Part shown: in pieces, positions 1 to 49,446 of the stretch
Position numbering within the stretch: the stretch's first letter is position 1
Layout of the letters: each line of letters starts with the position of its first letter
Origin: Pseudomonadota bacterium
Lineage (GTDB): Bacteria; Desulfobacterota; QYQD01
Direction: 5' to 3'
DNA length: 49,446 nucleotides
NCBI GenBank assembly: GCA_011046395.1
Contig: DSAQ01000131.1
Coordinates: 1 to 49,446 of the forward strand
Position numbers and translations under genes: made by a program
Notes under the pieces: model-generated
Database searches by the model: none
What the model was told of the DNA's origin: nothing
The model's input: the letters and a program-made list of their open reading frames with translations, nothing else

Positions 1-62
1 CTAGTGAATGTCATTAGTCAGGAGTTATTTGTCACTGGTAAAAGCAATCAATCTTCCAAACT

Positions 63-107
63 TAACCAATGACCAATGACTAATAACCAGTGACGTTGCC
101 TATAATA
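63..107 (+). repeat. 7-nt-periodic repeat block (AATGACC-like units) ending in TTGCCTATAAT; copy 1 of 2
   Basis: taaccaatgaccaatgactaataaccagtgacgttgcctataat closely matches 3154..3197. Successive heptamers are AATGACC/AATGACT/AATAACC/AGTGACG. It ends in a TATAAT hexamer 25 nt before the PilZ ATG. Confidence 0.6.
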
Positions 108-130
108 CCGGAAAGAGGGCATAGAGTTAG

Positions 131-481
131 ATGAACAGAAAAGAAAGAAGGCGAGTTTCCAGGAAGGCGGTCAGGCTTGAGATCTATTACTCAACCCCAA
201 TGGATATTTTTACCAGTCTCAGCCAAAACCTGAATGAAGGGGGTATCTTTATCGAAACCGACAGGCCGGCCCCTATAGGAACAGTGGTTGAGATAAAATT
301 TTATCTCCCCGGTGACCATAATAAGCCCATCGAGACGCATGGAGTGGTCGTCTGGTCCACCACCAGTCCCCCGCGAAAAGACACCGGGCATCCCCGGGCA
401 GGGATGGGAATAGAATTTGAAAGTTTAAATAACCACGACAAAGAACGAATAAATAAATTTATCAGAGACATGAAGAGCTGA
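131..481 (+). CDS. PilZ domain protein (c-di-GMP receptor type)
   Basis: 116-aa ORF. N-terminal ERRRVSRK (RxxxR-like) and downstream NLNEGGIFI (D/NxSxxG-like) match the two PilZ c-di-GMP-binding motifs. Confidence 0.75.
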   Translation: MNRKERRRVSRKAVRLEIYYSTPMDIFTSLSQNLNEGGIFIETDRPAPIGTVVEIKFYLPGDHNKPIETHGVVVWSTTSPPRKDTGHPRAGMGIEFESLNNHDKERINKFIRDMKS

Positions 482-489
482 TGAGAAGA

Positions 490-589
490 GTTCAAAGTTC
501 CAAGGTTCACGGTTCAAGGTTAAAGAGCGATGAAGATTGATATGAAAAGCGCAAAGTAGCCAACCGTGAACCGTGAACCTGACAACCTG
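490..589. repeat. Inverted array of GGTTCAM heptamers forming a long hairpin; probable bidirectional terminator
   Basis: The left arm gttcaaagttccaaggttcacggttcaaggtt and right arm caaccgtgaaccgtgaacctgacaacctg are imperfect reverse complements built from 7-nt units. The array lies between two convergent genes. Confidence 0.55.
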
Positions 590-600
590 AGTAGTTACTC

Positions 601-1047
601 TTAAACCTTATATGGATTTACGGTCATAACCGGACAAGGAGCGGATTTTACAACCTGTCCGGCAACGCTTCCAAAGATAGCCTTGTCCAGCCCCTTCCGT
701 CCGTGGGTGCCCATAACTATTAGACCAATCCCTTCAGCCGTGACTAATTTGTTTATCTCTTCACTGATGCCACCGATCACGACGCGAGTCTCCAGGTTTT
801 TAAAACCTTCAAGGTGCTCCTCCACAAAGTTCTGCATATTCTTCTCAGCCCCTCGAGCCACTTCGCCTTCAAAGGCAGCCAGCGAGGTATGTGGGATATA
901 ACCAGCATAATGCCCCAATCCCTCAACTACATAAATAAGATACAATTTGGCGTTAAACTTCTCAGCAAGGGTAACCGCATAAGGGACAATTTTCTTTGAA
1001 CTCTCTGAAAAATCAACTGGACACAAAATCTTTTTAATTTCTTTCAT
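601..1047 (-). CDS. Universal stress protein (UspA family)
   Basis: KKILCPVDFSE N-terminal strand and C-terminal GTHGRKGLDKAIFGSVAGQVVKSAPCPVMTV (G-2x-G-9x-G-S/T ATP motif). Start set at ATG 1047, which is preceded by GGAGG; the ORF track extends to 1074. Confidence 0.85.
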   Translation of the reverse strand: MKEIKKILCPVDFSESSKKIVPYAVTLAEKFNAKLYLIYVVEGLGHYAGYIPHTSLAAFEGEVARGAEKNMQNFVEEHLEGFKNLETRVVIGGISEEINKLVTAEGIGLIVMGTHGRKGLDKAIFGSVAGQVVKSAPCPVMTVNPYKV

Positions 1048-1130
1048 GACCGCCTCCAGATTCGTAGTACGCATTTTTACTTACGTTATCAATTGCGGTT
1101 TTGCTTGTCAAGGTAAAAGCCCCTTCTATG

Positions 1131-1260
1131 GAGGCTCTTGCAAAATTGTCTGTCATCCCCGAATGATTCTATCGGGGATATGGTTTTTACTTGAATAAAA
1201 CCAGATTCCCGCTCAAAAGCATTGCGGGAATGACAAAAAATGGAGTTTTATAAGCGCCTC
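1131..1260 (+). mobile_element. MITE-like 130-bp element, copy 1 (terminal inverted repeats, two internal hairpins)
   Basis: About 95 percent identical to 3002..3131 (7 mismatches by eye). The ends gaggctcttgcaaaa / ttttataagcgcctc are inverted. Internal hairpins are tcatccccgaatgattctatcggggata and attcccgctcaaaagcattgcgggaat. No coding capacity. Confidence 0.7.
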
Positions 1261-1267
1261 TATGGTA

Positions 1268-2947
1268 TCAGGATGTGATCGGCAAGTTAACGATGCAGGT
1301 GGTGCCTTCTCCTACTTTACTCTTTATTTCGATAGACCCACCGTGGTCCTCAATTATCTTTCGCGAAATAGCCAGCCCGAGTCCTGTCCCCTTGGGTTTT
1401 GTCGTAACAAATGGGTTAAATATATCCTGAAGCTTTTCACTGGGAATTCCTTTCCCGGTATCCGTGACTATAACTTTGATCATCTGGCCTTCCATATCCG
1501 TGGTAATGTCCAGTTTACCGCCTTGGGGCATGGCCTCGACTGCATTTTTGGCCAGGTTAATAAGGACCTGCTTAATCTGCCGGGGATCAAACGAGCTGGC
1601 CGGAATATCAGACTTCAGTGATTGGGTAAATTCTATCCCCTGTTTTTGAAGCCCTTCGGACATCAAGCTATAAATATCTAACGCCACCTCATTGATATTC
1701 TCTATGCTCTTCTGGGGCTGGGCCATTCTCGCAAAATCTGATACATCGACAAGCAAGCTTTCCAGCCGCTTTATCTCGTCAGTTACGATCTTTAGCTTTT
1801 TTCTATTCGGGTCTTCAGGCCCTAGGGACTCAAAGACCTGTTTGGAAAAACCGCCGATGAGCATAAGGGGGTTCTTGATCTCATGCGCCATATGGGCGGC
1901 GCCCTTGCCGATGGTGGCTAATCTTTCCGCCCGCAGGTTCCTTTCGTACATGCGCTCTAATTCTCCCCTGGATCTCTTTAATTCCGAGACCATATGACAA
2001 AAAGAATCGCCCAACTGAACTATCTCATCCCCCACGTGCTCCTTATACACTGAGCATTCACGACACTCATCAAGCTTGTCCGGGAACTTTCCCATAGGCT
2101 GGCCCTTACAAAGGGTGCCATCGACAAACCAGCACATCACATCGGTGCGCCCATAGGCGGGGCAGTCTTTCTTATCACATTTTTCTATCTCCCAACACTT
2201 TACCCCCTTGCCTAAGTCAAGCTTGACCTCCAGGTTGCCACGGCTGACCTCGTCAGTCCACGCAGTCAGTACGGATATAGGACGGGTGATAGCCTTTGTC
2301 AGCCACTTATTTAAAAAAAAGCCTATGAGGGTGATAGAGATGATAAAATAAAAAAGATCGCGGCGCAGATGGCCACCGACTATTTCTTCAATACGACCCC
2401 ATTTATAACCAACCGTCAAAACCCCCAGGAGCGCTGGCTCTTCTCCATGGCATTTAAAACACGCCTTTTCGTTAGGTATGAGCATGGCATAACGAAGAAC
2501 TTTCTCCGGTTTCTCGGGATGTTCCACCCACCGCATCTCCAGACCCTTGGTCAGCTTACCGGTGCGTAAGGCCTCCAGAGTAATACCAGATTCCGTCACC
2601 CTTCCGATATTGCCTTTTGCCACACCACTATAGCGTATAACGCCTTTGGTATCACACAGATGCACGACATCAATATCTCGTAATGTACGCAGGCGCTCTA
2701 ATATGCTCTGGACCTGCTCCATCTCGCCATCGAGCATCGGATATTCAACGCTCTTCATGACGGTATCACTGGTTTCGGCAGCCTTCCTCTCCTCTTCCTC
2801 CAGGAAATCCTTTCGGTGCGATACTACATCTATATATGTAAAGGTGCCCATGCCTATAAGCAAGATCAGCCCTACACCCAACATAACCTTTACCCGAAGG
2901 CTGCGCAAAAGTAAGAAAGCTTTTAGTTTTTCTTTGAGATGCACCAT
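1268..2947 (-). CDS. Sensor histidine kinase with periplasmic CxxCH site, HAMP, Cys-rich double-CW insert, HisKA and HATPase
   Basis: Two TM segments flank a periplasmic domain of about 155 aa carrying CFKCHG. A HAMP-like linker follows, then KCWEIEKCDKKDCPAYGRTDVMCWFVDGTLCKG...CRECS. H-box is AHMAHEIKNPL; N/G boxes are NLAKNAVEAM, DTGKGI and GTGLGLAISRKI. Confidence 0.9.
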   Translation of the reverse strand: MVHLKEKLKAFLLLRSLRVKVMLGVGLILLIGMGTFTYIDVVSHRKDFLEEEERKAAETSDTVMKSVEYPMLDGEMEQVQSILERLRTLRDIDVVHLCDTKGVIRYSGVAKGNIGRVTESGITLEALRTGKLTKGLEMRWVEHPEKPEKVLRYAMLIPNEKACFKCHGEEPALLGVLTVGYKWGRIEEIVGGHLRRDLFYFIISITLIGFFLNKWLTKAITRPISVLTAWTDEVSRGNLEVKLDLGKGVKCWEIEKCDKKDCPAYGRTDVMCWFVDGTLCKGQPMGKFPDKLDECRECSVYKEHVGDEIVQLGDSFCHMVSELKRSRGELERMYERNLRAERLATIGKGAAHMAHEIKNPLMLIGGFSKQVFESLGPEDPNRKKLKIVTDEIKRLESLLVDVSDFARMAQPQKSIENINEVALDIYSLMSEGLQKQGIEFTQSLKSDIPASSFDPRQIKQVLINLAKNAVEAMPQGGKLDITTDMEGQMIKVIVTDTGKGIPSEKLQDIFNPFVTTKPKGTGLGLAISRKIIEDHGGSIEIKSKVGEGTTCIVNLPITS

Positions 2948-3001
2948 TCAGACCTTCTTTCTGTAGTGAACATCATTTGTCAACGGCAAAAGATATCAAT
3001 A

Positions 3002-3131
3002 GAGGCTCTTGCGAAATTGTCTGTCATCCCCGAATGATTCTATCGGGGATATGGTTTTTACTTGGATAAAACCAGATTCCCGCTCAAAAGCGTTGCGGGA
3101 ATGACAAAAAATGGAGTTTTGCAAGAGGCTC
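3002..3131 (+). mobile_element. MITE-like 130-bp element, copy 2 (same orientation as copy 1)
   Basis: See 1131..1260. The terminal inverted repeat is better preserved here: gaggctcttgcgaaa ... ttttgcaagaggctc. Confidence 0.7.
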
Positions 3132-3153
3132 AATAGTTAACATTTTTCACACG

Positions 3154-3197
3154 TAACCAATGAATGATGACCGATAATCAGTGACATTGCCTATAAA
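3154..3197 (+). repeat. 7-nt-periodic repeat block, copy 2 of 2
   Basis: taaccaatgaatgatgaccgataatcagtgacattgcctataaa aligns with 63..107. It abuts the stop codon of the cytochrome gene. Confidence 0.6.
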
Positions 3198-3641
3198 TCA
3201 GTACCACCCTGGATGTCTGTGTCCGCTATGACAGGTAGTGCAGAGATTTTTAGGAATGGTCAAAGTCCTCTGATGTTCCTCTTTCGTTGGAGCCTTAAGA
3301 TGCAGGCTGGCCGGGCCATGACAGGACTCGCACTGCTTATTAGCCATATGCAGAGTCTCTTCTACGCTGCGAAACCCGCCCGGCTGTCCAAAACCTGTAG
3401 TATGGCAGCGAAGGCAATTCGGATCACGGTCTTTCTTTCTCATCTGGATAATTCGAAAATTCTTGGAGTACTTCCACGTTAAGTATGTCTCTACCTCTTT
3501 AGGGTGACACTCTTTACACTTTGCCATCCCCACATAGGTAGCCTTGCCCTTTGCCGCCTGCGCTGTTTGTGCGGTAAGCGACAAGCCCATACCGTAAGTA
3601 AAAAATAACCAAAAAGCCACTATCATAATAAATATTTTCAT
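3198..3641 (-). CDS. Tetrahaem c-type cytochrome (cytochrome c554-like family), secreted
   Basis: Four CxxCH motifs (CKECH, CLRCH, CESCH, CTTCH). Signal peptide MKIFIMIVAFWLFF...AQAAKG. Start uncertain: ATG 3641 preferred, and the ORF track allows 3689. Confidence 0.8.
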   Translation of the reverse strand: MKIFIMIVAFWLFFTYGMGLSLTAQTAQAAKGKATYVGMAKCKECHPKEVETYLTWKYSKNFRIIQMRKKDRDPNCLRCHTTGFGQPGGFRSVEETLHMANKQCESCHGPASLHLKAPTKEEHQRTLTIPKNLCTTCHSGHRHPGWY

Positions 3642-3966
3642 TATCCCCTGACACCCCCTGTTATTTGTTTTTGTAACCAGTTGCAACATCTATAAATTAT
3701 ACATTAAATGCATTTCCCTCCCCAGTCAAGCCCACAATGAACCATCCACAAATCGGGACTGTAATACCGGGCGTTTTGATCCATTAACAATTATCTATTA
3801 CGCCACAGAAAACCCTTGACTAATGAATGGTTATGGTCTATGAAAATCAAGTATTGACTGATAAACTGCGCAAGCTAAAGTTTGCAGTTACAGATGCAAT
3901 TAATGACTTTGGTAAGGACCTCATTGGTAAGGATGTTTAACGGAGGTTCGGAAAGGAGAGGTTGGA

Positions 3967-5019
3967 ATGGATAAGACTGGCATTAAAAATGGGCCACAGG
4001 CTTTAACAAGCCGTAGAGATTGTCTCAAAATCATAGGGATGCTCGGCCTGGGTATGGCCGTCCCAAGCGTTTGGCCGACATCATCCGAGGCCAAACTTTC
4101 TAACGGTCTTAATCAGGTCAGTAGAACCCTTCCCCTTATGGGCACTTTTGTCAATATAACCGTGCTGCATCCATCTCAGGACAGGGCCATCGAGGCTGTG
4201 GAAAAGGGCTTTGCACGGATGGAGGAACTAGTCAAGGTATTTGACCGCTACTCTAACAGCACCCCGGTATCCTGGTTAAACCATAAGGGACAACTTAAGG
4301 ACGTCTGCCCTGAACTAGCACTGGTTATGAGCAAGGCCGCCTACTTTCATTTCCTGAGCCAGGGTTCTTTTGACATAACAGTGCAGCCCCTTGTTGACTT
4401 TTATAAAGAAGCATTTGCCAAGACCGGCCATGCGCCGTCACCAGAAAAGGTTAAAGAAAAATTAGCCCTAGTTGATGCCGATAAGATACAGTTTAATAAG
4501 CAAGGTATTCGTTTTTTAAAAGAAGGCATGGGCATCACCCTCGATGGTATTGCTAAAGGGTATATTGTTGACGAAGCCGCCAACGCCCTGAAGAAAATAG
4601 GCATACAGTATGCGCTGATCAATGCCGGTGGGGATATACGGGCCATTGGCGGGAACGGCCCGGATAAGTCCTGGAAAATCGGCATTACCGACCCTTGTAA
4701 GCGTAAGGAATATCTACAGATTATACAATTGAATAATGGCGCAATAGCTACCTCGGGTAACTACGAGGTCTATTTTGATCGGGAAAAGCTCTACCACCAC
4801 ATTATTGATACGCATACCGGCCGGTCTCCCAGAAATACTGCAAGTGTAAGTATTACAGCACCCACGGTTATGGAGGCCGACGCGCTTTCCACCACTGTCT
4901 TTGTTGAAGGCATAGAAAAAGGCATGCGGCTTGTGGAGGCATTGCCGAATGTGGAGGCTATGGTAATAATAACCAGCGGGAATAAGAAATTCGCTTCTAA
5001 GGGTTGGAAGACGGCCTAA
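3967..5019 (+). CDS. apbE: FAD:protein FMN transferase ApbE, Tat-exported
   Basis: Twin-arginine motif SRRDCLKI followed by a hydrophobic stretch. ApbE signatures ITLDGIAKGYIVD, LINAGGDI and ATSGNYE. SD ggaaaggagagg lies upstream of the ATG. Confidence 0.9.
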   Translation: MDKTGIKNGPQALTSRRDCLKIIGMLGLGMAVPSVWPTSSEAKLSNGLNQVSRTLPLMGTFVNITVLHPSQDRAIEAVEKGFARMEELVKVFDRYSNSTPVSWLNHKGQLKDVCPELALVMSKAAYFHFLSQGSFDITVQPLVDFYKEAFAKTGHAPSPEKVKEKLALVDADKIQFNKQGIRFLKEGMGITLDGIAKGYIVDEAANALKKIGIQYALINAGGDIRAIGGNGPDKSWKIGITDPCKRKEYLQIIQLNNGAIATSGNYEVYFDREKLYHHIIDTHTGRSPRNTASVSITAPTVMEADALSTTVFVEGIEKGMRLVEALPNVEAMVIITSGNKKFASKGWKTA

Positions 5020-5046
5020 AAAATAACTTATCGATATATCAAAACC

Positions 5047-5089
5047 AAAACGCCAGTCCATGTAACATGAGCTGGCGTTTTTTATTTTT
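5047..5089 (+). terminator. Rho-independent terminator of apbE
   Basis: aacgccagtccatgtaacatgagctggcgtt stem-loop followed by ttttttattttt. Confidence 0.75.
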
Positions 5090-5106
5090 CGACAACAACC
5101 AACATG

Positions 5107-5158
5107 TAGCCGCAACCTTTAGGTTGCGCTGTTATGCGCAGGCTAAAGCCTGCGGCTA
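5107..5158. repeat. REP-like double hairpin
   Basis: tagccGCAACCtttaGGTTGCgc ... gcGCAGGCtaaaGCCTGCggcta: two adjacent 6-bp stem-loops, with outer tagccgca/tgcggcta complementarity. Lies in a convergent intergenic region. Confidence 0.5.
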
Positions 5159-5181
5159 TAAGCTGGCTACAAGCTTATGGC

Positions 5182-6072
5182 TTACGGCACCAACAGCGTC
5201 GGAAGCTCAGATGCCTCGGCTATACGGTGTGAGACACTCCCGATAAAAAACTCCTTAACGCGATCCTTCCCTGTCGTTCCCTGTACAATCATGGTGGAGT
5301 TCAACTCTCGAGAAAGCCGTATAATCTCACTCGCGGTACGCCCGGCGGCCAGATGGGGCTCGGCCTCAAGCCCCGCTTTCTTCAAAGTCGCACAGTATTT
5401 GTCCAGCCTTTCCTTACTTTCCTTCTCTATTCGATATAACTCTGTCTTATCGAGACCTTTGGATATCTTAACCCCAATTACGTGGACCACATCTACTTTA
5501 TCTACAGCGCCCTTCAGGGATGTGATAAATTCAAGCGCATTCTGCGATGGTTTCGACCAATCCGTAGCGAACAAGGGCCTCTGGAAGGGATGTTCATTAA
5601 CACGCCTTACACATTGTCCCTCCATATCACAATAAACCATATACTTGCTTATAAGAACCGGGATGGCCGTACTCCGGCGCAATAAATCAAGGGTATGTGA
5701 ACCCACATAGACTTTTTCCAGGGCTGTCCGTTTTTTCCGTCCGGCTACAATCAGGTTGACCTTCTCCTTTTCAGCAATTCTGACTAGCTTTGGAACCGGC
5801 TCGCCAACCTCGATGCGGATTTTACTGTCCACACCTGCCTTGGACAGGGCCTCCTGCCAATCCTCAAACCGGATCCGGGCCTGCTCCCGCAGACGCTCCT
5901 CTTCATCCTTCATGTAGCCCCCGTAAGGCACAAAGCCCACTTCCTCGCGGGGGATTATGTAGGTGAGGATTATCTCCTTAAGCCCGGCCGCCTTCAAATC
6001 CAGAAGGGACTCCAGGGCGTCAAAGGCCAATTCCCTGAATTTAGTGGCGAACAAAACCTTGGTAAGTTTCAT
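5182..6072 (-). CDS. Tandem-domain universal stress protein
   Basis: About 296 aa with two USP-like halves (KVLFATKF...LIVAGRKKRT...GSHTLDLLRRSTAIPVLI and a second half ending MIVQGTTGKDR...GSVSHRIAEASELPTLLV). Start ATG 6072 is preceded by AAGGAGGG. Confidence 0.8.
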   Translation of the reverse strand: MKLTKVLFATKFRELAFDALESLLDLKAAGLKEIILTYIIPREEVGFVPYGGYMKDEEERLREQARIRFEDWQEALSKAGVDSKIRIEVGEPVPKLVRIAEKEKVNLIVAGRKKRTALEKVYVGSHTLDLLRRSTAIPVLISKYMVYCDMEGQCVRRVNEHPFQRPLFATDWSKPSQNALEFITSLKGAVDKVDVVHVIGVKISKGLDKTELYRIEKESKERLDKYCATLKKAGLEAEPHLAAGRTASEIIRLSRELNSTMIVQGTTGKDRVKEFFIGSVSHRIAEASELPTLLVP

Positions 6073-6082
6073 AGAACCCTCC

Positions 6083-7528
6083 TTATACAAAAAAGATGAA
6101 GCTTATAACAATAAATGTCGAAATCAAAAAGGGAATAGAATACTTGAGCATATACCCGAAGAAACTGGGCATAGGCGTACCTGCTTCCTCAGCGATAGAT
6201 CTTACCATAAAGTTCGGGGCATTGCCAATGTAAGTGCAGGCTCCAAAAAATACCGCGCCGGCCGCGATGCCTTTAAGATATATGTTATTTTCCGCAATCA
6301 AAAGCGGCACGGCCTGCGCCTCGGCCATACCCGGATAGAAACCACCCAGGGCCGTACTGAAGAAAGTCAGATACGTAGGCGCATTGTCCAGGAAGCTGGA
6401 AAGCATACCGGTCATCCAGAAGTAGTGTATGGGCTCCTTAACGGTCTCAATGAGAAAAGCCAGTTGTCCCTTTGCCCCGGCCTTGAGGATCAGGAGACAG
6501 GGAACCATGGTCAAAAATATACCGATGAAGAGATAAGCTACTTCCTGTATAGGAAACCACGTGAAGTCATTGTCTTCCCGGAGTTTCTTGGGGGTAGCAA
6601 TCAGGGATAAAACACCCAGGAGAATCAAAAGGCCGTCCCGCACCCACTCCTGAACACCGCGATGCACACCCAGTACGGATATTTCTCCCCATTTGACCAT
6701 GCCGCTCATCAGCACGGCGCCTACCACACCGCCCAGGAATATAAAGTTATAGATACCTTCGACTTTAAGCGGTTCCTTGACCCCTTCTTCTACCGGGGCC
6801 GTGACACCCTCTTTTTTGTAGAAATAGGTATCGAGAACAAAGTATATCACTAACAATATGCCAACTGCCACCAACATATGGGGCAGGATGTTGAATGTCC
6901 AGAAAAAGGGGACTCCGTGCAGAAAACCAAGAAATAAAGGCGGGTCGCCCAGGGGTGTCAAGGAACCACCGATATTGGCCACCAGGAATATAAAGAAGAC
7001 GACCATAAAGGTCCGGTACTTCCGGTAGTTATTGGCCCGCAGGAAGGGGCGGATCATCAGCATGGCCGCCCCGGTAGTACCCATCCACGAGGCCAGCGCC
7101 GTACCAATGATAAGCATGACCGTATTTACCACCGGCGTACCTCTCAAACTCCCCCGGAGCAGAATTCCGCCCGCTATCGTATAGAGTGCCCAAAGGAGAA
7201 TAATGAAAGGCACATAGTCCGCCAGTATAATGTGCAGAAACTCATAAAGCGCCTGCCCTTTGTACGCAATCAGGAAAGGGATGGCTATGGCTGCGGCCCA
7301 GAAGGCAGAGATCTTGCCGAAGTGATGATGCCAGAACTTCGGTGCGAAGAGAGGAAAAAGCGCTATGGAAAGCAGCATCCCGGCAAAGGGAATGCAGCTA
7401 TAAAGCGGCAGTACCTCACCTAAATTGATTCCGCCATGCCCGTGCCCGGCCTCAGAGGCCAGCGCAACCGATGGGAACACGGTTAGGCATAACAACAAAA
7501 AAAGCAACGACAACTTCCCTCGAGTCAT
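6083..7528 (-). CDS. ArsB/NhaD-superfamily ion transporter (putative Na+/H+ antiporter or CitMHS-like permease)
   Basis: 481-aa polytopic membrane ORF with more than 10 hydrophobic segments and a signal-like N-terminus followed by GHGHGG. The family assignment comes from overall resemblance, not from a diagnostic motif. Confidence 0.55.
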   Translation of the reverse strand: MTRGKLSLLFLLLCLTVFPSVALASEAGHGHGGINLGEVLPLYSCIPFAGMLLSIALFPLFAPKFWHHHFGKISAFWAAAIAIPFLIAYKGQALYEFLHIILADYVPFIILLWALYTIAGGILLRGSLRGTPVVNTVMLIIGTALASWMGTTGAAMLMIRPFLRANNYRKYRTFMVVFFIFLVANIGGSLTPLGDPPLFLGFLHGVPFFWTFNILPHMLVAVGILLVIYFVLDTYFYKKEGVTAPVEEGVKEPLKVEGIYNFIFLGGVVGAVLMSGMVKWGEISVLGVHRGVQEWVRDGLLILLGVLSLIATPKKLREDNDFTWFPIQEVAYLFIGIFLTMVPCLLILKAGAKGQLAFLIETVKEPIHYFWMTGMLSSFLDNAPTYLTFFSTALGGFYPGMAEAQAVPLLIAENNIYLKGIAAGAVFFGACTYIGNAPNFMVRSIAEEAGTPMPSFFGYMLKYSIPFLISTFIVISFIFFV

Positions 7529-7574
7529 AAGTATTCTCCTCTAGTATCCTCTGCAGAATCTTATGGCTTTCCAG

Positions 7575-8015
7575 TTAAGCCACTACCTTTGTAATCTTTG
7601 GATTGTAGGACTGATCTCCGCTATATTTGAGGTGGGCGTAATATTTTAGGCCGATGAAGGTAAGTACGACGAACAAAAGACTAAAAACGGCCCCTGAAAT
7701 ATCCTTATCGCCCAAAACCTGCGAGTGATAACCTATCAGCGCCCCGGCCACCAGACCGGCCAAGGGAACAAGATATAAGATAAAGGATGCCTTTACTCCC
7801 CCCTCCACCTTAAGCGAGACACGCACCCGCTGGCCTTTGGAGGCCCCTACGGTATTTAATGCCGTAAGCACTGTCTCGCCTTCGCCAAGCAGCCCGCACG
7901 TCTTGTGGGTCGAGCAACTGTCACACGCCGGGCTGCGCCTTATCCTAACCTTAGCCTGGTTGCCTTCAACGGCAACTACTTCTCCTTCTTCTTCGCGAAT
8001 ATGGGCCATTCTCAA
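7575..8015 (-). CDS. rseC: RseC/MucC family protein (SoxR-reducing system component)
   Basis: N-terminal beta-rich domain with Cys cluster ACDSCSTHKTCG, followed by two C-terminal TM helices. The typical RseC architecture, and its genomic linkage to rnf/rsx. Confidence 0.7.
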   Translation of the reverse strand: MRMAHIREEEGEVVAVEGNQAKVRIRRSPACDSCSTHKTCGLLGEGETVLTALNTVGASKGQRVRVSLKVEGGVKASFILYLVPLAGLVAGALIGYHSQVLGDKDISGAVFSLLFVVLTFIGLKYYAHLKYSGDQSYNPKITKVVA

Positions 8016-8488
8016 TCCACAACCCAGACCGTACAGTTCCGTACAGAGCTTACCACCTTGTTTGAGACGCTGCCGAACATAAATTCCTTTATTGCAGAAA
8101 CGCCTCTTCGCCCGACAACTATGGTATTATACTTTCCTTCCTGGGCCTCAAGCATAATGTCCCTGGCTATACCGACCTTTTTTACCTGAATCTTGACAGT
8201 TATCCTGTTACCAGAGATACCTGCTTCCTCCATAATTTTCCTGGCTGAAGCCGCAACGGATTCCATCATCTTGCGCTTCTCTTCCGTCAGTCCCTTTAAC
8301 TCCAGCATCTTACTGGCAAAGACGGGATGCAGCGAGGGTTCTTTTTCCAGGCCAGTGCCGGGAGCTTCCGGAAGCACACTGAATAGGGTTACCTCCACGG
8401 CCTTTGGGTTCACGGTATCAGCCACATACCGCACCGCCTTCATGGAATATTCTGACTCATCCATGGCTATCAATATCTTCTGAGACAT
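8012..8488 (-). CDS. Universal stress protein
   Basis: KILIAMDESEYS ... IVVGRRGVSAIKEFMFGSVSNKVVSSVRNCTVWVV (USP ATP-binding motif). Begins 11 nt downstream of rnfB. Confidence 0.85.
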   Translation of the reverse strand: MSQKILIAMDESEYSMKAVRYVADTVNPKAVEVTLFSVLPEAPGTGLEKEPSLHPVFASKMLELKGLTEEKRKMMESVAASARKIMEEAGISGNRITVKIQVKKVGIARDIMLEAQEGKYNTIVVGRRGVSAIKEFMFGSVSNKVVSSVRNCTVWVVD

Positions 8489-8499
8489 TCAACGCCTCC

Positions 8500-9306
8500 T
8501 CATACTACAGTGAAAACTAAGCTTTGAATAATACCGGTCGGGCACTTCTCAAAACACTTCCCGCAACCCGTGCATTTGGTGTGATCCACGACCGAAAGGA
8601 ACTTCACCACCTCAACCGCCTTTTCCGGACACGCCTTTTTACACAAGCCGCATCCCAGACAGCCGGCCTCACATATCTCCTTGACCAGCTTGCCAACATC
8701 ATGCGAGCTGCACAGGCTGGCCGCTTTCTGCGATACCGGAACTACCTTAGGGATATGCCGCGGACACAGCTTAACACATGTCCCGCAGGCCGTACATTTC
8801 TCATCATCTACCCTGGGCAGGCCGTCTTCACCCATGCTGAGCGCCCCAAATGGACAATTGGCCACGCAGGTACCCAGCCCCAGGCATCCGTAACTGCAAG
8901 ATTTATCACCACCGGAGACCAGCATGGCCGCCCGGCAGTCATTAATACCCATGTATTTGAACTTTCTTTCGGCCCTGGCACTGTCGCCTTTACAGAAGAT
9001 CCGGGCTACCTCGCGTTCTGCCGCCGCGGCCGAAATACCCAGCACGCCGGCCACTGCCTGCGCCACCGAGGCCCCGCCGGCCTTACAGGCGTTAACCGGC
9101 GCTTTGCCTTCCACCATAGCCGCCGCACAGTCGCTGCAGCCGGCGTAGCCGCAGCCGCCACAATTGGCGCCCGGCAATACATCTGCCACCTGGCCGATGC
9201 GCGGATCGACATAAACAAAGAATACTTTGGCGGCAACACCCAGGAGAATGCTCAAAAACACCCCTAGACCGCCCATGGCTAAGATCGCTGTCGTTACTGG
9301 TCCCAT
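8500..9306 (-). CDS. rnfB: Rnf complex subunit B (polyferredoxin)
   Basis: N-terminal TM helix. LPGANCGGCGYAGCSDCA matches the RnfB Fe-S domain. Several CxxCxxCxxxCP ferredoxin motifs follow. Confidence 0.9.
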   Translation of the reverse strand: MGPVTTAILAMGGLGVFLSILLGVAAKVFFVYVDPRIGQVADVLPGANCGGCGYAGCSDCAAAMVEGKAPVNACKAGGASVAQAVAGVLGISAAAAEREVARIFCKGDSARAERKFKYMGINDCRAAMLVSGGDKSCSYGCLGLGTCVANCPFGALSMGEDGLPRVDDEKCTACGTCVKLCPRHIPKVVPVSQKAASLCSSHDVGKLVKEICEAGCLGCGLCKKACPEKAVEVVKFLSVVDHTKCTGCGKCFEKCPTGIIQSLVFTVV

Positions 9307-9342
9307 TTTTACTTACCCTCTTATTAACTTAGATTCTGAAAA

Positions 9343-9924
9343 CTACTTGGCCAGCCCTAAAAGCCCGGCAAATGTTAATCCCATCATGCCGGCCGTTATC
9401 AAACAGATGGGAACGCCTTGTAGCAACTTGGGTACACGCGCTGTAGAATCCATCCGCTCCCGGATACCGGCCAGTAATATAAGAGCCATGTTAAAACCTA
9501 ACGCCGTCGATATGGCATAGACTAGGGCTTGCATAAAGGTGTATTCTTCTTTTATATTAAGCACTGCCACACCAAATATCATACAGTTCGTGGTAATCAG
9601 GGGTAAGAAGATACCGAGCGCCCGGTACAGGGGCGGCGCGACCTTTTGCATGATGATCTCTACAAGCTGTACCAGAGCCGCAATTACCAGAATAAAAACA
9701 AGAGTCTGGAGGTATTCCAGTCCGAAAACATCCAATACGGTTTTTTGGAGTATCCAACAGATGAGGCTAGCCAGCACATTGACAAAAAGAACTGCCGCCG
9801 ACATGCCCAGAGCACTACTCATGGAACTTGAGACGCCAACGAAAGGACAATTTCCCAAAAACCTAATCAATAGAATATTATTAATAAATATGGCTGAAAC
9901 CACCAACATCAGATAATCTTCCAT
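9343..9924 (-). CDS. rnfA: Rnf complex subunit A
   Basis: FLGNCPFVGVS and GIFLPLITTNC...LAGIRERM are near-identical to conserved RnfA/RsxA blocks. Confidence 0.92.
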   Translation of the reverse strand: MEDYLMLVVSAIFINNILLIRFLGNCPFVGVSSSMSSALGMSAAVLFVNVLASLICWILQKTVLDVFGLEYLQTLVFILVIAALVQLVEIIMQKVAPPLYRALGIFLPLITTNCMIFGVAVLNIKEEYTFMQALVYAISTALGFNMALILLAGIRERMDSTARVPKLLQGVPICLITAGMMGLTFAGLLGLAK

Positions 9925-9973
9925 CGCCTGCTCCTCAATTATAAATTAGAACGCAAATTTTCGCCGATACCCG

Positions 9974-10058
9974 CAGAAAATTATTTTCTGTATTTAAAAC
10001 CTTGACAATCTGCGTTCACCCTGTTGAATAAGGGCCCCTTTGGAAAATTCAACAGGGT
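9974..10058 (-). other. Two perfect stem-loops in the 148-nt rnfE-rnfA spacer
   Basis: cagaaaa-tta-ttttctg (9974..9990), and caccctgttgaat...attcaacagggt (10017..10058) with a loop of about 17 nt. Confidence 0.6.
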
Positions 10059-10072
10059 TTATCCGCGTCCTA

Positions 10073-10684
10073 CTATTTACGTTTTCTTCTCCCCCGCGCC
10101 GAGATCACATTCATGATTCCCAAAAGCAGCCCCAGGCAAACAAAGGCCCCAACGGGCCTGATCATGAATTCAAATCCTGGATAGCCCTCCCACATCACCG
10201 GAAGACCAAACCAGGTACCCTTACCCAGAATCTCGCGTATGGTAGCCACAACAACCAGCGAAATAGTAAAACCAAGCCCCATTCCCACTCCGTCAGCTAA
10301 GGAAAGCATAACGCCTTCCTTGCGGGCAAAGGCCTCGGCACGCCCCAAAACCAAACAGTTCACAACGATCAATGGAATCCAGATGCCTAACACGAGGAAA
10401 AGAGAATAAAAATACGCCTGCATGGTCAGCTCAACTATAACCACGCCAGTGGCGATAATAACAATAAAGACGGCAATACGGACTTTGTCCGGGATTATCT
10501 TACGCAAAGCCGAAACCAGCACATTACTCATGGTTGTCACGAAAATGACGGCACATCCCAGACCGAGGCCGTTTTTTACATCCGTCGTAACTGCCAGAAC
10601 CGAGCAAAGCCCCAATACAAAACGGAAGGGTGCTATCTCTTTCCATAAGCCTTTTGTAAACTCTTTAACAATGCGCGCTGCCAT
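10073..10684 (-). CDS. rnfE: Rnf complex subunit E
   Basis: GLWKEIAPFRFVLGLCSVLAVTT and LGIWIPLIVVNCLVLGRAEAFA match conserved RnfE/RsxE blocks. Confidence 0.92.
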   Translation of the reverse strand: MAARIVKEFTKGLWKEIAPFRFVLGLCSVLAVTTDVKNGLGLGCAVIFVTTMSNVLVSALRKIIPDKVRIAVFIVIIATGVVIVELTMQAYFYSLFLVLGIWIPLIVVNCLVLGRAEAFARKEGVMLSLADGVGMGLGFTISLVVVATIREILGKGTWFGLPVMWEGYPGFEFMIRPVGAFVCLGLLLGIMNVISARGRRKRK

Positions 10685-10702
10685 CTATATAACCCCCTTC
10701 TC

Positions 10703-11287
10703 CTAGAACCCCAGTTGAGATTTATGCTTGGTGTACAGTTCCACGCCCGACTTCACGGCATTACTTACAGCGGTAGATGAAACCGTGGCGCCACTCAAAC
10801 CCTGGATCTCAGCGCCCAGGCTAAAATTAGCAGTTAGAGGCTTGCCCACAAACTGGGCACAAAAAGACGGATCTTCCTTGACCCTTGTCCCCACGCCGGG
10901 AGTCTCAGACAGGGTAGTCACTGCAACACCCTGCATCGTGCCGTCGGGCTTGACGGCCATCATCACACCTACGTTTCCGGCAAATCCCGGGGCCTCAGTC
11001 TCAAAGGCAATGGTAATGACCTGACCGGCTTTCTTGGCATAAAAGAAGGTAGTCGCAACATCTTTGCCCTTCTTGTCCTTGCCGGTTACAATCTCCTTCC
11101 GATCAGAAACCGGGTCATTATCATAGCCAACCAAGATCTGTTTCAAGGCCGGTTCTTTAATAAACTTGATTTTCTGATAGGTAATCTGGTCTGCCGTCGA
11201 AATACGCACCAAAGCTAATCCGCCCCCACAAACAGCGGAAACAATCGTCAGTACGACAATCATTTTGATAATATCACGAAGAGACAC
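10703..11287 (-). CDS. rnfG: Rnf complex subunit G (FMN-binding, periplasm-facing)
   Basis: N-terminal anchor helix. FMN_bind region with the flavinylation motif LSGATVSS. Confidence 0.9.
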   Translation of the reverse strand: MSLRDIIKMIVVLTIVSAVCGGGLALVRISTADQITYQKIKFIKEPALKQILVGYDNDPVSDRKEIVTGKDKKGKDVATTFFYAKKAGQVITIAFETEAPGFAGNVGVMMAVKPDGTMQGVAVTTLSETPGVGTRVKEDPSFCAQFVGKPLTANFSLGAEIQGLSGATVSSTAVSNAVKSGVELYTKHKSQLGF

Positions 11288-12245
11288 TGGCTTTTACCCT
11301 CCCATAGACTCTTGGTTTGATCTTATCCAACAATGGCGTCAACATGCTTATGATAAATATGGCAAAATAGGCCCCATCAATCCACTGGGACCACATACGA
11401 ATAATCATAGCCAGCACCCCACAAAGAAGACCGTAAATAATCATCCCCGGCTTGGTTACGGGTGACGTTGTGGGATCAGTAGCCAGGAAGAAAGCAGCCA
11501 AAAAGCCCCCGCCGGCTAACAAATGGAATACAGGACTGGCATATTGTTCAGCGTCAGATAGCCAGAAGATACCGGAAAATATGACCATACCTAAAAGAAA
11601 GCTCGCCGGGATGTACCAGGAAATAGTGCGCCTTATGATAAGGAAGATACCGCCGAGTAACAAAGCGACCTTGGAGACCTCACCGATAGCCCCAATGATG
11701 GGTATCCCAAGTAAGAGATCTTTGTTGGTAAAATACATCGCAAGAGAAGAAACTCCTTCGTCCCTCAGCACCTGCAAAGGAGGAAACTCCGTCATTAAAT
11801 CTCCCTCCGGGATAGCCCAGGCAATCATCTGCTGCGGATAGGACAACTGCAAAGCAACATAAGCCACGAGAACTCCATTAAATGGATTGCAGCCCCGGCC
11901 GCCATAAATCTCTTTTCCAAGAAGAATCAGTAACAAAGTACCAATGATAATGATCCACCAGGGGAGCGTAGGCGGCAGGAGCATTGCGAAGATAAGGCCG
12001 CTGGCTGCTCCGCTTAAATCGCTGACTGTTATCTCACGCCCCATCATCTTCTGAAAGATTGCTTCCCAGGCCACTGCGGAGATAACGGAAATGGCTATAA
12101 CCTTAAGTGCTGCAAAACCGTAAAGGTAGCAGCCCATACCGACTGCCGGAAGTAAGGCTATAATTATAGAAAGCATCATTTTCCGCACAGAGTTGCCGCT
12201 ATGGATATGCGGCGTAGCAGATACGACAAGTTCCGGGGCTTTCAT
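11274..12245 (-). CDS. rnfD: Rnf complex subunit D (atypical: canonical flavinylation Thr not found)
   Basis: Conserved blocks SATPHIHSG, GKEIYGGRGCNPFN, GEVSKVALLLGG and FFLATDPTTSP match RnfD/NqrB. Overlaps rnfG by 14 nt and rnfC by 4 nt. Confidence 0.88.
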   Translation of the reverse strand: MKAPELVVSATPHIHSGNSVRKMMLSIIIALLPAVGMGCYLYGFAALKVIAISVISAVAWEAIFQKMMGREITVSDLSGAASGLIFAMLLPPTLPWWIIIIGTLLLILLGKEIYGGRGCNPFNGVLVAYVALQLSYPQQMIAWAIPEGDLMTEFPPLQVLRDEGVSSLAMYFTNKDLLLGIPIIGAIGEVSKVALLLGGIFLIIRRTISWYIPASFLLGMVIFSGIFWLSDAEQYASPVFHLLAGGGFLAAFFLATDPTTSPVTKPGMIIYGLLCGVLAMIIRMWSQWIDGAYFAIFIISMLTPLLDKIKPRVYGRVKASVSS

Positions 12246-13537
12246 TCGCTACTCCTTTGCGCCATAATTTGTGCCTTGCCAAATTTTATCCAGTGCACCA
12301 TTGGTATCATTACCGGGCACACGTAGGCACAGCATCCACATTCAATGCATGTGAATATATCATTGTCCTGAGCCTTCGAATACATCCCTTTTTCTGAAAA
12401 ACCGGAAATAATAAACGGCATCAGGCCCACAGGGCAAATCTCCACACATAACCCGCATTTAATACAGACAGCCGCATCGAACCTGGTAATATCTTTTTCA
12501 TGCTGGACAAAAATACCCAGCACCTCTTTGGTCACCGGCGTCTCGGTATTGGCAATGGCCGTGCCCATCATGGGGCCACCAGATATAACCTTGCCCATCC
12601 CTTCCACAGAAATTCCACAATGCCCTAAAACTTCCCTAATCGGTGTACCTATCCTTACCTGAACGTTCTTGGCTCCGGTACCATTGCTCCTGGTAACGGT
12701 GATAAACCTATCCACGACCGGCTTCTTCTCCGCCATAGCCCGGCCCACTGCCGCCACTGTCTCGACACTCAGGACCAGGGCGCCTATATCGGCCACACAA
12801 TAAGCCTCTGTACAGGGCACTTCCTTACCCAGTATCGACTTTACCAGTAAGAGATCAATTGCCTGGGGATACTTAGGGTTTAACCCCACTATGGTAGCCG
12901 CACCACCACAGGCAGAGCCAATAGCCGATATAGCCTGCGCGGCATTTTCATCGACAGCTATATACACCGATGCTGCTCCAATTATGCTTTTTATAGTATC
13001 TATCCCGCAGGCCACTTCCTGAACCCTTTCAGACAACAGACGTGACCGGCTCGAGAGTACCGGCTCTATGTCCATGGCATTCACAATAAGGGCATTAGCC
13101 CGGCGAGACTTTGCCTCATTGAGCTTCGCGACAAGAGGGACCGGCTTTATATCGAAATCAACGATTCCCGCCTGTTGTATGGTGGTCAATGGATCTGCGC
13201 TGCTCTCCAGTCCTACCCACTCATCCTTGCCATCAGATTCTATGACCACAGCCGGGACGAATCCCCCTAAAAGATGGGGATAGGCCTTTATTACCTCGGC
13301 TACTTTACCGGAAACCGTGGCATGGATGGAAGCCCCTTCCGGGGTAGCGCTTTCACCGATGACTTGTCCGACTTTGACCTCGTCACCCTTTTTAACCTTG
13401 GCATTACAAACTCCGCCGAGATCTTGTCTGAGAGGGATAGTTACAACACCGGAGGGGATGATACGTTCGAAGGGTTTATTTGCGCTTACATCTGAAATAG
13501 ACAAGCGAATACCGCCAGAAAAGCTACCTGCGCTCAT
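12242..13537 (-). CDS. rnfC: Rnf complex subunit C (atypical: FMN/NADH motifs degenerate)
   Basis: GGPMMG plus two ferredoxin motifs (CIKCGLCVEICP, CIECGCCAYVCP), collinear with E. coli RsxC as I recall it. SD GGAAGGAGAG lies upstream of the ATG. Confidence 0.88.
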   Translation of the reverse strand: MSAGSFSGGIRLSISDVSANKPFERIIPSGVVTIPLRQDLGGVCNAKVKKGDEVKVGQVIGESATPEGASIHATVSGKVAEVIKAYPHLLGGFVPAVVIESDGKDEWVGLESSADPLTTIQQAGIVDFDIKPVPLVAKLNEAKSRRANALIVNAMDIEPVLSSRSRLLSERVQEVACGIDTIKSIIGAASVYIAVDENAAQAISAIGSACGGAATIVGLNPKYPQAIDLLLVKSILGKEVPCTEAYCVADIGALVLSVETVAAVGRAMAEKKPVVDRFITVTRSNGTGAKNVQVRIGTPIREVLGHCGISVEGMGKVISGGPMMGTAIANTETPVTKEVLGIFVQHEKDITRFDAAVCIKCGLCVEICPVGLMPFIISGFSEKGMYSKAQDNDIFTCIECGCCAYVCPVMIPMVHWIKFGKAQIMAQRSSE

Positions 13538-13700
13538 ATTTGTTCACTCTCTCCTTCCAGCGAATTACGGGATTGGATATACCTAAACATACTCTTTGTC
13601 AAGAGAAAAAGGCGATATTATGATATGTAACTATGATTATCTCATAACCGGACCATTTACAAATGCAAATTTAAAATGGGACTAATACGGTCCGCAAAAG

Positions 13701-13732
13701 AAAAACGGGAAGTTTATAAACTTCCCGTTTTA
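13701..13732 (-). terminator. Palindromic rho-independent terminator between the cytochrome c3 gene and rnfC
   Basis: aacgggaagtt-tata-aacttcccgtt is a perfect hairpin, followed on the minus strand by tttttctttt. Confidence 0.7.
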
Positions 13733-13751
13733 AAAAACTACATCTGCTTAC

Positions 13752-14135
13752 TTATTTTTTGTGACATTCGCCACACATCACAGGGAGTGACTTGCCTGCT
13801 GCCAGTTTGGTCTCACGGTGACAACCCACACAATTCTCGTGAAAGGCCTTCATGAGCCCCATCTTCTTGCCCTCAGCCTTCAGGCCATGGCAGGTCGCAC
13901 AATTCGTCTCCCGCGACTCATCCCAGACATTCTCTCCATCTACATAAAAATGATGACACGCTGTACACTCAATGGTAGCAAAGTGCTGGGCATGTTGGAA
14001 TGTTACGGCCGGCCTCTGTCGATTTTCGAAGGCTTTATGTTCCAGCTTTATCACTTCCTCCTGGGCGTAAGCACAGGTAGCTATTATAAAAATAGCCAAA
14101 ACTATCATTAGCAGAATGCCCTTGTTATTTCTCAT
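13752..14135 (-). CDS. Tetrahaem cytochrome c3 family protein, periplasmic
   Basis: Signal peptide ending CAYAQE. Four haem motifs CTACHH, CATCHG, CVGCHR and CGECHK, with the class III cytochrome c3 spacing (VTFQHAQH...C..CHH). SD AGGAGG. Confidence 0.88.
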   Translation of the reverse strand: MRNNKGILLMIVLAIFIIATCAYAQEEVIKLEHKAFENRQRPAVTFQHAQHFATIECTACHHFYVDGENVWDESRETNCATCHGLKAEGKKMGLMKAFHENCVGCHRETKLAAGKSLPVMCGECHKK

Positions 14136-14188
14136 CTCTATCCTCCTAAGTGAAAAAACTGCTTTGTCAAAGGATCAACCACAGAGGG

Positions 14189-14392
14189 CACAGAGTTTTT
14201 AAAATTTATTTTTTCTCCGTGTTCTCTGTGGTAAAATTTTTTCGCCCTTTCCTCAAAAATCGTCTCAGAAACTGCTTCGGAGAGCGCAGAGATTCCAGCA
14301 GCACCTATGGAACTCTTTTTTCTCTTAATCGCTTTCTTTTTATCTCTTGAAAATTCTCTAATTTTCTCTGTGCGCTCTGTGGTTATTTTTCG
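14189..14392. repeat. Cluster of three CCACAGAG-NN-CACRGAG 17-mers (one plus, two minus orientation)
   Basis: ccacagagggcacagag (14189..14205); ctccgtgttctctgtgg (14225..14241, inverted, pairs with the first); ctctgtgcgctctgtgg (14376..14392). A fourth copy lies at 23091..23107. Confidence 0.65.
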
Positions 14393-14527
14393 TAGTTGCC
14401 CACTGAATCACAGTTCAGCTTGTGTGTAGCAAAATAGAGATTATATGTCAAGGGAAAATGTCTATCCCTAAAATAGACGTCGCCTTACTAAGTTTTTGTC
14501 AAGTATTTTGAGAGGATTAGAACAAGT

Positions 14528-15829
14528 TCATTTTGATAAGAAAATATCGAATAACTCCACCAGATGCACAGCCTGCGCATTAAGCCCATGTCTAGATAAG
14601 CCTTCCTTCCACTGCAATAGGCAACCCATACAACTGGTGACTAACATGTCCACGTCCATGTCTTTTAGTACCATAATTCGCCTGGCGAGGATTTCACACG
14701 ATAAATCGTAATGGGTAAGGTTGAATAGTCCACCGTGTCCACAGCATGCGGGGCCATCCTCGAATTCACGGAAATCAACGCCCGGTAAAGACCTGATAAG
14801 CAGGCGCGGTTCCTCGATAATATTCTGTTTAAATCGAAAATGGCATGGATCGTGATACCTCACCTTCAAAATTTCATCTTTTACCGTCAAGGCGTACAAA
14901 TACCGGGGGAAGTCCCTCTCATGAAACAAAAAAGCCGATATATCTATCACTTTTGCCGAAAACTCCGCCGCTTTTTCTGCAAAAACCGGGTCACCGGCCA
15001 GGAGTTTAGGATAATTAAATCTTAGATGTGAGCTGCAAGAGGCGCAGTTCGTAATGATGTGATCGCATCGGCTGTCAATAAATACGGATATATTGGCCCT
15101 GGCCAAGGATTGTGCCGTCTCTTCATCCCCGGCCGCAAAGGCCGGAAACCCGCAGCATTTTTGTTTTTCAGGCACATAAATGGGCTCGCCAAGAAAATCA
15201 AAAATATTCAGGATGGCCTTACCAACGTCAGGGAAAAGATAATTTGTGACGCACCCTGTAAAGTAGGCAGCCTTAACTGAGGTGCTCGTCTCTTCTGACG
15301 AGTTCTCCTCCAGAAAAAACTTCTCGGCTAATGCCGGCAACCATGATCTTCCGGCTAACAGGGGAATCGGAAACCGACAATGAAGACCGCTATCTTCCGG
15401 GACTCTTTTACAAAGAAGGCCCTGGATCAGGGAACCGCCTTTTAATATAAAAGGCAAAAGATGTTCAGAATCCAGAAGGTAATGAAAAAAGCACCGTTTC
15501 CCCGCAGGAAGCCCCTTCTCTTCGACCAACCTTGCCCGCGCTTCCTGTATGGAGGCATCCGCATTTACCCCGGCGGGACAGGCATTTGAACAGGCCCCGC
15601 AAAGGAGGCAGTAAGATAGCAGCTCGGCAAAGCGGTCAGAAAACGGCAACCTGCCTTCCCGGTTCGCCTCGATAAGACTCAATTTACCCCGGGGCGCATA
15701 AACCTCCATTCCTGTCACCTGGTAAACAGGACAAACGCTCATACACGTCCCGCATTTGTTGCATGAGGGTGTGCTAATGGATTCTACCTCCTGATCTCCA
15801 CTTTCTTTATCTCTCCCTGTACTTATCAA
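14528..15829 (-). CDS. (Fe-S)-binding CCG-domain oxidoreductase (GlcF/HdrD-like)
   Basis: Two N-terminal 4Fe-4S motifs (CNKCGTCMSVCP, CLLCGACSNACP) and two C-terminal CCG motifs (KCCGFPAF, ACCGHGGL). No TM segments. Confidence 0.8.
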   Translation of the reverse strand: MISTGRDKESGDQEVESISTPSCNKCGTCMSVCPVYQVTGMEVYAPRGKLSLIEANREGRLPFSDRFAELLSYCLLCGACSNACPAGVNADASIQEARARLVEEKGLPAGKRCFFHYLLDSEHLLPFILKGGSLIQGLLCKRVPEDSGLHCRFPIPLLAGRSWLPALAEKFFLEENSSEETSTSVKAAYFTGCVTNYLFPDVGKAILNIFDFLGEPIYVPEKQKCCGFPAFAAGDEETAQSLARANISVFIDSRCDHIITNCASCSSHLRFNYPKLLAGDPVFAEKAAEFSAKVIDISAFLFHERDFPRYLYALTVKDEILKVRYHDPCHFRFKQNIIEEPRLLIRSLPGVDFREFEDGPACCGHGGLFNLTHYDLSCEILARRIMVLKDMDVDMLVTSCMGCLLQWKEGLSRHGLNAQAVHLVELFDIFLSK

Positions 15830-16361
15830 ACCACCAGGAGCAGAAATCTGTTTCTAATATCTCCGCGGCAAGCTCCTGGCCGGCCGGTGCACTGAGCCGT
15901 TTCACTGCGTGTTCAAGCCATTCTCGGGCGAACCTGTTCCCGAGATCAAGCTGTTCTTTGAGTTCAAGAATTAAATCCAGTTGATCGGCATCCCGGGCCA
16001 GTTTAGCCTCTTCTGTTTGACCGGCCTTAAACTCCGCGATTAACCCGGCGATGTCTTCCCCAAACTCCAAACCGCCGGTTAAGGCGTCCACCGCTTTTCC
16101 TGAATCCACCGTAGCATAGTCCTTATAAACATAATTCAGGTCCCCGGTGCGGGCCTCAACCAGATCGTGGAAGAGGCACATATCCATTACCCTGGAACGA
16201 TCAACGCCCGGTGAAAGCCCGGCCAGCACATATCCGATGAGAATGACCCTATAGGAATGATCCGCCACTGATTCCTGACCGGAACCCAGAAAACGAAAGC
16301 CGGTACGCGGCGTCTTTTTCAACATCCCGGCCTCAAAGAGCAATTTGGCAATCCGCTTCAT
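15807..16361 (-). CDS. HD-domain phosphohydrolase (YfbR-like)
   Basis: H...HD...D pattern: ADHSYRV, CLFHDLVEARTGDL, DADQLD. Start ATG 16361 preferred (MKRIAKLLFEAG). Confidence 0.75.
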   Translation of the reverse strand: MKRIAKLLFEAGMLKKTPRTGFRFLGSGQESVADHSYRVILIGYVLAGLSPGVDRSRVMDMCLFHDLVEARTGDLNYVYKDYATVDSGKAVDALTGGLEFGEDIAGLIAEFKAGQTEEAKLARDADQLDLILELKEQLDLGNRFAREWLEHAVKRLSAPAGQELAAEILETDFCSWWFDKYRER

Positions 16362-16589
16362 AACCCCTCCTATAATCATCTCCCTTTAAAAATCAAGCGG
16401 GCTTCTGGCCTCTTTCAACCCTGCCCGGCAGCAATTCTTAATAGAGGAAAACGGCCTGGTTAGCCTGCTTTTGCTGTGCTGGAGATTGACGTTTATCCTG
16501 TAGCTTTCTTTAGGATATCGTGCTTCCTTGTAATATTACATAATGATAATTATTCAATTAGAAAATTAATAAAAAAAACAAAAAGTTAC

Positions 16590-16618
16590 TTGTCAAGCAT
16601 TTTTACATCTGATAATTA
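16590..16618 (+). promoter_or_regulatory. Candidate sigma70 promoter for the HEPN ORF
   Basis: TTGTCA, a 17-nt spacer, then TAATTA, inside a strongly AT-rich tract about 55 nt upstream of ATG 16673. Confidence 0.3.
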
Positions 16619-16672
16619 ATCAGAAACTATATACCAACTTGTTGTGCGTATTAAGAATGAAAAACATGAATT

Positions 16673-17455
16673 ATGATTACTGTAAATGATCTAGAAAATT
16701 ATACACCAGGTGGCACAACCACAATTACGCTTGGTAATCCATATAAAATTGCACCTAGAGATTACCTTAATTTCGCATCCGAAGACTTGAAAGAAAAAAA
16801 GGATAAGCGTTCACTGGTTAATGCCTTGTCAAATGCTAAACGATCCTTACATTTTCAAATCGACTTATTAACAAAAGCATTTGGTATATCCAATCTAGCC
16901 CCAAAAAAACGTCTCGATTTTCCAAGGAAGTTAGAATTTTGTGTGCAGTGCGGGATCGTTGGCCCACAAATACTACGAAAAATGAATCAATTGCGTAACA
17001 CTGTTGAGCACGAGTATTATGTGCCTGAACTTGATGAAGTTAAAGATTTTATTGACATAACAGAGCTCTTTATTGTGGCAACTGATCATATTCTAAAGAA
17101 TTTTCCGAATGATATAGAATTTCGATCTCCAGAGATTGATTTGTTTGGTATCCCAAGAAGAGGCATTGGAATTATCATTAAACCCTATGATGGGAAAATA
17201 ACTATCCACATTAATGACTTTATTACTGAGCCCAAGCCAAGACTAGATAATGCTGAAAACATATATGAAGAATACAAAGAAATATCAAATGGTCTTAAGG
17301 AAGGTGTTCAACTTCCGGATATGTCCGACGAGGAAAGAATAAAATATTATCGTGCAATCTCACGAAAAGTAATATCTAATAAATTGGAATTTTCTGTTAA
17401 TGATGGCAAAGACTATTTTGAATGGGTGTCTTTTGTTTTGAATAAAAGGTATTAG
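16673..17455 (+). CDS. HEPN-domain protein (Rx4H motif) with uncharacterised C-terminal half
   Basis: The helical N-terminal ~150 aa end helix 3 in LRKMNQLRNTVEHEY, an R-x4-H / RN..H.Y motif typical of HEPN RNases. I do not recognise the C-terminal ~110 aa. The ORF is visibly far more AT-rich than its neighbours. Confidence 0.6.
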   Translation: MITVNDLENYTPGGTTTITLGNPYKIAPRDYLNFASEDLKEKKDKRSLVNALSNAKRSLHFQIDLLTKAFGISNLAPKKRLDFPRKLEFCVQCGIVGPQILRKMNQLRNTVEHEYYVPELDEVKDFIDITELFIVATDHILKNFPNDIEFRSPEIDLFGIPRRGIGIIIKPYDGKITIHINDFITEPKPRLDNAENIYEEYKEISNGLKEGVQLPDMSDEERIKYYRAISRKVISNKLEFSVNDGKDYFEWVSFVLNKRY

Positions 17456-17637
17456 CAAATAACAGGTTATCGCACAATCGGGTAGCCGGGGGTGTTTAGC
17501 CCCCAGCCCCCACACCACCTAGCATCCGCCTGCGGCGGACTAGGCGGTTCATGAAGCCTATCGGGCCGTAGCCGGATAGTGAATGTCCACCCACAGTTTT
17601 TTGAGCCATTGATTGGTCATGCCGAAAAGTGATGACC

Positions 17638-17895
17638 CTAGATGCGTAGTTTTAAAAACCTCGCATTTATCGCTACTATCACTGTGCTTAAGGACATGAG
17701 CATCGCGCCCATCGCAGGGCCGAGAAGTATTCCAGCCTTATAAAGGACCCCTGCCGCAAGGACGTGAGAAGGGGACGTAGTCACGTTAATTCCCTTTTCC
17801 AATGCGACATTTTGATAAAAAGTAACGTTAGACATAAAAAACGGAACAGGCCTGTATTGTAAATCGTAAAATAGAATTGACCCCTGCATCGTCAT
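17638..17895 (-). pseudogene. 3-prime remnant of a heavy-metal P1B-type ATPase gene
   Basis: The C-terminal ~65 aa (FYQNVALEKGINV...AAGVLYKAGILLGPAMGAMLMSLSTVIVAINARFLKL) match the last two TM helices of CadA/ZntA/CopA-type ATPases. No upstream P-type domains are present. Confidence 0.6.
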
Positions 17896-17973
17896 TTAGA
17901 AATGCCCCCCTGCCTATCCAAGGCATCCTCCCCTTAGACAAGAGATAGCATTCTAACGTTATGCAGTTATTAT

Positions 17974-18002
17974 TTGACAAATAGTTCAACTTAATGTAAA
18001 GT
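17974..18002 (+). promoter_or_regulatory. Candidate sigma70 promoter giving a leaderless or near-leaderless transcript
   Basis: TTGACA, a 17-nt spacer, then TAAAGT ending 6 nt before ATG 18009. No SD sequence between them. Confidence 0.4.
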
Positions 18003-18008
18003 AGCGGC

Positions 18009-19178
18009 ATGATTAGGCCAAGAGAGATCTATGAAAAGATTAGACCGTATTTCGATTCTCCGGAGGCGATCATTGTTACGGGCATGCGGAGAACCGGCAA
18101 GACTACGCTTCTCCATCTGGTCTTTGACCAAATAAAGTCCAAGAACAAGCTTTTTCTGGATTTAGAAAATCCATTAAACAGAAAATATTTTGAGGAGACT
18201 AATTACGACCGCATAAAGGTGTCCCTTGAGTTCCTGGGAATCGACTTCACCGGCAGACCTTTTATCTTTTTAGATGAGATACAGATGGTAAAAAACCTGC
18301 CGTCTGTGCTCAAATATTTCATCGATCATTACCATGTAAAATTTTTCTTAACCGGCTCAGCCAGCTTCTACCTTAAGAACCTATTTACCGAGTCCCTTGC
18401 CGGAAGAAAGTATATATTTGAGCTTTTCCCTTTAAGCTTCAGGGAATTTCTTCTATTCAAAGAGAGCGCTCTAAGGATACCCGAAACGGCTACAGATATC
18501 ACCCGTCCTATCTATGAGGCGATTAGACCGCTCTATGACGAGTATATTTTATTCGGTGGTTTCCCGGGGGTGGTGTTGAAAAGCAGTGCCGAAGAAAAAA
18601 GGAAGGCACTGGAAGAGATATTCTCCTCCTTTTTTCAACTGGAAATCCTCCAGTTGGGAGATTTCCGCAGAAATGACGTGATTCGTGACTTGATGCTGCT
18701 CCTGATACAACGACTCGGCTCCAGACTGGACATTCAAAGGATTTCCAAGGAATTGGGAATTTCCAGACCTACGCTGAGTGAATACATCTCATTCTTGGAA
18801 GGAACGTACTTTATAAAGAGAATAAGACCATTCAGCAGTGGAAAAGACACTGAGATCAGAAAAATGCCCAAGGTGTACGTGTGTGACACTGGTCTAGCGA
18901 ATCACCTTGCCAGACTGGATCCGGGCAGCCTTTTTGAAAACAGCATCTTTCAAAATCTCGGGCTCAAGGGAGAACTCAACTACTATCAGAAGAAAGGCGG
19001 AACTGAAATAGACTTTATTGTGGACAAAAGCCAGGCTTACGAGGTCAAGGTCAGTCCCCAGGAATCCGACGTTAAAAGACTCAGATCCATGGCCATGGAT
19101 CTAAAATTGGAAGGATTTAAAGTCGTTTCAAAGAACTACAGCGACCTGGAAAACGTTATCTATGGATTCATGTTGTGA
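18009..19178 (+). CDS. AAA+ ATPase with C-terminal DUF4143 / PD-(D/E)xK-like nuclease domain (COG1373 type)
   Basis: Walker A GMRRTGKTT, Walker B FIFLDEIQ, a winged-helix-like middle (ISKELGISRPTLSEYISFLE), and C-terminal GTEIDFIVDKSQAYEVK (D...ExK). Confidence 0.8.
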   Translation: MIRPREIYEKIRPYFDSPEAIIVTGMRRTGKTTLLHLVFDQIKSKNKLFLDLENPLNRKYFEETNYDRIKVSLEFLGIDFTGRPFIFLDEIQMVKNLPSVLKYFIDHYHVKFFLTGSASFYLKNLFTESLAGRKYIFELFPLSFREFLLFKESALRIPETATDITRPIYEAIRPLYDEYILFGGFPGVVLKSSAEEKRKALEEIFSSFFQLEILQLGDFRRNDVIRDLMLLLIQRLGSRLDIQRISKELGISRPTLSEYISFLEGTYFIKRIRPFSSGKDTEIRKMPKVYVCDTGLANHLARLDPGSLFENSIFQNLGLKGELNYYQKKGGTEIDFIVDKSQAYEVKVSPQESDVKRLRSMAMDLKLEGFKVVSKNYSDLENVIYGFML

Positions 19179-19263
19179 CCGCTATGGGCACCGGATAGGA
19201 TCAGCAAGACTCGTGGTTTTTGTGTATTCCGCTGAAACTAACCATTATCCCCCTAACTCTTCT

Positions 19264-19752
19264 TCAGACTTTAAACTCAGCCTTGATCTTGAATAAGCGT
19301 ATGGCGGGAAAGTTGTAGACCTTAACGCCGGTCTTCTCGGTTATCTCTTTCAGTTGCCTTTCGATGGCCTCTTCCGACTCGGCGATAAAGGTAAACCAGA
19401 CATTGAAGGCGTGTCTGCGTAAGTAGTTATGGGTTACTCCCTGGTAAGAGTTTACGACCCTCACAAATTCCTCTAATCTTTCCGGTGGGACCTTGGCCCC
19501 GCAGAGAGTAGTCATATAACCCAGGCGGCGGGAATCAAAATTCGCCCCCAGACGGCGTATGATGCCCCTATCCTGCAAACGCCTAATCCGGTCTAAAACT
19601 TCGGTCTCCGTGAGTTGGAGCCGCTCTCCTATAGTCGCATAGGGACGGGATTCAATCGGAAAATGGGATTGTATCTCGTTTAAAATGGCCCGGTCCCTTT
19701 CATCCATGGAAGGGGTGTCCACCTTCTCCATCACACCAGCCATAAACGTCAT
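19264..19752 (-). CDS. Siroheme decarboxylase subunit (AhbA/AhbB, Lrp/AsnC-like)
   Basis: RDRAILNEIQSHFPIESRPYATIGERL plus a C-terminal NirD-like half. Start placed at the ATGA overlap with the ahbD stop (19752); the ORF track extends to 19806. Confidence 0.75.
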   Translation of the reverse strand: MTFMAGVMEKVDTPSMDERDRAILNEIQSHFPIESRPYATIGERLQLTETEVLDRIRRLQDRGIIRRLGANFDSRRLGYMTTLCGAKVPPERLEEFVRVVNSYQGVTHNYLRRHAFNVWFTFIAESEEAIERQLKEITEKTGVKVYNFPAIRLFKIKAEFKV

Positions 19753-20888
19753 CTTTGCCCTTTGGCCAGGGCCTCTTTTTTCATTTTCAGGGGTTGATAG
19801 GTACAAAGGGGTTCTTCAGCCAGGTAATCACCGGACATCTCATGGGCCCGGGCCCTGCATCCACCACAGAAACGATGATATTCACATGCACCGCACTTGC
19901 CTTTGTACATCTTGGGATTGCGCAGATTAAGGAAAACCGGCGATTCCCTCCATATACGAGAAAGAGGCATCTCGCGCACCGAGCCACAGTTTATCTCTAA
20001 ATAACCGCAAGGCTGAACATCTCCCCGATGTGAGACAAAACAGAAGCCAACACCTCCCAGACATCCGCGGGTCACGGCATCCAGTCCGTGGGACTGGAAG
20101 GTTACCTCTTTTCCTTCCGCCCTGGCCCGCTGCCTCAGGATACGGTAATAGTGCGGGGCACAGGTGGCCTTGAGATGTAGAGGAACCTTATCCTTTTGCT
20201 CATAAAACCAGTTCAGGGTCTCTTCATATTCGGCGGCGGAAAGGGCCTGGTCAGCCAAGTCCTTGCCCCGTCCGGTGGGAACCAGGAGAAAGATATGATG
20301 AGCTACCGCCCCGAGTGATACGGTGAGTTCCTGTATGGCCGGCAGTTCATGGACGTTTGTCTCGGTAATCGTGGTATTAATCTGAAATTCTAAACCGGCC
20401 TGCTTCGCCTCTTTTATGCCCTGAAGCGCGCCCTTAAAGGCCCCCTCTACCTGACGGAATTTATCATGGCTTTCGGCCGTCGCCCCATCAATACTTATAC
20501 TCAGCCTCTTTATTCCGGCGTCCACCATAGAGCGCGCGATTTCCGGCGTGATAAGGGTGCCGTTGGTGGCCATGACCATACGCAGGCCCTTGTCCGTACC
20601 GTATCGGGCCAGCTCGAAAATATCCTCACGCAGGAGGGGCTCGCCACCGGTCATGATCATGACCGGCTGGGCATGGGCAGCGATGTCGTCAATAATCTTC
20701 TTGCACTCTTCCGTGGATAATTCGTTTTCATAAGGCCCGCGGGTTGCGGACGCCCGGCAGTGGACACAAGAGAGGTTACAGTTCCTTGTCAATTCCCACG
20801 CTACCAGGCGAAGCGTCGGCCCGTCCTGCCCCTGTGGAGGACCACTATGGGCATGTGAAGGATGGCCATGGGGATGATTCGGTTTCAT
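19749..20888 (-). CDS. ahbD: Radical SAM/SPASM haem synthase AhbD (NirJ2-like)
   Basis: CNLSCVHC radical SAM cluster and a Cys-rich SPASM C-terminus ([13 protein letters not shown]). The position next to hemB and the AsnC-like gene mirrors the Desulfovibrio ahb locus as I recall it. Confidence 0.7.
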
Positions 20889-21859
20889 CTACGCAATAAC
20901 CTCGCTGCATCTTTGGCATAATAAGTGATGATAATATCTGCTCCGGCCCGTCTGATACTAAGGAGACATTCCATCATGACCCGTTCTTCATCCAGCCAGC
21001 CCATCTTGGCCGCCGCCTTTACCATGGCATACTCGCCGCTGACCTGATAAGCGGCAATGGGATGGTCAAATTCCTCCCGCAAACGAGAGATGATATCCAG
21101 ATAAGGCAGGGCCGGTTTAACCATGAGGATGTCAGCGCCTTCCTCCATATCCAGGGTGGCCTCACGCAGGGCCTCGCGGCTGTTGGCGGGGTCCATCTGA
21201 TACGAACGCCGATCTCCGAACTGTGGGGCACACTCCGCCGCCTCGCGGAAAGGCCCGTAAAAACTGGAGGCATACTTAACCGCATAGGACATAATGGGTA
21301 TGTGTTCAAGGCCATCTTCATCCAGGGTCTCACGGATCTCAGCCACCCGGCCGTCCATCATATCCGAAGGCGCAACCATGTCCGCCCCGGCCCGGGCATG
21401 GGAAAGGGCTACCCTGCCCAGTATCTCCAGGGTGGCATCATTGTCGATCTCGCCCCCGGAGACAAAACCACAGTGGCCGTGACTCGTGTATTCACAGAGG
21501 CAGACATCCGTGATAACCAGAAGGTCTTTATCTAATGACTTTATCTCAGCGATAGCCCTTTGCACAATGCCATCTTTAGCATAGGCCCGGGAGGCTATCT
21601 CGTCCTTCTTCTCCGGGATACCGAAAAGAAGAACGGCCTTAAGGCCGACTTCTTTAATCTCCTTAAGCTCAGCCTTCAACTGATCGATTGAGAGTTGAAA
21701 ACACCCGGGCATAGAAGGAATCTCTTTCTTAATCTTTCTTCCCGGCACAACAAAAAGGGGATAGACAAACTGATCAGGCGCAAGCTGTGTCTCCCGAATC
21801 AGGGCACGGAAATTTTCATTCCGACGCATACGACGCGGGCGATAATCCGGAAATAGCAT
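20885..21859 (-). CDS. hemB: Porphobilinogen synthase (delta-aminolevulinate dehydratase), Zn type
   Basis: Full-length HemB similarity. Zn-binding [14 protein letters not shown]. Active-site Lys regions ([10 protein letters not shown]). Confidence 0.93.
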
Positions 21860-21861
21860 CT

Positions 21862-23055
21862 CTAAGCCTCCTCGGCAATCCCGATTTCTTTATCCGTCAG
21901 ATAACAAGCCGGGTCCGGCGCCCAGATATCCCCGGTGACGGCCTCAGCCCTTACCCGGAAATTCCCGGCACAGATATCCAGCCACTTACATCGGGCACAG
22001 CGGCCCTTGACATGGGCCTTCTTATTCTTAAGGGCCGCCATAAGCGGGTTTGACAGATCCGTCCATATCTCGCTAAACGGACGTTGACGGACATTGCCAA
22101 ATGAGTAATATCTCCAGAATTGATCCGCATGGACGCTGCCGTCCCAGCTTATACAGCCAATACCCCGGCCGGAATTATTTCCCTCGTTCATTTTAAGTAA
22201 TTCCAGGACCTCCGCAGCCCGGGGTGAATTCTCCTTTACCATACGCAGATAGACATAAGGGCCGTCGGCATGGTTATCCACCGTCAGCACCTCTTTTGGC
22301 TTACCGCGGCGATGCAAGTCGGCAGTACGATCAATGATAATATCCACTACCCGCCGGGTTTCTTCGTGAGCAAGGTCTTCTTCGACCAGTTTACTGCCCC
22401 GTCCCGCATAAACCAGATGATAAAAACAGATCCGCGGAACTTCTTCCCGTTCTAATAGGCCAAAAATGGCCGGTATCTCGGCGACATTAAGCTTATTAAT
22501 GGTAAACCTTAAACCCACCTTAATACCAGCTTCCTGGCAATTTCTAATACCCCTCATGGCCCCAGCAAAGGCCCCCTTAACCCCACGAAAATGGTCATTG
22601 ACCTCTTCCATACCATCCAGACTTATACCCACATAAGAAAGGCCGATCTTCTTCAATACCTTGGCCATGTCTTTGCTGATAAGCGTACCATTTGTAGAAA
22701 CTACGGCCCGCATGCCTTTTTCCACGGCGTAAGCCGCAAGCTCAGGCAGATCCGGACGCATAAAAGGCTCGCCGCCGGAGAAAAGAAGGACCGGACTGCC
22801 GAACTGGCTTAGATCATCGATCAGTTTTTTCCCTTCGGCCGTGGAGAGTTCATCCGGCGCGCCCACACTGTCCGCCTGGGCATAACAATGCACACACTTT
22901 AAGTTACAACGCCGGGTGGCATTCCAGACCACCACCGGCTTTTTGTCTGCCGAAAACTGGAGAAGGTGCGAGGGCAGCTTCCCGGAGTGTCTGCCATAGC
23001 GCAAGGCGTCAGACGGCTCCACCGTACCGCAATAAAGTTTAGATATACCGATCAT
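21862..23055 (-). CDS. ahbC: Radical SAM Fe-coproporphyrin synthase AhbC (NirJ1-like)
   Basis: N-terminal [28 protein letters not shown] radical SAM motif, and C-terminal [14 protein letters not shown]. Confidence 0.7.
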
Positions 23056-23090
23056 GTTTTTCTAAATGCTCCTTCGTTTTAAAAAATTTA

Positions 23091-23170
23091 CCACAGAGTC
23101 CACGGAGAAAATTAGCTTTCAGCTATCAGTATTCTGACTCCTGTATTCTGGCTTCTGTCTCCTGTATTTT
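23091..23170. repeat. CCACAGAG-type 17-mer followed by a 7-nt-periodic TCWGNNT array
   Basis: ccacagagtccacggag, then ttagctt/tcagcta/tcagtat/tctgact/cctgtat/tctggct/tctgtct/cctgtat. Confidence 0.55.
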
Positions 23171-23176
23171 TTTGCC

Positions 23177-24967
23177 CTATTTTGAGGAATTACCAAAAGA
23201 ATTATCAAGGGCCTCCTTGATCAGATGGCTGATAAACCCTTCCGGGGTGGACACCGCCTCGGTGGGAAGATGAAAAACGTTTTGCCCGGTCCTATCCTGA
23301 ATTATTTTCAAGGCATACTTGTATGATTCGGTCAAGTTGTTACAAACAACATAAGCCGTGCTGCCTTCCTGCCAGGCCTGTCCAATTATCTGGTCAATGG
23401 CCTCATCTTCAAAAATGATCTTTATGCCATATTTATCCAGAAAAGTGGCTTCATAATCTTTTATTTCCTCAGTTATAAACAGAAGCTCTTCTAAAGAAGC
23501 CTGTATATCAATATCTTTGGTCAAACATAACTCGGCCAGATACCGCAGCCTGAACGGGGTGACAGATAGCCCGCGGTTGTCAAAGATTTCTTTTTGACGT
23601 TTCACTATGGTTGATTTTATAATATCTAATTCCCTCTTCCAGGCCCGATGGTAACGTTCGATATAGACTGGATCATCCGGGTTGGCAAGAAAACGATCCA
23701 ACTCCGCAACCGGGTTCTCTACTATCTCCTGAGTGACAACTAAGGAACGAATCGAGGTTGAAGGCAGCACCTTTTCAAACCCTAAAAGGATCTGCTCTAC
23801 GACTCTAGACAATCCACGCGCCCCCGTCTTCTCTGCATAGGCTTTCTCAGCTAAGACATGTAATGCCTCATCTTCAAATGTTATGTCTATACCATAGGCC
23901 TTAAAATCGTGCTTTTTACCTTTTATCACCGGGCAGCGCGGGTTCTTGAGGATATTGTACAGGTCCTCCACGTGTAATTCCTCGAAAACCGCTACTACAG
24001 GCAATCGGCCCACAAACTCTGACTCGAACCCGTATTCAATAAGGTCTTCCGCCTTAACATGGCGCAAATAATCGACCCTGTCACTCTTGGAAGTAATCGG
24101 CGCGCCGAAACCGATTCCCTGATGAGTCAGGCGCTTCTTAATAATATCCGCCAGATCGTTAAAGGCGCCACTCACTATGAAAAGGATATTCCTGGTGTTA
24201 ACCGTCCTTTTTTCCCGTTTGCCGGTCTTCCGATAACGCTCTATGGCCTCAAGCTGGGCGATAGGATCGTGGGGAACCCGGAGGTCTACGTCTGTTTCTT
24301 CCATCGGCTTCAGAAGGGCGCGCTGAACCCCGGTGCGTGAGACATCCGGGCCTAAATGCTGGGCGCTGGAGGCAATTTTATCTATCTCATCGATATAAAT
24401 AATACCATACTGGGCCAGCTCCATATCCCCGCCCGCCTCCTGCACAAGGTCACGAACCAAGTCTTCCACATCACCGCCCACGTAACCGGTCTCGCTGAAC
24501 TTAGTCGCATCGCCCTTAACAAAAGGCACGCCGAGCTTCTTAGCAATCAGCTTTATCATGTAGGTCTTACCTACACCGGTCGGTCCGATCATAATGATGT
24601 TATTCTTGATCTGCCCCACCTCCGTATCTCTCTTATGCTCCAGTGCATACTTAATACGGCTGAAGTGGGTGCAGACCTTGGTGGCCAGGATAGCCTTGGC
24701 CTCATCCTGTTTGATTATATATTCATCCAGGTAGGCCTCAAGCTCTTTAGGTTTGATATTAAAATTTAGAATAATATCCCTACCCCTTAAGGTCTTCTTG
24801 CCCCCGGATTCAGATGGGCCCGGTTTGGGAAAGACAACCGGCGAGAGAATACGCACCTTATCCCCATATTTTTTGGACAGATATTCCGTCAGCTCCTTTT
24901 CTAACTCCTTCTGGTCAGGAACCTTATTATATTCTTTATCGTTATTATATTCTTTATCGTTTCCCAT
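23177..24967 (-). CDS. ClpX-family AAA+ ATPase paralogue lacking the zinc-binding domain, with a C-terminal extension
   Basis: Walker A GPTGVGKT, pore loop GYVG, Walker B IIYIDEIDK, IGF-like loop GIGFGA, sensor-2 GARGL. No Cys in the N-terminus. About 180 extra C-terminal aa. Confidence 0.8.
   Translation of the reverse strand: MGNDKEYNNDKEYNKVPDQKELEKELTEYLSKKYGDKVRILSPVVFPKPGPSESGGKKTLRGRDIILNFNIKPKELEAYLDEYIIKQDEAKAILATKVCTHFSRIKYALEHKRDTEVGQIKNNIIMIGPTGVGKTYMIKLIAKKLGVPFVKGDATKFSETGYVGGDVEDLVRDLVQEAGGDMELAQYGIIYIDEIDKIASSAQHLGPDVSRTGVQRALLKPMEETDVDLRVPHDPIAQLEAIERYRKTGKREKRTVNTRNILFIVSGAFNDLADIIKKRLTHQGIGFGAPITSKSDRVDYLRHVKAEDLIEYGFESEFVGRLPVVAVFEELHVEDLYNILKNPRCPVIKGKKHDFKAYGIDITFEDEALHVLAEKAYAEKTGARGLSRVVEQILLGFEKVLPSTSIRSLVVTQEIVENPVAELDRFLANPDDPVYIERYHRAWKRELDIIKSTIVKRQKEIFDNRGLSVTPFRLRYLAELCLTKDIDIQASLEELLFITEEIKDYEATFLDKYGIKIIFEDEAIDQIIGQAWQEGSTAYVVCNNLTESYKYALKIIQDRTGQNVFHLPTEAVSTPEGFISHLIKEALDNSFGNSSK
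24924..24961 (-). repeat. Perfect 18-bp tandem duplication at the 5-prime end of the ClpX-like gene
   Basis: attatattctttatcgtt occurs twice on the plus strand, encoding NDKEYN-NDKEYN directly after the start codon. Confidence 0.9.
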
Positions 24968-25106
24968 TTTTAAATTACCAGGTCTTATACAAAATCTGTT
25001 ATGTTTATAAATATAGTCACTACGTGCCCATATTTCAAATTATTTTTTGCTTCCGCCTGCTCCCTGATTTTTTAAACCGTCCGGGGAGAGGATAGCGATC
25101 TCTTTG

Positions 25107-26483
25107 TTATTGCCCGGACTTTACCCTGTCCAGGCCTAAGGCCTTCATCTTGCGGTGGAGGTGGCTTCTCTCCAGACCTATCTTTTCAGCCGTCTGGGAG
25201 ATATTGCCATCGTTTTCAGCCAGCTTATGCAGGATAAATTCGCGCTCGAAATGGGCCTTGGCATCCTTAAACGTCCCGAACGCAAACATATCGCCGGTCT
25301 TCTTTTCTACCGCTTTAGTCCCCCGTATCGAAGAAGGGACGTCCTTCTCTGTAATAAGTGCGCCCGGGGACATAATCACCAATCTTTCCACAACATTTCT
25401 CAACTCCCTGACATTCCCGGGCCAATGATAGGCAGCGAGCAATTGCAGGGCGCCATCGCTTATTTCTTTGCGCTTTAACCCGCCATCCGAAGCGAATTCA
25501 GACAAAAACTCCTTAACTAAAAGGGGGATATCGCTCAACCGCTCCCTTAGCGGAGGGACTTCGATCGGCACTACATTTAATCGGTGGTAAAGATCCTCAC
25601 GAAAATTCCCTTTTTTAATCTCTTCCTCAAGGTCCTTGTTAGATGCGGCGATGACCCGCACATCAACATTTATGGTCTTTGTCCCGCCTACCCGTTCGAA
25701 TTTTTGCTCCTGCAGGATGCGCAGTATCTTGGCCTGGGTCTTAAGACTCATATCGCCGATCTCATCTAAGAAGAGCGTGCCTTCGTTGGCCAGGTCAAAC
25801 TTGCCGCGCCTCATGTTGGTAGCGCCTGTAAAGGAGCCCTTCTCATGCCCGAAAAGCTCGCTTTCAATAAGTTCTTCAGGGATGGCTGCGCAGTTTACCT
25901 CGATCAGGGGCCGGGACGCTCGCTTGCTCTGCCTGTGTATGGCATGAGATACCAACTCCTTGCCTACCCCGTTTTCCCCCTTTATCAATACCCAGGCCGA
26001 AGTAGGCGCCACCAGGACAATCTGTCTCTTTAACTCCAGCATCGCCTCGCTTTGCCCGGTGAGTTCTGGTTTACGCCCTACCCGCTGGCGTAAAAGAAGG
26101 TTTTCCTCTTCTAACCGGCTGAAATCAAGCGTATTATTTATAGTTAGAACGACTTTTTCCAGGGAAAGCGGTTTTTCAATAAAATCATGCGCCCCCAGCT
26201 TGGTCGCCTTGACTGCCGTCTCCACCGTGCCATGGCCGGACATTATCACTACGGGGAGAAATGGGTAATCGAGTTTGATCCTTCTGAGCACTTCCAGCCC
26301 ATCTATGCCCGGAGGCATCCACACGTCTAAAAGCACTAAATCCGGCGCTGCCTCGCTTAGCCGGCCCAGGGCATCCTCGCCATTTTGCGCCCGGACAGGC
26401 TCAAATCCCTCGTCCTCCAGTATCCCGCCCAGGGAGTCCAGGATGCTTACCTCATCATCAACTATCAATATGCGTTTGGCCAT
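25107..26483 (-). CDS. ntrX: Sigma54-dependent response regulator (NtrX/NtrC family)
   Basis: REC domain (DD...D), AAA+ with GENGVGKE and GSFTGA, and a C-terminal Fis-type HTH ISQTAEKIGLERSHLHRKMK. Confidence 0.85.
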   Translation of the reverse strand: MAKRILIVDDEVSILDSLGGILEDEGFEPVRAQNGEDALGRLSEAAPDLVLLDVWMPPGIDGLEVLRRIKLDYPFLPVVIMSGHGTVETAVKATKLGAHDFIEKPLSLEKVVLTINNTLDFSRLEEENLLLRQRVGRKPELTGQSEAMLELKRQIVLVAPTSAWVLIKGENGVGKELVSHAIHRQSKRASRPLIEVNCAAIPEELIESELFGHEKGSFTGATNMRRGKFDLANEGTLFLDEIGDMSLKTQAKILRILQEQKFERVGGTKTINVDVRVIAASNKDLEEEIKKGNFREDLYHRLNVVPIEVPPLRERLSDIPLLVKEFLSEFASDGGLKRKEISDGALQLLAAYHWPGNVRELRNVVERLVIMSPGALITEKDVPSSIRGTKAVEKKTGDMFAFGTFKDAKAHFEREFILHKLAENDGNISQTAEKIGLERSHLHRKMKALGLDRVKSGQ

Positions 26484-26504
26484 ATCCCTAATCCATACTT
26501 CCTT

Positions 26505-28736
26505 TCATACCTGCAAGGGCAGTTCAATAACAAACCTGGCCCCATTGGGTTCATTGTCCTGCACCCTTATATAACCATTGTGATCCGAGATGATAGTGCT
26601 TACAATACTCAATCCCAGACCCGTCCCACCTTTCTTAGTTGAAAAATAAGGTTCAAATAGCCTCTCTCTGTCTCCGGGGGCGATACCCTTACCGGTATCA
26701 CTGACCTCAACCCGTACCATAGGCGGGTTAGAACTGTCATAGAAAAGCTCTAATTCGATTTTGCCATGATCCTCCATGGCGGCAATAGCATTATCAAAGA
26801 GATTGATCATGACCCGTTTGATCTGTTCGCGGTCAAAGTAAAATTGGGGAATAGGTTGATGCACCCTGGTGACAAAATCGATATCTTTATGACTATCTCG
26901 ATATAAGGTTATGCTTTCCTCAACAACGCCTTCTAAATTATTCAGGGCTGGATTTGTCGCCGGCAAGCGGGCAAAAAGCGAAAATTCATTGACCAGTCGT
27001 TTTAATTCCTCTACCTGGTTAATGATAGTCCTGGTACAATCATCGAGCACCTTACTATCATCGGCTAACTTCTCAATATATCTCTTGCGCAATCTCTGGG
27101 CAGATAATTGTATGGGCGTCAGAGGGTTCTTTACTTCATGTGCTATGCGCCTGGCCACTTCACGCCAGGCCGCCATCCGCTGGGCCTTTTCTAATTGAGT
27201 CAAGTCATCAAAGACAATGACCATACCAATATTGTTGCCGGCGTCATCCTTCAAAACAGTGGCATTAACGAGAAGAGAAAGGCTCCTGTCACCAGCCGTA
27301 ATTCGAACTGACTTTTGTACAGAACCCTTCTTGGCCCGCCGGGCTTCTTCCACCAGGGCATGAATTATAGCTAATTGCCCCGGTGTAGCCAATTCCTGAT
27401 AGGTCTTACCAATAACATCTCCGGGGTGTACTCCAAACAATTCCTCGGCAAATTTATTCATGGTGCTGATGCGGCCGTCATTATCAATGGAAACGACACC
27501 AGCCGCCACATTCCTCAAGATTATCTCCGTGTAGCGCCTCCTCTGTTCTAACTCCAGATAACTCTTCTGGAGTTCTTCACCGGCCCTTTCCAGCTCGGAG
27601 TGACTTCTCTTGAGGTCAGCAGTCATCTTGTTAAAAGAATTCACCAAGGTTCCGATCTCATCTTCTGACCGGACGTCAATAGTAAAGTTAAGGTCCCCTC
27701 CGGCAATGCGACGCGTCCCTTCGGCTAAATGCTGAATAGGGACGGTAATACCTCTGGCCAGGTAAAAGCCGAACCAGGTCGCGGAAAAAACGATGATCAG
27801 ACTGATGATCAAAAGAATAATAATTAAGCTGACCTTGATCGGATTTTTAAGGAGCTTTAACTGCTTATAATTTTCAATACCCCCGGCTATATTCTTCATC
27901 TTGTAGGTAAGACCGGCCGGGACAAAAATACCAACAGCCAGGACGCCGACGACATCATCCCCATCGGCAGACGAAAAAATAGGGTCAAATCCCCTCACTA
28001 AATCACCATCGCTGGAGGCAAAGGTATCGACAATACCCTTTTCGCCATTGAGACAGCGTCTTAATATTTTTGAGGGGATTTGTGCCAGTTCAAACATTCC
28101 GACACCCGGCCGTCGGTAACTGGTCAATTCTTCATACGAAGGGAGAATAACCTCCACAGTATCAAGGTAAAACTCTTCCGGCCTGGCCCGCAGATACCGG
28201 GAGAGTTCGCCCCGGGCCGCTTCAGACATCAATCCAGACCGGGTGATTTCTCTGCTCATTCTGTCGGCATGGGTAATTACATTTTTCTCGACCTGTTTAT
28301 AAAATGTCCGCCCTACCTCTAAAGAGTCCTCGAGAGACTTTTCTACGCGTACGTTAAACCAATAATCAATGCTCGTATTTATGAACTGCAATGAAATAAA
28401 AAAGAGGAAAGTGGTTGGTAGCAGGGCAAACAGAACAAAAGCCACAACCAGCCTGGTACGCAGCTTAGCTCCCAGTATGTTGTGACGCCGCTCAAAGATG
28501 AGCTTGACCACATTTCTTAGAACAAGAAAAATGAGGAGAAGAATTAGGATAAGGTTGATGTTTATGAGGGCAAAAAGGAGGATATTCCCGCCCAGAACCT
28601 TAGACGGAGAAAGATGTAAAACTTTGATACCCAGAAAGGCCAGCCCGATAATCAAGACCAGCGTAATCAGAATAATAAGCCTTTCCCGTTTCTGTCTTTT
28701 CCTTTCCTTGCTCTGAATATCCGGTGTTTCGGTCAT
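26505..28736 (-). CDS. ntrY: NtrY-like sensor histidine kinase (multi-TM, HAMP, PAS, HisKA, HATPase)
   Basis: The H-box IAHEVKNPLTPIQLSAQRL is the NtrY signature. Four or more N-terminal TM segments, a HAMP, and a PAS (ILRNVAAGVVSID). Confidence 0.82.
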   Translation of the reverse strand: MTETPDIQSKERKRQKRERLIILITLVLIIGLAFLGIKVLHLSPSKVLGGNILLFALININLILILLLIFLVLRNVVKLIFERRHNILGAKLRTRLVVAFVLFALLPTTFLFFISLQFINTSIDYWFNVRVEKSLEDSLEVGRTFYKQVEKNVITHADRMSREITRSGLMSEAARGELSRYLRARPEEFYLDTVEVILPSYEELTSYRRPGVGMFELAQIPSKILRRCLNGEKGIVDTFASSDGDLVRGFDPIFSSADGDDVVGVLAVGIFVPAGLTYKMKNIAGGIENYKQLKLLKNPIKVSLIIILLIISLIIVFSATWFGFYLARGITVPIQHLAEGTRRIAGGDLNFTIDVRSEDEIGTLVNSFNKMTADLKRSHSELERAGEELQKSYLELEQRRRYTEIILRNVAAGVVSIDNDGRISTMNKFAEELFGVHPGDVIGKTYQELATPGQLAIIHALVEEARRAKKGSVQKSVRITAGDRSLSLLVNATVLKDDAGNNIGMVIVFDDLTQLEKAQRMAAWREVARRIAHEVKNPLTPIQLSAQRLRKRYIEKLADDSKVLDDCTRTIINQVEELKRLVNEFSLFARLPATNPALNNLEGVVEESITLYRDSHKDIDFVTRVHQPIPQFYFDREQIKRVMINLFDNAIAAMEDHGKIELELFYDSSNPPMVRVEVSDTGKGIAPGDRERLFEPYFSTKKGGTGLGLSIVSTIISDHNGYIRVQDNEPNGARFVIELPLQV

Positions 28737-28740
28737 TATT

Positions 28741-29310
28741 TTAGTATTTAAACTCTACCCTATAATTATCTGTCTCCGAATCCCAAAAAGAAAACAAGGA
28801 TATTATATAATTAAATGCAGAGGAAGTAGGCTCTTTCTCAAGGACAGCCTTTATCTGGAGCTGATAGAGATTGTTTTGGGTAAGTTTCTTTAAGGTAATA
28901 ACCGGTACCCCGGTTATTTCGCTTACCGCTTGCTGGGCCTTTGCCACTTCCCTAAATCTAAGCTTCTTACCGTCCAAATCAACAAAGAACTCCTCCTTCA
29001 GCGCGTCATAGCGAATACTGTGCTCCATATCCAGCGAGGCCAAGAGAGAGTCCGGCCAGAGATGGTAGACCTGGTAAAGACGGATATTCAAGGTAAGCCT
29101 TATCGTAAGGCCGTTCATAAGAGCCTTCTTGGTGTCGCTATCGAAGCAGTTTCGAACGTTAAAAAAGGCCAACAGGTCATTGCTGGTGTTGTTTACAATG
29201 ACATCGGTTAACTTTATACCCTTGGCCTCCAGAGATGGCGTAAGAAACACAAATAGGGCCACAAAAATAACAAGAAGACGACACCAATTATAATGAATTG
29301 TTTTTCTCAT
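28741..29310 (-). CDS. DUF4390-like periplasmic protein
   Basis: 189-aa secreted ORF immediately upstream of ntrY. The position and size fit the DUF4390-NtrY-NtrX arrangement. Motif-level support is weak. Confidence 0.5.
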   Translation of the reverse strand: MRKTIHYNWCRLLVIFVALFVFLTPSLEAKGIKLTDVIVNNTSNDLLAFFNVRNCFDSDTKKALMNGLTIRLTLNIRLYQVYHLWPDSLLASLDMEHSIRYDALKEEFFVDLDGKKLRFREVAKAQQAVSEITGVPVITLKKLTQNNLYQLQIKAVLEKEPTSSAFNYIISLFSFWDSETDNYRVEFKY

Positions 29311-29443
29311 GCGTTATGAGGCAGAATCAGGTGTGTTTTGGGAAAATTTAACTAATAACATAGTGAATTGCAATAGCTTTTCATCTATCCGGTCTGATCC
29401 GGAGGGCCTATACCTAATTAGTGCTCATCTGAAAACCTCTATA

Positions 29444-29548
29444 TCCCCTCCCCCTTTGACGGGGGAGGGTTAGGGTGGGGGTGAAAAAGTGGGCAATTTC
29501 AGCTTATTCACCCTCCCCCTCGCCCCCTCCCGTCGAGGGAGGGGGGAA
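29444..29548. repeat. G/C-tract inverted repeat (two ~40-nt arms, each with its own hairpin)
   Basis: cccctccccctttgacgggggagggttagggtgggggtgaa ... ttcaccctccccctcgccccctcccgtcgagggaggggg. The arms are inverted copies. Lies downstream of hpt. Confidence 0.65.
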
Positions 29549-29576
29549 TCTTTGGTGGTTTCCGGATGGGAACGAA

Positions 29577-30098
29577 CTAGCTCATGGTAATGGAACAAAT
29601 ATCTGGCAGGTGACGATAATTCTCGTTGTAATCCAGGCCATACCCTACCAGGAAACCTCTTTCCAGTTCAAAGCCCACGTAGTCTATAACAATGGGTGTT
29701 TTTCGTCGCCCGGTCTTACTTATGAGAGCGCAAATCTTAATAGAACGCGGGTTATGAAGGGCTATTATGTCCTTAAAATAACTAAGCGTATGACCGGTAT
29801 CTATAATGTCTTCCACCACCAGAACATTTTTAGCGGTAAGAGGTAGCTCGATATCCTTGGTGAACATAACCTCGCCGGTGGATTCTGTTTTGGAGCCATA
29901 GCTGGCCAAACGTACAAAGTCAACCTGAACCGGAATATCCAGAAAACGTATCAAGTCAGCCATAAAAACAAAAGCTCCGTTTAATACACCGATTAATATC
30001 ACTTCACGGCCAGCATAGTCCCCGGAGATTTTTTCCCCTAGCTCTTTGACTCTATTCTGGATTACATCCCGGGGAAACACGAGCTTCTTCTCACACAT
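29577..30098 (-). CDS. hpt: Hypoxanthine phosphoribosyltransferase
   Basis: PRPP-binding motif VLVVEDIIDTGHTL and full-length Hpt similarity. Start ATG 30098 preferred (MCEKKLVF). Confidence 0.9.
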   Translation of the reverse strand: MCEKKLVFPRDVIQNRVKELGEKISGDYAGREVILIGVLNGAFVFMADLIRFLDIPVQVDFVRLASYGSKTESTGEVMFTKDIELPLTAKNVLVVEDIIDTGHTLSYFKDIIALHNPRSIKICALISKTGRRKTPIVIDYVGFELERGFLVGYGLDYNENYRHLPDICSITMS

Positions 30099-30263
30099 GT
30101 GATCTCCCTTTTTATAGACCAAATTCAGACGTTCAAGTTAGAACAAAGACGAACGGTTGTCAACTTATGCTTTATAGGGCTTGACAAGAGGAGAAACGAA
30201 CATTGACATTAAGCATCTGATTCTTTAAATTGATATATTCGAAACCATTAAGGAGTTAAGAAG

Positions 30264-31298
30264 CTGAGGCTACCCGTTATTGCTTTGACTATAGGTTGTC
30301 CGGTGGGAGTCGGTCCGGAAATTATTGCCCGTTCTCTGGCTGAACATAAAGTATATGGTTACTGCCAGCCTGTTGTGGTGGGGGACCGGGCTATCATGGA
30401 ACGAGCGGTTAAGACCACGGGCGTCTCTTTAGACATAAGAGTGATAAGGGATGCCGATATTGAGCAAATCGAGTGCTCCTTTCGACAGGGCGATCGACCT
30501 GAAAAAATCTTTCTACTTCCAGTTTCTAATCTGGATCCCGCACAGTGTGTTTATGGCCAGCCGACTGCCCAGACGGGCGCCGCTATGGTTAATTATATCC
30601 TGCGGGCTATTGAGCTGGCCCTCTCCGGCCGCGTCCAAGCTATAACCACCGCCCCGATTAATAAAGAGGCCATGCACATGGCAGGGTATGAATACCCGGG
30701 CCATACAGAGCTACTGGCGGAAAAAACAGGTGCGAGGCACTACGCCATGATGCTGGCGGGCGACAGGTTAAAAGTAGTGCCGGTAACCATCCATTTGCCC
30801 CTCCGGGACGTGGCGGCCCGGTTGACCCGGGCTAAGATTGTGGAAAAGTTGATAGTTACTGATTCGGCATTGCGCCGGTATTTTAGTCTAAAACAACCCC
30901 GGCTTGCCGTTTCTGCCTTGAATCCTCATGCCGGAGAAGGAGGCCTCTTTGGGGATGAGGAGGTTAGAATAATCGCTCCTGCTATTGATACCGCCAAGGG
31001 GTTGGGAATAGATGCTGTGGGGCCGTTTCCGGCTGACACTGTATTTTATAGGGCCAGTCAGGGAGAGTTCCCTGCCGTCATCGCCATGTATCATGATCAG
31101 GCCCTTATGCCTTTAAAACTATTGCATTTCAAAGACGGTGTAAACATAACCTTAGGTTTGCCTATTATTCGCACTTCTGTAGATCACGGAACGGCTTATG
31201 ATCTGGCGGGCGGTGGAAAGGCTGATCCATCCAGCCTCCTGGCCGCGCTCAGGTTAGCCGCCTATATGGCTACGCATCGGAAGGGACATGGTGTCTGA
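30264..31298 (+). CDS. pdxA: 4-hydroxythreonine-4-phosphate dehydrogenase PdxA (probable CTG start)
   Basis: [18 protein letters not shown] and [10 protein letters not shown] blocks. The ORF track starts at TTG 30285, but the conserved first beta-strand (LPVIALT) lies upstream, after CTG 30264 with AAGGAG 8 nt before it. Confidence 0.85.
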
Positions 31299-31306
31299 GA
31301 ATAAAA

Positions 31307-34132
31307 ATGGCTTCTGAGAATATAGTCATAAGGGGCGCTAAGCAACATAATCTCAAGAACATAGACGTTACCATCCCCCGCCATAAACTCACCGTTATAA
31401 CGGGCTTAAGTGGTTCCGGTAAGTCCACCCTGGCCTTTGATACCATCTACGCCGAAGGGCAACGTCGTTATGTGGAATCTCTATCGGCTTATGCCCGGCA
31501 ATTTCTGGAGCAGATGGATAAACCGGATGTCGAATTCATTGAGGGCCTTTCTCCGGCTATTGCCATTGAGCAAAAGACACTCAGTAAAAATCCGCGCTCG
31601 ACGGTAGGTACCGTAACCGAAATTTATGACTATTTGCGTCTCCTTTTTGCCCGCATTGGCCGGCCTTTTTGTTACCAGTGCGGTCGCGAGATCCAAACTC
31701 AGACCATTGATCAAATGGTTGACGCCGTTATGCGGCTAGCAGAAGGAAGCCGGATAATAATCATGGCCCCGATAGTAGTACAGAAAAAGGGAGAGCATCA
31801 AAACGTCTGGCAGCGGCTCAGGAAAGAGGGCTTTATCCGGGCCAGGGTCGATGGCCAAATTTTAAGCTTAGAAGAAAGTCCAATCCTTGATAAGCACAAG
31901 CGGCACACTATTGAGGCGGTAATTGACCGTCTTATTATTCGGCCGGGCCTCGAGAGAAGGCTGGCCGATTCTATCGGACTTGCCACTATACTATCTGATG
32001 GTATAGCCTTGGTGCAGGTGAACGAAGAGGAGGAAATATTTTTTAGCCAGAAACAGGCCTGTATCTATTGTGGAATCAGCCTGCCGGAACTGACCCCGCA
32101 GCTTTTTTCTTTTAACAATCCCCGCGGGGCCTGTCCGGCCTGTGATGGACTGGGCACCCATCAATTTTTCGATCCTGATTTGATTATTCCCAACCCCAAT
32201 TTGTCGCTCCGTGAAGGTGCCATCGCTCCCTGGGCGCACCGGCACGGCGTTTATTTTATACAAATACTGGAATCAGTGTCCGGACATTATCACTTTGACA
32301 TCCACACCCCTTTCAAGGCCCTTCCAGATCAGGCCAAAAAAGTCTTACTTTATGGCTCTAACGGGGAGGAGATCTTATTCTCTTATGATAAGGACGGACG
32401 CCGTCACTTCTACAGACAACCATTCGAAGGGATAATCCCGCAGCTTGAACGTCGTTACCGTGAGACGTCCTCCCGGTCAGCCCGGGGGGAGATTGAGCAA
32501 TACATGAATGAACAACCCTGCCCGGCTTGTAAGGGCGCCAGGCTCCGGAAAGAGGCCCTTTCGGTACGGGTTGGTCCTTGGGCCATAGATCAGATGGTGA
32601 ATCTGAACATTAAAACGGCTATACAGATATTCGAACGTCTGCCGCTTACGGAAAAGGAATTCGGGATTGCCATGCGCATATTAAGAGAGATAAATAGTCG
32701 CCTGTCTTTTCTTCAAGAGGTAGGACTGGATTACCTGACCCTTAACCGGGCATCGGCTACCTTGTCCGGCGGCGAAGGCCAGCGCATCCGTCTGGCCACA
32801 CAAATCGGCTCGCAGATGGTGGGAGTCATTTACGTACTGGACGAGCCGAGTATCGGCCTGCATCAGCGCGATCACGCCCGGCTTCTGGCTACATTGAAAA
32901 GACTGCGGGATATGGGCAATACGGTACTTGTGGTTGAACACGATCCTGAAACGATTTGCTCTGCTGACTATATTATCGACATGGGGCCAGGCGCAGGCCA
33001 GCAAGGCGGCGAAGTGGTTTTTGCCGGGACGCCGGCAGAACTGCTACATGCCGGAGCCTCCCTTACCGGACAGTATTTATCCGGCCGGCAAGCCATTTTC
33101 ATACCGGCCAGGAGACGTACCTTGGCGCGCGGGTATATTACGGCGGTAGGGGCTTCTCAAAATAACTTGAGAAATATTACGGTAAAGATTCCCCTGGGGC
33201 AAATGGTGTGTGTCACCGGCGTATCCGGCTCAGGAAAGTCCACCCTGGTTATCGATACTTTGTACAAGGCACTGGCGCAGATGTTGTACCATTCGAAGGA
33301 AAGAGCGGGACGTGTAGAAAGGATTGATGGATTACAGTTTATAGACAAGGTTAGCGACCTGGATCAAAGCCCTATTGGGCGTACTCCGCGTTCCAATCCG
33401 GCTACTTACACCGGACTTTTTGCGCCGATACGTGATCTTTTTGCCCGTACACCAGAGGCCAGGGCACGGGGTTATAAGGCGGGGAGGTTTAGTTTTAATA
33501 TTAAAGGTGGCCGCTGTGAGGCCTGTGACGGCGACGGCCTGATTAAAATAGAGATGCATTTTTTGCCGGATGTGTATGTGACCTGTGAGAACTGCCGCGG
33601 TAAGCGTTATAACCGGGAGACCCTGGAGATAAGATATAAAGACAAAACCATAGCCGATGTCCTGGACATGACCGTGGACGAAGCCTATCTGTTTTTTCAG
33701 CATATACCGGCTATAAAGGCCAGGTTGAAGGTGCTGCGTGAAGTTGGTCTGGGCTATGTTCACCTTGGGCAGTCAGCAACCACACTTTCCGGTGGTGAGG
33801 CCCAGCGGGTCAAGTTGGCCAGGGAACTATCCGGGCGTAGCACCGGACGGACCCTCTATATCCTGGACGAACCTACAACCGGATTACATCCGGCAGACGT
33901 ACACAAGCTGCTTGAGGTGCTTAATAGACTGGTCGAAGCGGGTAATACGGTGGTTATTATTGAGCACAATATGGACGTGATCAAGACGGCTGATTATATC
34001 ATTGATCTGGGACCGGAAGGCGGTGACGAAGGCGGCCGGGTGGTAGGCTCCGGCACTCCAGAAGAGATTTCCCGCCTGAAGCGGTCATATACCGGCCAGT
34101 TTTTACGAAAGGTGTTAGCTTCTGTTAGATAG
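31307..34132 (+). CDS. uvrA: Excinuclease ABC subunit A
   Basis: 941 aa. Two ABC ATPase modules ([18 protein letters not shown]; LSGGE twice) and zinc-finger Cys clusters. Confidence 0.97.
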
Positions 34133-34747
34133 ATAATAAGATAATGAGTCTAATCTTAAAGTAAAATCAACATATTCAACAACAACATCTCCAGGTACCC
34201 GGAGGATAACGGGGGCAAAGTTTAAAATCCCTTTTACCCCAGCCTCAATAGCCAGTTCAACGACTTGTTGCGCCCGGCCAGCCGGTGTAGTTATAACGCC
34301 GATCTCGAAAGGTTCTCGGCTCACGACTTCGGTAATATCTTTCATATCCGAGATCTCTAATCCAGACCTTAACGTCTGTCCTATCTTGCCAGGATCGACG
34401 TCAAAAGCAGCAACGAACCGGTATCCCTGGTTAATAAAATTTGGATAGTGGAGCAATGCCTGGCCTAGATTTCCCACGCCAAAAAGGCCAAGCCGCCATT
34501 CTTTTTCCAGACCCAGGATGTTTTTTATATGCTGCAATAAATGCCCTGTATAATAACCTACTCCTCTTACACCAAACTCACCAAAGTATGCCAGATCTTT
34601 ACGCAACTGAGCCGAGTTAACACCGCACTCGGCGGCCAGTTTCTCTGATGATACGACCTCCAGTCCCTCTTTTGACAATAGGCTTAATTTCCGGCTGTAC
34701 CTGGACAGTCTGTAAATGGTGGCAGGTGGAATCTTTATATATTTCAT
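34115..34747 (-). CDS. rex: Redox-sensing transcriptional repressor Rex
   Basis: N-terminal winged helix (TIYRLSRYSRKL, LRKDLAYFGEFGVRGVGY) and a Rossmann fold with GVGNLG. Confidence 0.93.
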   Translation of the reverse strand: MKYIKIPPATIYRLSRYSRKLSLLSKEGLEVVSSEKLAAECGVNSAQLRKDLAYFGEFGVRGVGYYTGHLLQHIKNILGLEKEWRLGLFGVGNLGQALLHYPNFINQGYRFVAAFDVDPGKIGQTLRSGLEISDMKDITEVVSREPFEIGVITTPAGRAQQVVELAIEAGVKGILNFAPVILRVPGDVVVEYVDFTLRLDSLSYYLSNRS

Positions 34748-34781
34748 GCGCGAGTCTAACTCCAGGGCATTATTTTATTAG

Positions 34782-34826
34782 AAAAAAAACCGGGGCTGTA
34801 AATTCCTTATTACAACCCCGGTTTTT
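34782..34826 (-). terminator. Rho-independent terminator after atpE
   Basis: Hairpin aaccggggttgtaataaggaatttacagccccggtt followed by tttttttt on the minus strand. Confidence 0.75.
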
Positions 34827-34842
34827 AGCGAAAAGATAATCT

Positions 34843-35211
34843 TTAGGACAAGCCCATGAACGCCAACACCTTGCTAGTCGCCGGGTTAGCAAAGAGCATG
34901 ATCAGACAAACGACCAGAGCGTAAATAACCAGAGACTCGATCAATGCCAAACCGATAATCAAGGTAACCGTGATCTTACCGGAAGCCTCAGGGTTGCGGG
35001 CGATCCCTTCAACTGCATTCTTAATGGACATACCCTGGCCCAGTGCGCCACCAAAAGCGGCAACGGCTATACAGCCACCACAGGCCAGAACGGTCATAAC
35101 AAAGAAATCCAGACCTGCCGCCTTACTATCAGCGGCCTCCTGCCCGAAGGCCAGCGAGGCCATGCCCATTGTAAGGACCACGAGTAAAGATACTAATAGT
35201 GCCTTTTTCAT
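34843..35211 (-). CDS. atpE: F0 ATP synthase subunit c with signal-peptide-like N-terminal extension
   Basis: Helix 1 [22 protein letters not shown] and helix 2 [18 protein letters not shown]. An extra ~35 aa, [25 protein letters not shown]. Strong SD AAGGGGGG before ATG 35211. Confidence 0.9.
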
Positions 35212-35274
35212 CTCTAATATCCCCCCTTTCTATGTAAGAGTTTATATACTGCCTTCTTCCAAAAGGTTGTCATT

Positions 35275-35988
35275 TTAATGAGCGTGTTCCATGGCCCCTG
35301 TAAAATAGAGTATGGACAAGAGCACAAAAACAAAGGCCTGCACAAAGCTGACAAATACACCCAGGGCCATTATTGGTAACGGCCCCAAAAACGCACCTGC
35401 CAACAGGAAGAGTAGTCCGAGCAAGACTTCTTTAGCCATGATATTACCGAAGAGCCGGATGGATAGCGACAGGATACGTGCAAAGTGTCCAATGAGTTCA
35501 ATAGGGAACATGAGTGGGGCTAGCCAACTAACAGGTCCCATAAAATGTTTGATATACTTTAGCCCGTGGAATTTAACCCCTAAGATATGAGTGGTTATGA
35601 ATACAAGAAGGGCCATTGATAGGGTCGTATTTAGATTGGCAGTTGGGGACATAAAACCGGGGAAGAGCCCGATAAGATTAGCTATGAAGATGTAAATTCC
35701 CAACGTAGCAATCATAGGAAGCATTAACCTTGCCCCTTTTTCACCCATATTCTCAGCCGCAAAGCCTTCTATGCCGGAAACTACAGCCTCCAAAAAATTT
35801 TGCCCTTTGCCAGGGATCATTTGGATCTTCCCGACTAAGAGCTTAGTAGAAATGATTAAGAAGATCATGACGAACCAGGCATTTGTTACATGTGGTGCGA
35901 TTATCTTGGGCAATAGGCCAGGCCCACCATGCACTGGCAGATTAAAGAGCCCCAGTAAAAGATTAATAAACAGGATTGGATGTTCCAT
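35275..35988 (-). CDS. atpB: F0 ATP synthase subunit a
   Basis: Conserved LSLSIRLFGNIMAKE (essential Arg) and a multi-TM topology. Confidence 0.92.
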   Translation of the reverse strand: MEHPILFINLLLGLFNLPVHGGPGLLPKIIAPHVTNAWFVMIFLIISTKLLVGKIQMIPGKGQNFLEAVVSGIEGFAAENMGEKGARLMLPMIATLGIYIFIANLIGLFPGFMSPTANLNTTLSMALLVFITTHILGVKFHGLKYIKHFMGPVSWLAPLMFPIELIGHFARILSLSIRLFGNIMAKEVLLGLLFLLAGAFLGPLPIMALGVFVSFVQAFVFVLLSILYFTGAMEHAH

Positions 35989-35991
35989 GGG

Positions 35992-36393
35992 TCAAGTTGC
36001 CTCCTTTGTCCTGACGATCTTCCACAATTCTGTGAAAGCAATTACCATAATATTAATAACAATTACCGAAAGTCCAATAATTAGCCCTAAAGGATGTACC
36101 ATCTTATTCACTATCAGTTCATAAAGGAAGATTCCCATAATGATCAGGCGCAGATAATACTTGGCGTAGTAAATGGCCTTATGGCCAAAAATGACTTGTT
36201 GATCAAAGATCTTCCGGAGCGCCGTCTGAAGCCAGTAGAAATTAAAACTGGCTATTATTCCCCCGGCCAATATACCCAAAGCGAAATTTACTGAGACAAA
36301 GATGACCCCGAAGATAGTTAGAATTAGACATAATACCAGGCTGGAAACCTGTATTTTTTTTATTAATTGTGTTGAACACCAAAAATCTAACAT
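35992..36393 (-). CDS. atpI: ATP synthase protein I-like membrane protein
   Basis: 133-aa ORF with four hydrophobic segments directly upstream of atpB. Assigned by position and topology. Confidence 0.55.
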   Translation of the reverse strand: MLDFWCSTQLIKKIQVSSLVLCLILTIFGVIFVSVNFALGILAGGIIASFNFYWLQTALRKIFDQQVIFGHKAIYYAKYYLRLIIMGIFLYELIVNKMVHPLGLIIGLSVIVINIMVIAFTELWKIVRTKEAT

Positions 36394-36398
36394 AGGTG

Positions 36399-36623
36399 TT
36401 ATAGATCCTTACGCTTGGCCAGCCGCACCAGATTCCGAAACCCGGCTATGACCCCAAAAATAAGAAAAATAATGGTTAGCCAAGGTTTCGTGCGTCCACC
36501 AAACACGTACTCATCCAACGCGTAGCCTATAAAGAAACCGACAAATACGGAGGCTGCTATGGCTATGCCAATAGTGCTAACGTCTCCGATCAGCCCCAAA
36601 AGCCTTTTTAAGTCTTCCTTCAT
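36399..36623 (-). CDS. AtpZ/AtpI-family small membrane protein
   Basis: 74 aa with two TM helices and G-rich IGYALDEYVFGGRTKPWLTIIFLIFGVIAGF, typical of AtpZ. First gene of the F0 cluster. Confidence 0.6.
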   Translation of the reverse strand: MKEDLKRLLGLIGDVSTIGIAIAASVFVGFFIGYALDEYVFGGRTKPWLTIIFLIFGVIAGFRNLVRLAKRKDL

Positions 36624-36735
36624 TGGACAGCCTGCACAGTTGACTGCCGGGCACTATTTCAAATAGCAAGGCCAAAAAACAAGTTACTTGGTATCATAGT
36701 GACCCTATAAAGTCAACACTTTTTTGAATCGCGGT

Positions 36736-38019
36736 TCAGAAAATCTTCAAGCATGCCTCGGCGGCATTAAGCGTCTCATCAAGGTCTGCCTTCGTGTGGG
36801 CAAGAGAGATGAACAGGGCCTCAAACTGTGATGGGGGCAGATAGACACCCTTTTCCAGCATATTCCGATAGAACCGGGCAAAGCAATTTGTATCGCTGGT
36901 CAGTGCAGAACTAAAGTCAACCACCTCATTTTTTGTAAAAAATATGGTCATGAGGGAGCCAGCACGGTTGACCCGGGCCGGGATGGAATAGCGCTGGATA
37001 AGCTCATTGATATTTTCCCCTAAGTATGCGCCTTTTCCCTCCAGATCTTCATAAGTGCCTTTTTGGGAAAGTATTTTTAATGTAGCTATGCCGGCAGTTA
37101 CGGCCAGAGGATTGCCGGAGAGGGTTCCGGCCTGATAGACATCTCCCTCCGGGGCAATGCGCAACATGATGTCTTTACGACCACCATAGGCCCCCACGGG
37201 TAGCCCGCCCCCGATAATCTTGCCCAGACAGGTTAAGTCCGGGAGAATACCATAGTAGGACTGTGCACCACCCCAGGACATTCGAAATCCACTGATCACC
37301 TCATCGAAGATAAGTAGGACGCCGTGCTTTTGTGTGAGTTCCCTTACCGTTCTTAAATATCCCTCGCGGGGTAGGACCACGCCCATGTTACCGGGTACAG
37401 GCTCAATAATAAAACAGGCCACGTGCCGGCCTTCCTTTTCCAAAACTTTGGCTAGGGCATCGGCATCATTATATGGAATGGATATAGTATGGCCGGCAAT
37501 CTCTTCCGGCACGCCCGGGCTGCCCGGTATGCCCAGGGTGGCGACACCGGAGCCGGCCTTGACGAGAAATGCGTCTCCATGCCCATGATAACAACCATCG
37601 CATTTAATGATCTTCTTGCGCCCTGTATAAGCCCTGGCTAAACGGATGGCGCTCATGGTGGCTTCAGTGCCGGAACTGGTCAGTCGAACCATTTCCAATG
37701 AGGGAACGGCCTCTATGAGTAATTCAGCCAGTTCAACTTCGAGGAGAATTGGAGCACCAAAGCTAGTCCCATTTTCGAGCGCTTTTCTTAAGGCGGCGGT
37801 GACTTCAGGGTGGGCATGGCCGAGGATCATCGGTCCCCAAGAGCCGACACAGTCGATGAAGACATTGCCATCGACGTCGTATATTTTAGAGCCAGAGGCT
37901 CTGGCTATAAAAAGGGGATCGCATCCTACGGAACGGCAGGCGCGAACCGGACTGTTTACGCCTCCAGGGATAACATCCTTTGCCTTCGCGAAGTAGGCCT
38001 GGGAACGCTCTCTTTTCAC
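36736..38019 (-). CDS. hemL: Glutamate-1-semialdehyde 2,1-aminomutase
   Basis: Full-length HemL similarity. PLP-Lys region LTCLGKIIGGGLPVGAYGG. Confidence 0.95.
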   Translation of the reverse strand: MKRERSQAYFAKAKDVIPGGVNSPVRACRSVGCDPLFIARASGSKIYDVDGNVFIDCVGSWGPMILGHAHPEVTAALRKALENGTSFGAPILLEVELAELLIEAVPSLEMVRLTSSGTEATMSAIRLARAYTGRKKIIKCDGCYHGHGDAFLVKAGSGVATLGIPGSPGVPEEIAGHTISIPYNDADALAKVLEKEGRHVACFIIEPVPGNMGVVLPREGYLRTVRELTQKHGVLLIFDEVISGFRMSWGGAQSYYGILPDLTCLGKIIGGGLPVGAYGGRKDIMLRIAPEGDVYQAGTLSGNPLAVTAGIATLKILSQKGTYEDLEGKGAYLGENINELIQRYSIPARVNRAGSLMTIFFTKNEVVDFSSALTSDTNCFARFYRNMLEKGVYLPPSQFEALFISLAHTKADLDETLNAAEACLKIF

Positions 38020-38519
38020 ACCTGCTCCTCCCTGAAGTACCTGATATTAGATCTTTTTAATTCTTTTTCACTGAAGAGTATCTGATAGTCGGTTATGCCG
38101 GTCTTTTCTGCTATTTCCCGGGCCACAGCATGACATTCGGCGTCGGTTCTGCCGTGCACCATGGTATAAATGTTATAGGGCCATCCAGGTATTGTCCGGC
38201 GTTGATAGCAGTGGGTCACATTTTTAAAAGATGTCATGATCCGGCCCGCCTTTTCTATCTTCTCTTCATCTACATGCCAGGCGATCATGGCGTTGGCGGC
38301 ATATCCGGAGATCTGGTGCTGCAGTGTAGCACCAAAGCGACGTATGTACCCTGCTTGGCAAAGGTTTTTTACACATGCCAAAAATTCTTCTTCAGGCAGG
38401 CCGGCCCTTGCAGCCAGTATCTGAAAGGGTCTCTCTGCCGGAGGAATTCCATCCTGCAAGACCTGGATCACCATTTTTTCTTTAGAAGTAAGGACTGCTC
38501 TTTGGGGGACTGTGTCCAC
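38016..38519 (-). CDS. Siroheme decarboxylase subunit (second AhbA/AhbB paralogue)
   Basis: Lrp/AsnC-like HTH plus a NirD-like C-terminus (VTHCYQRRTIPGWPYNIYTMVHG). Overlaps hemL by 4 nt. Confidence 0.72.
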   Translation of the reverse strand: MDTVPQRAVLTSKEKMVIQVLQDGIPPAERPFQILAARAGLPEEEFLACVKNLCQAGYIRRFGATLQHQISGYAANAMIAWHVDEEKIEKAGRIMTSFKNVTHCYQRRTIPGWPYNIYTMVHGRTDAECHAVAREIAEKTGITDYQILFSEKELKRSNIRYFREEQV

Positions 38520-38521
38520 AG

Positions 38522-38794
38522 TTAAAGTTTTCCCATGATCATAGCTATGCCTAATAAAATAAACAGGAGGCCCGCACCCATTCGCATGTACTCCGGCGGA
38601 ACAATGTTCATAACAAACCCGCCGACCGTTACCCCTATTAAAGTGGATGCAATAAGGGCTAGGGAAGCCCCCAGAAAAATAGCCCAGCGCTTCTCACTGG
38701 AAGCAGCCAGTGAAAAGGTCGCCAGTTGAGTCTTATCACCTAATTCAGCAAGAAAGATGGCAATAAATGTGCTGGCGAAAAGCTTTAAGTCCAT
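38522..38794 (-). CDS. Half-size UPF0016 (GDT1/TMEM165) family cation transporter
   Basis: A single E-x-G-D-K-T motif (LAELGDKTQLATF) and three TM helices. Start ATG 38794 is preceded by GAGG; the ORF track extends to 38914. Confidence 0.7.
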   Translation of the reverse strand: MDLKLFASTFIAIFLAELGDKTQLATFSLAASSEKRWAIFLGASLALIASTLIGVTVGGFVMNIVPPEYMRMGAGLLFILLGIAMIMGKL

Positions 38795-38914
38795 AGCCGA
38801 CCTCAACGCAGAAGCTGGTCTTTCAGGTCGGCAATGTAACATAACTTTTGGTTTAAGAAAAGCAAAAGAGAGACCTGCTAAACGGAAAATCAAACCGGGG
38901 TAAAAATTTCGCAA

Positions 38915-38956
38915 GAAAAAGCCCCGGCCATCGTGAATAATGACCGGGGCTTTTCT
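38915..38956 (-). terminator. Rho-independent terminator after groEL
   Basis: agccccggtcattattcacgatggccggggct followed by ttttctt on the minus strand. Confidence 0.7.
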
Positions 38957-38980
38957 TCTCGTTACCGGGTTTTCTGTATC

Positions 38981-40956
<1,976 letters not shown>

Positions 40957-41091
40957 ATCTTCTTTCTCCCTTCTCTCTCCTTTTTTATTTGTTTAAGATG
41001 GAAGTCCCCTAAGAATTTAGCGAAGTCAATTAAGTCTGAGTGCGCCCTATCACCTCCTTGTGCAGAGCCGAATATGGCTATGGCCCTTTTA

Positions 41092-41118
41092 TTAGCACTC
41101 ACCTCAAGCGAGTGCTAA
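41092..41118. promoter_or_regulatory. CIRCE operator (HrcA binding site)
   Basis: TTAGCACTC-N9-GAGTGCTAA is a perfect match to the CIRCE consensus, about 135 nt upstream of groES. Confidence 0.92.
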
Positions 41119-41146
41119 TAATTAGCAGATGCCTCTAAAAATGCAA
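41119..41146 (-). promoter_or_regulatory. Candidate sigma70 promoter of groESL abutting CIRCE
   Basis: On the minus strand: TTGCAT, a 16-nt spacer, then TAATTA, immediately followed by CIRCE. Confidence 0.45.
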
Positions 41147-41452
41147 TTTTGATTTTATTTAATTATTAACAATAATATATAAAATTTAAACATAATATGC
41201 CATTATAAGCGAATTATCTTTAAATAATAATATTTTTGTTGCATTTTTGCTGTTTTTTATCAAGATAGCGTGGGGCATAAGTATAACTTTATGTGGCGTT
41301 CTCATCTGATAACATATCATATCTAGTTGTAATTAAGTGTAATTATTCCCTGATGGGATACTTACTGGAAAGGCATTTTTTCTGTTTGATTACCAGGAAA
41401 AGTGTGATATAGAGATTTTTTATGAAAAAATTGAGGAAGGTGAGCGGGGTAA

Positions 41453-42892
41453 GTGAAAAAGATTCTTATTGCTAATCGCGGGGAGATTGCGCTACGGATT
41501 CTACGTGCGGTGCAGGAGCAGGGGTTAATAGCGGTCGGAGTCTATGAAACTCCGGATAAAGAGGCGCGTCATATACGCGCGGCTGATGAGGCTATCTGGA
41601 TCGGCGAGGGACCGCGCAAGGACTACCTGAATATCGATAAAATGATCTGGGCCGCCCGTAAGGCCGGGGCCGACGGCATCCATCCCGGTTATGGTTTTTT
41701 GGCGGAGAACCCTGATTTTCCCAAGGCCTGTGAGGATGCCGGACTTATTTTCATTGGCCCGCCCGCAAAGGTTATTCATGCCCTGGGCAACAAGGTCATC
41801 GCCCGGACCATCGCCGAAAGCGCCGGTGTCCCGGTCATCCCGGGCAGTGAAAACCTTCCCTATGGACAGGAAGGGGAGGAAAGGGCCCTGGCCTTTGCCC
41901 GGGAACACGGTTTTCCGTTGATGCTCAAGGCCACGGCGGGTGGCGGCGGCCGGGGGATTCGTAAGGTAAATAACGCCAAAGAGCTGATAGATCAGATGCC
42001 GCTGGCCCGGGCCGAGGCCAAGGCCGCATTTAATGACGCCCGCCTCTATTTGGAAAAAGGTGTAATAAATCCGAAGCATATCGAGGTTCAGGTACTGGCC
42101 GATAGTTTCGGCCATATTATTCACATGGGCACACGGGATTGTTCTATCCAGCGGCGCAACCAGAAATTGGTGGAGATAGCGCCAGCCCTCATTCCTGACC
42201 AGACCCTTCTGGATAATATCTGTACTGCGGCCATCAAGGTAGCGCAAGAAGCCAATTATGTGAACGCTGGTACCGTAGAGTTTCTGGTGGATGAGGGCGG
42301 ACATTTTTACTTTTTGGAGATGAATACCCGCCTGCAGGTCGAACACACGGTCACGGAAATGGTCACCGGTATGGACATTGTCCGGGCCCAAATTGACATT
42401 GCAGCCGGGAAAAAGCTCAAATTCTCCCAGGAAGACGTCCACATCCGGGGCCATGCCATCGAAATGCGTATTAACGCCGAAGATCCTAAGAATAATTTCT
42501 TGCCGGAAGGCGGCAGGACCATAACGGTTTATAATTCTCCCGGAGGAGCGGGCATAAGGTTGGACGGCATTGCCTATCAGGGTTATGTCATCCCGCAGGT
42601 CTATGATTCGCTGTTGGTCAAGCTGACAGTGCATGGGTTTACCTGGAAGGAGGCCGTGGAGCGCATGCGCCGGGCCTTAAAGGGTTTTGCTATCGTGGGT
42701 CCCAGGACCACGATCCCCTTTTACCTCAACATCGTTAATGAGCCTGATTTCCAGAAAGGTATATTCAACACCAGCTATCTGGACCTACATCCCAATCTTT
42801 TTGAATATAAAGAGGGGGACCGTGAGGTAGCCAAACTGGCCAGGCTGATCGCCACTATTCACCATAAGGGTTTCAATCCCTTTGCTGCATAA
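41453..42892 (+). CDS. pycA: Biotin carboxylase (pyruvate carboxylase subunit A / AccC-like), GTG start
   Basis: ATP-grasp GGGGRGIR and EMNTRLQVEHTVTE. The assignment to pyruvate carboxylase rests on the adjacent carboxyltransferase-biotinyl gene. Confidence 0.85.
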   Translation: MKKILIANRGEIALRILRAVQEQGLIAVGVYETPDKEARHIRAADEAIWIGEGPRKDYLNIDKMIWAARKAGADGIHPGYGFLAENPDFPKACEDAGLIFIGPPAKVIHALGNKVIARTIAESAGVPVIPGSENLPYGQEGEERALAFAREHGFPLMLKATAGGGGRGIRKVNNAKELIDQMPLARAEAKAAFNDARLYLEKGVINPKHIEVQVLADSFGHIIHMGTRDCSIQRRNQKLVEIAPALIPDQTLLDNICTAAIKVAQEANYVNAGTVEFLVDEGGHFYFLEMNTRLQVEHTVTEMVTGMDIVRAQIDIAAGKKLKFSQEDVHIRGHAIEMRINAEDPKNNFLPEGGRTITVYNSPGGAGIRLDGIAYQGYVIPQVYDSLLVKLTVHGFTWKEAVERMRRALKGFAIVGPRTTIPFYLNIVNEPDFQKGIFNTSYLDLHPNLFEYKEGDREVAKLARLIATIHHKGFNPFAA

Positions 42893-42921
42893 TTCGCTTT
42901 ACAGAAGAAAGGGATAATAAG

Positions 42922-44826
42922 ATGGAGCACATTCGCCCGGGCATGGACACTAAAGATATCCTCAGGCGTCTAAAAGAGGCCAAAGGATATTTTATCACAA
43001 ATACGGCCCGCGACTTATCGCAATCTGACTTTAAGAACCGCATTTTGCTCCATACGGACTTATTAGCGGCCAAACCGCGGGATGCGGCCGGATATTTCTC
43101 CCTGGAGATAACCGGCGGGGCCTCAGTGCACGTGGATATGCTGCGCAAGCAGGTGAATCCCTTCCTTAAACTGGAACTCCTCAGACGCGAGATGCCGAAC
43201 ACGTTATTCCAGACCCTGTGCCGGGGCGTCAACCTATTCGGATACCGGCCGTATCCGGAGAATGCCATCCGACTGACGGTAAGGGAATTTGCCAAATATG
43301 TGGAGGTCTGGCGCGTCTTCGACTTTTTAAACTATATTCCCAACATGGTTCCGGTATTTGAAGAGGTCAAAAAGGCCGGAAAGATACTGGAGCCATCTAT
43401 TTGTTTCTCTACGGGGCCGGAACACACAGATGAATTTTATGTAGGTAAGGTGCGGGAGATATTGGACGTTACCGGCGAGGACATCATCCTGTGCATCAAG
43501 AATCACGGCGGCCTGGGGACGCCTAAGCGCCTCGGTGAACTGGTGGCATCCATTAAACAGAGGTTCCCGGACCTGTTAATCCATTACCACGGTCACAATA
43601 CAGACAGCAACGACGTGCCGCGTATTGCGGCAGCCATCCTTTCCGGGGCCGAGATCGTCGATGCCGCCGATCATGCCTTTACTGGATTTTATGGCCCGCC
43701 GCCGGTTTTAAGTGTTATCCAGACCATGGAGGCTTATGGTATTCGGGCCGCGGGTGTAAGCACTGATGCCGTTGTCGAGACCTCCGAGGCGCTGCGGCCG
43801 GAGCGGGCCGCCTATGCGGATTTTGAGTCCCAGTTCAAAGGTTTTGACTCAACCGTCCAGGTTCATAAGCTGCCGGGCGGGGCCACCGGCAGCAGCTTCG
43901 AGCAGGCGGTCAAGGGGGAATTCCTCCATCTCATGCCGCAGATTCTGCGCGAGGAATTGCCGCGTGTGCAGATTGAGTTAGGCAACTGGTGGAGCGTCAC
44001 GCCCGGCTCTCAAATCCTGTGGACTACGGCCGTCAATAACGTGCTCTCGGGGGAGCGCTATGAGAACGCCAGCGGTGACCTGAAAAACCTTCTCCTGGGC
44101 AAATATGGACCATTCCCGTTTTATCGGCCTTCCGAAGAAATTTACAAGAAGGCCTTTGGCACGGAGTGGAAAAAAATCCTCAAAGAGCAGGGTGGGTTGG
44201 CAAAGATAGAAGACATTGACCTGGAAAAAGAGGAGGCTACGCTCGTAGAGCGGCTGGGCCGATCGGTTACCAGAGAAGAGCTGGTGCTTTATTTGCAGCA
44301 TCCAAACGACGCCGTTGATTTTCTCAAGTTTGAGGAGGAATACGGCCAAGCCTACGTCCTTCCTCCACAAATCTGGTTCCGGAAAGGGGGTTTTAACCCT
44401 GGTGAACACCTTGATTTCGTGGACTATACAGGCAAGTCGCATGTGATTGAAATCGGGCCCTCGTATAGCTCCGAAAATGGTAAACAGACCCTTTACCTCT
44501 TTGTAGACCATCACTCCGAGGTCTTCTTGCTCGAGGAAGAAAAGAAGGCCGGGGTGGAGGCGGCAGTAATAAAATTGAGCAAAGAAGAGATCGCTTCCCT
44601 GGCCAAGGTAGGAGATATGCGGGCGCCTTTTGCCGGCAATGTATGCCAGATCCCGGTCAAGGCCGGCCAGGAAGTGAAAAAAGGAGAGCTTGTCATTGTA
44701 CTGGAGGCCATGAAGATGCAAAATCCCATAGAATCTCAACTTGAGGGGAAAATTGATCAGGTTTTTGTCAAACTGGGGCAGGCCGTACAGGTTGGAGATA
44801 AGCTGCTTACTATCTCTCCCTTATAA
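42922..44826 (+). CDS. pycB: Pyruvate carboxylase subunit B (carboxyltransferase plus biotinyl carrier; OadA/5S-like)
   Basis: TIM-barrel carboxyltransferase region (HYHGHNTDS metal site) and a C-terminal biotinylation motif EAMKMQN. Confidence 0.8.
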   Translation: MEHIRPGMDTKDILRRLKEAKGYFITNTARDLSQSDFKNRILLHTDLLAAKPRDAAGYFSLEITGGASVHVDMLRKQVNPFLKLELLRREMPNTLFQTLCRGVNLFGYRPYPENAIRLTVREFAKYVEVWRVFDFLNYIPNMVPVFEEVKKAGKILEPSICFSTGPEHTDEFYVGKVREILDVTGEDIILCIKNHGGLGTPKRLGELVASIKQRFPDLLIHYHGHNTDSNDVPRIAAAILSGAEIVDAADHAFTGFYGPPPVLSVIQTMEAYGIRAAGVSTDAVVETSEALRPERAAYADFESQFKGFDSTVQVHKLPGGATGSSFEQAVKGEFLHLMPQILREELPRVQIELGNWWSVTPGSQILWTTAVNNVLSGERYENASGDLKNLLLGKYGPFPFYRPSEEIYKKAFGTEWKKILKEQGGLAKIEDIDLEKEEATLVERLGRSVTREELVLYLQHPNDAVDFLKFEEEYGQAYVLPPQIWFRKGGFNPGEHLDFVDYTGKSHVIEIGPSYSSENGKQTLYLFVDHHSEVFLLEEEKKAGVEAAVIKLSKEEIASLAKVGDMRAPFAGNVCQIPVKAGQEVKKGELVIVLEAMKMQNPIESQLEGKIDQVFVKLGQAVQVGDKLLTISPL

Positions 44827-44827
44827 C

Positions 44828-44904
44828 AAGTTCTAGGTTCAAGGTTCACGGTTCCGGGTTCCACTTTCACGTTTTTAACCTTGAACCCTGAACTTTGAAC
44901 TTTG
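44828..44904. repeat. Inverted array of TTCANGG heptamers (long hairpin; probable terminator of pycB)
   Basis: ttctagg/ttcaagg/ttcacgg/ttccggg... followed by the inverted cttgaac/cctgaac/tttgaac. Same unit family as 490..589. Confidence 0.6.
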
Positions 44905-44934
44905 TCATTTTTCTGACTAAGGAGGGTTATTCCA

Positions 44935-45255
44935 ATGTCTCTGCACAAGAAAATTATCACATTATTTTTATTGGTTGTATTCGCAGTGTCTCTGGGTTGT
45001 GCAGCCACCTCAACCCGGGAAAGCACCGGCGAATATCTGGATGATTCGGTTATCACGGCCAAGATTAAGGGCCTGTTGGTAAAGGATTTGACCCTCAAAT
45101 CCTTCGCCATAAGTGTAGAGACCTTTCGTGGAGTGGTTATCCTAAGTGGTTTCGTGGATAGTAATGATCAGATTGATCGCGCCATCCAGATTGCCCGCGG
45201 GGTAAAAGGCGTCAGAGAAGTCAAAAGCCAGTTGATGTTGAAACCCAAATCCTGA
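44935..45255 (+). CDS. BON-domain lipoprotein (OsmY-like)
   Basis: Lipobox VSLGC. BON domain DSVITAKIKG...VETFRGVVILSGFVDS...AIQIARGVKGVREV. Confidence 0.8.
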   Translation: MSLHKKIITLFLLVVFAVSLGCAATSTRESTGEYLDDSVITAKIKGLLVKDLTLKSFAISVETFRGVVILSGFVDSNDQIDRAIQIARGVKGVREVKSQLMLKPKS

Positions 45256-45463
45256 TGAACTCGTAAAAAGTAAAATTTAGCGCTCGCAGATGCGCCGGGG
45301 CGTGAGAGGTCGCCGTAGGGGCAGGGCTTGCCCTGCCCAATAGGGGCGCAGCAAGCAGCGCCCCTATGTTGCGGGTTGCGGACTCTGCGGTTCCCCTGTT
45401 AACTTTCCCTATGGGAACCCTATTTAACAGGGTGAATCAGCGGTGAAAAGGCTTTTTTACGAA
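45253..45463 (+). mobile_element. MITE-like element, TCGTAAAAAG family, long copy with GC-rich multi-hairpin core
   Basis: The ends tgatgaactcgtaaaaagtaaaattta ... tcagcggtgaaaaggcttttttacgaa are shared with 49190..49316, and the termini are inverted. The core has hairpins gggcagggcttgccctgccc and ataggggcgc...gcgcccctat. Confidence 0.65.
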
Positions 45464-45487
45464 GCCGTCAAAAATTAACCGCACGGG

Positions 45488-46867
45488 TTAAGCCGGCGCC
45501 GAGCTAAAAATCTTCTCTATCTCTTCATCAGTAAGGATGCCCTTTTCTCTTGCCAGATCTTTTATGGGCATGTTCCGGGCAAAGGCCTCCTTGGCCAGGG
45601 CCGCCGCCCTTTCATAGCCTATGTATGAATTCAGGAGCGTGGCCAGGGCCGTGCTCATCTCGGCATAACGGCGACAGGTCTCGGGATTGGCGGTTATTCC
45701 TCGCACACAGCGTTCGGTAAAAATAGAGAGGGCATTCTGCAAGATCTGAATGGACGCCAATATATTATGAATGATAACGGGCATCATAACATTTAGTTCC
45801 AATTGACCAGCCTGGGCAGCCATAGCCACGGTTGTCTCGTTACCGATCACCTGAAAACAGACCATATTCATCATCTCTGCCATGACCGGGTTGATTTTAC
45901 CGGCCATTATAGATGAGCCCGGCTGAACGGCGGGTAGCGTGATCTCGGCCAGGCCGGTACGGGGGCCGGAGCTCAGCAACCGGAGATCGTTGGCAATACG
46001 GCTAACATTCAGTGCGCTAAGTTTTAATTGAGAGGCGATCGAGGCAAAGACATTCATATTCTGGGTCGCTTCAAAGAGGTCTTTTTTAGGTCTTAAGTCA
46101 AATCGGGTTAAGGTAGAGAGCCTCTCTATCACCATCTCCCGATAGCCGGGCAGGGTATTTGTGCCTGCCCCTACTGCCGTGGCCCCTATGCCCAGATATT
46201 CCAGTTCCTTCGCCGCATGGCGCAGCCGCTCGAAGTCATCCTCCACGGCCTGGCCATAGGCACGGAACTCATGGCCTAAGCGCATGGGAACGGCATCTTG
46301 AAGGTGCGTGCGTCCGGCCTTGATGATGCGGTAAAATTCTTCTCCTTTATCTTTCAGGGCCTGTGCCAGATACATACCCGCGGGATAGAGGCCCTCCAGC
46401 GCCTTTAGGGTGGCCAGCCTCATAGCCGTGGGGAATACGTCATTTGTTGACTGGCCCATATTTACATGATCGTTAGGATGAACTACTGTGTAGTCCCCCC
46501 GTTTTTTGCCGAGGATCTCAATAGCCCGGTTGGCTAAGACCTCATTTACATTCATGTTATGGGAGGTTCCGGCGCCTGCTTGATAGACATCAACCACGAA
46601 TTGTCCGGTAATTTTCCCCTCCAGCACCTCATGGGCGGCCTGAATAATGGCCTCTCCGGTTTCTGCTTTAAGCCCGCTCAGCGCCACATTAGTCTTGGCT
46701 GCCGCCAGTTTAATCATAACAGTGGCCTCGGCCATGAGAGGATGCATGGTTAGCCCGCTTATGGGAAAGTTTTCTATGGCACGCTGGGTCTGGACTCCAT
46801 AATAGGCGTCTTCGGGGATCAGCTTTTCGCCCAGGGGATCTTTTTCTATTCTGTATTTCTTATCCAT
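45488..46867 (-). CDS. aspA: Aspartate ammonia-lyase (class II fumarase/aspartase family)
   Basis: Signature GSSIMAGKINP. The N-terminus YRIEKDPLGEKLIPEDAYYGVQTQRAIENFPISG looks more aspartase-like than FumC-like. Confidence 0.7.
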   Translation of the reverse strand: MDKKYRIEKDPLGEKLIPEDAYYGVQTQRAIENFPISGLTMHPLMAEATVMIKLAAAKTNVALSGLKAETGEAIIQAAHEVLEGKITGQFVVDVYQAGAGTSHNMNVNEVLANRAIEILGKKRGDYTVVHPNDHVNMGQSTNDVFPTAMRLATLKALEGLYPAGMYLAQALKDKGEEFYRIIKAGRTHLQDAVPMRLGHEFRAYGQAVEDDFERLRHAAKELEYLGIGATAVGAGTNTLPGYREMVIERLSTLTRFDLRPKKDLFEATQNMNVFASIASQLKLSALNVSRIANDLRLLSSGPRTGLAEITLPAVQPGSSIMAGKINPVMAEMMNMVCFQVIGNETTVAMAAQAGQLELNVMMPVIIHNILASIQILQNALSIFTERCVRGITANPETCRRYAEMSTALATLLNSYIGYERAAALAKEAFARNMPIKDLAREKGILTDEEIEKIFSSAPA

Positions 46868-46894
46868 AAGTTGTTATAGAGAGAAAACTATTCC

Positions 46895-46922
46895 TTGGAA
46901 TCCGCTTTGCGTTCAATATAAT
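46895..46922 (+). promoter_or_regulatory. Candidate sigma70 promoter for the MFS gene
   Basis: TTGGAA, a 16-nt spacer, then TATAAT, about 60 nt upstream of ATG 46985. Confidence 0.45.
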
Positions 46923-46984
46923 ACCTTTTTAGATGAAGTGATTGTAGCGCAAAAAGACAAGGAATGCAAAAATAAGGTTTTGCA

Positions 46985-48217
46985 ATGATGAGAAACAGAA
47001 CTTTTAGGGCCTTGCAGCATCGTAACTTCCGTCTTTTCTTTTTGGGACAGTTAACCTCTCTTATCGGCAGTTGGATGCAGTCTGTGGCCCAGGGATGGCT
47101 GGTCTTACAACTCAGTAACTCTGCCTTTGCCCTGGGGCTGGTGGGGACCTTCGGATATTTACCCACCATGCTCTTTTCCTTCTGGGGCGGAAGTGTGGCT
47201 GACCGTAAGAGTAAGCGCCGTATTGTGCTTACTACCCAGACAGTAGCTATGTGTATTGCCTTCAGTTTATCCTTCATGGTCATCTTTAACCTGATTAAGA
47301 CCTGGCACGTGGCCTTATTGGCCTTCTTCATGGGTACGGTTACGGCCTTTGATCTCCCCGCCCGTCAATCCTTCCTCATAGAGTTAGTCGGCCGGGAGGA
47401 CCTGACTAATGCCATCGGTCTAAATTCTTCTATATTCAATGCGGCCAGACTTATCGGCCCGGGCATCGCAGGCTTCGTCATCGCCTATTTCGGGGTTGAA
47501 ATATGCTTTTTAATTAATGGCCTCAGTTTCCTGGCTGTAATCGTCAGCCTGTTACGTATGCGAAACTTACAACAGACAGCCATGCTAGGTTTTAAAAAGA
47601 AGGGTAGTATAAAAGATATGGCATATTACATCCACGGGCAGAAAGAAATACTCATGCTCCTTTTGCTGGTGGCCACCTTCAGTATTTTTGTCCTGCCTTA
47701 TACGGTATTGTTACCTATATTCGCCCGTGACATCCTTAAGGTAGGTCCTAAGGGGCTGGGATTTCTCTTCTCCGCTATGGGCCTGGGTGCCTTAATTGGA
47801 GCGATCATGGTGGCTACTATAGCCGGGCAAAGAAACAAGTTGCTTTATCTCTGGACTAACGCCCTCCTATTTGGGGCGTTTATTTTGGGCTTTTCCCTGT
47901 GCAACCGATATTTTCTTGCATTGTTCCTGCTTTTTCTGGCGGGCATGACCATGGTGGGCTTTCTCACCACCGCTAACGCCTATGTTCAGCTTAATGTTCC
48001 GGATGACAGGAGAGGGCGGATTATGGGGCTTTACAGTATTGTATTTCTGGGAATGATGCCGTTGGGAAGCATGCTTTCGGGGAGTCTGTCACAATATATC
48101 GGGGTTCAACGGGCTGTATCTGCAGGCGCTATACTGGCAGAACTAATTACTTTCGGCCTTGGTCTTTATTTACTCTTGATTATGGGTAGCAGAAGACGAT
48201 CGGACAACAAGTACTGA
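46985..48217 (+). CDS. MFS transporter (MFS_3 / EntS-like)
   Basis: 410 aa, about 12 TM segments. N-terminus FRALQHRNFRLFFLGQ and the WGGSVADRKSKRR loop are typical of this MFS subfamily. Confidence 0.8.
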   Translation: MMRNRTFRALQHRNFRLFFLGQLTSLIGSWMQSVAQGWLVLQLSNSAFALGLVGTFGYLPTMLFSFWGGSVADRKSKRRIVLTTQTVAMCIAFSLSFMVIFNLIKTWHVALLAFFMGTVTAFDLPARQSFLIELVGREDLTNAIGLNSSIFNAARLIGPGIAGFVIAYFGVEICFLINGLSFLAVIVSLLRMRNLQQTAMLGFKKKGSIKDMAYYIHGQKEILMLLLLVATFSIFVLPYTVLLPIFARDILKVGPKGLGFLFSAMGLGALIGAIMVATIAGQRNKLLYLWTNALLFGAFILGFSLCNRYFLALFLLFLAGMTMVGFLTTANAYVQLNVPDDRRGRIMGLYSIVFLGMMPLGSMLSGSLSQYIGVQRAVSAGAILAELITFGLGLYLLLIMGSRRRSDNKY

Positions 48218-48625
48218 GCATCTGGCCCTGCGCACAAGCCGATCAGCTACGCTGCCAAAAAGCGTATAGACCAGGCCGGATTCACCATGGGCTCCAACCA
48301 CGATGAGATCAACCCCCTCCTGATCCACAAAATTGGCCATTTCAACAGCCGGGTAACCGGAAAGGACTTTTGATTCGGCAGTGATTGACGGGGGAATGCG
48401 CGGGATATAGTCTTTTTGTAACCGGGCCTCGACATTACGGCTGAAATCAGAGAAATCGATTACCGGCATATAAGGTTCATAGGTAGCCATAGGGGCTATA
48501 TTGATCACGTGCACAATATATAACCGGGCCTTGTATTTGCCCGCTAAGTTAATGGCGTGCTCAAAGGCCACATCTGCATTTTCAGAGAAGTCGGTCCCAA
48601 ACAGTATCTTTTTGTAATCTTCCAT
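48170..48625 (-). CDS. Universal stress protein
   Basis: KKILFGTDFSE ... IVVGAHGESGLVYTLFGSVADRLVRRARCSVLVV. Start ATG 48625 preferred. The 3-prime end overlaps the MFS gene by 48 nt. Confidence 0.85.
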   Translation of the reverse strand: MEDYKKILFGTDFSENADVAFEHAINLAGKYKARLYIVHVINIAPMATYEPYMPVIDFSDFSRNVEARLQKDYIPRIPPSITAESKVLSGYPAVEMANFVDQEGVDLIVVGAHGESGLVYTLFGSVADRLVRRARCSVLVVRSSSATHNQE

Positions 48626-48644
48626 GATCGCTTTCCCGGAGATA

Positions 48645-49130
48645 TTATGAAGCTGGCCACGCAGGCATAATATCCATAATTTCAAAATTACGAAGCCCTC
48701 CCGGCGTCTTTACCTGAACTTCATCGCCTGGTTCTTTTCCAATAAGTGCCCGCCCGAGTGGGGCAATGACCGAGATCCGGCCATTGGAGGCATCCGATTC
48801 ATGCGGACCAACCAATTGATATTTCACCGTTTCTCCCGATTCCAGGTCAGTTAAGGCCACGACGGTTCCAAAAACAACCCGATCACAATTCAGGTTATTA
48901 CAATCAATAATCTCTGAGGTAGAAAGCTTATAATGCAGACCTCGTATCTTGCCCTCGACGAGAGATTGTCTTTCCTTGGCTGCTGCATATTCGGCATTTT
49001 CAGAGAGGTCTCCGTGGCCGCGTGCCTCCTCAATGGCCTTGACTACGGCCGGTCTTTCGATCTTCTCCAGTTTTTCTAACTCGCGACGCAGTTGCTCGTA
49101 ACCTTCTTTGGTAATTGGTGTCCGATTCAT
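48645..49130 (-). CDS. greA: Transcription elongation factor GreA
   Basis: PITKEGYEQLRRELEKL...GDLSENAEYAAAKERQ coiled-coil and a C-terminal FKBP-like domain. Start ATG 49130 preferred. Confidence 0.93.
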   Translation of the reverse strand: MNRTPITKEGYEQLRRELEKLEKIERPAVVKAIEEARGHGDLSENAEYAAAKERQSLVEGKIRGLHYKLSTSEIIDCNNLNCDRVVFGTVVALTDLESGETVKYQLVGPHESDASNGRISVIAPLGRALIGKEPGDEVQVKTPGGLRNFEIMDIMPAWPAS

Positions 49131-49189
49131 GACTTCCTCACTTCCGGGAGATTTCCGTTGTGATACAGGCAAAAAGATTTAACATTTTT

Positions 49190-49316
49190 TGATGACCTCG
49201 TAAAAAGTCAAATTTACCGCCCACGTCGCCGAGAACGCCGAGATAACATATTGAACAGTTTAAAGTTTTTCTCTGCGGGCTCTGCGTACTCAGCGGTGAA
49301 AAGGCTTTTTTACGAA
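49190..49316 (+). mobile_element. MITE-like element, TCGTAAAAAG family, short copy
   Basis: Shares both termini with 45253..45463. The interior carries ctctgcgggctctgcg, related to the CCACAGAG motif family. Confidence 0.6.
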
Positions 49317-49327
49317 TTCATTTTATT

Positions 49328-49348
49328 TGATGACCTCGTAAAAAGTCA
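49328..49348 (+). repeat. Solo left terminus of the TCGTAAAAAG element
   Basis: tgatgacctcgtaaaaagtca repeats the left end of the preceding copy 11 nt after that copy ends. Confidence 0.55.
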
Positions 49349-49446
49349 TGCAGCTGTTTTAAGATCAAACTGAGAGCCAAGTGCAAATGAGGTCAGAATA
49401 TTTTTAAATTGGCCCCAGGTAGTTTCAGTTTGCTCTTTGAAAACAA

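Follow-up and report, generated by a model that had tools for sequence, protein, structure and literature searches.

The question raised by this locus is to which partner an Rnf complex passes the electrons of ferredoxin when the NAD and flavin sites of its RnfC and RnfD subunits have been lost. In the window, i.e. the whole 49,446-nucleotide stretch of DNA analysed here, we find a six-subunit Rnf-type ion-translocating complex that belongs to a distinct clade of sulfate reducers (Thermodesulfobacteriota). It will be argued that this complex probably does not link ferredoxin to NAD+ but to a different partner, with cytochromes of the periplasm as the most likely candidates, since the site losses in RnfC and RnfD are accompanied by an adjoining gene for a four-haem cytochrome. 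The relevant features are the following:

13752..14135, minus strand: secreted tetrahaem cytochrome c3, TmcA-like, 127 aa (four CxxCH, signal peptide)
13702..13731, minus strand: intrinsic-terminator-like hairpin with T-tract, 3' of the cytochrome gene (13 bp stem)
13571..13605, minus strand: promoter-like box (TTGACA…TATATC) of putative function, ~40-65 nt upstream of the rnfC start
12242..13537, minus strand: rnfC, full-length, with both [4Fe-4S] motifs and without FMN/NAD(H) motifs (TIGR01945, 344.9 bits)
11274..12245, minus strand: rnfD, FMN Thr replaced by Pro, flavin pocket by aromatics, riboflavin/Na+ Asp kept (TIGR01946, 285.9 bits)
10703..11287, minus strand: rnfG, periplasmic FMN-binding subunit (NCBIfam RnfG_DVU2794, 185.5 bits; TIGR01947, 105.3 bits)
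10073..10684, minus strand: rnfE (TIGR01948, 215.7 bits)
9343..9924, minus strand: rnfA (TIGR01943, 246.9 bits)
8500..9306, minus strand: rnfB, small polyferredoxin type, 268 aa, without NAD(P)H domain (FeS, PF04060, and multiple Fer4)
8012..8488, minus strand: universal stress protein gene (usp), directly 3' of rnfB (Pfam Usp, E 1.3e-19)
7575..8015, minus strand: RseC/MucC-family small membrane protein, SoxR-reducing-system type (Pfam RseC_MucC, E 2.1e-28)
6083..7528, minus strand: CitMHS_2-family transporter (PF16980, E 1.7e-179)
5182..6090, minus strand: tandem universal stress protein, 302 aa (weak NCBIfam Usp matches)
3967..5019, plus strand: ApbE flavin transferase with twin-arginine signal (SRRDCLKI)
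3198..3689, minus strand: second secreted tetrahaem cytochrome, c554-like (four CxxCH)

All six Rnf genes are complete and pass the NCBIfam subfamily cut-offs, and the minus-strand order after the cytochrome c3 gene is rnfCDGEAB-usp-rseC-CitMHS_2-usp. Every element of the initial annotation was found where it had been placed, including the flanking second tetrahaem cytochrome and the Tat-targeted ApbE, which have the four CxxCH and the SRRDCLKI motif, respectively. The interpretation that it built on these elements is partly supported, as detailed below.

In RnfC, the Pfam domains RnfC_N and Complex1_51K are both detected, and the AlphaFold model (pLDDT 80.9) has RnfC 9eri_C as its top structural match (TM 0.77). 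The alignment places 'AGIVDFDIKPVPL…VNAMDIEPVLS' opposite 'AGIVGLGGATFPT…NGAECEPYLT' of all three solved RnfC structures, and the GxGGAxFP, NGAECEPY and YPQGxEK motifs are all replaced. This loss of the FMN/NAD motifs is common to 69 of the 120 best RnfC homologues. All eight [4Fe-4S] cysteines are conserved in the clade, and so is the substitute motif (VDFD…PL, NxxDxEP), an indication that it has acquired a new function and is not simply decaying. While the window protein is full-length, RnfC of the Desulfovibrionaceae relatives measures 369-395 aa and has lost the glycine loop altogether. One D. africanus contig has no RnfC ahead of rnfD, a hint that it is dispensable there.

RnfD shows a corresponding pattern. 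'MTEFPPL' is aligned with the 'VTTATPL' that holds the covalent FMN Thr153 of C. tetanomorphum, and the canonical A-[T/S] at this site, present in 120 of 122 canonical proteins, is kept by only 1 of the 18 clade members. Both the R130 and the S284 equivalents are Tyr in the window, and across the clade they are W/Y in 18/18 and Y/W/F in 14/18 members. The riboflavin-site Asp, D248, and also N124 are kept in the window, as they are in 17/18 and 13/18 clade members. Loss of the threonine abolishes covalent attachment, but flavin binding as such is not thereby disproved.

These losses in RnfC and RnfD are found in every locus of one monophyletic clade (100/100 bootstrap in the RnfD+G+E+A tree), the dhcA-rnf clusters of Desulfovibrionaceae included. 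The flavin and NAD(H) signature loss reported in the initial annotation is thus borne out as a property of the whole clade and not an alignment artefact.

The remaining predicted cofactor sites are intact: those of the polyferredoxin RnfB on the ferredoxin side, of RnfA and RnfE with their four intramembrane cysteines, and of RnfG, whose FMN attachment depends on ApbE. Cys27 and Cys110 of RnfE sit in the conserved LGLC and VNC motifs, and Cys26 and Cys114 of RnfA are conserved in 99% of 113 homologues. In RnfG, the SGAT flavinylation site lies within 'LSGATVSS', opposite the flavinylated Thr of solved RnfG structures. RnfB matches TIGR01944 with 111.9 bits and has rnfB_Methano as its top NCBIfam match (288.8 bits); in the Desulfovibrionaceae and Desulfocarbo relatives this subunit has ~700 aa.

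The best explanation of this pattern, which we put forward tentatively, is that RnfC of the clade no longer uses NAD(H) and that the complex is a non-NAD Rnf. Electrons from reduced ferredoxin would enter at RnfB, cross RnfA/E and arrive at the FMN of RnfG, which is exposed; this transfer would be coupled to Na+/H+ translocation, and RnfG would hand the electrons to periplasmic c3-type cytochromes. In the window, either the tetrahaem TmcA-like protein encoded ahead of rnfC or the c3 pool in general could act as acceptor. The complex might also run in reverse, with the ion gradient and cytochrome c3 reduced by H2 or formate yielding reduced ferredoxin. The RnfC/RnfD arm would probably still contribute, either as a scaffold or by branching off to some cytoplasmic partner.

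Several observations are consistent with this route. The RnfG site and the RnfA/E cysteines are intact while the RnfC and RnfD motifs are lost relative to the three solved Rnf structures, and ApbE is retained in the cluster. In the literature, the FMN of RnfG is exposed and RnfG itself mobile (PMC9588780), and MmcA provides an archaeal precedent for electron transfer from Rnf to a cytochrome (PMC11024163). In D. alaskensis, dhcA is cotranscribed and co-regulated with rnf, and attempts to demonstrate ferredoxin:NAD+-coupled ion-gradient formation in membrane vesicles were unsuccessful (PMC4841214). Counting against the cytochrome route, rnf mutants of this organism show a phenotype and dhcA mutants none (PMC4215793). 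It should also be pointed out that the earlier proposal of an exit at RnfG agrees with the intact RnfB, RnfA/E and RnfG sites, but in its pure form leaves the conserved RnfC clusters and the RnfD Asp unexplained; their conservation suggests that the RnfC/RnfD arm is still used.

We now consider the cytochrome itself. The secreted tetrahaem c3 protein on the same strand upstream of rnfC is confirmed, with CxxCH at residues 57, 79, 102 and 121 and a signal peptide at the N-terminus (…CAYA/QEE). Its Pfam match is Cytochrom_CIII (E 1.6e-15); for NCBIfam TmcA it reaches 111.7 bits, below the cut-off of 114. Four relatives (L081, L082, L091 and L092) have a 90%-identity orthologue upstream of rnfC. 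In L086, a copy of 47% identity lies at the opposite end of the cluster, having stayed with it despite a rearrangement. The spacer to rnfC is 214 nt. Its hairpin (dG -18.7 kcal/mol, z -4.3) is real and kept in the four relatives, among which spacer length differs, but to name the terminator as the sole element between the two genes leaves out a little, because a conserved promoter-like box follows. The box sequence TCTTGACAAAGAGT(A/G)(T/C)GTTTAGGTATATCCAAT is common to the window and the four relatives, whereas the stretch from the terminator to the box is unconserved.

A multihaem c3-family cytochrome directly upstream of rnfC occurs in 4/13 clade lineages and in 0/149 canonical loci (p = 2.6e-5; 2/11 on a conservative count, p = 0.004), namely in the window lineage and the Desulfovibrionaceae. 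The proposed co-occurrence with motif-less rnfC and rnfD therefore holds in that it is exclusive to the clade, but at least nine related lineages with equally degenerate RnfC and RnfD are without it, which in part contradicts the initial interpretation: no cytochrome gene was found within 10 kb in L002, L003, L050, L083, L087, L088, L090, L093 and L140. The cytochrome route is weakened by this absence from most clade members and by the conserved terminator and promoter-like box that intervene. As for the precedents invoked earlier, Desulfovibrio dhcA falls in the same motif-less clade, whereas the sampled Methanosarcinales locus (L008) retains canonical RnfC/D motifs, so that a cytochrome partner alone does not imply motif loss.

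Another option, which we regard as rather unlikely, is that the RnfC/RnfD arm remains the electron exit, to a cytoplasmic non-NAD+ partner, the cytochrome being a lineage-specific accessory. The RnfG FMN would then reach the RnfD riboflavin, be it by a direct swing into the emptied pocket or via the new Trp/Tyr, and the two [4Fe-4S] clusters of RnfC would pass electrons to a protein docked at the remodelled site (e.g. DsrC, the RseC encoded in the cluster, or a carrier resembling ferredoxin or flavodoxin). The invariant RnfC cysteines, the conserved substitute motif and the retention of D248 and N124 fit this, and sampling of an unflavinylated RnfD-like pocket by an RnfG-like flavin has been proposed for Nqr/Rnf-like complexes (PMC10979944). 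Moreover, rseC (13/15 clade vs 8/72 canonical loci) and the usp after rnfB (11/15 vs 1/72) show a much closer association with the clade than the cytochrome does. The acceptor protein remains hypothetical, however, the FMN-contacting residues of RnfD are replaced, which makes the gap from RnfG to riboflavin longer, and the D. africanus contig hints at a dispensable RnfC.

It is also unlikely, and somewhat more so, that the cytochrome is an unrelated, separately transcribed periplasmic c3 neighbour and the real partner another one, such as menaquinone. The strong conserved terminator, the box before rnfC, the missing adjacent cytochrome in most clade lineages and the restriction of the c554-like one to the window lineage would all agree with this, but the adjacency is exclusive to the clade, it recurs in Desulfovibrionaceae with a decahaem cytochrome 5-7 nt before rnfC, and the c3 orthologue remains in the rearranged cluster. 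Finally, an ordinary ferredoxin:NAD+ oxidoreductase, with FMN/NAD(H) bound to RnfC by non-canonical residues and FMN non-covalently to RnfD, is quite improbable: annotation pipelines call the protein RnfC, its two domains and fold are recognizable and physiological models of D. alaskensis fit ferredoxin:NADH activity (PMC4215793), but all three NuoF-type motifs are replaced, the loop is deleted in relatives, aromatics fill the RnfD pocket, in some clade members it is RnfB that has an NAD(P)H-binding domain, and ferredoxin:NAD+-coupled ion-gradient formation could not be demonstrated in D. alaskensis membrane vesicles (PMC4841214).

The preferred reading, transfer from RnfG to cytochromes, has to be seen against known systems. 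It has already been proposed in print that Rnf of sulfate reducers has ferredoxin:cytochrome c3 activity and that RnfC of the large-RnfB type, 'Rnf2', does not use NAD (PMC10920352, PMC5109826, PMC4841214, PMC11887813 supplement). The closest system is the Desulfovibrio dhcA-rnfCDGEAB-apbE (rnfF) operon (D. alaskensis G20 Dde_0580-0587; D. vulgaris DVU2791-2798), for which DhcA was proposed to pass electrons to Rnf (PMC4841214, PMC4215793). Our comparison was made on the Desulfovibrionaceae loci L171-L173, which stand in here for the G20 and Hildenborough sequences. They share with the window the clade, a c3-family cytochrome before rnfC, an RnfC without FMN/NAD motifs, an RnfD without the FMN Thr and the RnfG SGAT; ApbE in the cluster is likewise common to the Desulfovibrio operon. 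Their cytochrome, however, is a decahaem protein (10 CxxCH, ~255 aa) 5-7 nt from rnfC, where the window has a tetrahaem one and a terminator; their 700-aa RnfB carries a GltD-like NAD(P)H domain, and the usp-rseC-CitMHS_2 module is missing.

In the 'Rnf2' of Desulfobacteraceae (Desulfobacula toluolica Tol2-type), RnfC is reported to be without the NADH/FMN-binding domain and a small cytochrome c3 encoded inside the cluster is proposed to be reduced by Rnf; the other subunits are described as very similar, and RnfD flavin-site loss is unmentioned (PMC5109826; PMC11887813 supplement). What defines this type is a large RnfB of ~700 aa that includes an NAD-binding domain, together with a domain-level loss in RnfC, whereas the window, with its 268-aa RnfB and an RnfC that still scores for RnfC_N and Complex1_51K, would be classical 'Rnf1' by that nomenclature. 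We found no published account of a cluster that combines a small RnfB with a motif-less RnfC of full length, or of an RnfD flavin pocket lost throughout the clade.

The MmcA-Rnf of Methanosarcina acetivorans is a ferredoxin:methanophenazine system (PMC11024163, PMC12174285) whose output also goes via an extracytoplasmic multihaem cytochrome, encoded first in the cluster, and not to NAD+. MmcA, however, is not of the c3 type: it is a heptahaem protein of 476 aa and a relative of the octahaem tetrathionate reductases. The Methanosarcina-type NCBIfam models score far below cut-off on the window. Classical Rnf (A. woodii 9ERI, C. tetanomorphum 7ZC6, A. vinelandii 8AHX) has the same six subunits, in clostridia also the same rnfCDGEAB order, and the same RnfB, RnfA/E and RnfG cofactor sites; its RnfC is 32% identical (TM 0.75-0.77), and its RnfC FMN/NAD(H) sites and covalent RnfD FMN site and pocket are missing in the window. 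NqrA of Na+-NQR, a cofactor-less RnfC homologue, provides a precedent in that it has lost nucleotide and flavin binding and is still part of its complex. Unlike NqrA, which contains no Fe-S clusters, the window RnfC keeps both [4Fe-4S] motifs, and the window has no NqrF, a subunit of NQR, which possesses a quinone site as well. NqrA is also the weaker structural match (TM 0.5-0.6, 16% identity).

Among the accessory genes, the CitMHS_2 transporter occurs in 7/15 clade and 0/72 canonical loci, and ApbE lies inside the locus in 11/15 clade loci. The RseC protein (42.6 bits for NCBIfam RseC) and ApbE (107.7 bits for NCBIfam ApbE) stay below the cut-off and the equivalog cut-off, respectively; the L081 orthologue of ApbE has PF02424, and homologues of the 302-aa tandem Usp in L081, L086 and L088 have Pfam Usp. 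The link of the second cytochrome to Rnf is doubtful. Its L081 orthologue has the Cytochrome_C554 Pfam domain, and it occurs only in the window lineage, with a sensor kinase gene alongside it.

The six rnf genes of the window are contiguous on the minus strand, in the order rnfC, D, G, E, A, B, and all six score above the corresponding TIGR0194x subfamily cut-offs. They lie between a cytochrome gene upstream and a group of companion genes downstream, as listed here.

Features of the rnf locus and its flanks
13752-14135, minus strand: secreted tetrahaem cytochrome of 127 aa, four CxxCH motifs, Pfam Cytochrom_CIII (E 1.6e-15)
12242-13537, minus strand: rnfC
11274-12245, minus strand: rnfD
10703-11287, minus strand: rnfG
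10073-10684, minus strand: rnfE
9343-9924, minus strand: rnfA
8500-9306, minus strand: rnfB
8012-8488, minus strand: universal stress protein (Usp) gene
7575-8015, minus strand: RseC/MucC-family membrane protein
6083-7528, minus strand: CitMHS_2 transporter
5182-6090, minus strand: tandem Usp
3967-5019, plus strand: ApbE flavin transferase with a twin-arginine signal, on the far side of the cluster
3198-3689, minus strand: second tetrahaem cytochrome, c554-like, also on the far side

The gene order and the annotation of 5182-14135 and its flanks are as the initial annotation had described them, with one exception. The spacer of 214 nt between the cytochrome gene and rnfC, on the same strand, was said to hold only a terminator. 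A 13-bp hairpin followed by a T-tract is indeed found there (ΔG −18.7 kcal/mol, z −4.3), but so is a conserved TTGACA…TATATC box, some 40-65 nt upstream of the rnfC start. Both elements are kept in four close relatives, while the stretch between them varies from ca 20 to ca 200 nt, and the cytochrome gene therefore looks like a transcription unit of its own, with at most read-through into rnf. Its product reaches 111.7 bits against the NCBIfam TmcA model (cut-off 114), and neither tmcC nor tmcD accompanies the gene. A search for the Rex operator (TTGTGAA-N4-TTCACAA, up to three mismatches) returned two matches, compared to 2.4 expected, none of them near the rnf or cytochrome genes, and gives no sign of control by Rex. 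The window also carries a Rex-type repressor gene (34115-34747, minus strand; Put_DNA-bind_N and CoA_binding domains), which adjoins the gene for ATP synthase subunit a.

We now turn to the cofactor sites. RnfC was aligned to three solved structures, those of A. vinelandii (8AHX), A. woodii (9ERI) and C. tetanomorphum (7ZC6). Where the structures have AGIVG(L/M)GGA(T/I)FP(T/A)…N(G/A)(A/S)ECEPYLT, the window protein has AGIVDFDIKPVPL…VNAMDIEPVLS, and the third NuoF-type motif, YPQG(G/A)EKQLI, is changed to YPQAIDLLLV. All three NuoF-type FMN/NAD(H) motifs are thus replaced (GxGGAxFP by VDFDIKPVP, NGAECEPY by NAMDIEPV and YPQGxEK by YPQAIDL). The cysteines of the two C-terminal [4Fe-4S] clusters (C358/361/364/368 and C397/400/403/407), on the other hand, are all present and are invariant across the clade alignment. 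The Complex1_51K and barrel-sandwich Pfam domains are both detected (E 3.8e-21 and 4.9e-19), such that the cofactor motifs alone are lost. The AlphaFold model (pLDDT 80.9) has RnfC chains as its top match, with TM scores of 0.75-0.77 at 32% identity, while the match to NqrA is weaker (TM 0.5-0.6). As far as this model indicates, the RnfC fold is retained and only the ligand motifs are missing. A cofactor-less subunit of the NqrA kind is ruled out, since RnfC has invariant Fe-S cysteines and its model is far nearer to RnfC chains than to NqrA.

In RnfD, the sequence MTEFPPL stands in place of the VTTATPL of the structures, and a proline replaces the FMN-threonine; the last threonine of VTTATPL corresponds to Thr153 of C. 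tetanomorphum RnfD, to which FMN is covalently bound (PMC9588780). In RnfG, LSGATVSS aligns with the flavinylated threonine of 7zc6_G and 9eri_G, and the [S/T]GAT site is intact. The cysteines of the intramembrane Fe/[2Fe-2S] centre are found in conserved columns (C26 and C114 of RnfA, C27 and C110 of RnfE), and the 268-aa RnfB consists of Fe-S domains only, a PF04060 N-terminal domain and multiple Fer4. Judged by their residues, RnfB, the iron centre of RnfA/E and the ApbE-dependent FMN site of RnfG are thus shown to be intact, whereas the sites for NAD(H)/FMN in RnfC and for FMN in RnfD are lost. The loss of the RnfC and RnfD flavin sites, noted in the initial annotation, is confirmed both on alignment to the solved structures and throughout the clade.

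The replaced RnfC motifs are common to the closest 69 of the best 120 RnfC homologues (at least 38% identity), the other 51 being canonical, and these 69 include Desulfobacterales, Desulfonatronum, Desulfonatronovibrio and Desulfofervidaceae. A set of 174 loci was fetched from genomes and metagenomes, and at every locus among them with a motif-less RnfC, RnfD lacks the xA[T/S]P site and RnfG has SGAT. A scan of the genome collection with the clade alignment contributed at least four clade loci; the matches listed were mostly canonical RnfC, drawn in by the conserved Fe-S patterns, and were kept as controls. A metagenome scan with a single protein added six further clade loci. One locus, L136, seemed degenerate at first but was excluded, as its RnfC reading frame is split and its RnfD is canonical.

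The changes in RnfD extend into the flavin pocket, as seen from a comparison of 122 canonical and 18 clade sequences (C. tetanomorphum numbering). The A-[T/S] pair at the Thr153 site occurs in 120/122 canonical sequences and in one of the 18 clade sequences. R130, beside the isoalloxazine, is arginine in 107/122 of the former and tryptophan or tyrosine in all 18 of the latter, and S284, which contacts N5, is a small residue in the canonical proteins and tyrosine, tryptophan or phenylalanine in 14/18 of the clade. At the riboflavin/Na+ site, D248 is invariant in the canonical set (122/122) and kept in 17/18 clade sequences, and N124 in 122/122 and 13/18, respectively.

In a neighbour-joining tree of concatenated RnfD, RnfG, RnfE and RnfA (100 loci, 875 columns), from which RnfC was left out, all 17 motif-less loci, including the window and the Desulfovibrionaceae loci L171-L173, form one bipartition with 100/100 bootstrap. 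The losses in RnfC and RnfD thus appear to go back to one old change that has since remained stable. The replacement RnfC motif is itself conserved inside the clade, which argues for a site that was remodelled under selection rather than decayed.

What could such a complex do? In the solved complex, electrons pass from RnfB to RnfA/E and then via FMN of RnfG, FMN of RnfD, riboflavin, the two [4Fe-4S] clusters of RnfC and a further FMN to NAD+, and RnfG is mobile with its FMN exposed (PMC9588780). Without the RnfD flavin, the shortest unbroken path would stop at the periplasm-facing FMN of RnfG, where a c3-type cytochrome would be the likeliest acceptor or donor. Such a complex would work as an ion-coupled ferredoxin:cytochrome c3 oxidoreductase, which might also run in reverse, from H2- or formate-reduced c3 to reduced ferredoxin. 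We consider this exit at RnfG the likeliest mechanism, though a tentative one, with prospects slightly short of even. It agrees with two reports on D. alaskensis: attempts to drive an ion gradient in vesicles by ferredoxin-dependent NAD+ reduction did not succeed, and dhcA, the Desulfovibrio cytochrome gene preceding rnfC, is co-expressed with rnf (PMC4841214). However, the conserved RnfC clusters and the conserved residue of the RnfD riboflavin site are left unexplained by it, and it likewise does not account for the lack of a phenotype in dhcA mutants (PMC4215793).

The main rival explanation is that the RnfC arm stays active toward another cytoplasmic partner, the RnfG flavin reaching the RnfD riboflavin either directly or via the new aromatic residues. 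A comparable proposal exists for two-subunit Nqr/Rnf-like complexes with an unflavinylated RnfD-like subunit (PMC10979944). We consider this rival unlikely.

Exit of electrons to cytochrome c had been proposed in the initial annotation, with the co-occurrence of RnfC/RnfD loss and an adjacent cytochrome gene as a test; across the clade, this co-occurrence does not hold. Counting cytochrome genes (at least three haems) that immediately precede rnfC in the same orientation, we find them in the window lineage, made up of the window, L081, L082, L091 and L092 (RnfC identity at least 89%), and in the three Desulfovibrionaceae loci, and in 0/149 canonical loci. This amounts to 4/13 clade lineages (p = 2.6e-5), or 2/11 if the cases are counted as two clades only (p = 0.004). 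At L086, a clade locus with 55% RnfC identity, an orthologous c3 (47% identity) lies at the opposite end of the cluster, past apbE. Nine loci with degenerate RnfC and RnfD have no cytochrome gene within 10 kb (L002, L003, L050, L083 of Desulfonatronovibrio hydrogenovorans, L087, L088, L090 of Desulfohalobium retbaense, L093 and L140), which is the very case that had been named as refuting the proposal. Genomic linkage therefore drops out as a clade-wide argument; the cytochrome mechanism itself survives, because c3 genes at other places in the genome are common in sulfate reducers. Taken as a whole, the ferredoxin:cytochrome proposal is supported in part: it is favoured by the pattern of lost and retained cofactor sites and by the restriction of the upstream cytochrome to the clade, while the clade loci without a linked cytochrome, the conservation of the RnfC arm and the lack of a phenotype in dhcA mutants speak against it.

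The Desulfovibrionaceae members of the clade come from Pseudodesulfovibrio tunisiensis, a Desulfovibrio sp. and a relative of Desulfocurvibacter africanus; the comparison rests on these three loci, used in place of those of D. vulgaris and D. alaskensis. In all three, a decahaem cytochrome (10 CxxCH, ca 255 aa) ends 5-7 nt before rnfC, RnfC is short (369-395 aa) with the glycine loop deleted, RnfD likewise has no FMN site, and RnfB has ca 700 aa with a C-terminal Fer4_20/Pyr_redox_2 domain (GltD-like, NAD(P)H-type). Their layout is the dhcA-rnf arrangement of D. alaskensis and D. vulgaris (PMC4841214, PMC4215793) and also that of the "Tol2-type/Rnf2" complex described for Desulfobacteraceae (PMC5109826; PMC11887813 supplement). 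The window shares with this type the grouping in the core-subunit tree and the c3-family gene directly upstream of rnfC, with a terminator between. It departs in two defining features: the large RnfB (ca 700 aa) with its pyridine-nucleotide oxidoreductase domain, which has 698-710 aa in L171-L173 and the clade locus L050 (the RnfB of the window has 268 aa), and the absence from RnfC of the Complex1_51K and/or barrel-sandwich domains, both retained in the window. From the classical Rnf it also departs in two, the RnfC and RnfD flavin sites. The large RnfB is encoded at 11906-14017 in L171, 11911-14007 in L172 and 12017-14143 in L173, and has 702 aa in L050; the fused domains in Desulfovibrionaceae and Desulfocarbo are Fer4_20/Pyr_redox_2/NAD_binding_8 (GltD-like). 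RnfC is shortened in these relatives, which are of the published Rnf2/Tol2 type, and its glycine loop is deleted; RnfB thus seems to have taken over the NAD(P)H site from RnfC.

Two further loci deserve mention. On a Desulfocurvibacter africanus contig (L089, 4763-5838), rnfDGEA directly follows an oppositely oriented PAS sensor gene, and no sequence resembling rnfC or dhcA is found upstream by tblastn, in contrast to L171, which is 78% related. Either this cluster has no RnfC, or the arrangement results from a rearrangement or from the assembly. In D. hydrogenovorans (L083, 4207-9690), an nqrBCDEF-like set, in which no nqrA is called, precedes the motif-less rnf together with apbE, so that two related pumps adjoin.

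Membership of the Methanosarcina MmcA type is ruled out, the cytochrome being a 127-aa c3 type and not the heptahaem MmcA. The scores against the rnfC/D/G/E/A/B_Methano models are 204, 200, 74, 190, 192 and 289 bits, compared to cut-offs of 650, 400, 230, 350, 300 and 445. An uncultured Methanosarcinales Rnf (L008, 9995-15251) has canonical RnfC (GLGGAAFPT, NGAECEPY) and RnfD (TGATPL), and no CxxCH-containing reading frame lies in the 10 kb upstream of the cluster; MmcA is reported as universal among methanogens with Rnf.

It is important to point out that the main idea of the initial annotation is already published, and its interpretation is thus not original. For the large-RnfB type, it has been described that RnfC lacks the NADH/FMN domain, that the cluster includes a c3 gene, and that the complex may reduce this c3 and thereby supply Qrc (PMC5109826; PMC11887813 supplement). 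In a 2025 review of RNF/NQR pumps, the Methanosarcina cytochrome is the only one named, and sulfate reducers are absent (PMC12174285). We found no published account of a small-RnfB cluster with full-length RnfC ("Rnf1" by name) devoid of any FMN/NAD motif, nor of the clade-wide loss of the RnfD flavin site and pocket; the Rnf2 papers call the other subunits very similar (PMC5109826; PMC11887813 supplement). The same applies to the placement of all motif-less forms in one monophyletic group with a usp-rseC signature.

This signature shows a closer association with the clade than the cytochrome does. The most faithful companions are RseC (13/15 clade loci, 8/72 canonical), Usp (11/15 and 1/72) and CitMHS_2 (7/15 and 0/72). 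A module of usp, rseC, CitMHS_2, in some cases a tandem usp, and apbE follows rnfB in the window (5182-8488, minus strand) and in the clade loci L002, L081, L086, L088, L093 and L140. RseC is a helper of the SoxR-reducing Rsx system of E. coli, and it could be an extra subunit or an output of the clade Rnf.

Rnf is needed by model sulfate reducers for growth on H2, formate and ethanol and for syntrophy, and in current models it makes NADH from ferredoxin (PMC4215793). If RnfC cannot bind NAD(H) and RnfD has no flavin, such models need another acceptor, and periplasmic cytochrome c3 would give an ion-coupled bridge from ferredoxin to hydrogen/formate cycling. A broader and rather doubtful proposition is that the whole clade, including its "classical" small-RnfB members, which are annotated and modelled as ferredoxin:NAD+ oxidoreductases, gave up NAD+ and consists of reversible ion-coupled ferredoxin:periplasmic-c3 oxidoreductases, with the RnfC Fe-S arm and RseC as a second output. 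The consequences would be considerable: the ferredoxin pool would be tied directly to periplasmic H2/formate metabolism, and energy schemes of sulfate reducers that rely on Rnf-made NADH would need revision. For annotation, NAD-type and non-NAD-type complexes can be sorted by VDFD…PL instead of GxGGAxFP in RnfC, and by a missing xA[T/S]P and aromatics at the R130 and S284 positions in RnfD; the same signatures mark targets for biochemistry and cryo-EM. The present results confirm a known idea, define it more sharply and extend it to small-RnfB clusters; they do not amount to the discovery of a new system.

Finally, some neighbouring genes of the window can be described. Just upstream of the c3 gene lie genes for a CCG-domain Fe-S protein (433 aa, HdrD/GlcF/LdhH-like) and an HD-domain phosphohydrolase (14528-16379, minus strand); the pair also precedes the cytochrome in L081, of the window lineage, and a CCG protein is found near the c3 gene in L086. 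A TmcB-like partner role for the Fe-S protein (14528-15829) is disfavoured, as its best NCBIfam matches are of the LdhH/GlcF/GlpC type and it is linked to the clade in 3/15 loci. Between the HD gene and haem-biosynthesis genes there is a low-GC stretch (16673-19178, plus strand; 0.41 compared to ca 0.48), which encodes an AAA_14/DUF4143 ATPase and a 260-aa protein without a Pfam match. The syntenic L081 lacks this stretch, which has therefore probably been inserted recently. At 19264-23055 (minus strand), two radical-SAM/SPASM genes flank hemB (ALAD) beside an AsnC/NirDL-like gene. The group resembles the genes of the alternative, sirohaem-dependent route to haem that is typical of sulfate reducers, and it lies near the cytochrome and rnf genes. 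At the other end (1268-3689, minus strand), the gene of the c554-like tetrahaem cytochrome precedes one for a sensor histidine kinase, which has a cysteine-rich insert after the membrane/HAMP region, CWEIEKCDKKDCPAYGRTDVMCWFVDGTLCKGQ…CRECSVY. This pair, conserved in the window lineage only, may serve in redox sensing independently of Rnf.

What the first reader, a model, noticed from the sequence alone, without database searches (positions are those of the whole stretch)
11274..12245. RnfD lacks the covalent-FMN acceptor threonine while RnfG keeps it
In RnfD/NqrB the FMN is attached to the last Thr of a D-x-x-(S/T)-x-A-T-P-L motif (E. coli RsxD DGISQATPL, from memory). The aligned segment here is DLMTEFPPL, so the acceptor position is Pro. 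The only (G/S)AT tripeptide in the ORF is SAT at the N-terminus (VVSATPHI), which corresponds to the unrelated SSSPH block. RnfG retains LSGATVSS, and a Tat-exported ApbE flavin transferase is encoded nearby. Together with the RnfC loss, two consecutive redox stations of the NAD-proximal branch look absent.
Basis: partly seen in the sequence, partly recalled or inferred. Interest (0 to 1): 0.62.

Follow-up and report, generated by a model that had tools for sequence, protein, structure and literature searches.

The report
Rnf variant without RnfD flavin anchor
The RnfD membrane subunit of this sulfate-reducer-type bacterium has proline where all characterised Rnf/Nqr pumps anchor a flavin, and its RnfC has lost the NADH/flavin pocket; together these mark a small, conserved subfamily of Rnf that is very unlikely to be the textbook ferredoxin:NAD+ pump.

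Summary
RnfD (11274-12245, minus strand) aligns end to end with solved RnfD structures. Pro155 (CCT, 11781-11783) sits exactly where A. woodii Thr156 and C. tetanomorphum Thr153 carry covalent FMN. RnfG keeps its SGAT threonine and a Tat-signal ApbE lies nearby. RnfC has GIVDFDIKPVPL in place of GxGGxxFPT and NAMDIEP in place of NGAECEP.

This is not a private defect. It marks a well-supported Thermodesulfobacteriota clade of rnfCDGEAB operons with a small RnfB. In that clade RnfC always carries the same remodelled, conserved motifs. The RnfD acceptor flips among P/A/S/T (at least 8 changes in 30 loci), and polar FMN-pocket residues are replaced by Tyr/Trp/Phe.

RnfC's eight Fe-S cysteines, RnfD's riboflavin ligands, the RnfA/E cluster cysteines and RnfB are all kept. 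All genes are under purifying selection (dN/dS about 0.1).

My best reading is a NAD-independent Rnf. Ferredoxin electrons cross RnfB, the RnfA/E [2Fe-2S] cluster and RnfG-FMN, and probably leave to periplasmic c3-type cytochromes. A TmcA-like tetrahaem gene sits upstream.

This is a new variant of a known kind and of moderate interest.

The parts
11274..12245 (-). rnfD, 323 aa. Membrane subunit with Pro155 at the covalent-FMN acceptor position. FMN-pocket residues are changed (L89, Y129, Y293). Riboflavin ligands N123 and D257 are kept.
11775..11801 (-). Loop D149-L-M-T-E-F-P155-P-L157, the counterpart of D-x-x-[ST]-x-A-T-P-L. The acceptor codon CCT lies at 11781-11783.
12242..13537 (-). rnfC, 431 aa. 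It has the RnfC_N and Complex1_51K folds and two [4Fe-4S] motifs (12431-12466 and 12314-12349). The FMN loop is remodelled to GIVDFDIKPVPLVAKL (13121-13168) and the NADH/FMN motif to VNAMDIEP (13043-13084).
10703..11287 (-). rnfG, 194 aa. Periplasmic FMN_bind subunit with an intact LSGATVSS motif (10775-10798, acceptor Thr168). It is the only FMN_bind domain in the genome.
10073..10684 (-). rnfE, 203 aa. The [2Fe-2S] ligands Cys27 and Cys110 are present.
9343..9924 (-). rnfA, 193 aa. The [2Fe-2S] ligands Cys26 and Cys114 are present.
8500..9306 (-). rnfB, 268 aa. This is the small form: an N-terminal anchor, an FeS domain and ferredoxin-type clusters, with no NAD(P)-binding extension.
13752..14135 (-). 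Secreted tetrahaem cytochrome c3 (4 CxxCH). It is TmcA-like (NF045722, 111.7 bits against a cut-off of 114). It lies directly upstream of rnfC in all 7 genomes of the family.
13702..13731 (-). Terminator-like 13-bp hairpin plus a T-run between the cytochrome gene and rnfC. It is conserved with compensatory changes in relatives and is followed by a conserved TTGACA promoter-like box.
8012..8488 (-). Universal stress protein gene directly after rnfB. It is present downstream of rnfB in 14 of 29 clade loci.
7575..8015 (-). RseC/MucC-family small membrane protein with a Cys-rich N-terminus. It is present downstream of rnf in 18 of 29 clade loci.
3967..5019 (+). ApbE flavin transferase with a twin-arginine signal (SRRDCLK).

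Best explanation
The operon encodes a distinct Thermodesulfobacteriota subfamily of the Rnf complex: rnfCDGEAB with a small RnfB, usually followed by usp and rseC.

Shown here:
- RnfC keeps its fold and both [4Fe-4S] clusters. Its NuoF-type FMN/NADH pocket has been rebuilt into a different conserved motif, G-x-V-D-[FY]-[DG]-x4-P-L-x2-K-L and N-[AG]-x-D-x-E-P.
- RnfD has lost the requirement for covalent FMN. The acceptor column drifts among Pro, Ala, Ser and Thr, the -1 Ala is free, and the polar contacts of the FMN pocket are replaced by Tyr, Trp or Phe.
- The ferredoxin entry half is intact: RnfB, the RnfA/E [2Fe-2S] cysteines, the flavinylated RnfG, and ApbE.

Inferred:
- The complex has no recognisable NAD(P)H site, so it is very unlikely to be a ferredoxin:NAD+ oxidoreductase. 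No other NuoF-type (Complex1_51K) domain was found in the genome.
- Electrons from ferredoxin cross RnfB, then the RnfA/E cluster, then FMN on RnfG. According to Kumar et al. 2025, that segment is the one that drives Na+/H+ translocation.
- The electrons then leave to a periplasmic c3-type cytochrome, or enter from it when the pump runs in reverse. In this family the candidate is the TmcA-like tetrahaem protein encoded just upstream.
- RnfD and RnfC remain as scaffold. Their riboflavin and Fe-S centres have an unresolved role.

Graded confidence: no covalent FMN on RnfD, about 0.9. Not a ferredoxin:NAD+ enzyme, about 0.8. Exit or entry through RnfG to cytochrome c, about 0.4.
For: - Pro155 lies at the acceptor column in pairwise alignments to solved structures and in multiple alignments.
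- Pocket residues: C. tetanomorphum R130->Y129 (W33/Y26/F1 in the 60 nearest homologues), S284->Y293 (Y54/F6) and N90->L89. N123, D257 and G246 are invariant or nearly so.
- The RnfC motifs show a sharp boundary. P0121-P0189 are remodelled and P0190-P0240 are canonical. All eight Cys are kept in both groups.
- The RnfD tree gives a 30-locus clade with SH-aLRT 98. Acceptor counts are P14, A6, T6 and S4. Column 155 changes 8 times and column 154 changes 9 times, against a median of 5; column 156 (Pro) changes once.
- dN/dS is 0.09-0.16 for cyt, rnfC, rnfD, rnfG and rnfB.
- The genome (98% complete) has one RnfD/NqrB gene, one FMN_bind domain and one Complex1_51K domain. RnfB is 268 aa with no NAD domain.
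- A tetrahaem c3 gene lies upstream of rnfC in 7 of 7 genomes of the family and in 2 of 5 genomes of a second family, f40. It is TmcA-like, whereas a basic type-I-like c3 (pI 9.5) is encoded elsewhere.
- Literature: Na+ is pumped by RnfA/E, and RnfD only transfers electrons (PMC11889175). M. acetivorans Rnf does not use NAD and is proposed to hand electrons from RnfG to a cytochrome c (PMC4023990).
Against: - RnfC's eight Fe-S cysteines and RnfD's riboflavin ligands are strictly conserved. A mere scaffold would not be expected to keep them; NqrA lost its cysteines.
- The old FMN pocket of RnfC has acquired new invariant residues (D127, D156, R164), which hints at a new function there.
- Some clade members keep a complete D-x-x-T-x-A-T motif (L006, L009, L011).
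- About 20 of the roughly 29 clade loci have no adjacent cytochrome gene.
- In this family a conserved terminator hairpin and a separate promoter-like box lie between the cytochrome gene and rnfC. The cytochrome is therefore probably not co-transcribed.
- In D. alaskensis, which has a different Rnf type, the operon's cytochrome DhcA was dispensable under the conditions where Rnf was needed (PMC4215793).
- There are no biochemical data for any member of this subfamily.
Confidence: 0.45

Rival explanations
1. The U-shaped electron path is still used. A flavin sits non-covalently in the aromatic-lined RnfD pocket, or Tyr/Trp side chains relay electrons. Electrons pass through the riboflavin to RnfC's two [4Fe-4S] clusters. 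From there they reach an unknown cytoplasmic acceptor or donor, not NAD(H), that binds at the remodelled and conserved RnfC pocket or docks on RnfC.
For: All eight RnfC cysteines are kept in the remodelled clade. The riboflavin ligands N123 and D257, plus G246, are invariant or nearly so. New invariant D127, D156 and R164 occur in the former FMN pocket. The rest of the RnfD loop (D149, T152, P156, L157) is conserved. A full flavinylation motif is retained in some members. The literature on the Tol2-type Rnf also calls for an RnfC acceptor or donor other than NAD(H) (PMC5109826). Non-covalent flavin sites have been proposed for NqrB/RnfD-like subunits that lack the Thr (PMC10979944).
Against: The acceptor and the -1 residue evolve faster than the median column. 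The polar FMN contacts are gone. From memory, not checked here, replacing the acceptor Thr in NqrB causes loss of that FMN. No candidate partner gene is conserved next to rnfC; only usp and rseC recur, and both lie downstream of rnfB.
Confidence: 0.3
2. It is still an ordinary ferredoxin:NAD+ oxidoreductase. NADH and FMN bind to RnfC through the altered motifs, and RnfD holds FMN without the phosphoester bond.
For: RnfC still matches Complex1_51K over the whole domain (E=3.8e-21) and passes NCBIfam TIGR01945. All databases name these proteins RnfC and RnfD.
Against: The glycine-rich loop that wraps the FMN phosphate is replaced by D-F-D, and the E-C-E-P motif by D-I-E-P. These changes are fixed across a whole clade, with a sharp boundary to canonical sequences. 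In a segment profile the clade scores at least 79 bits and everything else at most 61 bits. RnfC scores below the RsxC equivalog cut-off (306 against 345).
Confidence: 0.07
3. The operon is decaying or non-functional, or the Pro is a sequencing or assembly artefact.
For: Two cofactor sites are missing. The window comes from a fragmented assembly of 261 contigs.
Against: All reading frames are intact and dN/dS is about 0.1. The same residues occur in independent MAGs. It is the only Rnf in a 98%-complete genome. The subfamily is conserved across several families.
Confidence: 0.02

Closest known systems
Canonical Rnf (ferredoxin:NAD+ oxidoreductase; A. woodii 9ERI, C. tetanomorphum 7ZC6, A. vinelandii 8AHX)
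   Same: Same six subunits and gene order, rnfCDGEAB. RnfD is about 40% identical over its full length (E=3.7e-63). RnfG has the SGAT threonine. The RnfA/E [2Fe-2S] cysteines, the RnfB clusters, the RnfC [4Fe-4S] motifs and the riboflavin ligands are all present.
   Different: RnfD has Pro at the covalent-FMN threonine and aromatic residues at R130 and S284. RnfC lacks the GxGGxxFPT and NGAECEP motifs. No NAD(H) site is recognisable.
Tol2-type / 'Rnf2' of Desulfobacteraceae (D. toluolica, D. multivorans; PMC5109826) and the DhcA-led Rnf of Desulfovibrionaceae (locus L070)
   Same: Sulfate-reducer Rnf in which RnfC has no NADH/FMN site. A c-type cytochrome gene lies next to rnfC. The RnfD acceptor is also not Thr (A in L070, Y in L035 and L045). 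They group together in the RnfD tree (35-row clade, SH-aLRT 99). The window's RnfG matches the RnfG_DVU2794 model best.
   Different: The Tol2 type has an RnfB of about 700 aa carrying a NAD(P)-binding flavoprotein domain. Its RnfC has the FMN loop deleted and gives no 51K Pfam hit. In the window, RnfB is 268 aa with no such domain. RnfC keeps the 51K fold with substituted, conserved motifs.
Methanosarcina acetivorans Rnf with multihaem cytochrome MmcA (ferredoxin:methanophenazine)
   Same: It is NAD-independent, has a cytochrome c gene next to rnfC, and RnfG-FMN has been proposed as the exit to the cytochrome (PMC4023990).
   Different: In M. acetivorans the known cofactor sites of RnfC and RnfD are reported as conserved (bioRxiv 2022.07.20.500911), and mmcA is co-transcribed with rnf. 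Here the sites are lost and a terminator separates the cytochrome gene from rnfC. Scores against the Methanosarcina equivalog models are far below cut-off.
Na+-NQR (NqrA is the cofactor-less homologue of RnfC; NqrB is the homologue of RnfD)
   Same: It is a precedent for the RnfC-type subunit losing its NADH/FMN function while being kept in the complex.
   Different: NqrA also lost its Fe-S clusters. NqrB keeps the covalent FMN threonine; the Nqr-type loci all have GAT. NADH enters through NqrF, which has no counterpart here.
Two-subunit Nqr/Rnf-like complexes (Meheust 2021; PMC10979944)
   Same: An NqrB/RnfD-like subunit whose flavinylation threonine is not conserved, while the NqrC/RnfG-like partner is flavinylated.
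   Different: Those have only two subunits, with a NAD-binding domain fused to the RnfD-like protein. The system here is a complete six-subunit Rnf.

Membership tests
Rnf complex (RnfABCDGE) | Six subunit genes C, D, G, E, A and B in one cluster | tested here: met
   rnfCDGEAB lies at 8500-13537 on the minus strand, with Pfam and NCBIfam hits for all six.
Rnf complex (RnfABCDGE) | RnfD belongs to the NqrB/RnfD family at full length | tested here: met
   PF03116 E=2.7e-99. TIGR01946 scores 285.9 against a cut-off of 207. 9eri_D E=3.7e-63.
Rnf complex (RnfABCDGE) | Thr/Ser acceptor for covalent FMN in the RnfD periplasmic loop (D-x-x-[ST]-x-A-[TS]-P-L) | tested here: not met
   Pro155 occupies the acceptor position and Phe154 the -1 Ala position.
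Rnf complex (RnfABCDGE) | Riboflavin ligands in RnfD (A. woodii N123 and D249) | tested here: met
   N123 and D257 are present, and nearly invariant in the clade.
Rnf complex (RnfABCDGE) | RnfG [ST]GA[TS] flavinylation site, with ApbE available | tested here: met
   LSGATVSS with Thr168, and a Tat-ApbE at 3967-5019.
Rnf complex (RnfABCDGE) | Four Cys ligands of the membrane [2Fe-2S] cluster in RnfA/RnfE | tested here: met
   RnfA C26 and C114, RnfE C27 and C110, in the LGxC and xNC motifs.
Rnf complex (RnfABCDGE) | RnfC NuoF-type FMN/NADH motifs (GxGGxxFPT and NGAECEP) | tested here: not met
   The motifs read GIVDFDIKPVPL and VNAMDIEP, and these are fixed across the clade.
Rnf complex (RnfABCDGE) | Two [4Fe-4S] motifs in RnfC | tested here: met
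   CIKCGLCVEICP and CIECGCCAYVCP.
Rnf complex (RnfABCDGE) | Ferredoxin:NAD+ oxidoreductase activity coupled to ion transport | not testable with these tools
   This needs enzyme assays.
Tol2-type / Rnf2 complex | Large RnfB (about 700 aa) with a NAD(P)-binding domain | tested here: not met
   RnfB is 268 aa and has only Fe-S domains. Compare L070, whose RnfB is 701 aa with Pyr_redox_2.
Tol2-type / Rnf2 complex | RnfC lacks the NADH-ubiquinone-oxidoreductase (51K) and SLBB domains | tested here: not met
   The window's RnfC matches Complex1_51K across positions 1-149 of 150. Only the cofactor motifs are replaced. L070's RnfC has the loop deleted.
Tol2-type / Rnf2 complex | c-type cytochrome gene adjacent to rnfC | tested here: met
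   A tetrahaem c3 gene at 13752-14135 lies 214 nt upstream of rnfC.
Methanosarcina-type Rnf (MmcA-RnfCDGEABX) | Cytochrome co-transcribed as the first gene of the operon | tested here: inconclusive
   The gene is adjacent in 7 of 7 family genomes. However, a conserved terminator hairpin and a promoter-like box lie between it and rnfC.
Methanosarcina-type Rnf (MmcA-RnfCDGEABX) | Passes the NCBIfam rnfC_Methano and rnfD_Methano equivalog models | tested here: not met
   Scores are 204 against a cut-off of 650, and 200 against 400.

The most novel reading that the evidence does not exclude
This subfamily has abandoned Rnf's return branch. It would be a ferredoxin:cytochrome c3 oxidoreductase: an ion pump whose electrons leave, or under reverse flow from H2 or formate enter, at the periplasmic FMN of RnfG. 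RnfD would no longer carry its flavin and RnfC would be converted to another use. If so, nature has already done the experiment that separates ion pumping (RnfB, RnfA/E, RnfG) from the RnfD/RnfC half. 'Rnf' in these sulfate reducers would then link ferredoxin to the periplasmic cytochrome pool and not to NADH.

A bolder sub-variant is that the Tyr/Trp residues fixed in the former FMN pocket act as an aromatic hopping relay in place of the flavin.
Probability: 0.35. Interest if true: 0.75.

Novelty: new variant of a known kind. Interest (0 to 1): 0.55.

Why it matters
Rnf is routinely annotated and modelled as a ferredoxin:NAD+ ion pump. The proteins here are named that way in every database that names them and pass the NCBIfam subfamily cut-offs.

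For this subfamily that assignment is very probably wrong. The subfamily includes Desulfonatronovibrio, Desulfonatronum, Desulfohalobiaceae, several Desulfobacterales and Syntrophobacter-like lineages. In an even sample of the phylum it occurs in about 2% of species outside the window's own family. Metabolic reconstructions of these sulfate reducers and syntrophs would then misplace a coupling site.

The subfamily is also a natural test of two current claims. One is that RnfD's covalent FMN is an obligatory station. The other is that ion translocation resides in RnfA/E and not in RnfD. Because cultured members exist, both claims can be tested directly.

Tried and rejected
- **Alternative acceptor in RnfD.** T152 is the conserved -3 residue of the motif, has Met at its own -1, and coexists with a true acceptor Thr in relatives that read TEATPL, so it is not a shifted acceptor. 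The N-terminal SAT aligns to the cytoplasmic SSSPH arm.
- **AlphaFold2 model of RnfD.** I used the 13-sequence alignment A2. Mean pLDDT was 51.6 and the loop at 113-195 scored below 50. This is too poor for a fold search or pocket inspection, so I did not use it.
- **First locus search.** The first attempt at search for related loci, with the diverse alignment A1, failed for lack of a conserved stretch. The closer alignment A2 worked.
- **Cytochrome adjacency as a clade-wide trait.** Rejected. It holds only in the window's family and in 2 of 5 genomes of family f40.
- **Second canonical Rnf or Nqr, or another NuoF-type protein, in the genome.** None was found.
- **Literature.** Six full-text searches found the Tol2/Rnf2 description and the two-subunit Nqr/Rnf-like case. 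None described a six-subunit, small-RnfB Rnf lacking the RnfD threonine. Subscription journals are not covered, so prior description cannot be excluded.
Full report
**1. What is there**

The minus strand of the window carries, in order:
- a secreted tetrahaem cytochrome c3 gene (13752-14135)
- rnfC (12242-13537)
- rnfD (11274-12245)
- rnfG (10703-11287)
- rnfE (10073-10684)
- rnfA (9343-9924)
- rnfB (8500-9306)
- a universal stress protein gene (8012-8488)
- an RseC/MucC-family gene (7575-8015)
- a CitMHS_2 permease gene (6083-7528)

An ApbE gene lies at 3967-5019 on the plus strand. NCBIfam places RnfC and RnfD above the Rnf subfamily cut-offs. RnfG matches the RnfG_DVU2794 model best, and the cytochrome matches the acidic tetrahaem c3 TmcA model best, at 111.7 bits against a cut-off of 114. 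The nearest public record is an uncultured Desulfovibrionales MAG, with 96% RnfD identity.

**2.

RnfD aligns over residues 5-319 with A. woodii RnfD (9eri_D, E=3.7e-63) and over 7-318 with C. tetanomorphum RnfD (7zc6_D). In both alignments DLMTEFPPL pairs with D(T/G)VTTATPL. Pro155 (CCT, 11781-11783) therefore replaces A. woodii Thr156 and C. tetanomorphum Thr153. The structure papers describe these threonines as covalently bound to FMN.

Multiple alignments with 120 homologues and 68 genomic loci give the same column. No other plausible [ST]x[AGS][TS] site exists. The N-terminal SAT aligns to the cytoplasmic SSSPH arm. RnfG keeps LSGATVSS, with Thr168. ApbE has a twin-arginine signal.

RnfC reads GIVDFDIKPVPLVAKL and VNAMDIEP where canonical RnfC reads GIVGLGGATFPTHVKL and LNGAECEP. 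Both CxxCxxCxxxCP motifs remain.

**3. It is a subfamily trait, not a private lesion**

*RnfC.* Among the 120 best RnfC homologues the division is sharp. P0121-P0189 all carry the remodelled consensus, G-x-[VA]-D-[FYL]-[DG]-x4-P-L-x2-K-L and N-[AG]-x-D-x-E-P. P0190-P0240 are canonical. All eight cysteines are kept in both groups. A 71-column profile of the remodelled segment has invariant G124, D127, K138, D156 and R164. In an even sample of 401 genomes of the phylum it separates 14 genomes (at least 79.5 bits) from all others (at most 61.4 bits). Seven of the 14 belong to the window's own family.

*Wider sequence space.* In the 1.84-billion-protein representative library, 1298 proteins match RnfC at E<=1e-30. 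Of the best 150 representatives, 116 have the canonical loop, 10 have this remodelled pattern and 24 have other non-canonical loops. Loss of the RnfC FMN loop is therefore recurrent, but this particular form is a small clade.

*RnfD.* In an RnfD tree built with the loop columns removed, the loci with a small RnfB and a remodelled RnfC form a 30-row clade (SH-aLRT 98). Inside it the acceptor is P in 14, A in 6, T in 6 and S in 4. These four residues share C at the second codon position, so they interconvert by single first-position changes.
- Column 155 needs 8 changes on the tree and column 154 (the -1 Ala of the motif) needs 9. The median column needs 5.
- D149, T152, P156 and L157 stay conserved, with 5, 4, 1 and 5 changes.

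Only the two residues that define the flavinylation site are released, not the loop as a whole.

*FMN pocket.* The contacts named for C. tetanomorphum are replaced throughout the 60 nearest homologues:
- R130 becomes W, Y or F.
- S284 becomes Y or F.
- N90 becomes L, I, M or V.
- The riboflavin/Na+ residues (N124 and D248 in C. tetanomorphum numbering; N123 and D257 here) and G237 (G246 here) are essentially invariant.

In loci with a canonical RnfC the acceptor is T or S in 10 of 10.

*Selection and copy number.* All genes are under purifying selection, with dN/dS between 0.09 and 0.16. The genome (98% complete) has no second RnfD/NqrB gene, no other FMN_bind protein and no other NuoF-type domain.

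**4. Context**

Downstream usp (14 of 29 loci) and rseC (18 of 29) are the only widely conserved neighbours. ApbE is close by in some loci.

A tetrahaem c3 gene directly upstream of rnfC occurs in all 7 genomes of the window's family and in 2 of 5 genomes of a second family, f40. It does not occur in the other loci. In the window's family the cytochrome gene is followed by a 13-bp terminator-like hairpin that shows compensatory substitutions among relatives. After the hairpin comes a conserved TTGACA box ahead of rnfC. The cytochrome is therefore probably a separate transcription unit.

The genome also encodes a lysine-rich type-I-like c3 elsewhere (pI 9.5). The rnf-adjacent cytochrome is near neutral (pI 7.2) and TmcA-like. 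TmcA-type cytochromes are known as the periplasmic subunits of membrane redox complexes; this point comes from my own knowledge.

**5. Mechanism**

*Shown.* The ferredoxin-side half is intact: RnfB, the four RnfA/E cysteines, and RnfG with ApbE. The NAD(H)/FMN site of RnfC and the covalent anchor of FMN in RnfD are gone. The Fe-S clusters of RnfC and the riboflavin ligands remain.

*Established elsewhere.* In A. woodii the electron path is RnfB, then the [2Fe-2S] cluster of RnfA/E, then FMN(G), FMN(D), riboflavin, the RnfC clusters and FMN(C), ending at NAD+. Na+ is translocated by RnfA/E, coupled to the [2Fe-2S] cluster, and RnfD serves only in electron transfer (PMC11889175). M. acetivorans Rnf does not use NAD and is proposed to deliver electrons from RnfG to a cytochrome c (PMC4023990).

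*Inferred.* This subfamily cannot reduce NAD+. The simplest working scheme is ferredoxin to RnfB, to the RnfA/E cluster, to FMN(G), to a periplasmic c3-type cytochrome, with ion pumping preserved. Run in reverse, it would make reduced ferredoxin from the H2- or formate-reduced cytochrome pool at the expense of the ion gradient.

*The main rival.* The strict retention of the RnfC clusters, the riboflavin ligands and a newly conserved RnfC pocket argues that the RnfD/RnfC half still does redox work. That would involve a non-covalent flavin or an aromatic relay in RnfD, and an unknown cytoplasmic partner. I rate the first scheme at about 0.4-0.45 and the rival at about 0.3. An ordinary ferredoxin:NAD+ enzyme is below 0.1, and decay or artefact is about 0.02.

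**6. Comparison with what is known**

The literature describes a 'D. toluolica Tol2-type' or Rnf2 complex. Its RnfC lacks the NADH-oxidoreductase and SLBB domains, its RnfB (about 700 aa) carries NAD-binding sites, and a cytochrome gene sits in the cluster (PMC5109826). The Pseudodesulfovibrio locus L070 shows this type, with a decahaem cytochrome, an RnfC whose FMN loop is deleted, and a 701-aa RnfB with Pyr_redox_2. Its RnfD acceptor is Ala.

The window's type groups with these in the RnfD tree (35-row clade, SH-aLRT 99) but differs. RnfB is small and RnfC keeps the 51K fold with substituted motifs.

D. multivorans 'Rnf1' is called A. woodii-type in that paper. I could not test whether it belongs to the present subfamily.

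Papers on flavinylation note a non-conserved Thr only for the two-subunit Nqr/Rnf-like systems. Within the searchable library I found no description of a six-subunit Rnf lacking the RnfD threonine.

**7. Verdict**

The feature is a new variant of a known kind: a third, small-RnfB form of the NAD-site-less Rnf of sulfate reducers, with a dispensable RnfD flavin anchor. Interest is moderate (0.55). It corrects a routine annotation, and it offers a natural dissection of the Rnf mechanism. Part of the picture was already known, however, and the function is still inferred.

**8. Side observations**

- In the five other same-genus genomes, rnfE has an in-frame TGA exactly at the codon of Cys110, one of the four ligands of the membrane [2Fe-2S] cluster. 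The frame continues in a conserved way, and a hairpin begins 15 nt downstream. SelA is present in all of these genomes, which makes a selenocysteine ligand likely.
- The window has TGT (Cys) at that position. Its rnfD-G-E-A block is 94-98% identical to that of another genus but only 68-82% identical to its own genus. For the cytochrome gene the pattern is reversed. This indicates a recombinational swap of the membrane core.

Earlier scan notes from this genome and others were read.

Noticed in passing
L003:7889-7891, L004 and L007 (same position), also L072, L073, L075-L077; window counterpart 10355-10357 (TGT, Cys110 of RnfE): In the same-genus relatives, rnfE has an in-frame TGA exactly at the Cys110 codon (IVVN-C-LVLGRAE becomes IVVN-TGA-VPLGRAE). 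Cys110 is one of the four ligands of the membrane [2Fe-2S] cluster. The frame continues and stays conserved. An 8-bp hairpin starts 15 nt after the TGA, though its fold z-scores are not significant. SelA is present in all 7 genomes checked. This is probably a selenocysteine Fe-S ligand in RnfE. No paper in the library links RnfE with selenocysteine.
   Followed up: partly
window 9343-14135 compared with L072 (G019, same genus) and L074 (G163, other genus): The operon is a mosaic. RnfD, G, E and A are 94-98% identical to the other genus but only 68-82% identical to same-genus genomes. The cytochrome c3 is 89% identical to the same genus and 70% to the other genus. RnfC and RnfB are about 88% identical to both. 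dS values agree with this pattern. The membrane core appears to have been swapped by recombination, bringing in the Cys version of RnfE in place of the TGA version.
   Followed up: partly
window 13538-13751 (minus strand): The spacer between the cytochrome gene and rnfC holds a terminator-like hairpin (13702-13731) with compensatory changes in relatives. A conserved CTTGACAAAGAG...TAGGTATATCC promoter-like box follows. A TTGACA box also precedes rnfC in family f40.
   Followed up: partly
L079-L084 (family f40, Syntrophobacter-like), RnfD loop: In this branch the whole D-x-x-T-x-A-T-P-L loop is replaced by a different conserved segment (MDISGSILGV...EDYSYFSEGYG). RnfC has the remodelled motif with Gly at the second Asp position (VDFGIDAVP). 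Two of the five genomes have a tetrahaem cytochrome gene upstream.
   Followed up: no
L070 (Pseudodesulfovibrio, GCA_004025585.1) 5048-11949: This is a Desulfovibrio-type Rnf: a decahaem cytochrome, an RnfC with the FMN loop deleted (no 51K Pfam hit), RnfD with Ala at the acceptor, and a 701-aa RnfB fused to a Pyr_redox_2/NAD_binding_8 domain. Rnf in D. alaskensis, a Desulfovibrio, is described in the literature as a ferredoxin:NADH oxidoreductase.
   Followed up: partly
Protein representatives P0246-P0385: About 24 of the best 150 RnfC representatives outside this clade also lack the canonical GxGGxxFP loop, for example GIIEIGTPALPLHVKL and GVVEIGPPSMPLHAKF. Loss of the RnfC FMN site seems to have happened repeatedly in other lineages.
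   Followed up: no
window 7575-8488: usp and rseC directly follow rnfB, and they do so in 14 and 18 of 29 clade loci respectively. RseC has a Cys-rich N-terminus (SPACDSCSTHKTCG) and could be an extra redox or assembly partner of this Rnf type.
   Followed up: partly
window 14528-15829 (minus strand): An HdrD/GlpC-like Fe-S protein with two CCG domains lies 392 nt upstream of the TmcA-like cytochrome gene. No TmcC-like membrane subunit was seen nearby.
   Followed up: no

Follow-up and report, generated by a model that had tools for sequence, protein, structure and literature searches.

Anaerobes have two main ferredoxin-driven ion pumps, and the Rnf complex is one of them. In the second half of its U-shaped electron path, the canonical complex passes electrons from the FMN of RnfG to the FMN of RnfD, then through riboflavin and the RnfC clusters to the FMN of RnfC and finally to NAD+. 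Annotation and metabolic models call every rnfCDGEAB cluster a 'ferredoxin:NAD+ oxidoreductase'. Energy-conservation schemes for sulfate reducers rely on Rnf making NADH (Price et al. 2014, PMC4215793), and a recent review describes the cofactors of the membrane subunits as strictly conserved (PMC12174285).

The closest described systems do not all follow this scheme. The Rnf of Methanosarcina acetivorans does not use NAD, and transfer from RnfG to a cytochrome c has been proposed (PMC4023990). For two-subunit Nqr/Rnf-like systems, electron export to extracytosolic acceptors through an RnfG-like flavin has been proposed (PMC10979944). In NQR, quinone binds NqrB (PMC11889175; PMC12174285). For NqrA itself, an origin has been proposed in which the NAD and FMN sites were lost and a structural role was retained (PMC4014512).

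Here we analyze an rnfCDGEAB operon on contig DSAQ01000131.1 of assembly GCA_011046395.1, the genome of a sulfate-reducer-type bacterium placed by GTDB in the Desulfobacterota (QYQD01). The stretch analyzed, hereafter the window, comprises 49,446 nucleotides. We find that the motifs of the RnfC FMN/NAD(H) site are lost, that this state is conserved throughout a clade and maintained by purifying selection, and that the other cofactor sites discussed below are retained, with the exception of the covalent flavin site of RnfD. The locus probably encodes an Rnf variant in which the usual site no longer passes electrons to or from NAD.

Results

The ORF encodes a genuine RnfC

The features of the locus are collected in Table 1. 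The rnfC ORF scores 344.9 bits with TIGR01945, above the cutoff of 245.95, and matches a profile built from 170 canonical RnfC sequences over its full length with 438 bits. A Pfam search finds RnfC_N, Complex1_51K (E = 3.8e-21) and Fer4 families, with no match to SLBB (PF10531). In phmmer searches against the solved chains 8ahx_C, 9eri_C and 7zc6_C, E values are about 1e-67. The predicted fold is intact: the AF2 model has a pLDDT of 91.6 overall and of 94-95 through the altered loops described below, and Foldseek gives TM scores of 0.93 to 8ahx_C and 9eri_C and 0.91 to 7zc6_C. The GGPMMG sequence is kept at residues 320-325, and all eight cluster cysteines are conserved in variant and canonical sequences alike.

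The protein is not NqrA: the nqrA model TIGR01936 gives 38 bits against a cutoff of 321. The Methanosarcina equivalog models also stay below their cutoffs on the window (rnfC_Methano, 204 against 650; rnfD_Methano, 200 against 400). The one Methanosarcinales locus (L009) has a canonical RnfC that does not belong to the Methanosarcina equivalog type. Family score, fold and operon together identify the ORF as a genuine RnfC. Since it passes the NCBI rnfC model, it would be given the ferredoxin:NAD+ oxidoreductase name.

Table 1. Features of the rnf locus and its surroundings (positions are those of the window)
Feature	Position	Strand	Remarks
apbE (FAD:protein FMN transferase)	3967..5019	+	needed for RnfG flavinylation
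usp and rseC/mucC-like genes	7575..8488	-	conserved downstream in the variant rnf cluster
rnfB	8500..9306	-	268 aa; membrane-anchored polyferredoxin of ordinary length
rnfA	9343..9924	-	cluster ligands C26 and C114 and ion-site residues T112/N113 kept
rnfE	10073..10684	-	cluster ligands C27 and C110 and R69/E117 ion pair kept
rnfG	10703..11287	-	194 aa, GTG start; periplasmic FMN_bind domain
RnfG flavinylation motif SGAT, T168	10784..10795	-	intact; lines up with the flavin-bearing Thr of solved RnfG
rnfD	11274..12245	-	323 aa; riboflavin ligands N123 and D257 kept, covalent-FMN threonine lost
RnfD residues 149-157, DLMTEFPPL	11775..11801	-	aligns to DTVTTATPL of A. woodii RnfD
rnfC, variant type	12242..13537	-	431 aa, ATG start; identified by family score, fold and operon
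RnfC domains			RnfC_N barrel; NuoF-like domain (Complex1_51K) whose FMN glycine loop is missing; ferredoxin domain carrying 2x[4Fe-4S]
RnfC residues 358-369 and 397-408	12317..12466	-	two CxxCxxCxxxCP motifs
RnfC residues 150-164, LIVNAMDIEPVLSSR	13046..13090	-	position of canonical xIxNGAECEPYLTxD; partly retained
RnfC residues 123-139, AGIVDFDIKPVPLVAKL	13121..13171	-	position of canonical AGIVGxGGAxFPxxVKL FMN/NADH glycine loop
Terminator-like hairpin	13702..13731	-	13-bp stem and T run; between cytochrome gene and rnfC
Tetrahaem cytochrome c3	13752..14135	-	signal peptide; TmcA-like (type II c3); upstream of rnfC
FeS+CCG protein	14528..15829		restricted to the window and close relatives

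Residues of the FMN/NAD(H) pocket are replaced in place

Where canonical RnfC has the glycine loop G-x-G-G-A-x-F-P, the variant ORF reads D-F-D-I-K-P-V-P. Phmmer sets both altered stretches without gaps opposite AGIVG[LM]GGA[IT]FP..VKL and N[GA][SA]ECEPYLT[CA]D of the solved RnfC proteins, and the 170-sequence profile places them identically, again without gaps and with the posterior probability at its maximum across both motifs. Misalignment is ruled out by these two results. A regular-expression scan for G.GG..[FY]P finds no match in the whole protein. In the second motif N153, E158 and P159 are retained and E156D is conservative; C157I, Y160V and D164R are changes. Three further conserved pocket residues differ (K199A, E228D and N257S).

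An earlier note, made from the letters alone, had recognized RnfC by its GGPMMG and two CxxCxxCxxxCP motifs and had proposed that two cofactor motifs were replaced in place, not misaligned, with no GGAGFP-like loop anywhere in the 431 residues. The identification stands, as does the replacement of the first motif; neither alignment places an intact G-x-G-G-x-G-F-P in the protein. The claim that the second motif is lost holds for C157, Y160 and D164 and fails for the three retained residues and the conservative E156D. K199, E228 and N257 are absent from that note's list. Its main proposal, a disabled NAD(H) port, agrees with every sequence-level comparison made here, the pocket residues being replaced, and the loss of FMN and NAD(H) binding remains an inference.

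How unusual are these changes? Among the 170 canonical RnfC sequences G127, G130, A131, F133, E156, C157, Y160, D164, K199, E228 and N257 are conserved at 88-100%. The variant clade has other residues at these positions but still keeps the eight cluster cysteines and GGPMMG. For the four loop positions (G127, G130, A131 and F133) the figure is 98-100%, against 0-2% in the 87 sequences of the variant clade. When all positions with at least 85% conservation in the canonical set are considered, 12 switch residue class and three more show conservative hydrophobic swaps; all but one of these lie within the NuoF-like domain. We infer that the NuoF-type pocket, which holds FMN non-covalently together with NAD(H), has been rebuilt such that canonical binding would no longer be possible. 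The variant proteins still conserve K138, N153, E158 and P159, the equivalents of flavin/NADH contacts in NuoF-type proteins. Given these four residues and the new conservation of D127 and D156, something may still bind in the pocket.

Could a flavin together with NAD(H) or some similar dinucleotide be held there in a non-canonical manner, leaving the complex a ferredoxin:NAD+ oxidoreductase after all, the common annotation for Rnf of sulfate reducers? The four conserved contact residues and the surviving Complex1_51K match would permit it, and the genetics of D. alaskensis have been read with a Fd:NADH model (PMC4215793). We nevertheless regard this as improbable. Of the conserved pocket residues, the four of the glycine loop and at least seven others are replaced, and an Asp occupies the position of the phosphate-binding glycine. 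In the RnfC of Pseudodesulfovibrio (locus L091), the match to the canonical profile leaves out the region of the glycine loop, and a Pfam search shows no Complex1_51K domain. Two results given below, the parallel loss of the FMN site in RnfD and the acquisition of a separate NAD(P)H module on RnfB in sister lineages, also speak against such binding.

The altered state is clade-wide and under purifying selection

The altered RnfC state is common to a monophyletic clade of 87 sequences, with identity down to about 38%. Its named members are almost all Desulfobacterota. The same state occurs in independent assemblies and in the cultured species Desulfohalobium retbaense and Desulfonatronovibrio hydrogenovorans. 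The clade has conserved residues of its own: D127 (89%), D156 (91%) and L135 (83%). A scan of a genome collection keyed on the shared Fe-S motif returned mostly canonical RnfC, which served as the canonical control set; the variant loci it recovered were L003, L004 and L049. A DNA-pattern scan of metagenomes yielded only four true loci.

Between the window and a related locus (L001), rnfC as a whole has a dN/dS of 0.105 and its pocket loops one of 0.17. The altered loops are under purifying selection. The loss of a classic motif is the sole reason to suspect a decaying or non-functional copy of rnfC, or an artefact of alignment or assembly. The ORF is intact and has full-length homologues in at least 87 sequences, dN/dS lies at 0.1-0.17, the fold is predicted with confidence, the alignment is gapless at maximal posterior probability, and the state recurs in independent assemblies and cultured species. 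We consider this explanation effectively refuted; a pseudogene in particular is ruled out by the dN/dS values, the clade-wide conservation and the confident fold.

The variant RnfC is instead an old, mostly Desulfobacterota-specific branch of the family. The 'degeneration' of the earlier note is right as to in-place replacement and misleading as to decay: the change is old, extends through the clade, has conserved residues of its own and is under purifying selection. That the variant protein is functional is part of our best explanation of these data and is inferred.

RnfD lacks the covalent flavin anchor

A new finding is that in the RnfD of the same operon a Pro replaces the Thr on which ApbE places FMN. 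P155 aligns to T156 of A. woodii RnfD and to T153 of the C. tetanomorphum protein; T156 is the FMN attachment site in A. woodii (PMC11889175). The riboflavin ligands N123 and D257, equivalent to N123 and D249 of A. woodii, are present in 13/13 variant loci.

Canonical-RnfC loci whose RnfD aligns across the FMN site almost all have [ST]xA[TS] there. At the variant loci the Thr/Ser is missing in nine of 13, and a proper A-T is found in only one. The 120 closest RnfD homologues have P (51), A (about 20), Y (6), S (14) or T (about 30) at this site. All but about 20 of them have N and D as riboflavin ligands, and the exceptions are mostly S and E. Judged by alignment, the RnfD flavinylation site is degenerate across the variant clade, with a minority retaining Thr/Ser. 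The loss of the RnfD threonine is correlated with the RnfC change and offers independent support for a lost NAD(H) port.

The remaining cofactor sites tell another story. RnfG T168, RnfA C26/C114, RnfE C27/C110 with R69/E117, and the RnfB cysteines are kept in 13/13 variant loci. In RnfE, N17 and T82 are replaced by hydrophobic residues in the window, as in every variant locus.

An NAD(P)H module on RnfB in related lineages

No NAD(P)H-binding domain is found in the 268-residue RnfB of the window. In three related lineages (L049 from Desulfocarbo indianensis, L089, and L091 from Pseudodesulfovibrio) RnfB is fused to an NAD(P)-binding flavoprotein resembling GltD, a fusion seen in 0/64 canonical loci. 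That an NAD(P)H module has moved to RnfB in these sister lineages further supports loss of the NAD(H) port at RnfC. In L091, rnfC is preceded by the gene for a decahaem cytochrome, and the flavinylation site of RnfD holds Ala.

Neighbouring genes and cytochromes

The c3 gene lies 214 nt upstream of rnfC and its product scores 111.7 bits with NF045722 (cutoff 114). The synteny is found in four related assemblies (L001, L002, L098 and L100). This cytochrome is a candidate periplasmic partner of the complex. A cytochrome encoded in the operon of sulfate reducers has been hypothesized to link the periplasmic cytochrome pool with Fd/NAD(P)H (PMC4287179); the operon cytochrome dhcA of D. alaskensis showed no fitness phenotype, whereas rnf had one (PMC4215793).

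The hairpin before rnfC, the lack of a dhcA phenotype and the small number of lineages with an adjacent cytochrome gene count against a cytochrome partner. Such a gene adjoins variant rnf in only two of about 12 sampled lineages. A strict linkage between variant RnfC and an adjacent cytochrome c gene was rejected, since it holds only for Pseudodesulfovibrio and the close relatives of the window. The FeS+CCG protein was not supported as a conserved partner on account of its narrow distribution (Table 1). In Desulfonatronovibrio loci, nqrBCDEF without nqrA directly adjoins variant rnfC.

Discussion

With the electron path interrupted at RnfC and RnfD and its first half intact, the complex is best explained as an NAD-independent ion-translocating ferredoxin oxidoreductase. 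We favor this reading with no more than even confidence: it is drawn from predicted proteins alone, and a canonical rnf elsewhere in the genome is not excluded. In the first half, electrons would flow from ferredoxin through the RnfB clusters and the [2Fe-2S] cluster of RnfA/E, with its ion site, to the covalent FMN of periplasmic RnfG. The second half would be broken at two points, the RnfC FMN/NAD(H) pocket and the covalent FMN of RnfD. The RnfG flavin may then exchange electrons with c-type cytochromes in the periplasm, either the TmcA-like tetrahaem c3 encoded upstream or else the periplasmic c3 pool, a scheme that would work like Rnf-MmcA of Methanosarcina. RnfC would remain as a structural or auxiliary subunit that still bears Fe-S clusters, placing it in evolution between RnfC and cofactor-less NqrA. 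The complex probably links ferredoxin to periplasmic cytochrome c3, but the identity of the acceptor is inferred, as is the absence of FMN and NAD(H); there are no biochemical or ligand-modelling data.

A purely structural RnfC explains poorly why the RnfC cysteines are invariant and the riboflavin ligands of RnfD are kept. Their retention suggests that the RnfD-RnfC branch still carries electrons. The full U-shaped path might therefore survive with a different final acceptor, RnfC being a re-targeted exit port and not a relic. Electrons would pass from RnfG to a non-covalent or substituted cofactor in RnfD, then to riboflavin and the two RnfC clusters. The acceptor might be a cytoplasmic one-electron protein that docks in the vacated pocket, which is lined by the new conserved acidic residues D127 and D156, or menaquinone at RnfD as in Na+-NQR. 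Where RnfB bears an NAD(P)H module, the lineage would need an acceptor of potential well above that of NAD, as in NQR, and the nqrBCDEF genes lacking nqrA beside variant rnfC in Desulfonatronovibrio also fit.

We think a re-targeted exit rather unlikely all the same. No conserved partner gene was found across the variant loci. NqrB keeps its FMN threonine, whereas variant RnfD does not. To our knowledge, the periplasm has no pool of free flavin that could fill the RnfD site non-covalently. Without the RnfD FMN, the FMN of RnfG would have to reach riboflavin directly, probably too far: the gap consists of steps of <5 Å and 7.7 Å plus the missing flavin itself (PMC9588780).

Does the NAD-independent reading extend beyond the window? 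Tentatively, and with more doubt than we attach to the window itself, we suggest that RnfC is no NAD(H) port at all in a whole deep clade of Rnf complexes from Desulfobacterota sulfate reducers. The clade reaches into the Desulfovibrionaceae, for which a ferredoxin:NAD+ oxidoreductase is the routine model of Rnf. Rnf would there be an ion-translocating conduit between low-potential carriers in the cytoplasm and the periplasmic c3 pool by way of the RnfG flavin, with RnfC and RnfD half-way to NqrA. On the cytoplasmic side, ferredoxin would serve at RnfB, or else NAD(P)H in those complexes whose RnfB carries the GltD-like module. If a large clade of sulfate reducers does lack both the flavin/NADH site of RnfC and the flavin of RnfD, then the acceptor, the ions moved per electron and the direction of electron flow need re-examination. 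Accepted schemes of electron flow and energy conservation in sulfate reducers would change, and the essentiality of rnf on H2 and formate could be explained. Cultured members of the clade are at hand for direct tests: Desulfohalobium retbaense, Desulfonatronovibrio hydrogenovorans, Desulfocarbo indianensis and Pseudodesulfovibrio.

How does the locus compare with known systems? With the canonical RnfC of A. woodii (9eri_C), A. vinelandii (8ahx_C) and C. tetanomorphum (7zc6_C) it shares the family, the three-domain fold (TM 0.91-0.93), the cluster motifs, GGPMMG and the operon. Unlike them it lacks G-x-G-G-A-x-F-P, C157, Y160, D164, K199, E228, N257 and an SLBB match, and unlike the canonical complex it has no FMN-bearing threonine in RnfD.

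The Rnf-MmcA of M. acetivorans, like the window, has six subunits and a c-type cytochrome gene before rnfC; it makes no use of NAD, as is inferred here, and its electrons are proposed to reach the cytochrome through RnfG (PMC4023990; PMC12174285). That system differs in being archaeal, in its cytochrome family and in its methanophenazine acceptor. Desulfovibrionaceae have a decahaem DhcA/CbcC-like cytochrome and an 'FAD-dependent oxidoreductase' that replaces RnfB (PMC11434368; PMC4841214; PMC4215793). Rnf of this type, represented by L091, shares with the window the losses at the RnfC and RnfD cofactor sites and a cytochrome gene before rnfC, but combines a GltD-like NAD(P)H module with a decahaem cytochrome, where the window has an ordinary RnfB and a tetrahaem. 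The accounts of Desulfovibrionaceae Rnf consulted make no mention of the RnfC and RnfD losses; earlier mention is not excluded. The two-subunit Nqr/Rnf-like complexes resemble the window in that the RnfD-like subunit lacks the flavinylation threonine and the RnfG-like subunit keeps its own (PMC10979944). In those complexes, however, an NAD-binding domain is fused to the RnfD-like protein, and RnfA, RnfE, RnfB and RnfC are absent.

NqrA of Na+-NQR has a homologous fold (TM 0.64-0.68) and has likewise lost the FMN/NAD(H) site while remaining a subunit of its complex. The cysteines of the ferredoxin domain are gone in NqrA, whereas the RnfC of the window keeps 8/8. The two complexes differ in other subunits as well: NqrB retains its covalent FMN and RnfD of the window does not, and the operon of the window contains rnfB and no nqrF. 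The variant clade would be a natural intermediate for the transition from RnfC to NqrA that has been proposed in the origin of Na+-NQR.

RESULTS

An RnfC with an altered pocket

The earlier note identified the 431-residue ORF as an RnfC, and all family-level tests bear this out. The protein matches the Pfam RnfC_N, Complex1_51K (E = 3.8e-21) and 4Fe-4S dicluster families and NCBIfam TIGR01945 (344.9 bits against a cutoff of 245.95). With phmmer it aligns to three solved RnfC chains (8ahx_C, 9eri_C and 7zc6_C) at E about 1e-67, and its AlphaFold2 model (pLDDT 91.6) superimposes on them with TM 0.91-0.93. By sequence and fold it belongs to the RnfC family, yet it lacks what marks that family functionally, namely the glycine loop and the residues of the pocket.

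The glycine loop of NuoF-type modules is the binding site for FMN phosphate and NADH pyrophosphate; acidic, Asn and Lys residues contact flavin and nucleotide. The altered strings of the window RnfC, residues 123-139 and 150-164, align without gaps (phmmer) to AGIVG[LM]GGA[IT]FP..VKL and N[GA][SA]ECEPYLT[CA]D of the solved chains. A profile of 170 canonical (loop-bearing) RnfC sequences gives the same gapless placement, with maximal posterior probability across both motifs. The change is therefore substitution in place, as the note had suggested, and not misalignment. Nor does a glycine loop occur elsewhere: a scan of the whole protein for G.GG..[FY]P found nothing. The second motif is indeed altered but less degraded than claimed, with N153, E158 and P159 kept and E156 replaced by Asp.

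We compared 87 variant (loop-less) sequences, the window's included, with the 170 canonical ones in an unbiased, position-by-position manner. Fifteen positions at least 85% conserved in canonical RnfC are replaced in the variants. Twelve change residue class (G127, G130, A131, F133, E156, C157, Y160, D164, K199, E228, N257 and R360); M168, I232 and L274 are conservative hydrophobic swaps. All but R360 belong to the NuoF-like domain. Variant and canonical sequences alike conserve the eight cluster cysteines, GGPMMG, K138 and N153. It remains a minor possibility that variant RnfC retains flavin or NAD(H) binding in a non-canonical way, but, judging from sequence, we consider it very probable that the canonical FMN/NAD(H) port of the window RnfC is not functional. 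Identity with NqrA is ruled out by the retained cysteines, the lack of NqrF and an nqrA family score far below cutoff.

The variant forms a clade

Is the loss confined to this genome? Every one of the 69 nearest database proteins, with identities as low as 38%, carries the variant motifs; below about 40%, matches are almost all canonical. In an exhaustive search, 32 of the best 150 50%-identity cluster representatives do not strictly match both canonical motifs. The glycine loop is absent from 28 of these, all of which keep both cluster motifs. A neighbour-joining tree rooted on gammaproteobacterial RnfC contains one monophyletic group of 87, all variant, with about 10 further variants scattered outside it. 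Among the named members are Desulfohalobium retbaense, Desulfonatronovibrio hydrogenovorans, Desulfonatronum, Desulfohalobiaceae, Desulfothermus, Desulfobacterales, Desulfocarbo indianensis and Desulfofervidaceae. This survey supports a clade-wide loss.

Against an 89%-identical relative, the window rnfC gives a dN/dS of 0.105 for the whole gene and 0.17 for residues 120-165, and the clade has conserved residues of its own in the old pocket (D127 89%, L135 83%, D156 91%). Because of this and the clade-wide state, 'remodelled and maintained' fits better than the 'degeneration' first proposed.

Partner subunits

The canonical path is defined by the solved A. woodii and C. tetanomorphum enzymes: ferredoxin, RnfB clusters, RnfA/E [2Fe-2S], FMN on RnfG (Thr185/Thr164), FMN on RnfD (Thr156/Thr153), riboflavin (N123, D249), two RnfC clusters, FMN on RnfC and NAD+, with RnfG-RnfD-riboflavin-RnfC steps of <5 A, 7.7 A and 11.7 A (PMC11889175; PMC9588780). 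The window RnfD reads D-L-M-T-E-F-P155-P-L against D-T-V-T-T-A-T156-P-L, placing P155 opposite T156. Across 82 loci plus the window, [ST]xA[TS] stands at this flavin site in almost all canonical-RnfC loci whose RnfD aligns there and is missing from variant loci; nine of 13 variant loci have no Ser/Thr and only one a proper A-T. The 120 closest RnfD homologues have Pro (51), Ala (about 20), Tyr (6), Ser (14) or Thr (about 30), the full canonical motif being confined to the most distant.

Other sites are kept in all 13 variant loci: RnfG T168, RnfA C26/C114 and T112/N113, RnfE C27/C110 with the R69/E117 ion pair, the cysteines of RnfB and RnfD riboflavin ligands N123/D257. Loss is thus confined to the two flavin sites on the NAD side of the path. 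This is a clade-wide, correlated change in two subunits, beyond the original observation.

RnfE differs in other ways. At residue 17, which is Asn in 91% of canonical loci, all 13 variant loci have Ile, Val or Leu; at residue 82, Thr in 87% of canonical loci, 12 of the 13 have Val or Ile. These replacements may bear on gating or ion specificity. Relatives about 89% identical carry an in-frame TGA exactly at Cys110, a ligand of the intramembrane [2Fe-2S] cluster, where the window has TGT. Their frame is intact past the TGA, and gene callers split or miss rnfE there. An 8-bp GC hairpin begins 15 nt past the TGA in L001; the Cys version lacks it. In these relatives selenocysteine probably takes the place of cysteine as the Fe-S ligand.

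Three lineages sharing the RnfC and RnfD losses, L089, L049 (Desulfocarbo indianensis; 61% identical to L089) and L091 (Pseudodesulfovibrio), have an RnfB of about 700 aa, in which an N-terminal RnfB portion is joined to an NAD(P)-binding flavoprotein of GltD/NfnB-like type with Fer4_20 and Pyr_redox_2 domains (NF009410, 536 bits; cutoff 516). The fusion is absent from all 64 canonical loci. In L091 the order is decahaem cytochrome, rnfC, rnfD, G, E, A, fused rnfB; its RnfC has no Pfam Complex1_51K match and a glycine-loop region unmatched by the canonical profile, and its RnfD has Ala at the flavin site. A 2024 survey, which did not discuss RnfC or RnfD, described the fused gene of many Desulfovibrionaceae as a lost rnfB and a gained 'FAD-dependent oxidoreductase' (PMC11434368). 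The NAD(P)H module may have been relocated to RnfB in these sister lineages. The window RnfB is an ordinary 268-aa polyferredoxin, so the window operon has no recognisable NAD(P)H site.

Gene neighbourhood

Positions of the features discussed, in the window and in other rnf loci (L numbers; L001, L002, L098 and L100 are related assemblies syntenic with the window)
Feature	Position	Strand	Place
tetrahaem cytochrome c3 gene	13752..14135	minus	first in gene order
rnfC	12242..13537	minus	after cytochrome c3 gene
rnfD	11274..12245	minus	after rnfC
rnfG	10703..11287	minus	after rnfD
rnfE	10073..10684	minus	after rnfG
rnfE Cys110 codon (TGT)	10355..10357	minus	
rnfA	9343..9924	minus	after rnfE
rnfB	8500..9306	minus	after rnfA
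usp gene and rseC/mucC-like gene		minus	after rnfB
apbE		opposite	near rnf cluster
second cytochrome c gene	3198..3689	minus	adjoins apbE
terminator-like hairpin	13702..13731	minus	
promoter-like site	13617..13645	minus	ahead of rnfC
433-aa protein gene	14528..15829	minus	
low-GC insertion	about 16400..19250		
insertion ORFs	16673..17455; 18009..19178	plus	
haem synthesis cluster	19264..23055	minus	
fused rnfB	L089:11207-13294; L049:10406-12613; L091:10844-12949		
rnfE with in-frame TGA	L001:10855-11482; L002:3495-4124; L098:3537-4139		
rnfE with in-frame TGA	L100:4088-4690	minus	
nqrBCDEF-like cluster	L086:1207-6690; L004:50-4633		upstream of variant rnfC
three hydrogenase genes	L003:181-5917		before variant rnfC

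The cytochrome c3, 214 nt upstream of rnfC and syntenic in four related assemblies, has a signal peptide, is tetrahaem and TmcA-like, and scores 111.7 bits for NF045722 (cutoff 114). Another small cytochrome c with four haems (163 aa, c554/c7-like) is encoded next to apbE. The gene for a 433-aa protein with 2x[4Fe-4S] and CCG domains (LdhH C-terminal/GlcF/GlpC/HdrD-like) lies 392 nt upstream of the c3 gene, syntenic in L001; alongside the TmcA-like cytochrome, this protein is reminiscent of the TmcA/TmcB pair. An alternative (Ahb)-type haem synthesis cluster (NirDL/AhbAB-like protein, two radical-SAM/SPASM proteins, HemB) adjoins this region and is syntenic with rnf in L001, which lacks the low-GC (41%) insertion of about 2.9 kb. 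One insertion ORF has no Pfam match; the other encodes an AAA_14/DUF4143 ATPase.

In Desulfonatronovibrio loci, an nqrBCDEF-like cluster without nqrA, then apbE, directly precedes variant rnfC. In a Desulfofervidaceae MAG (L003), two of the three hydrogenases are NiFe-hydrogenase-like (N-terminal sequences, by eye only) and the third, of 773 aa, fuses an MvhD/VhuD-like domain to an [FeFe]-hydrogenase (NCBIfam); no cytochrome gene occurs in that stretch.

DISCUSSION

The earlier observation is confirmed, and its interpretation, a disabled canonical NAD(H) port, is supported. Where might the electrons go instead? The best-supported reading, to which we give roughly even odds in its full form, is an NAD-independent Rnf with a periplasmic exit. 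RnfB would be the entry point for ferredoxin, nothing would change at the RnfA/E cluster and ion site, and the periplasmic RnfG flavin would exchange electrons with c-type cytochromes. In its favour are the signal-peptide-bearing c3 encoded ahead of rnfC, the synteny of that gene in four related assemblies, and the Methanosarcina model taken up below. An existing hypothesis for sulfate reducers, as cited in PMC4287179, likewise has the operon cytochrome join Rnf to the periplasmic cytochrome pool. Against a periplasmic exit, most variant loci lack an adjacent cytochrome gene and dhcA has no phenotype in D. alaskensis (PMC4215793). In the window, the strong terminator-like hairpin (13-bp stem and T run), right after the cytochrome stop codon, separates that gene from rnfC; the cytochrome gene may have a transcript of its own or be subject to attenuation. 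The strict conservation of the RnfC cysteines and RnfD riboflavin ligands also counts against it and suggests that the RnfD-RnfC branch retains some function. In the main rival reading, electrons still travel as far as the RnfC clusters and pass from there to another acceptor, a protein or, as in NQR, menaquinone.

What is new is evidence, at the level of sequence, for actual loss of NAD-side cofactor sites. We found no mention of the RnfC loop loss or RnfD threonine loss in the accessible literature; most subscription journals were outside its scope, and an earlier mention is not excluded. A 2025 RNF/NQR review describes the membrane-subunit cofactors as strictly conserved and does not mention sulfate reducers (PMC12174285). 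The finding bears directly on energy conservation in sulfate reducers and is testable in cultured organisms. Among known systems, the NAD-independent Methanosarcina enzyme has a Rnf-to-cytochrome link as its working model (PMC4023990), and the window protein resembles the postulated intermediate between RnfC and NqrA (PMC4014512).
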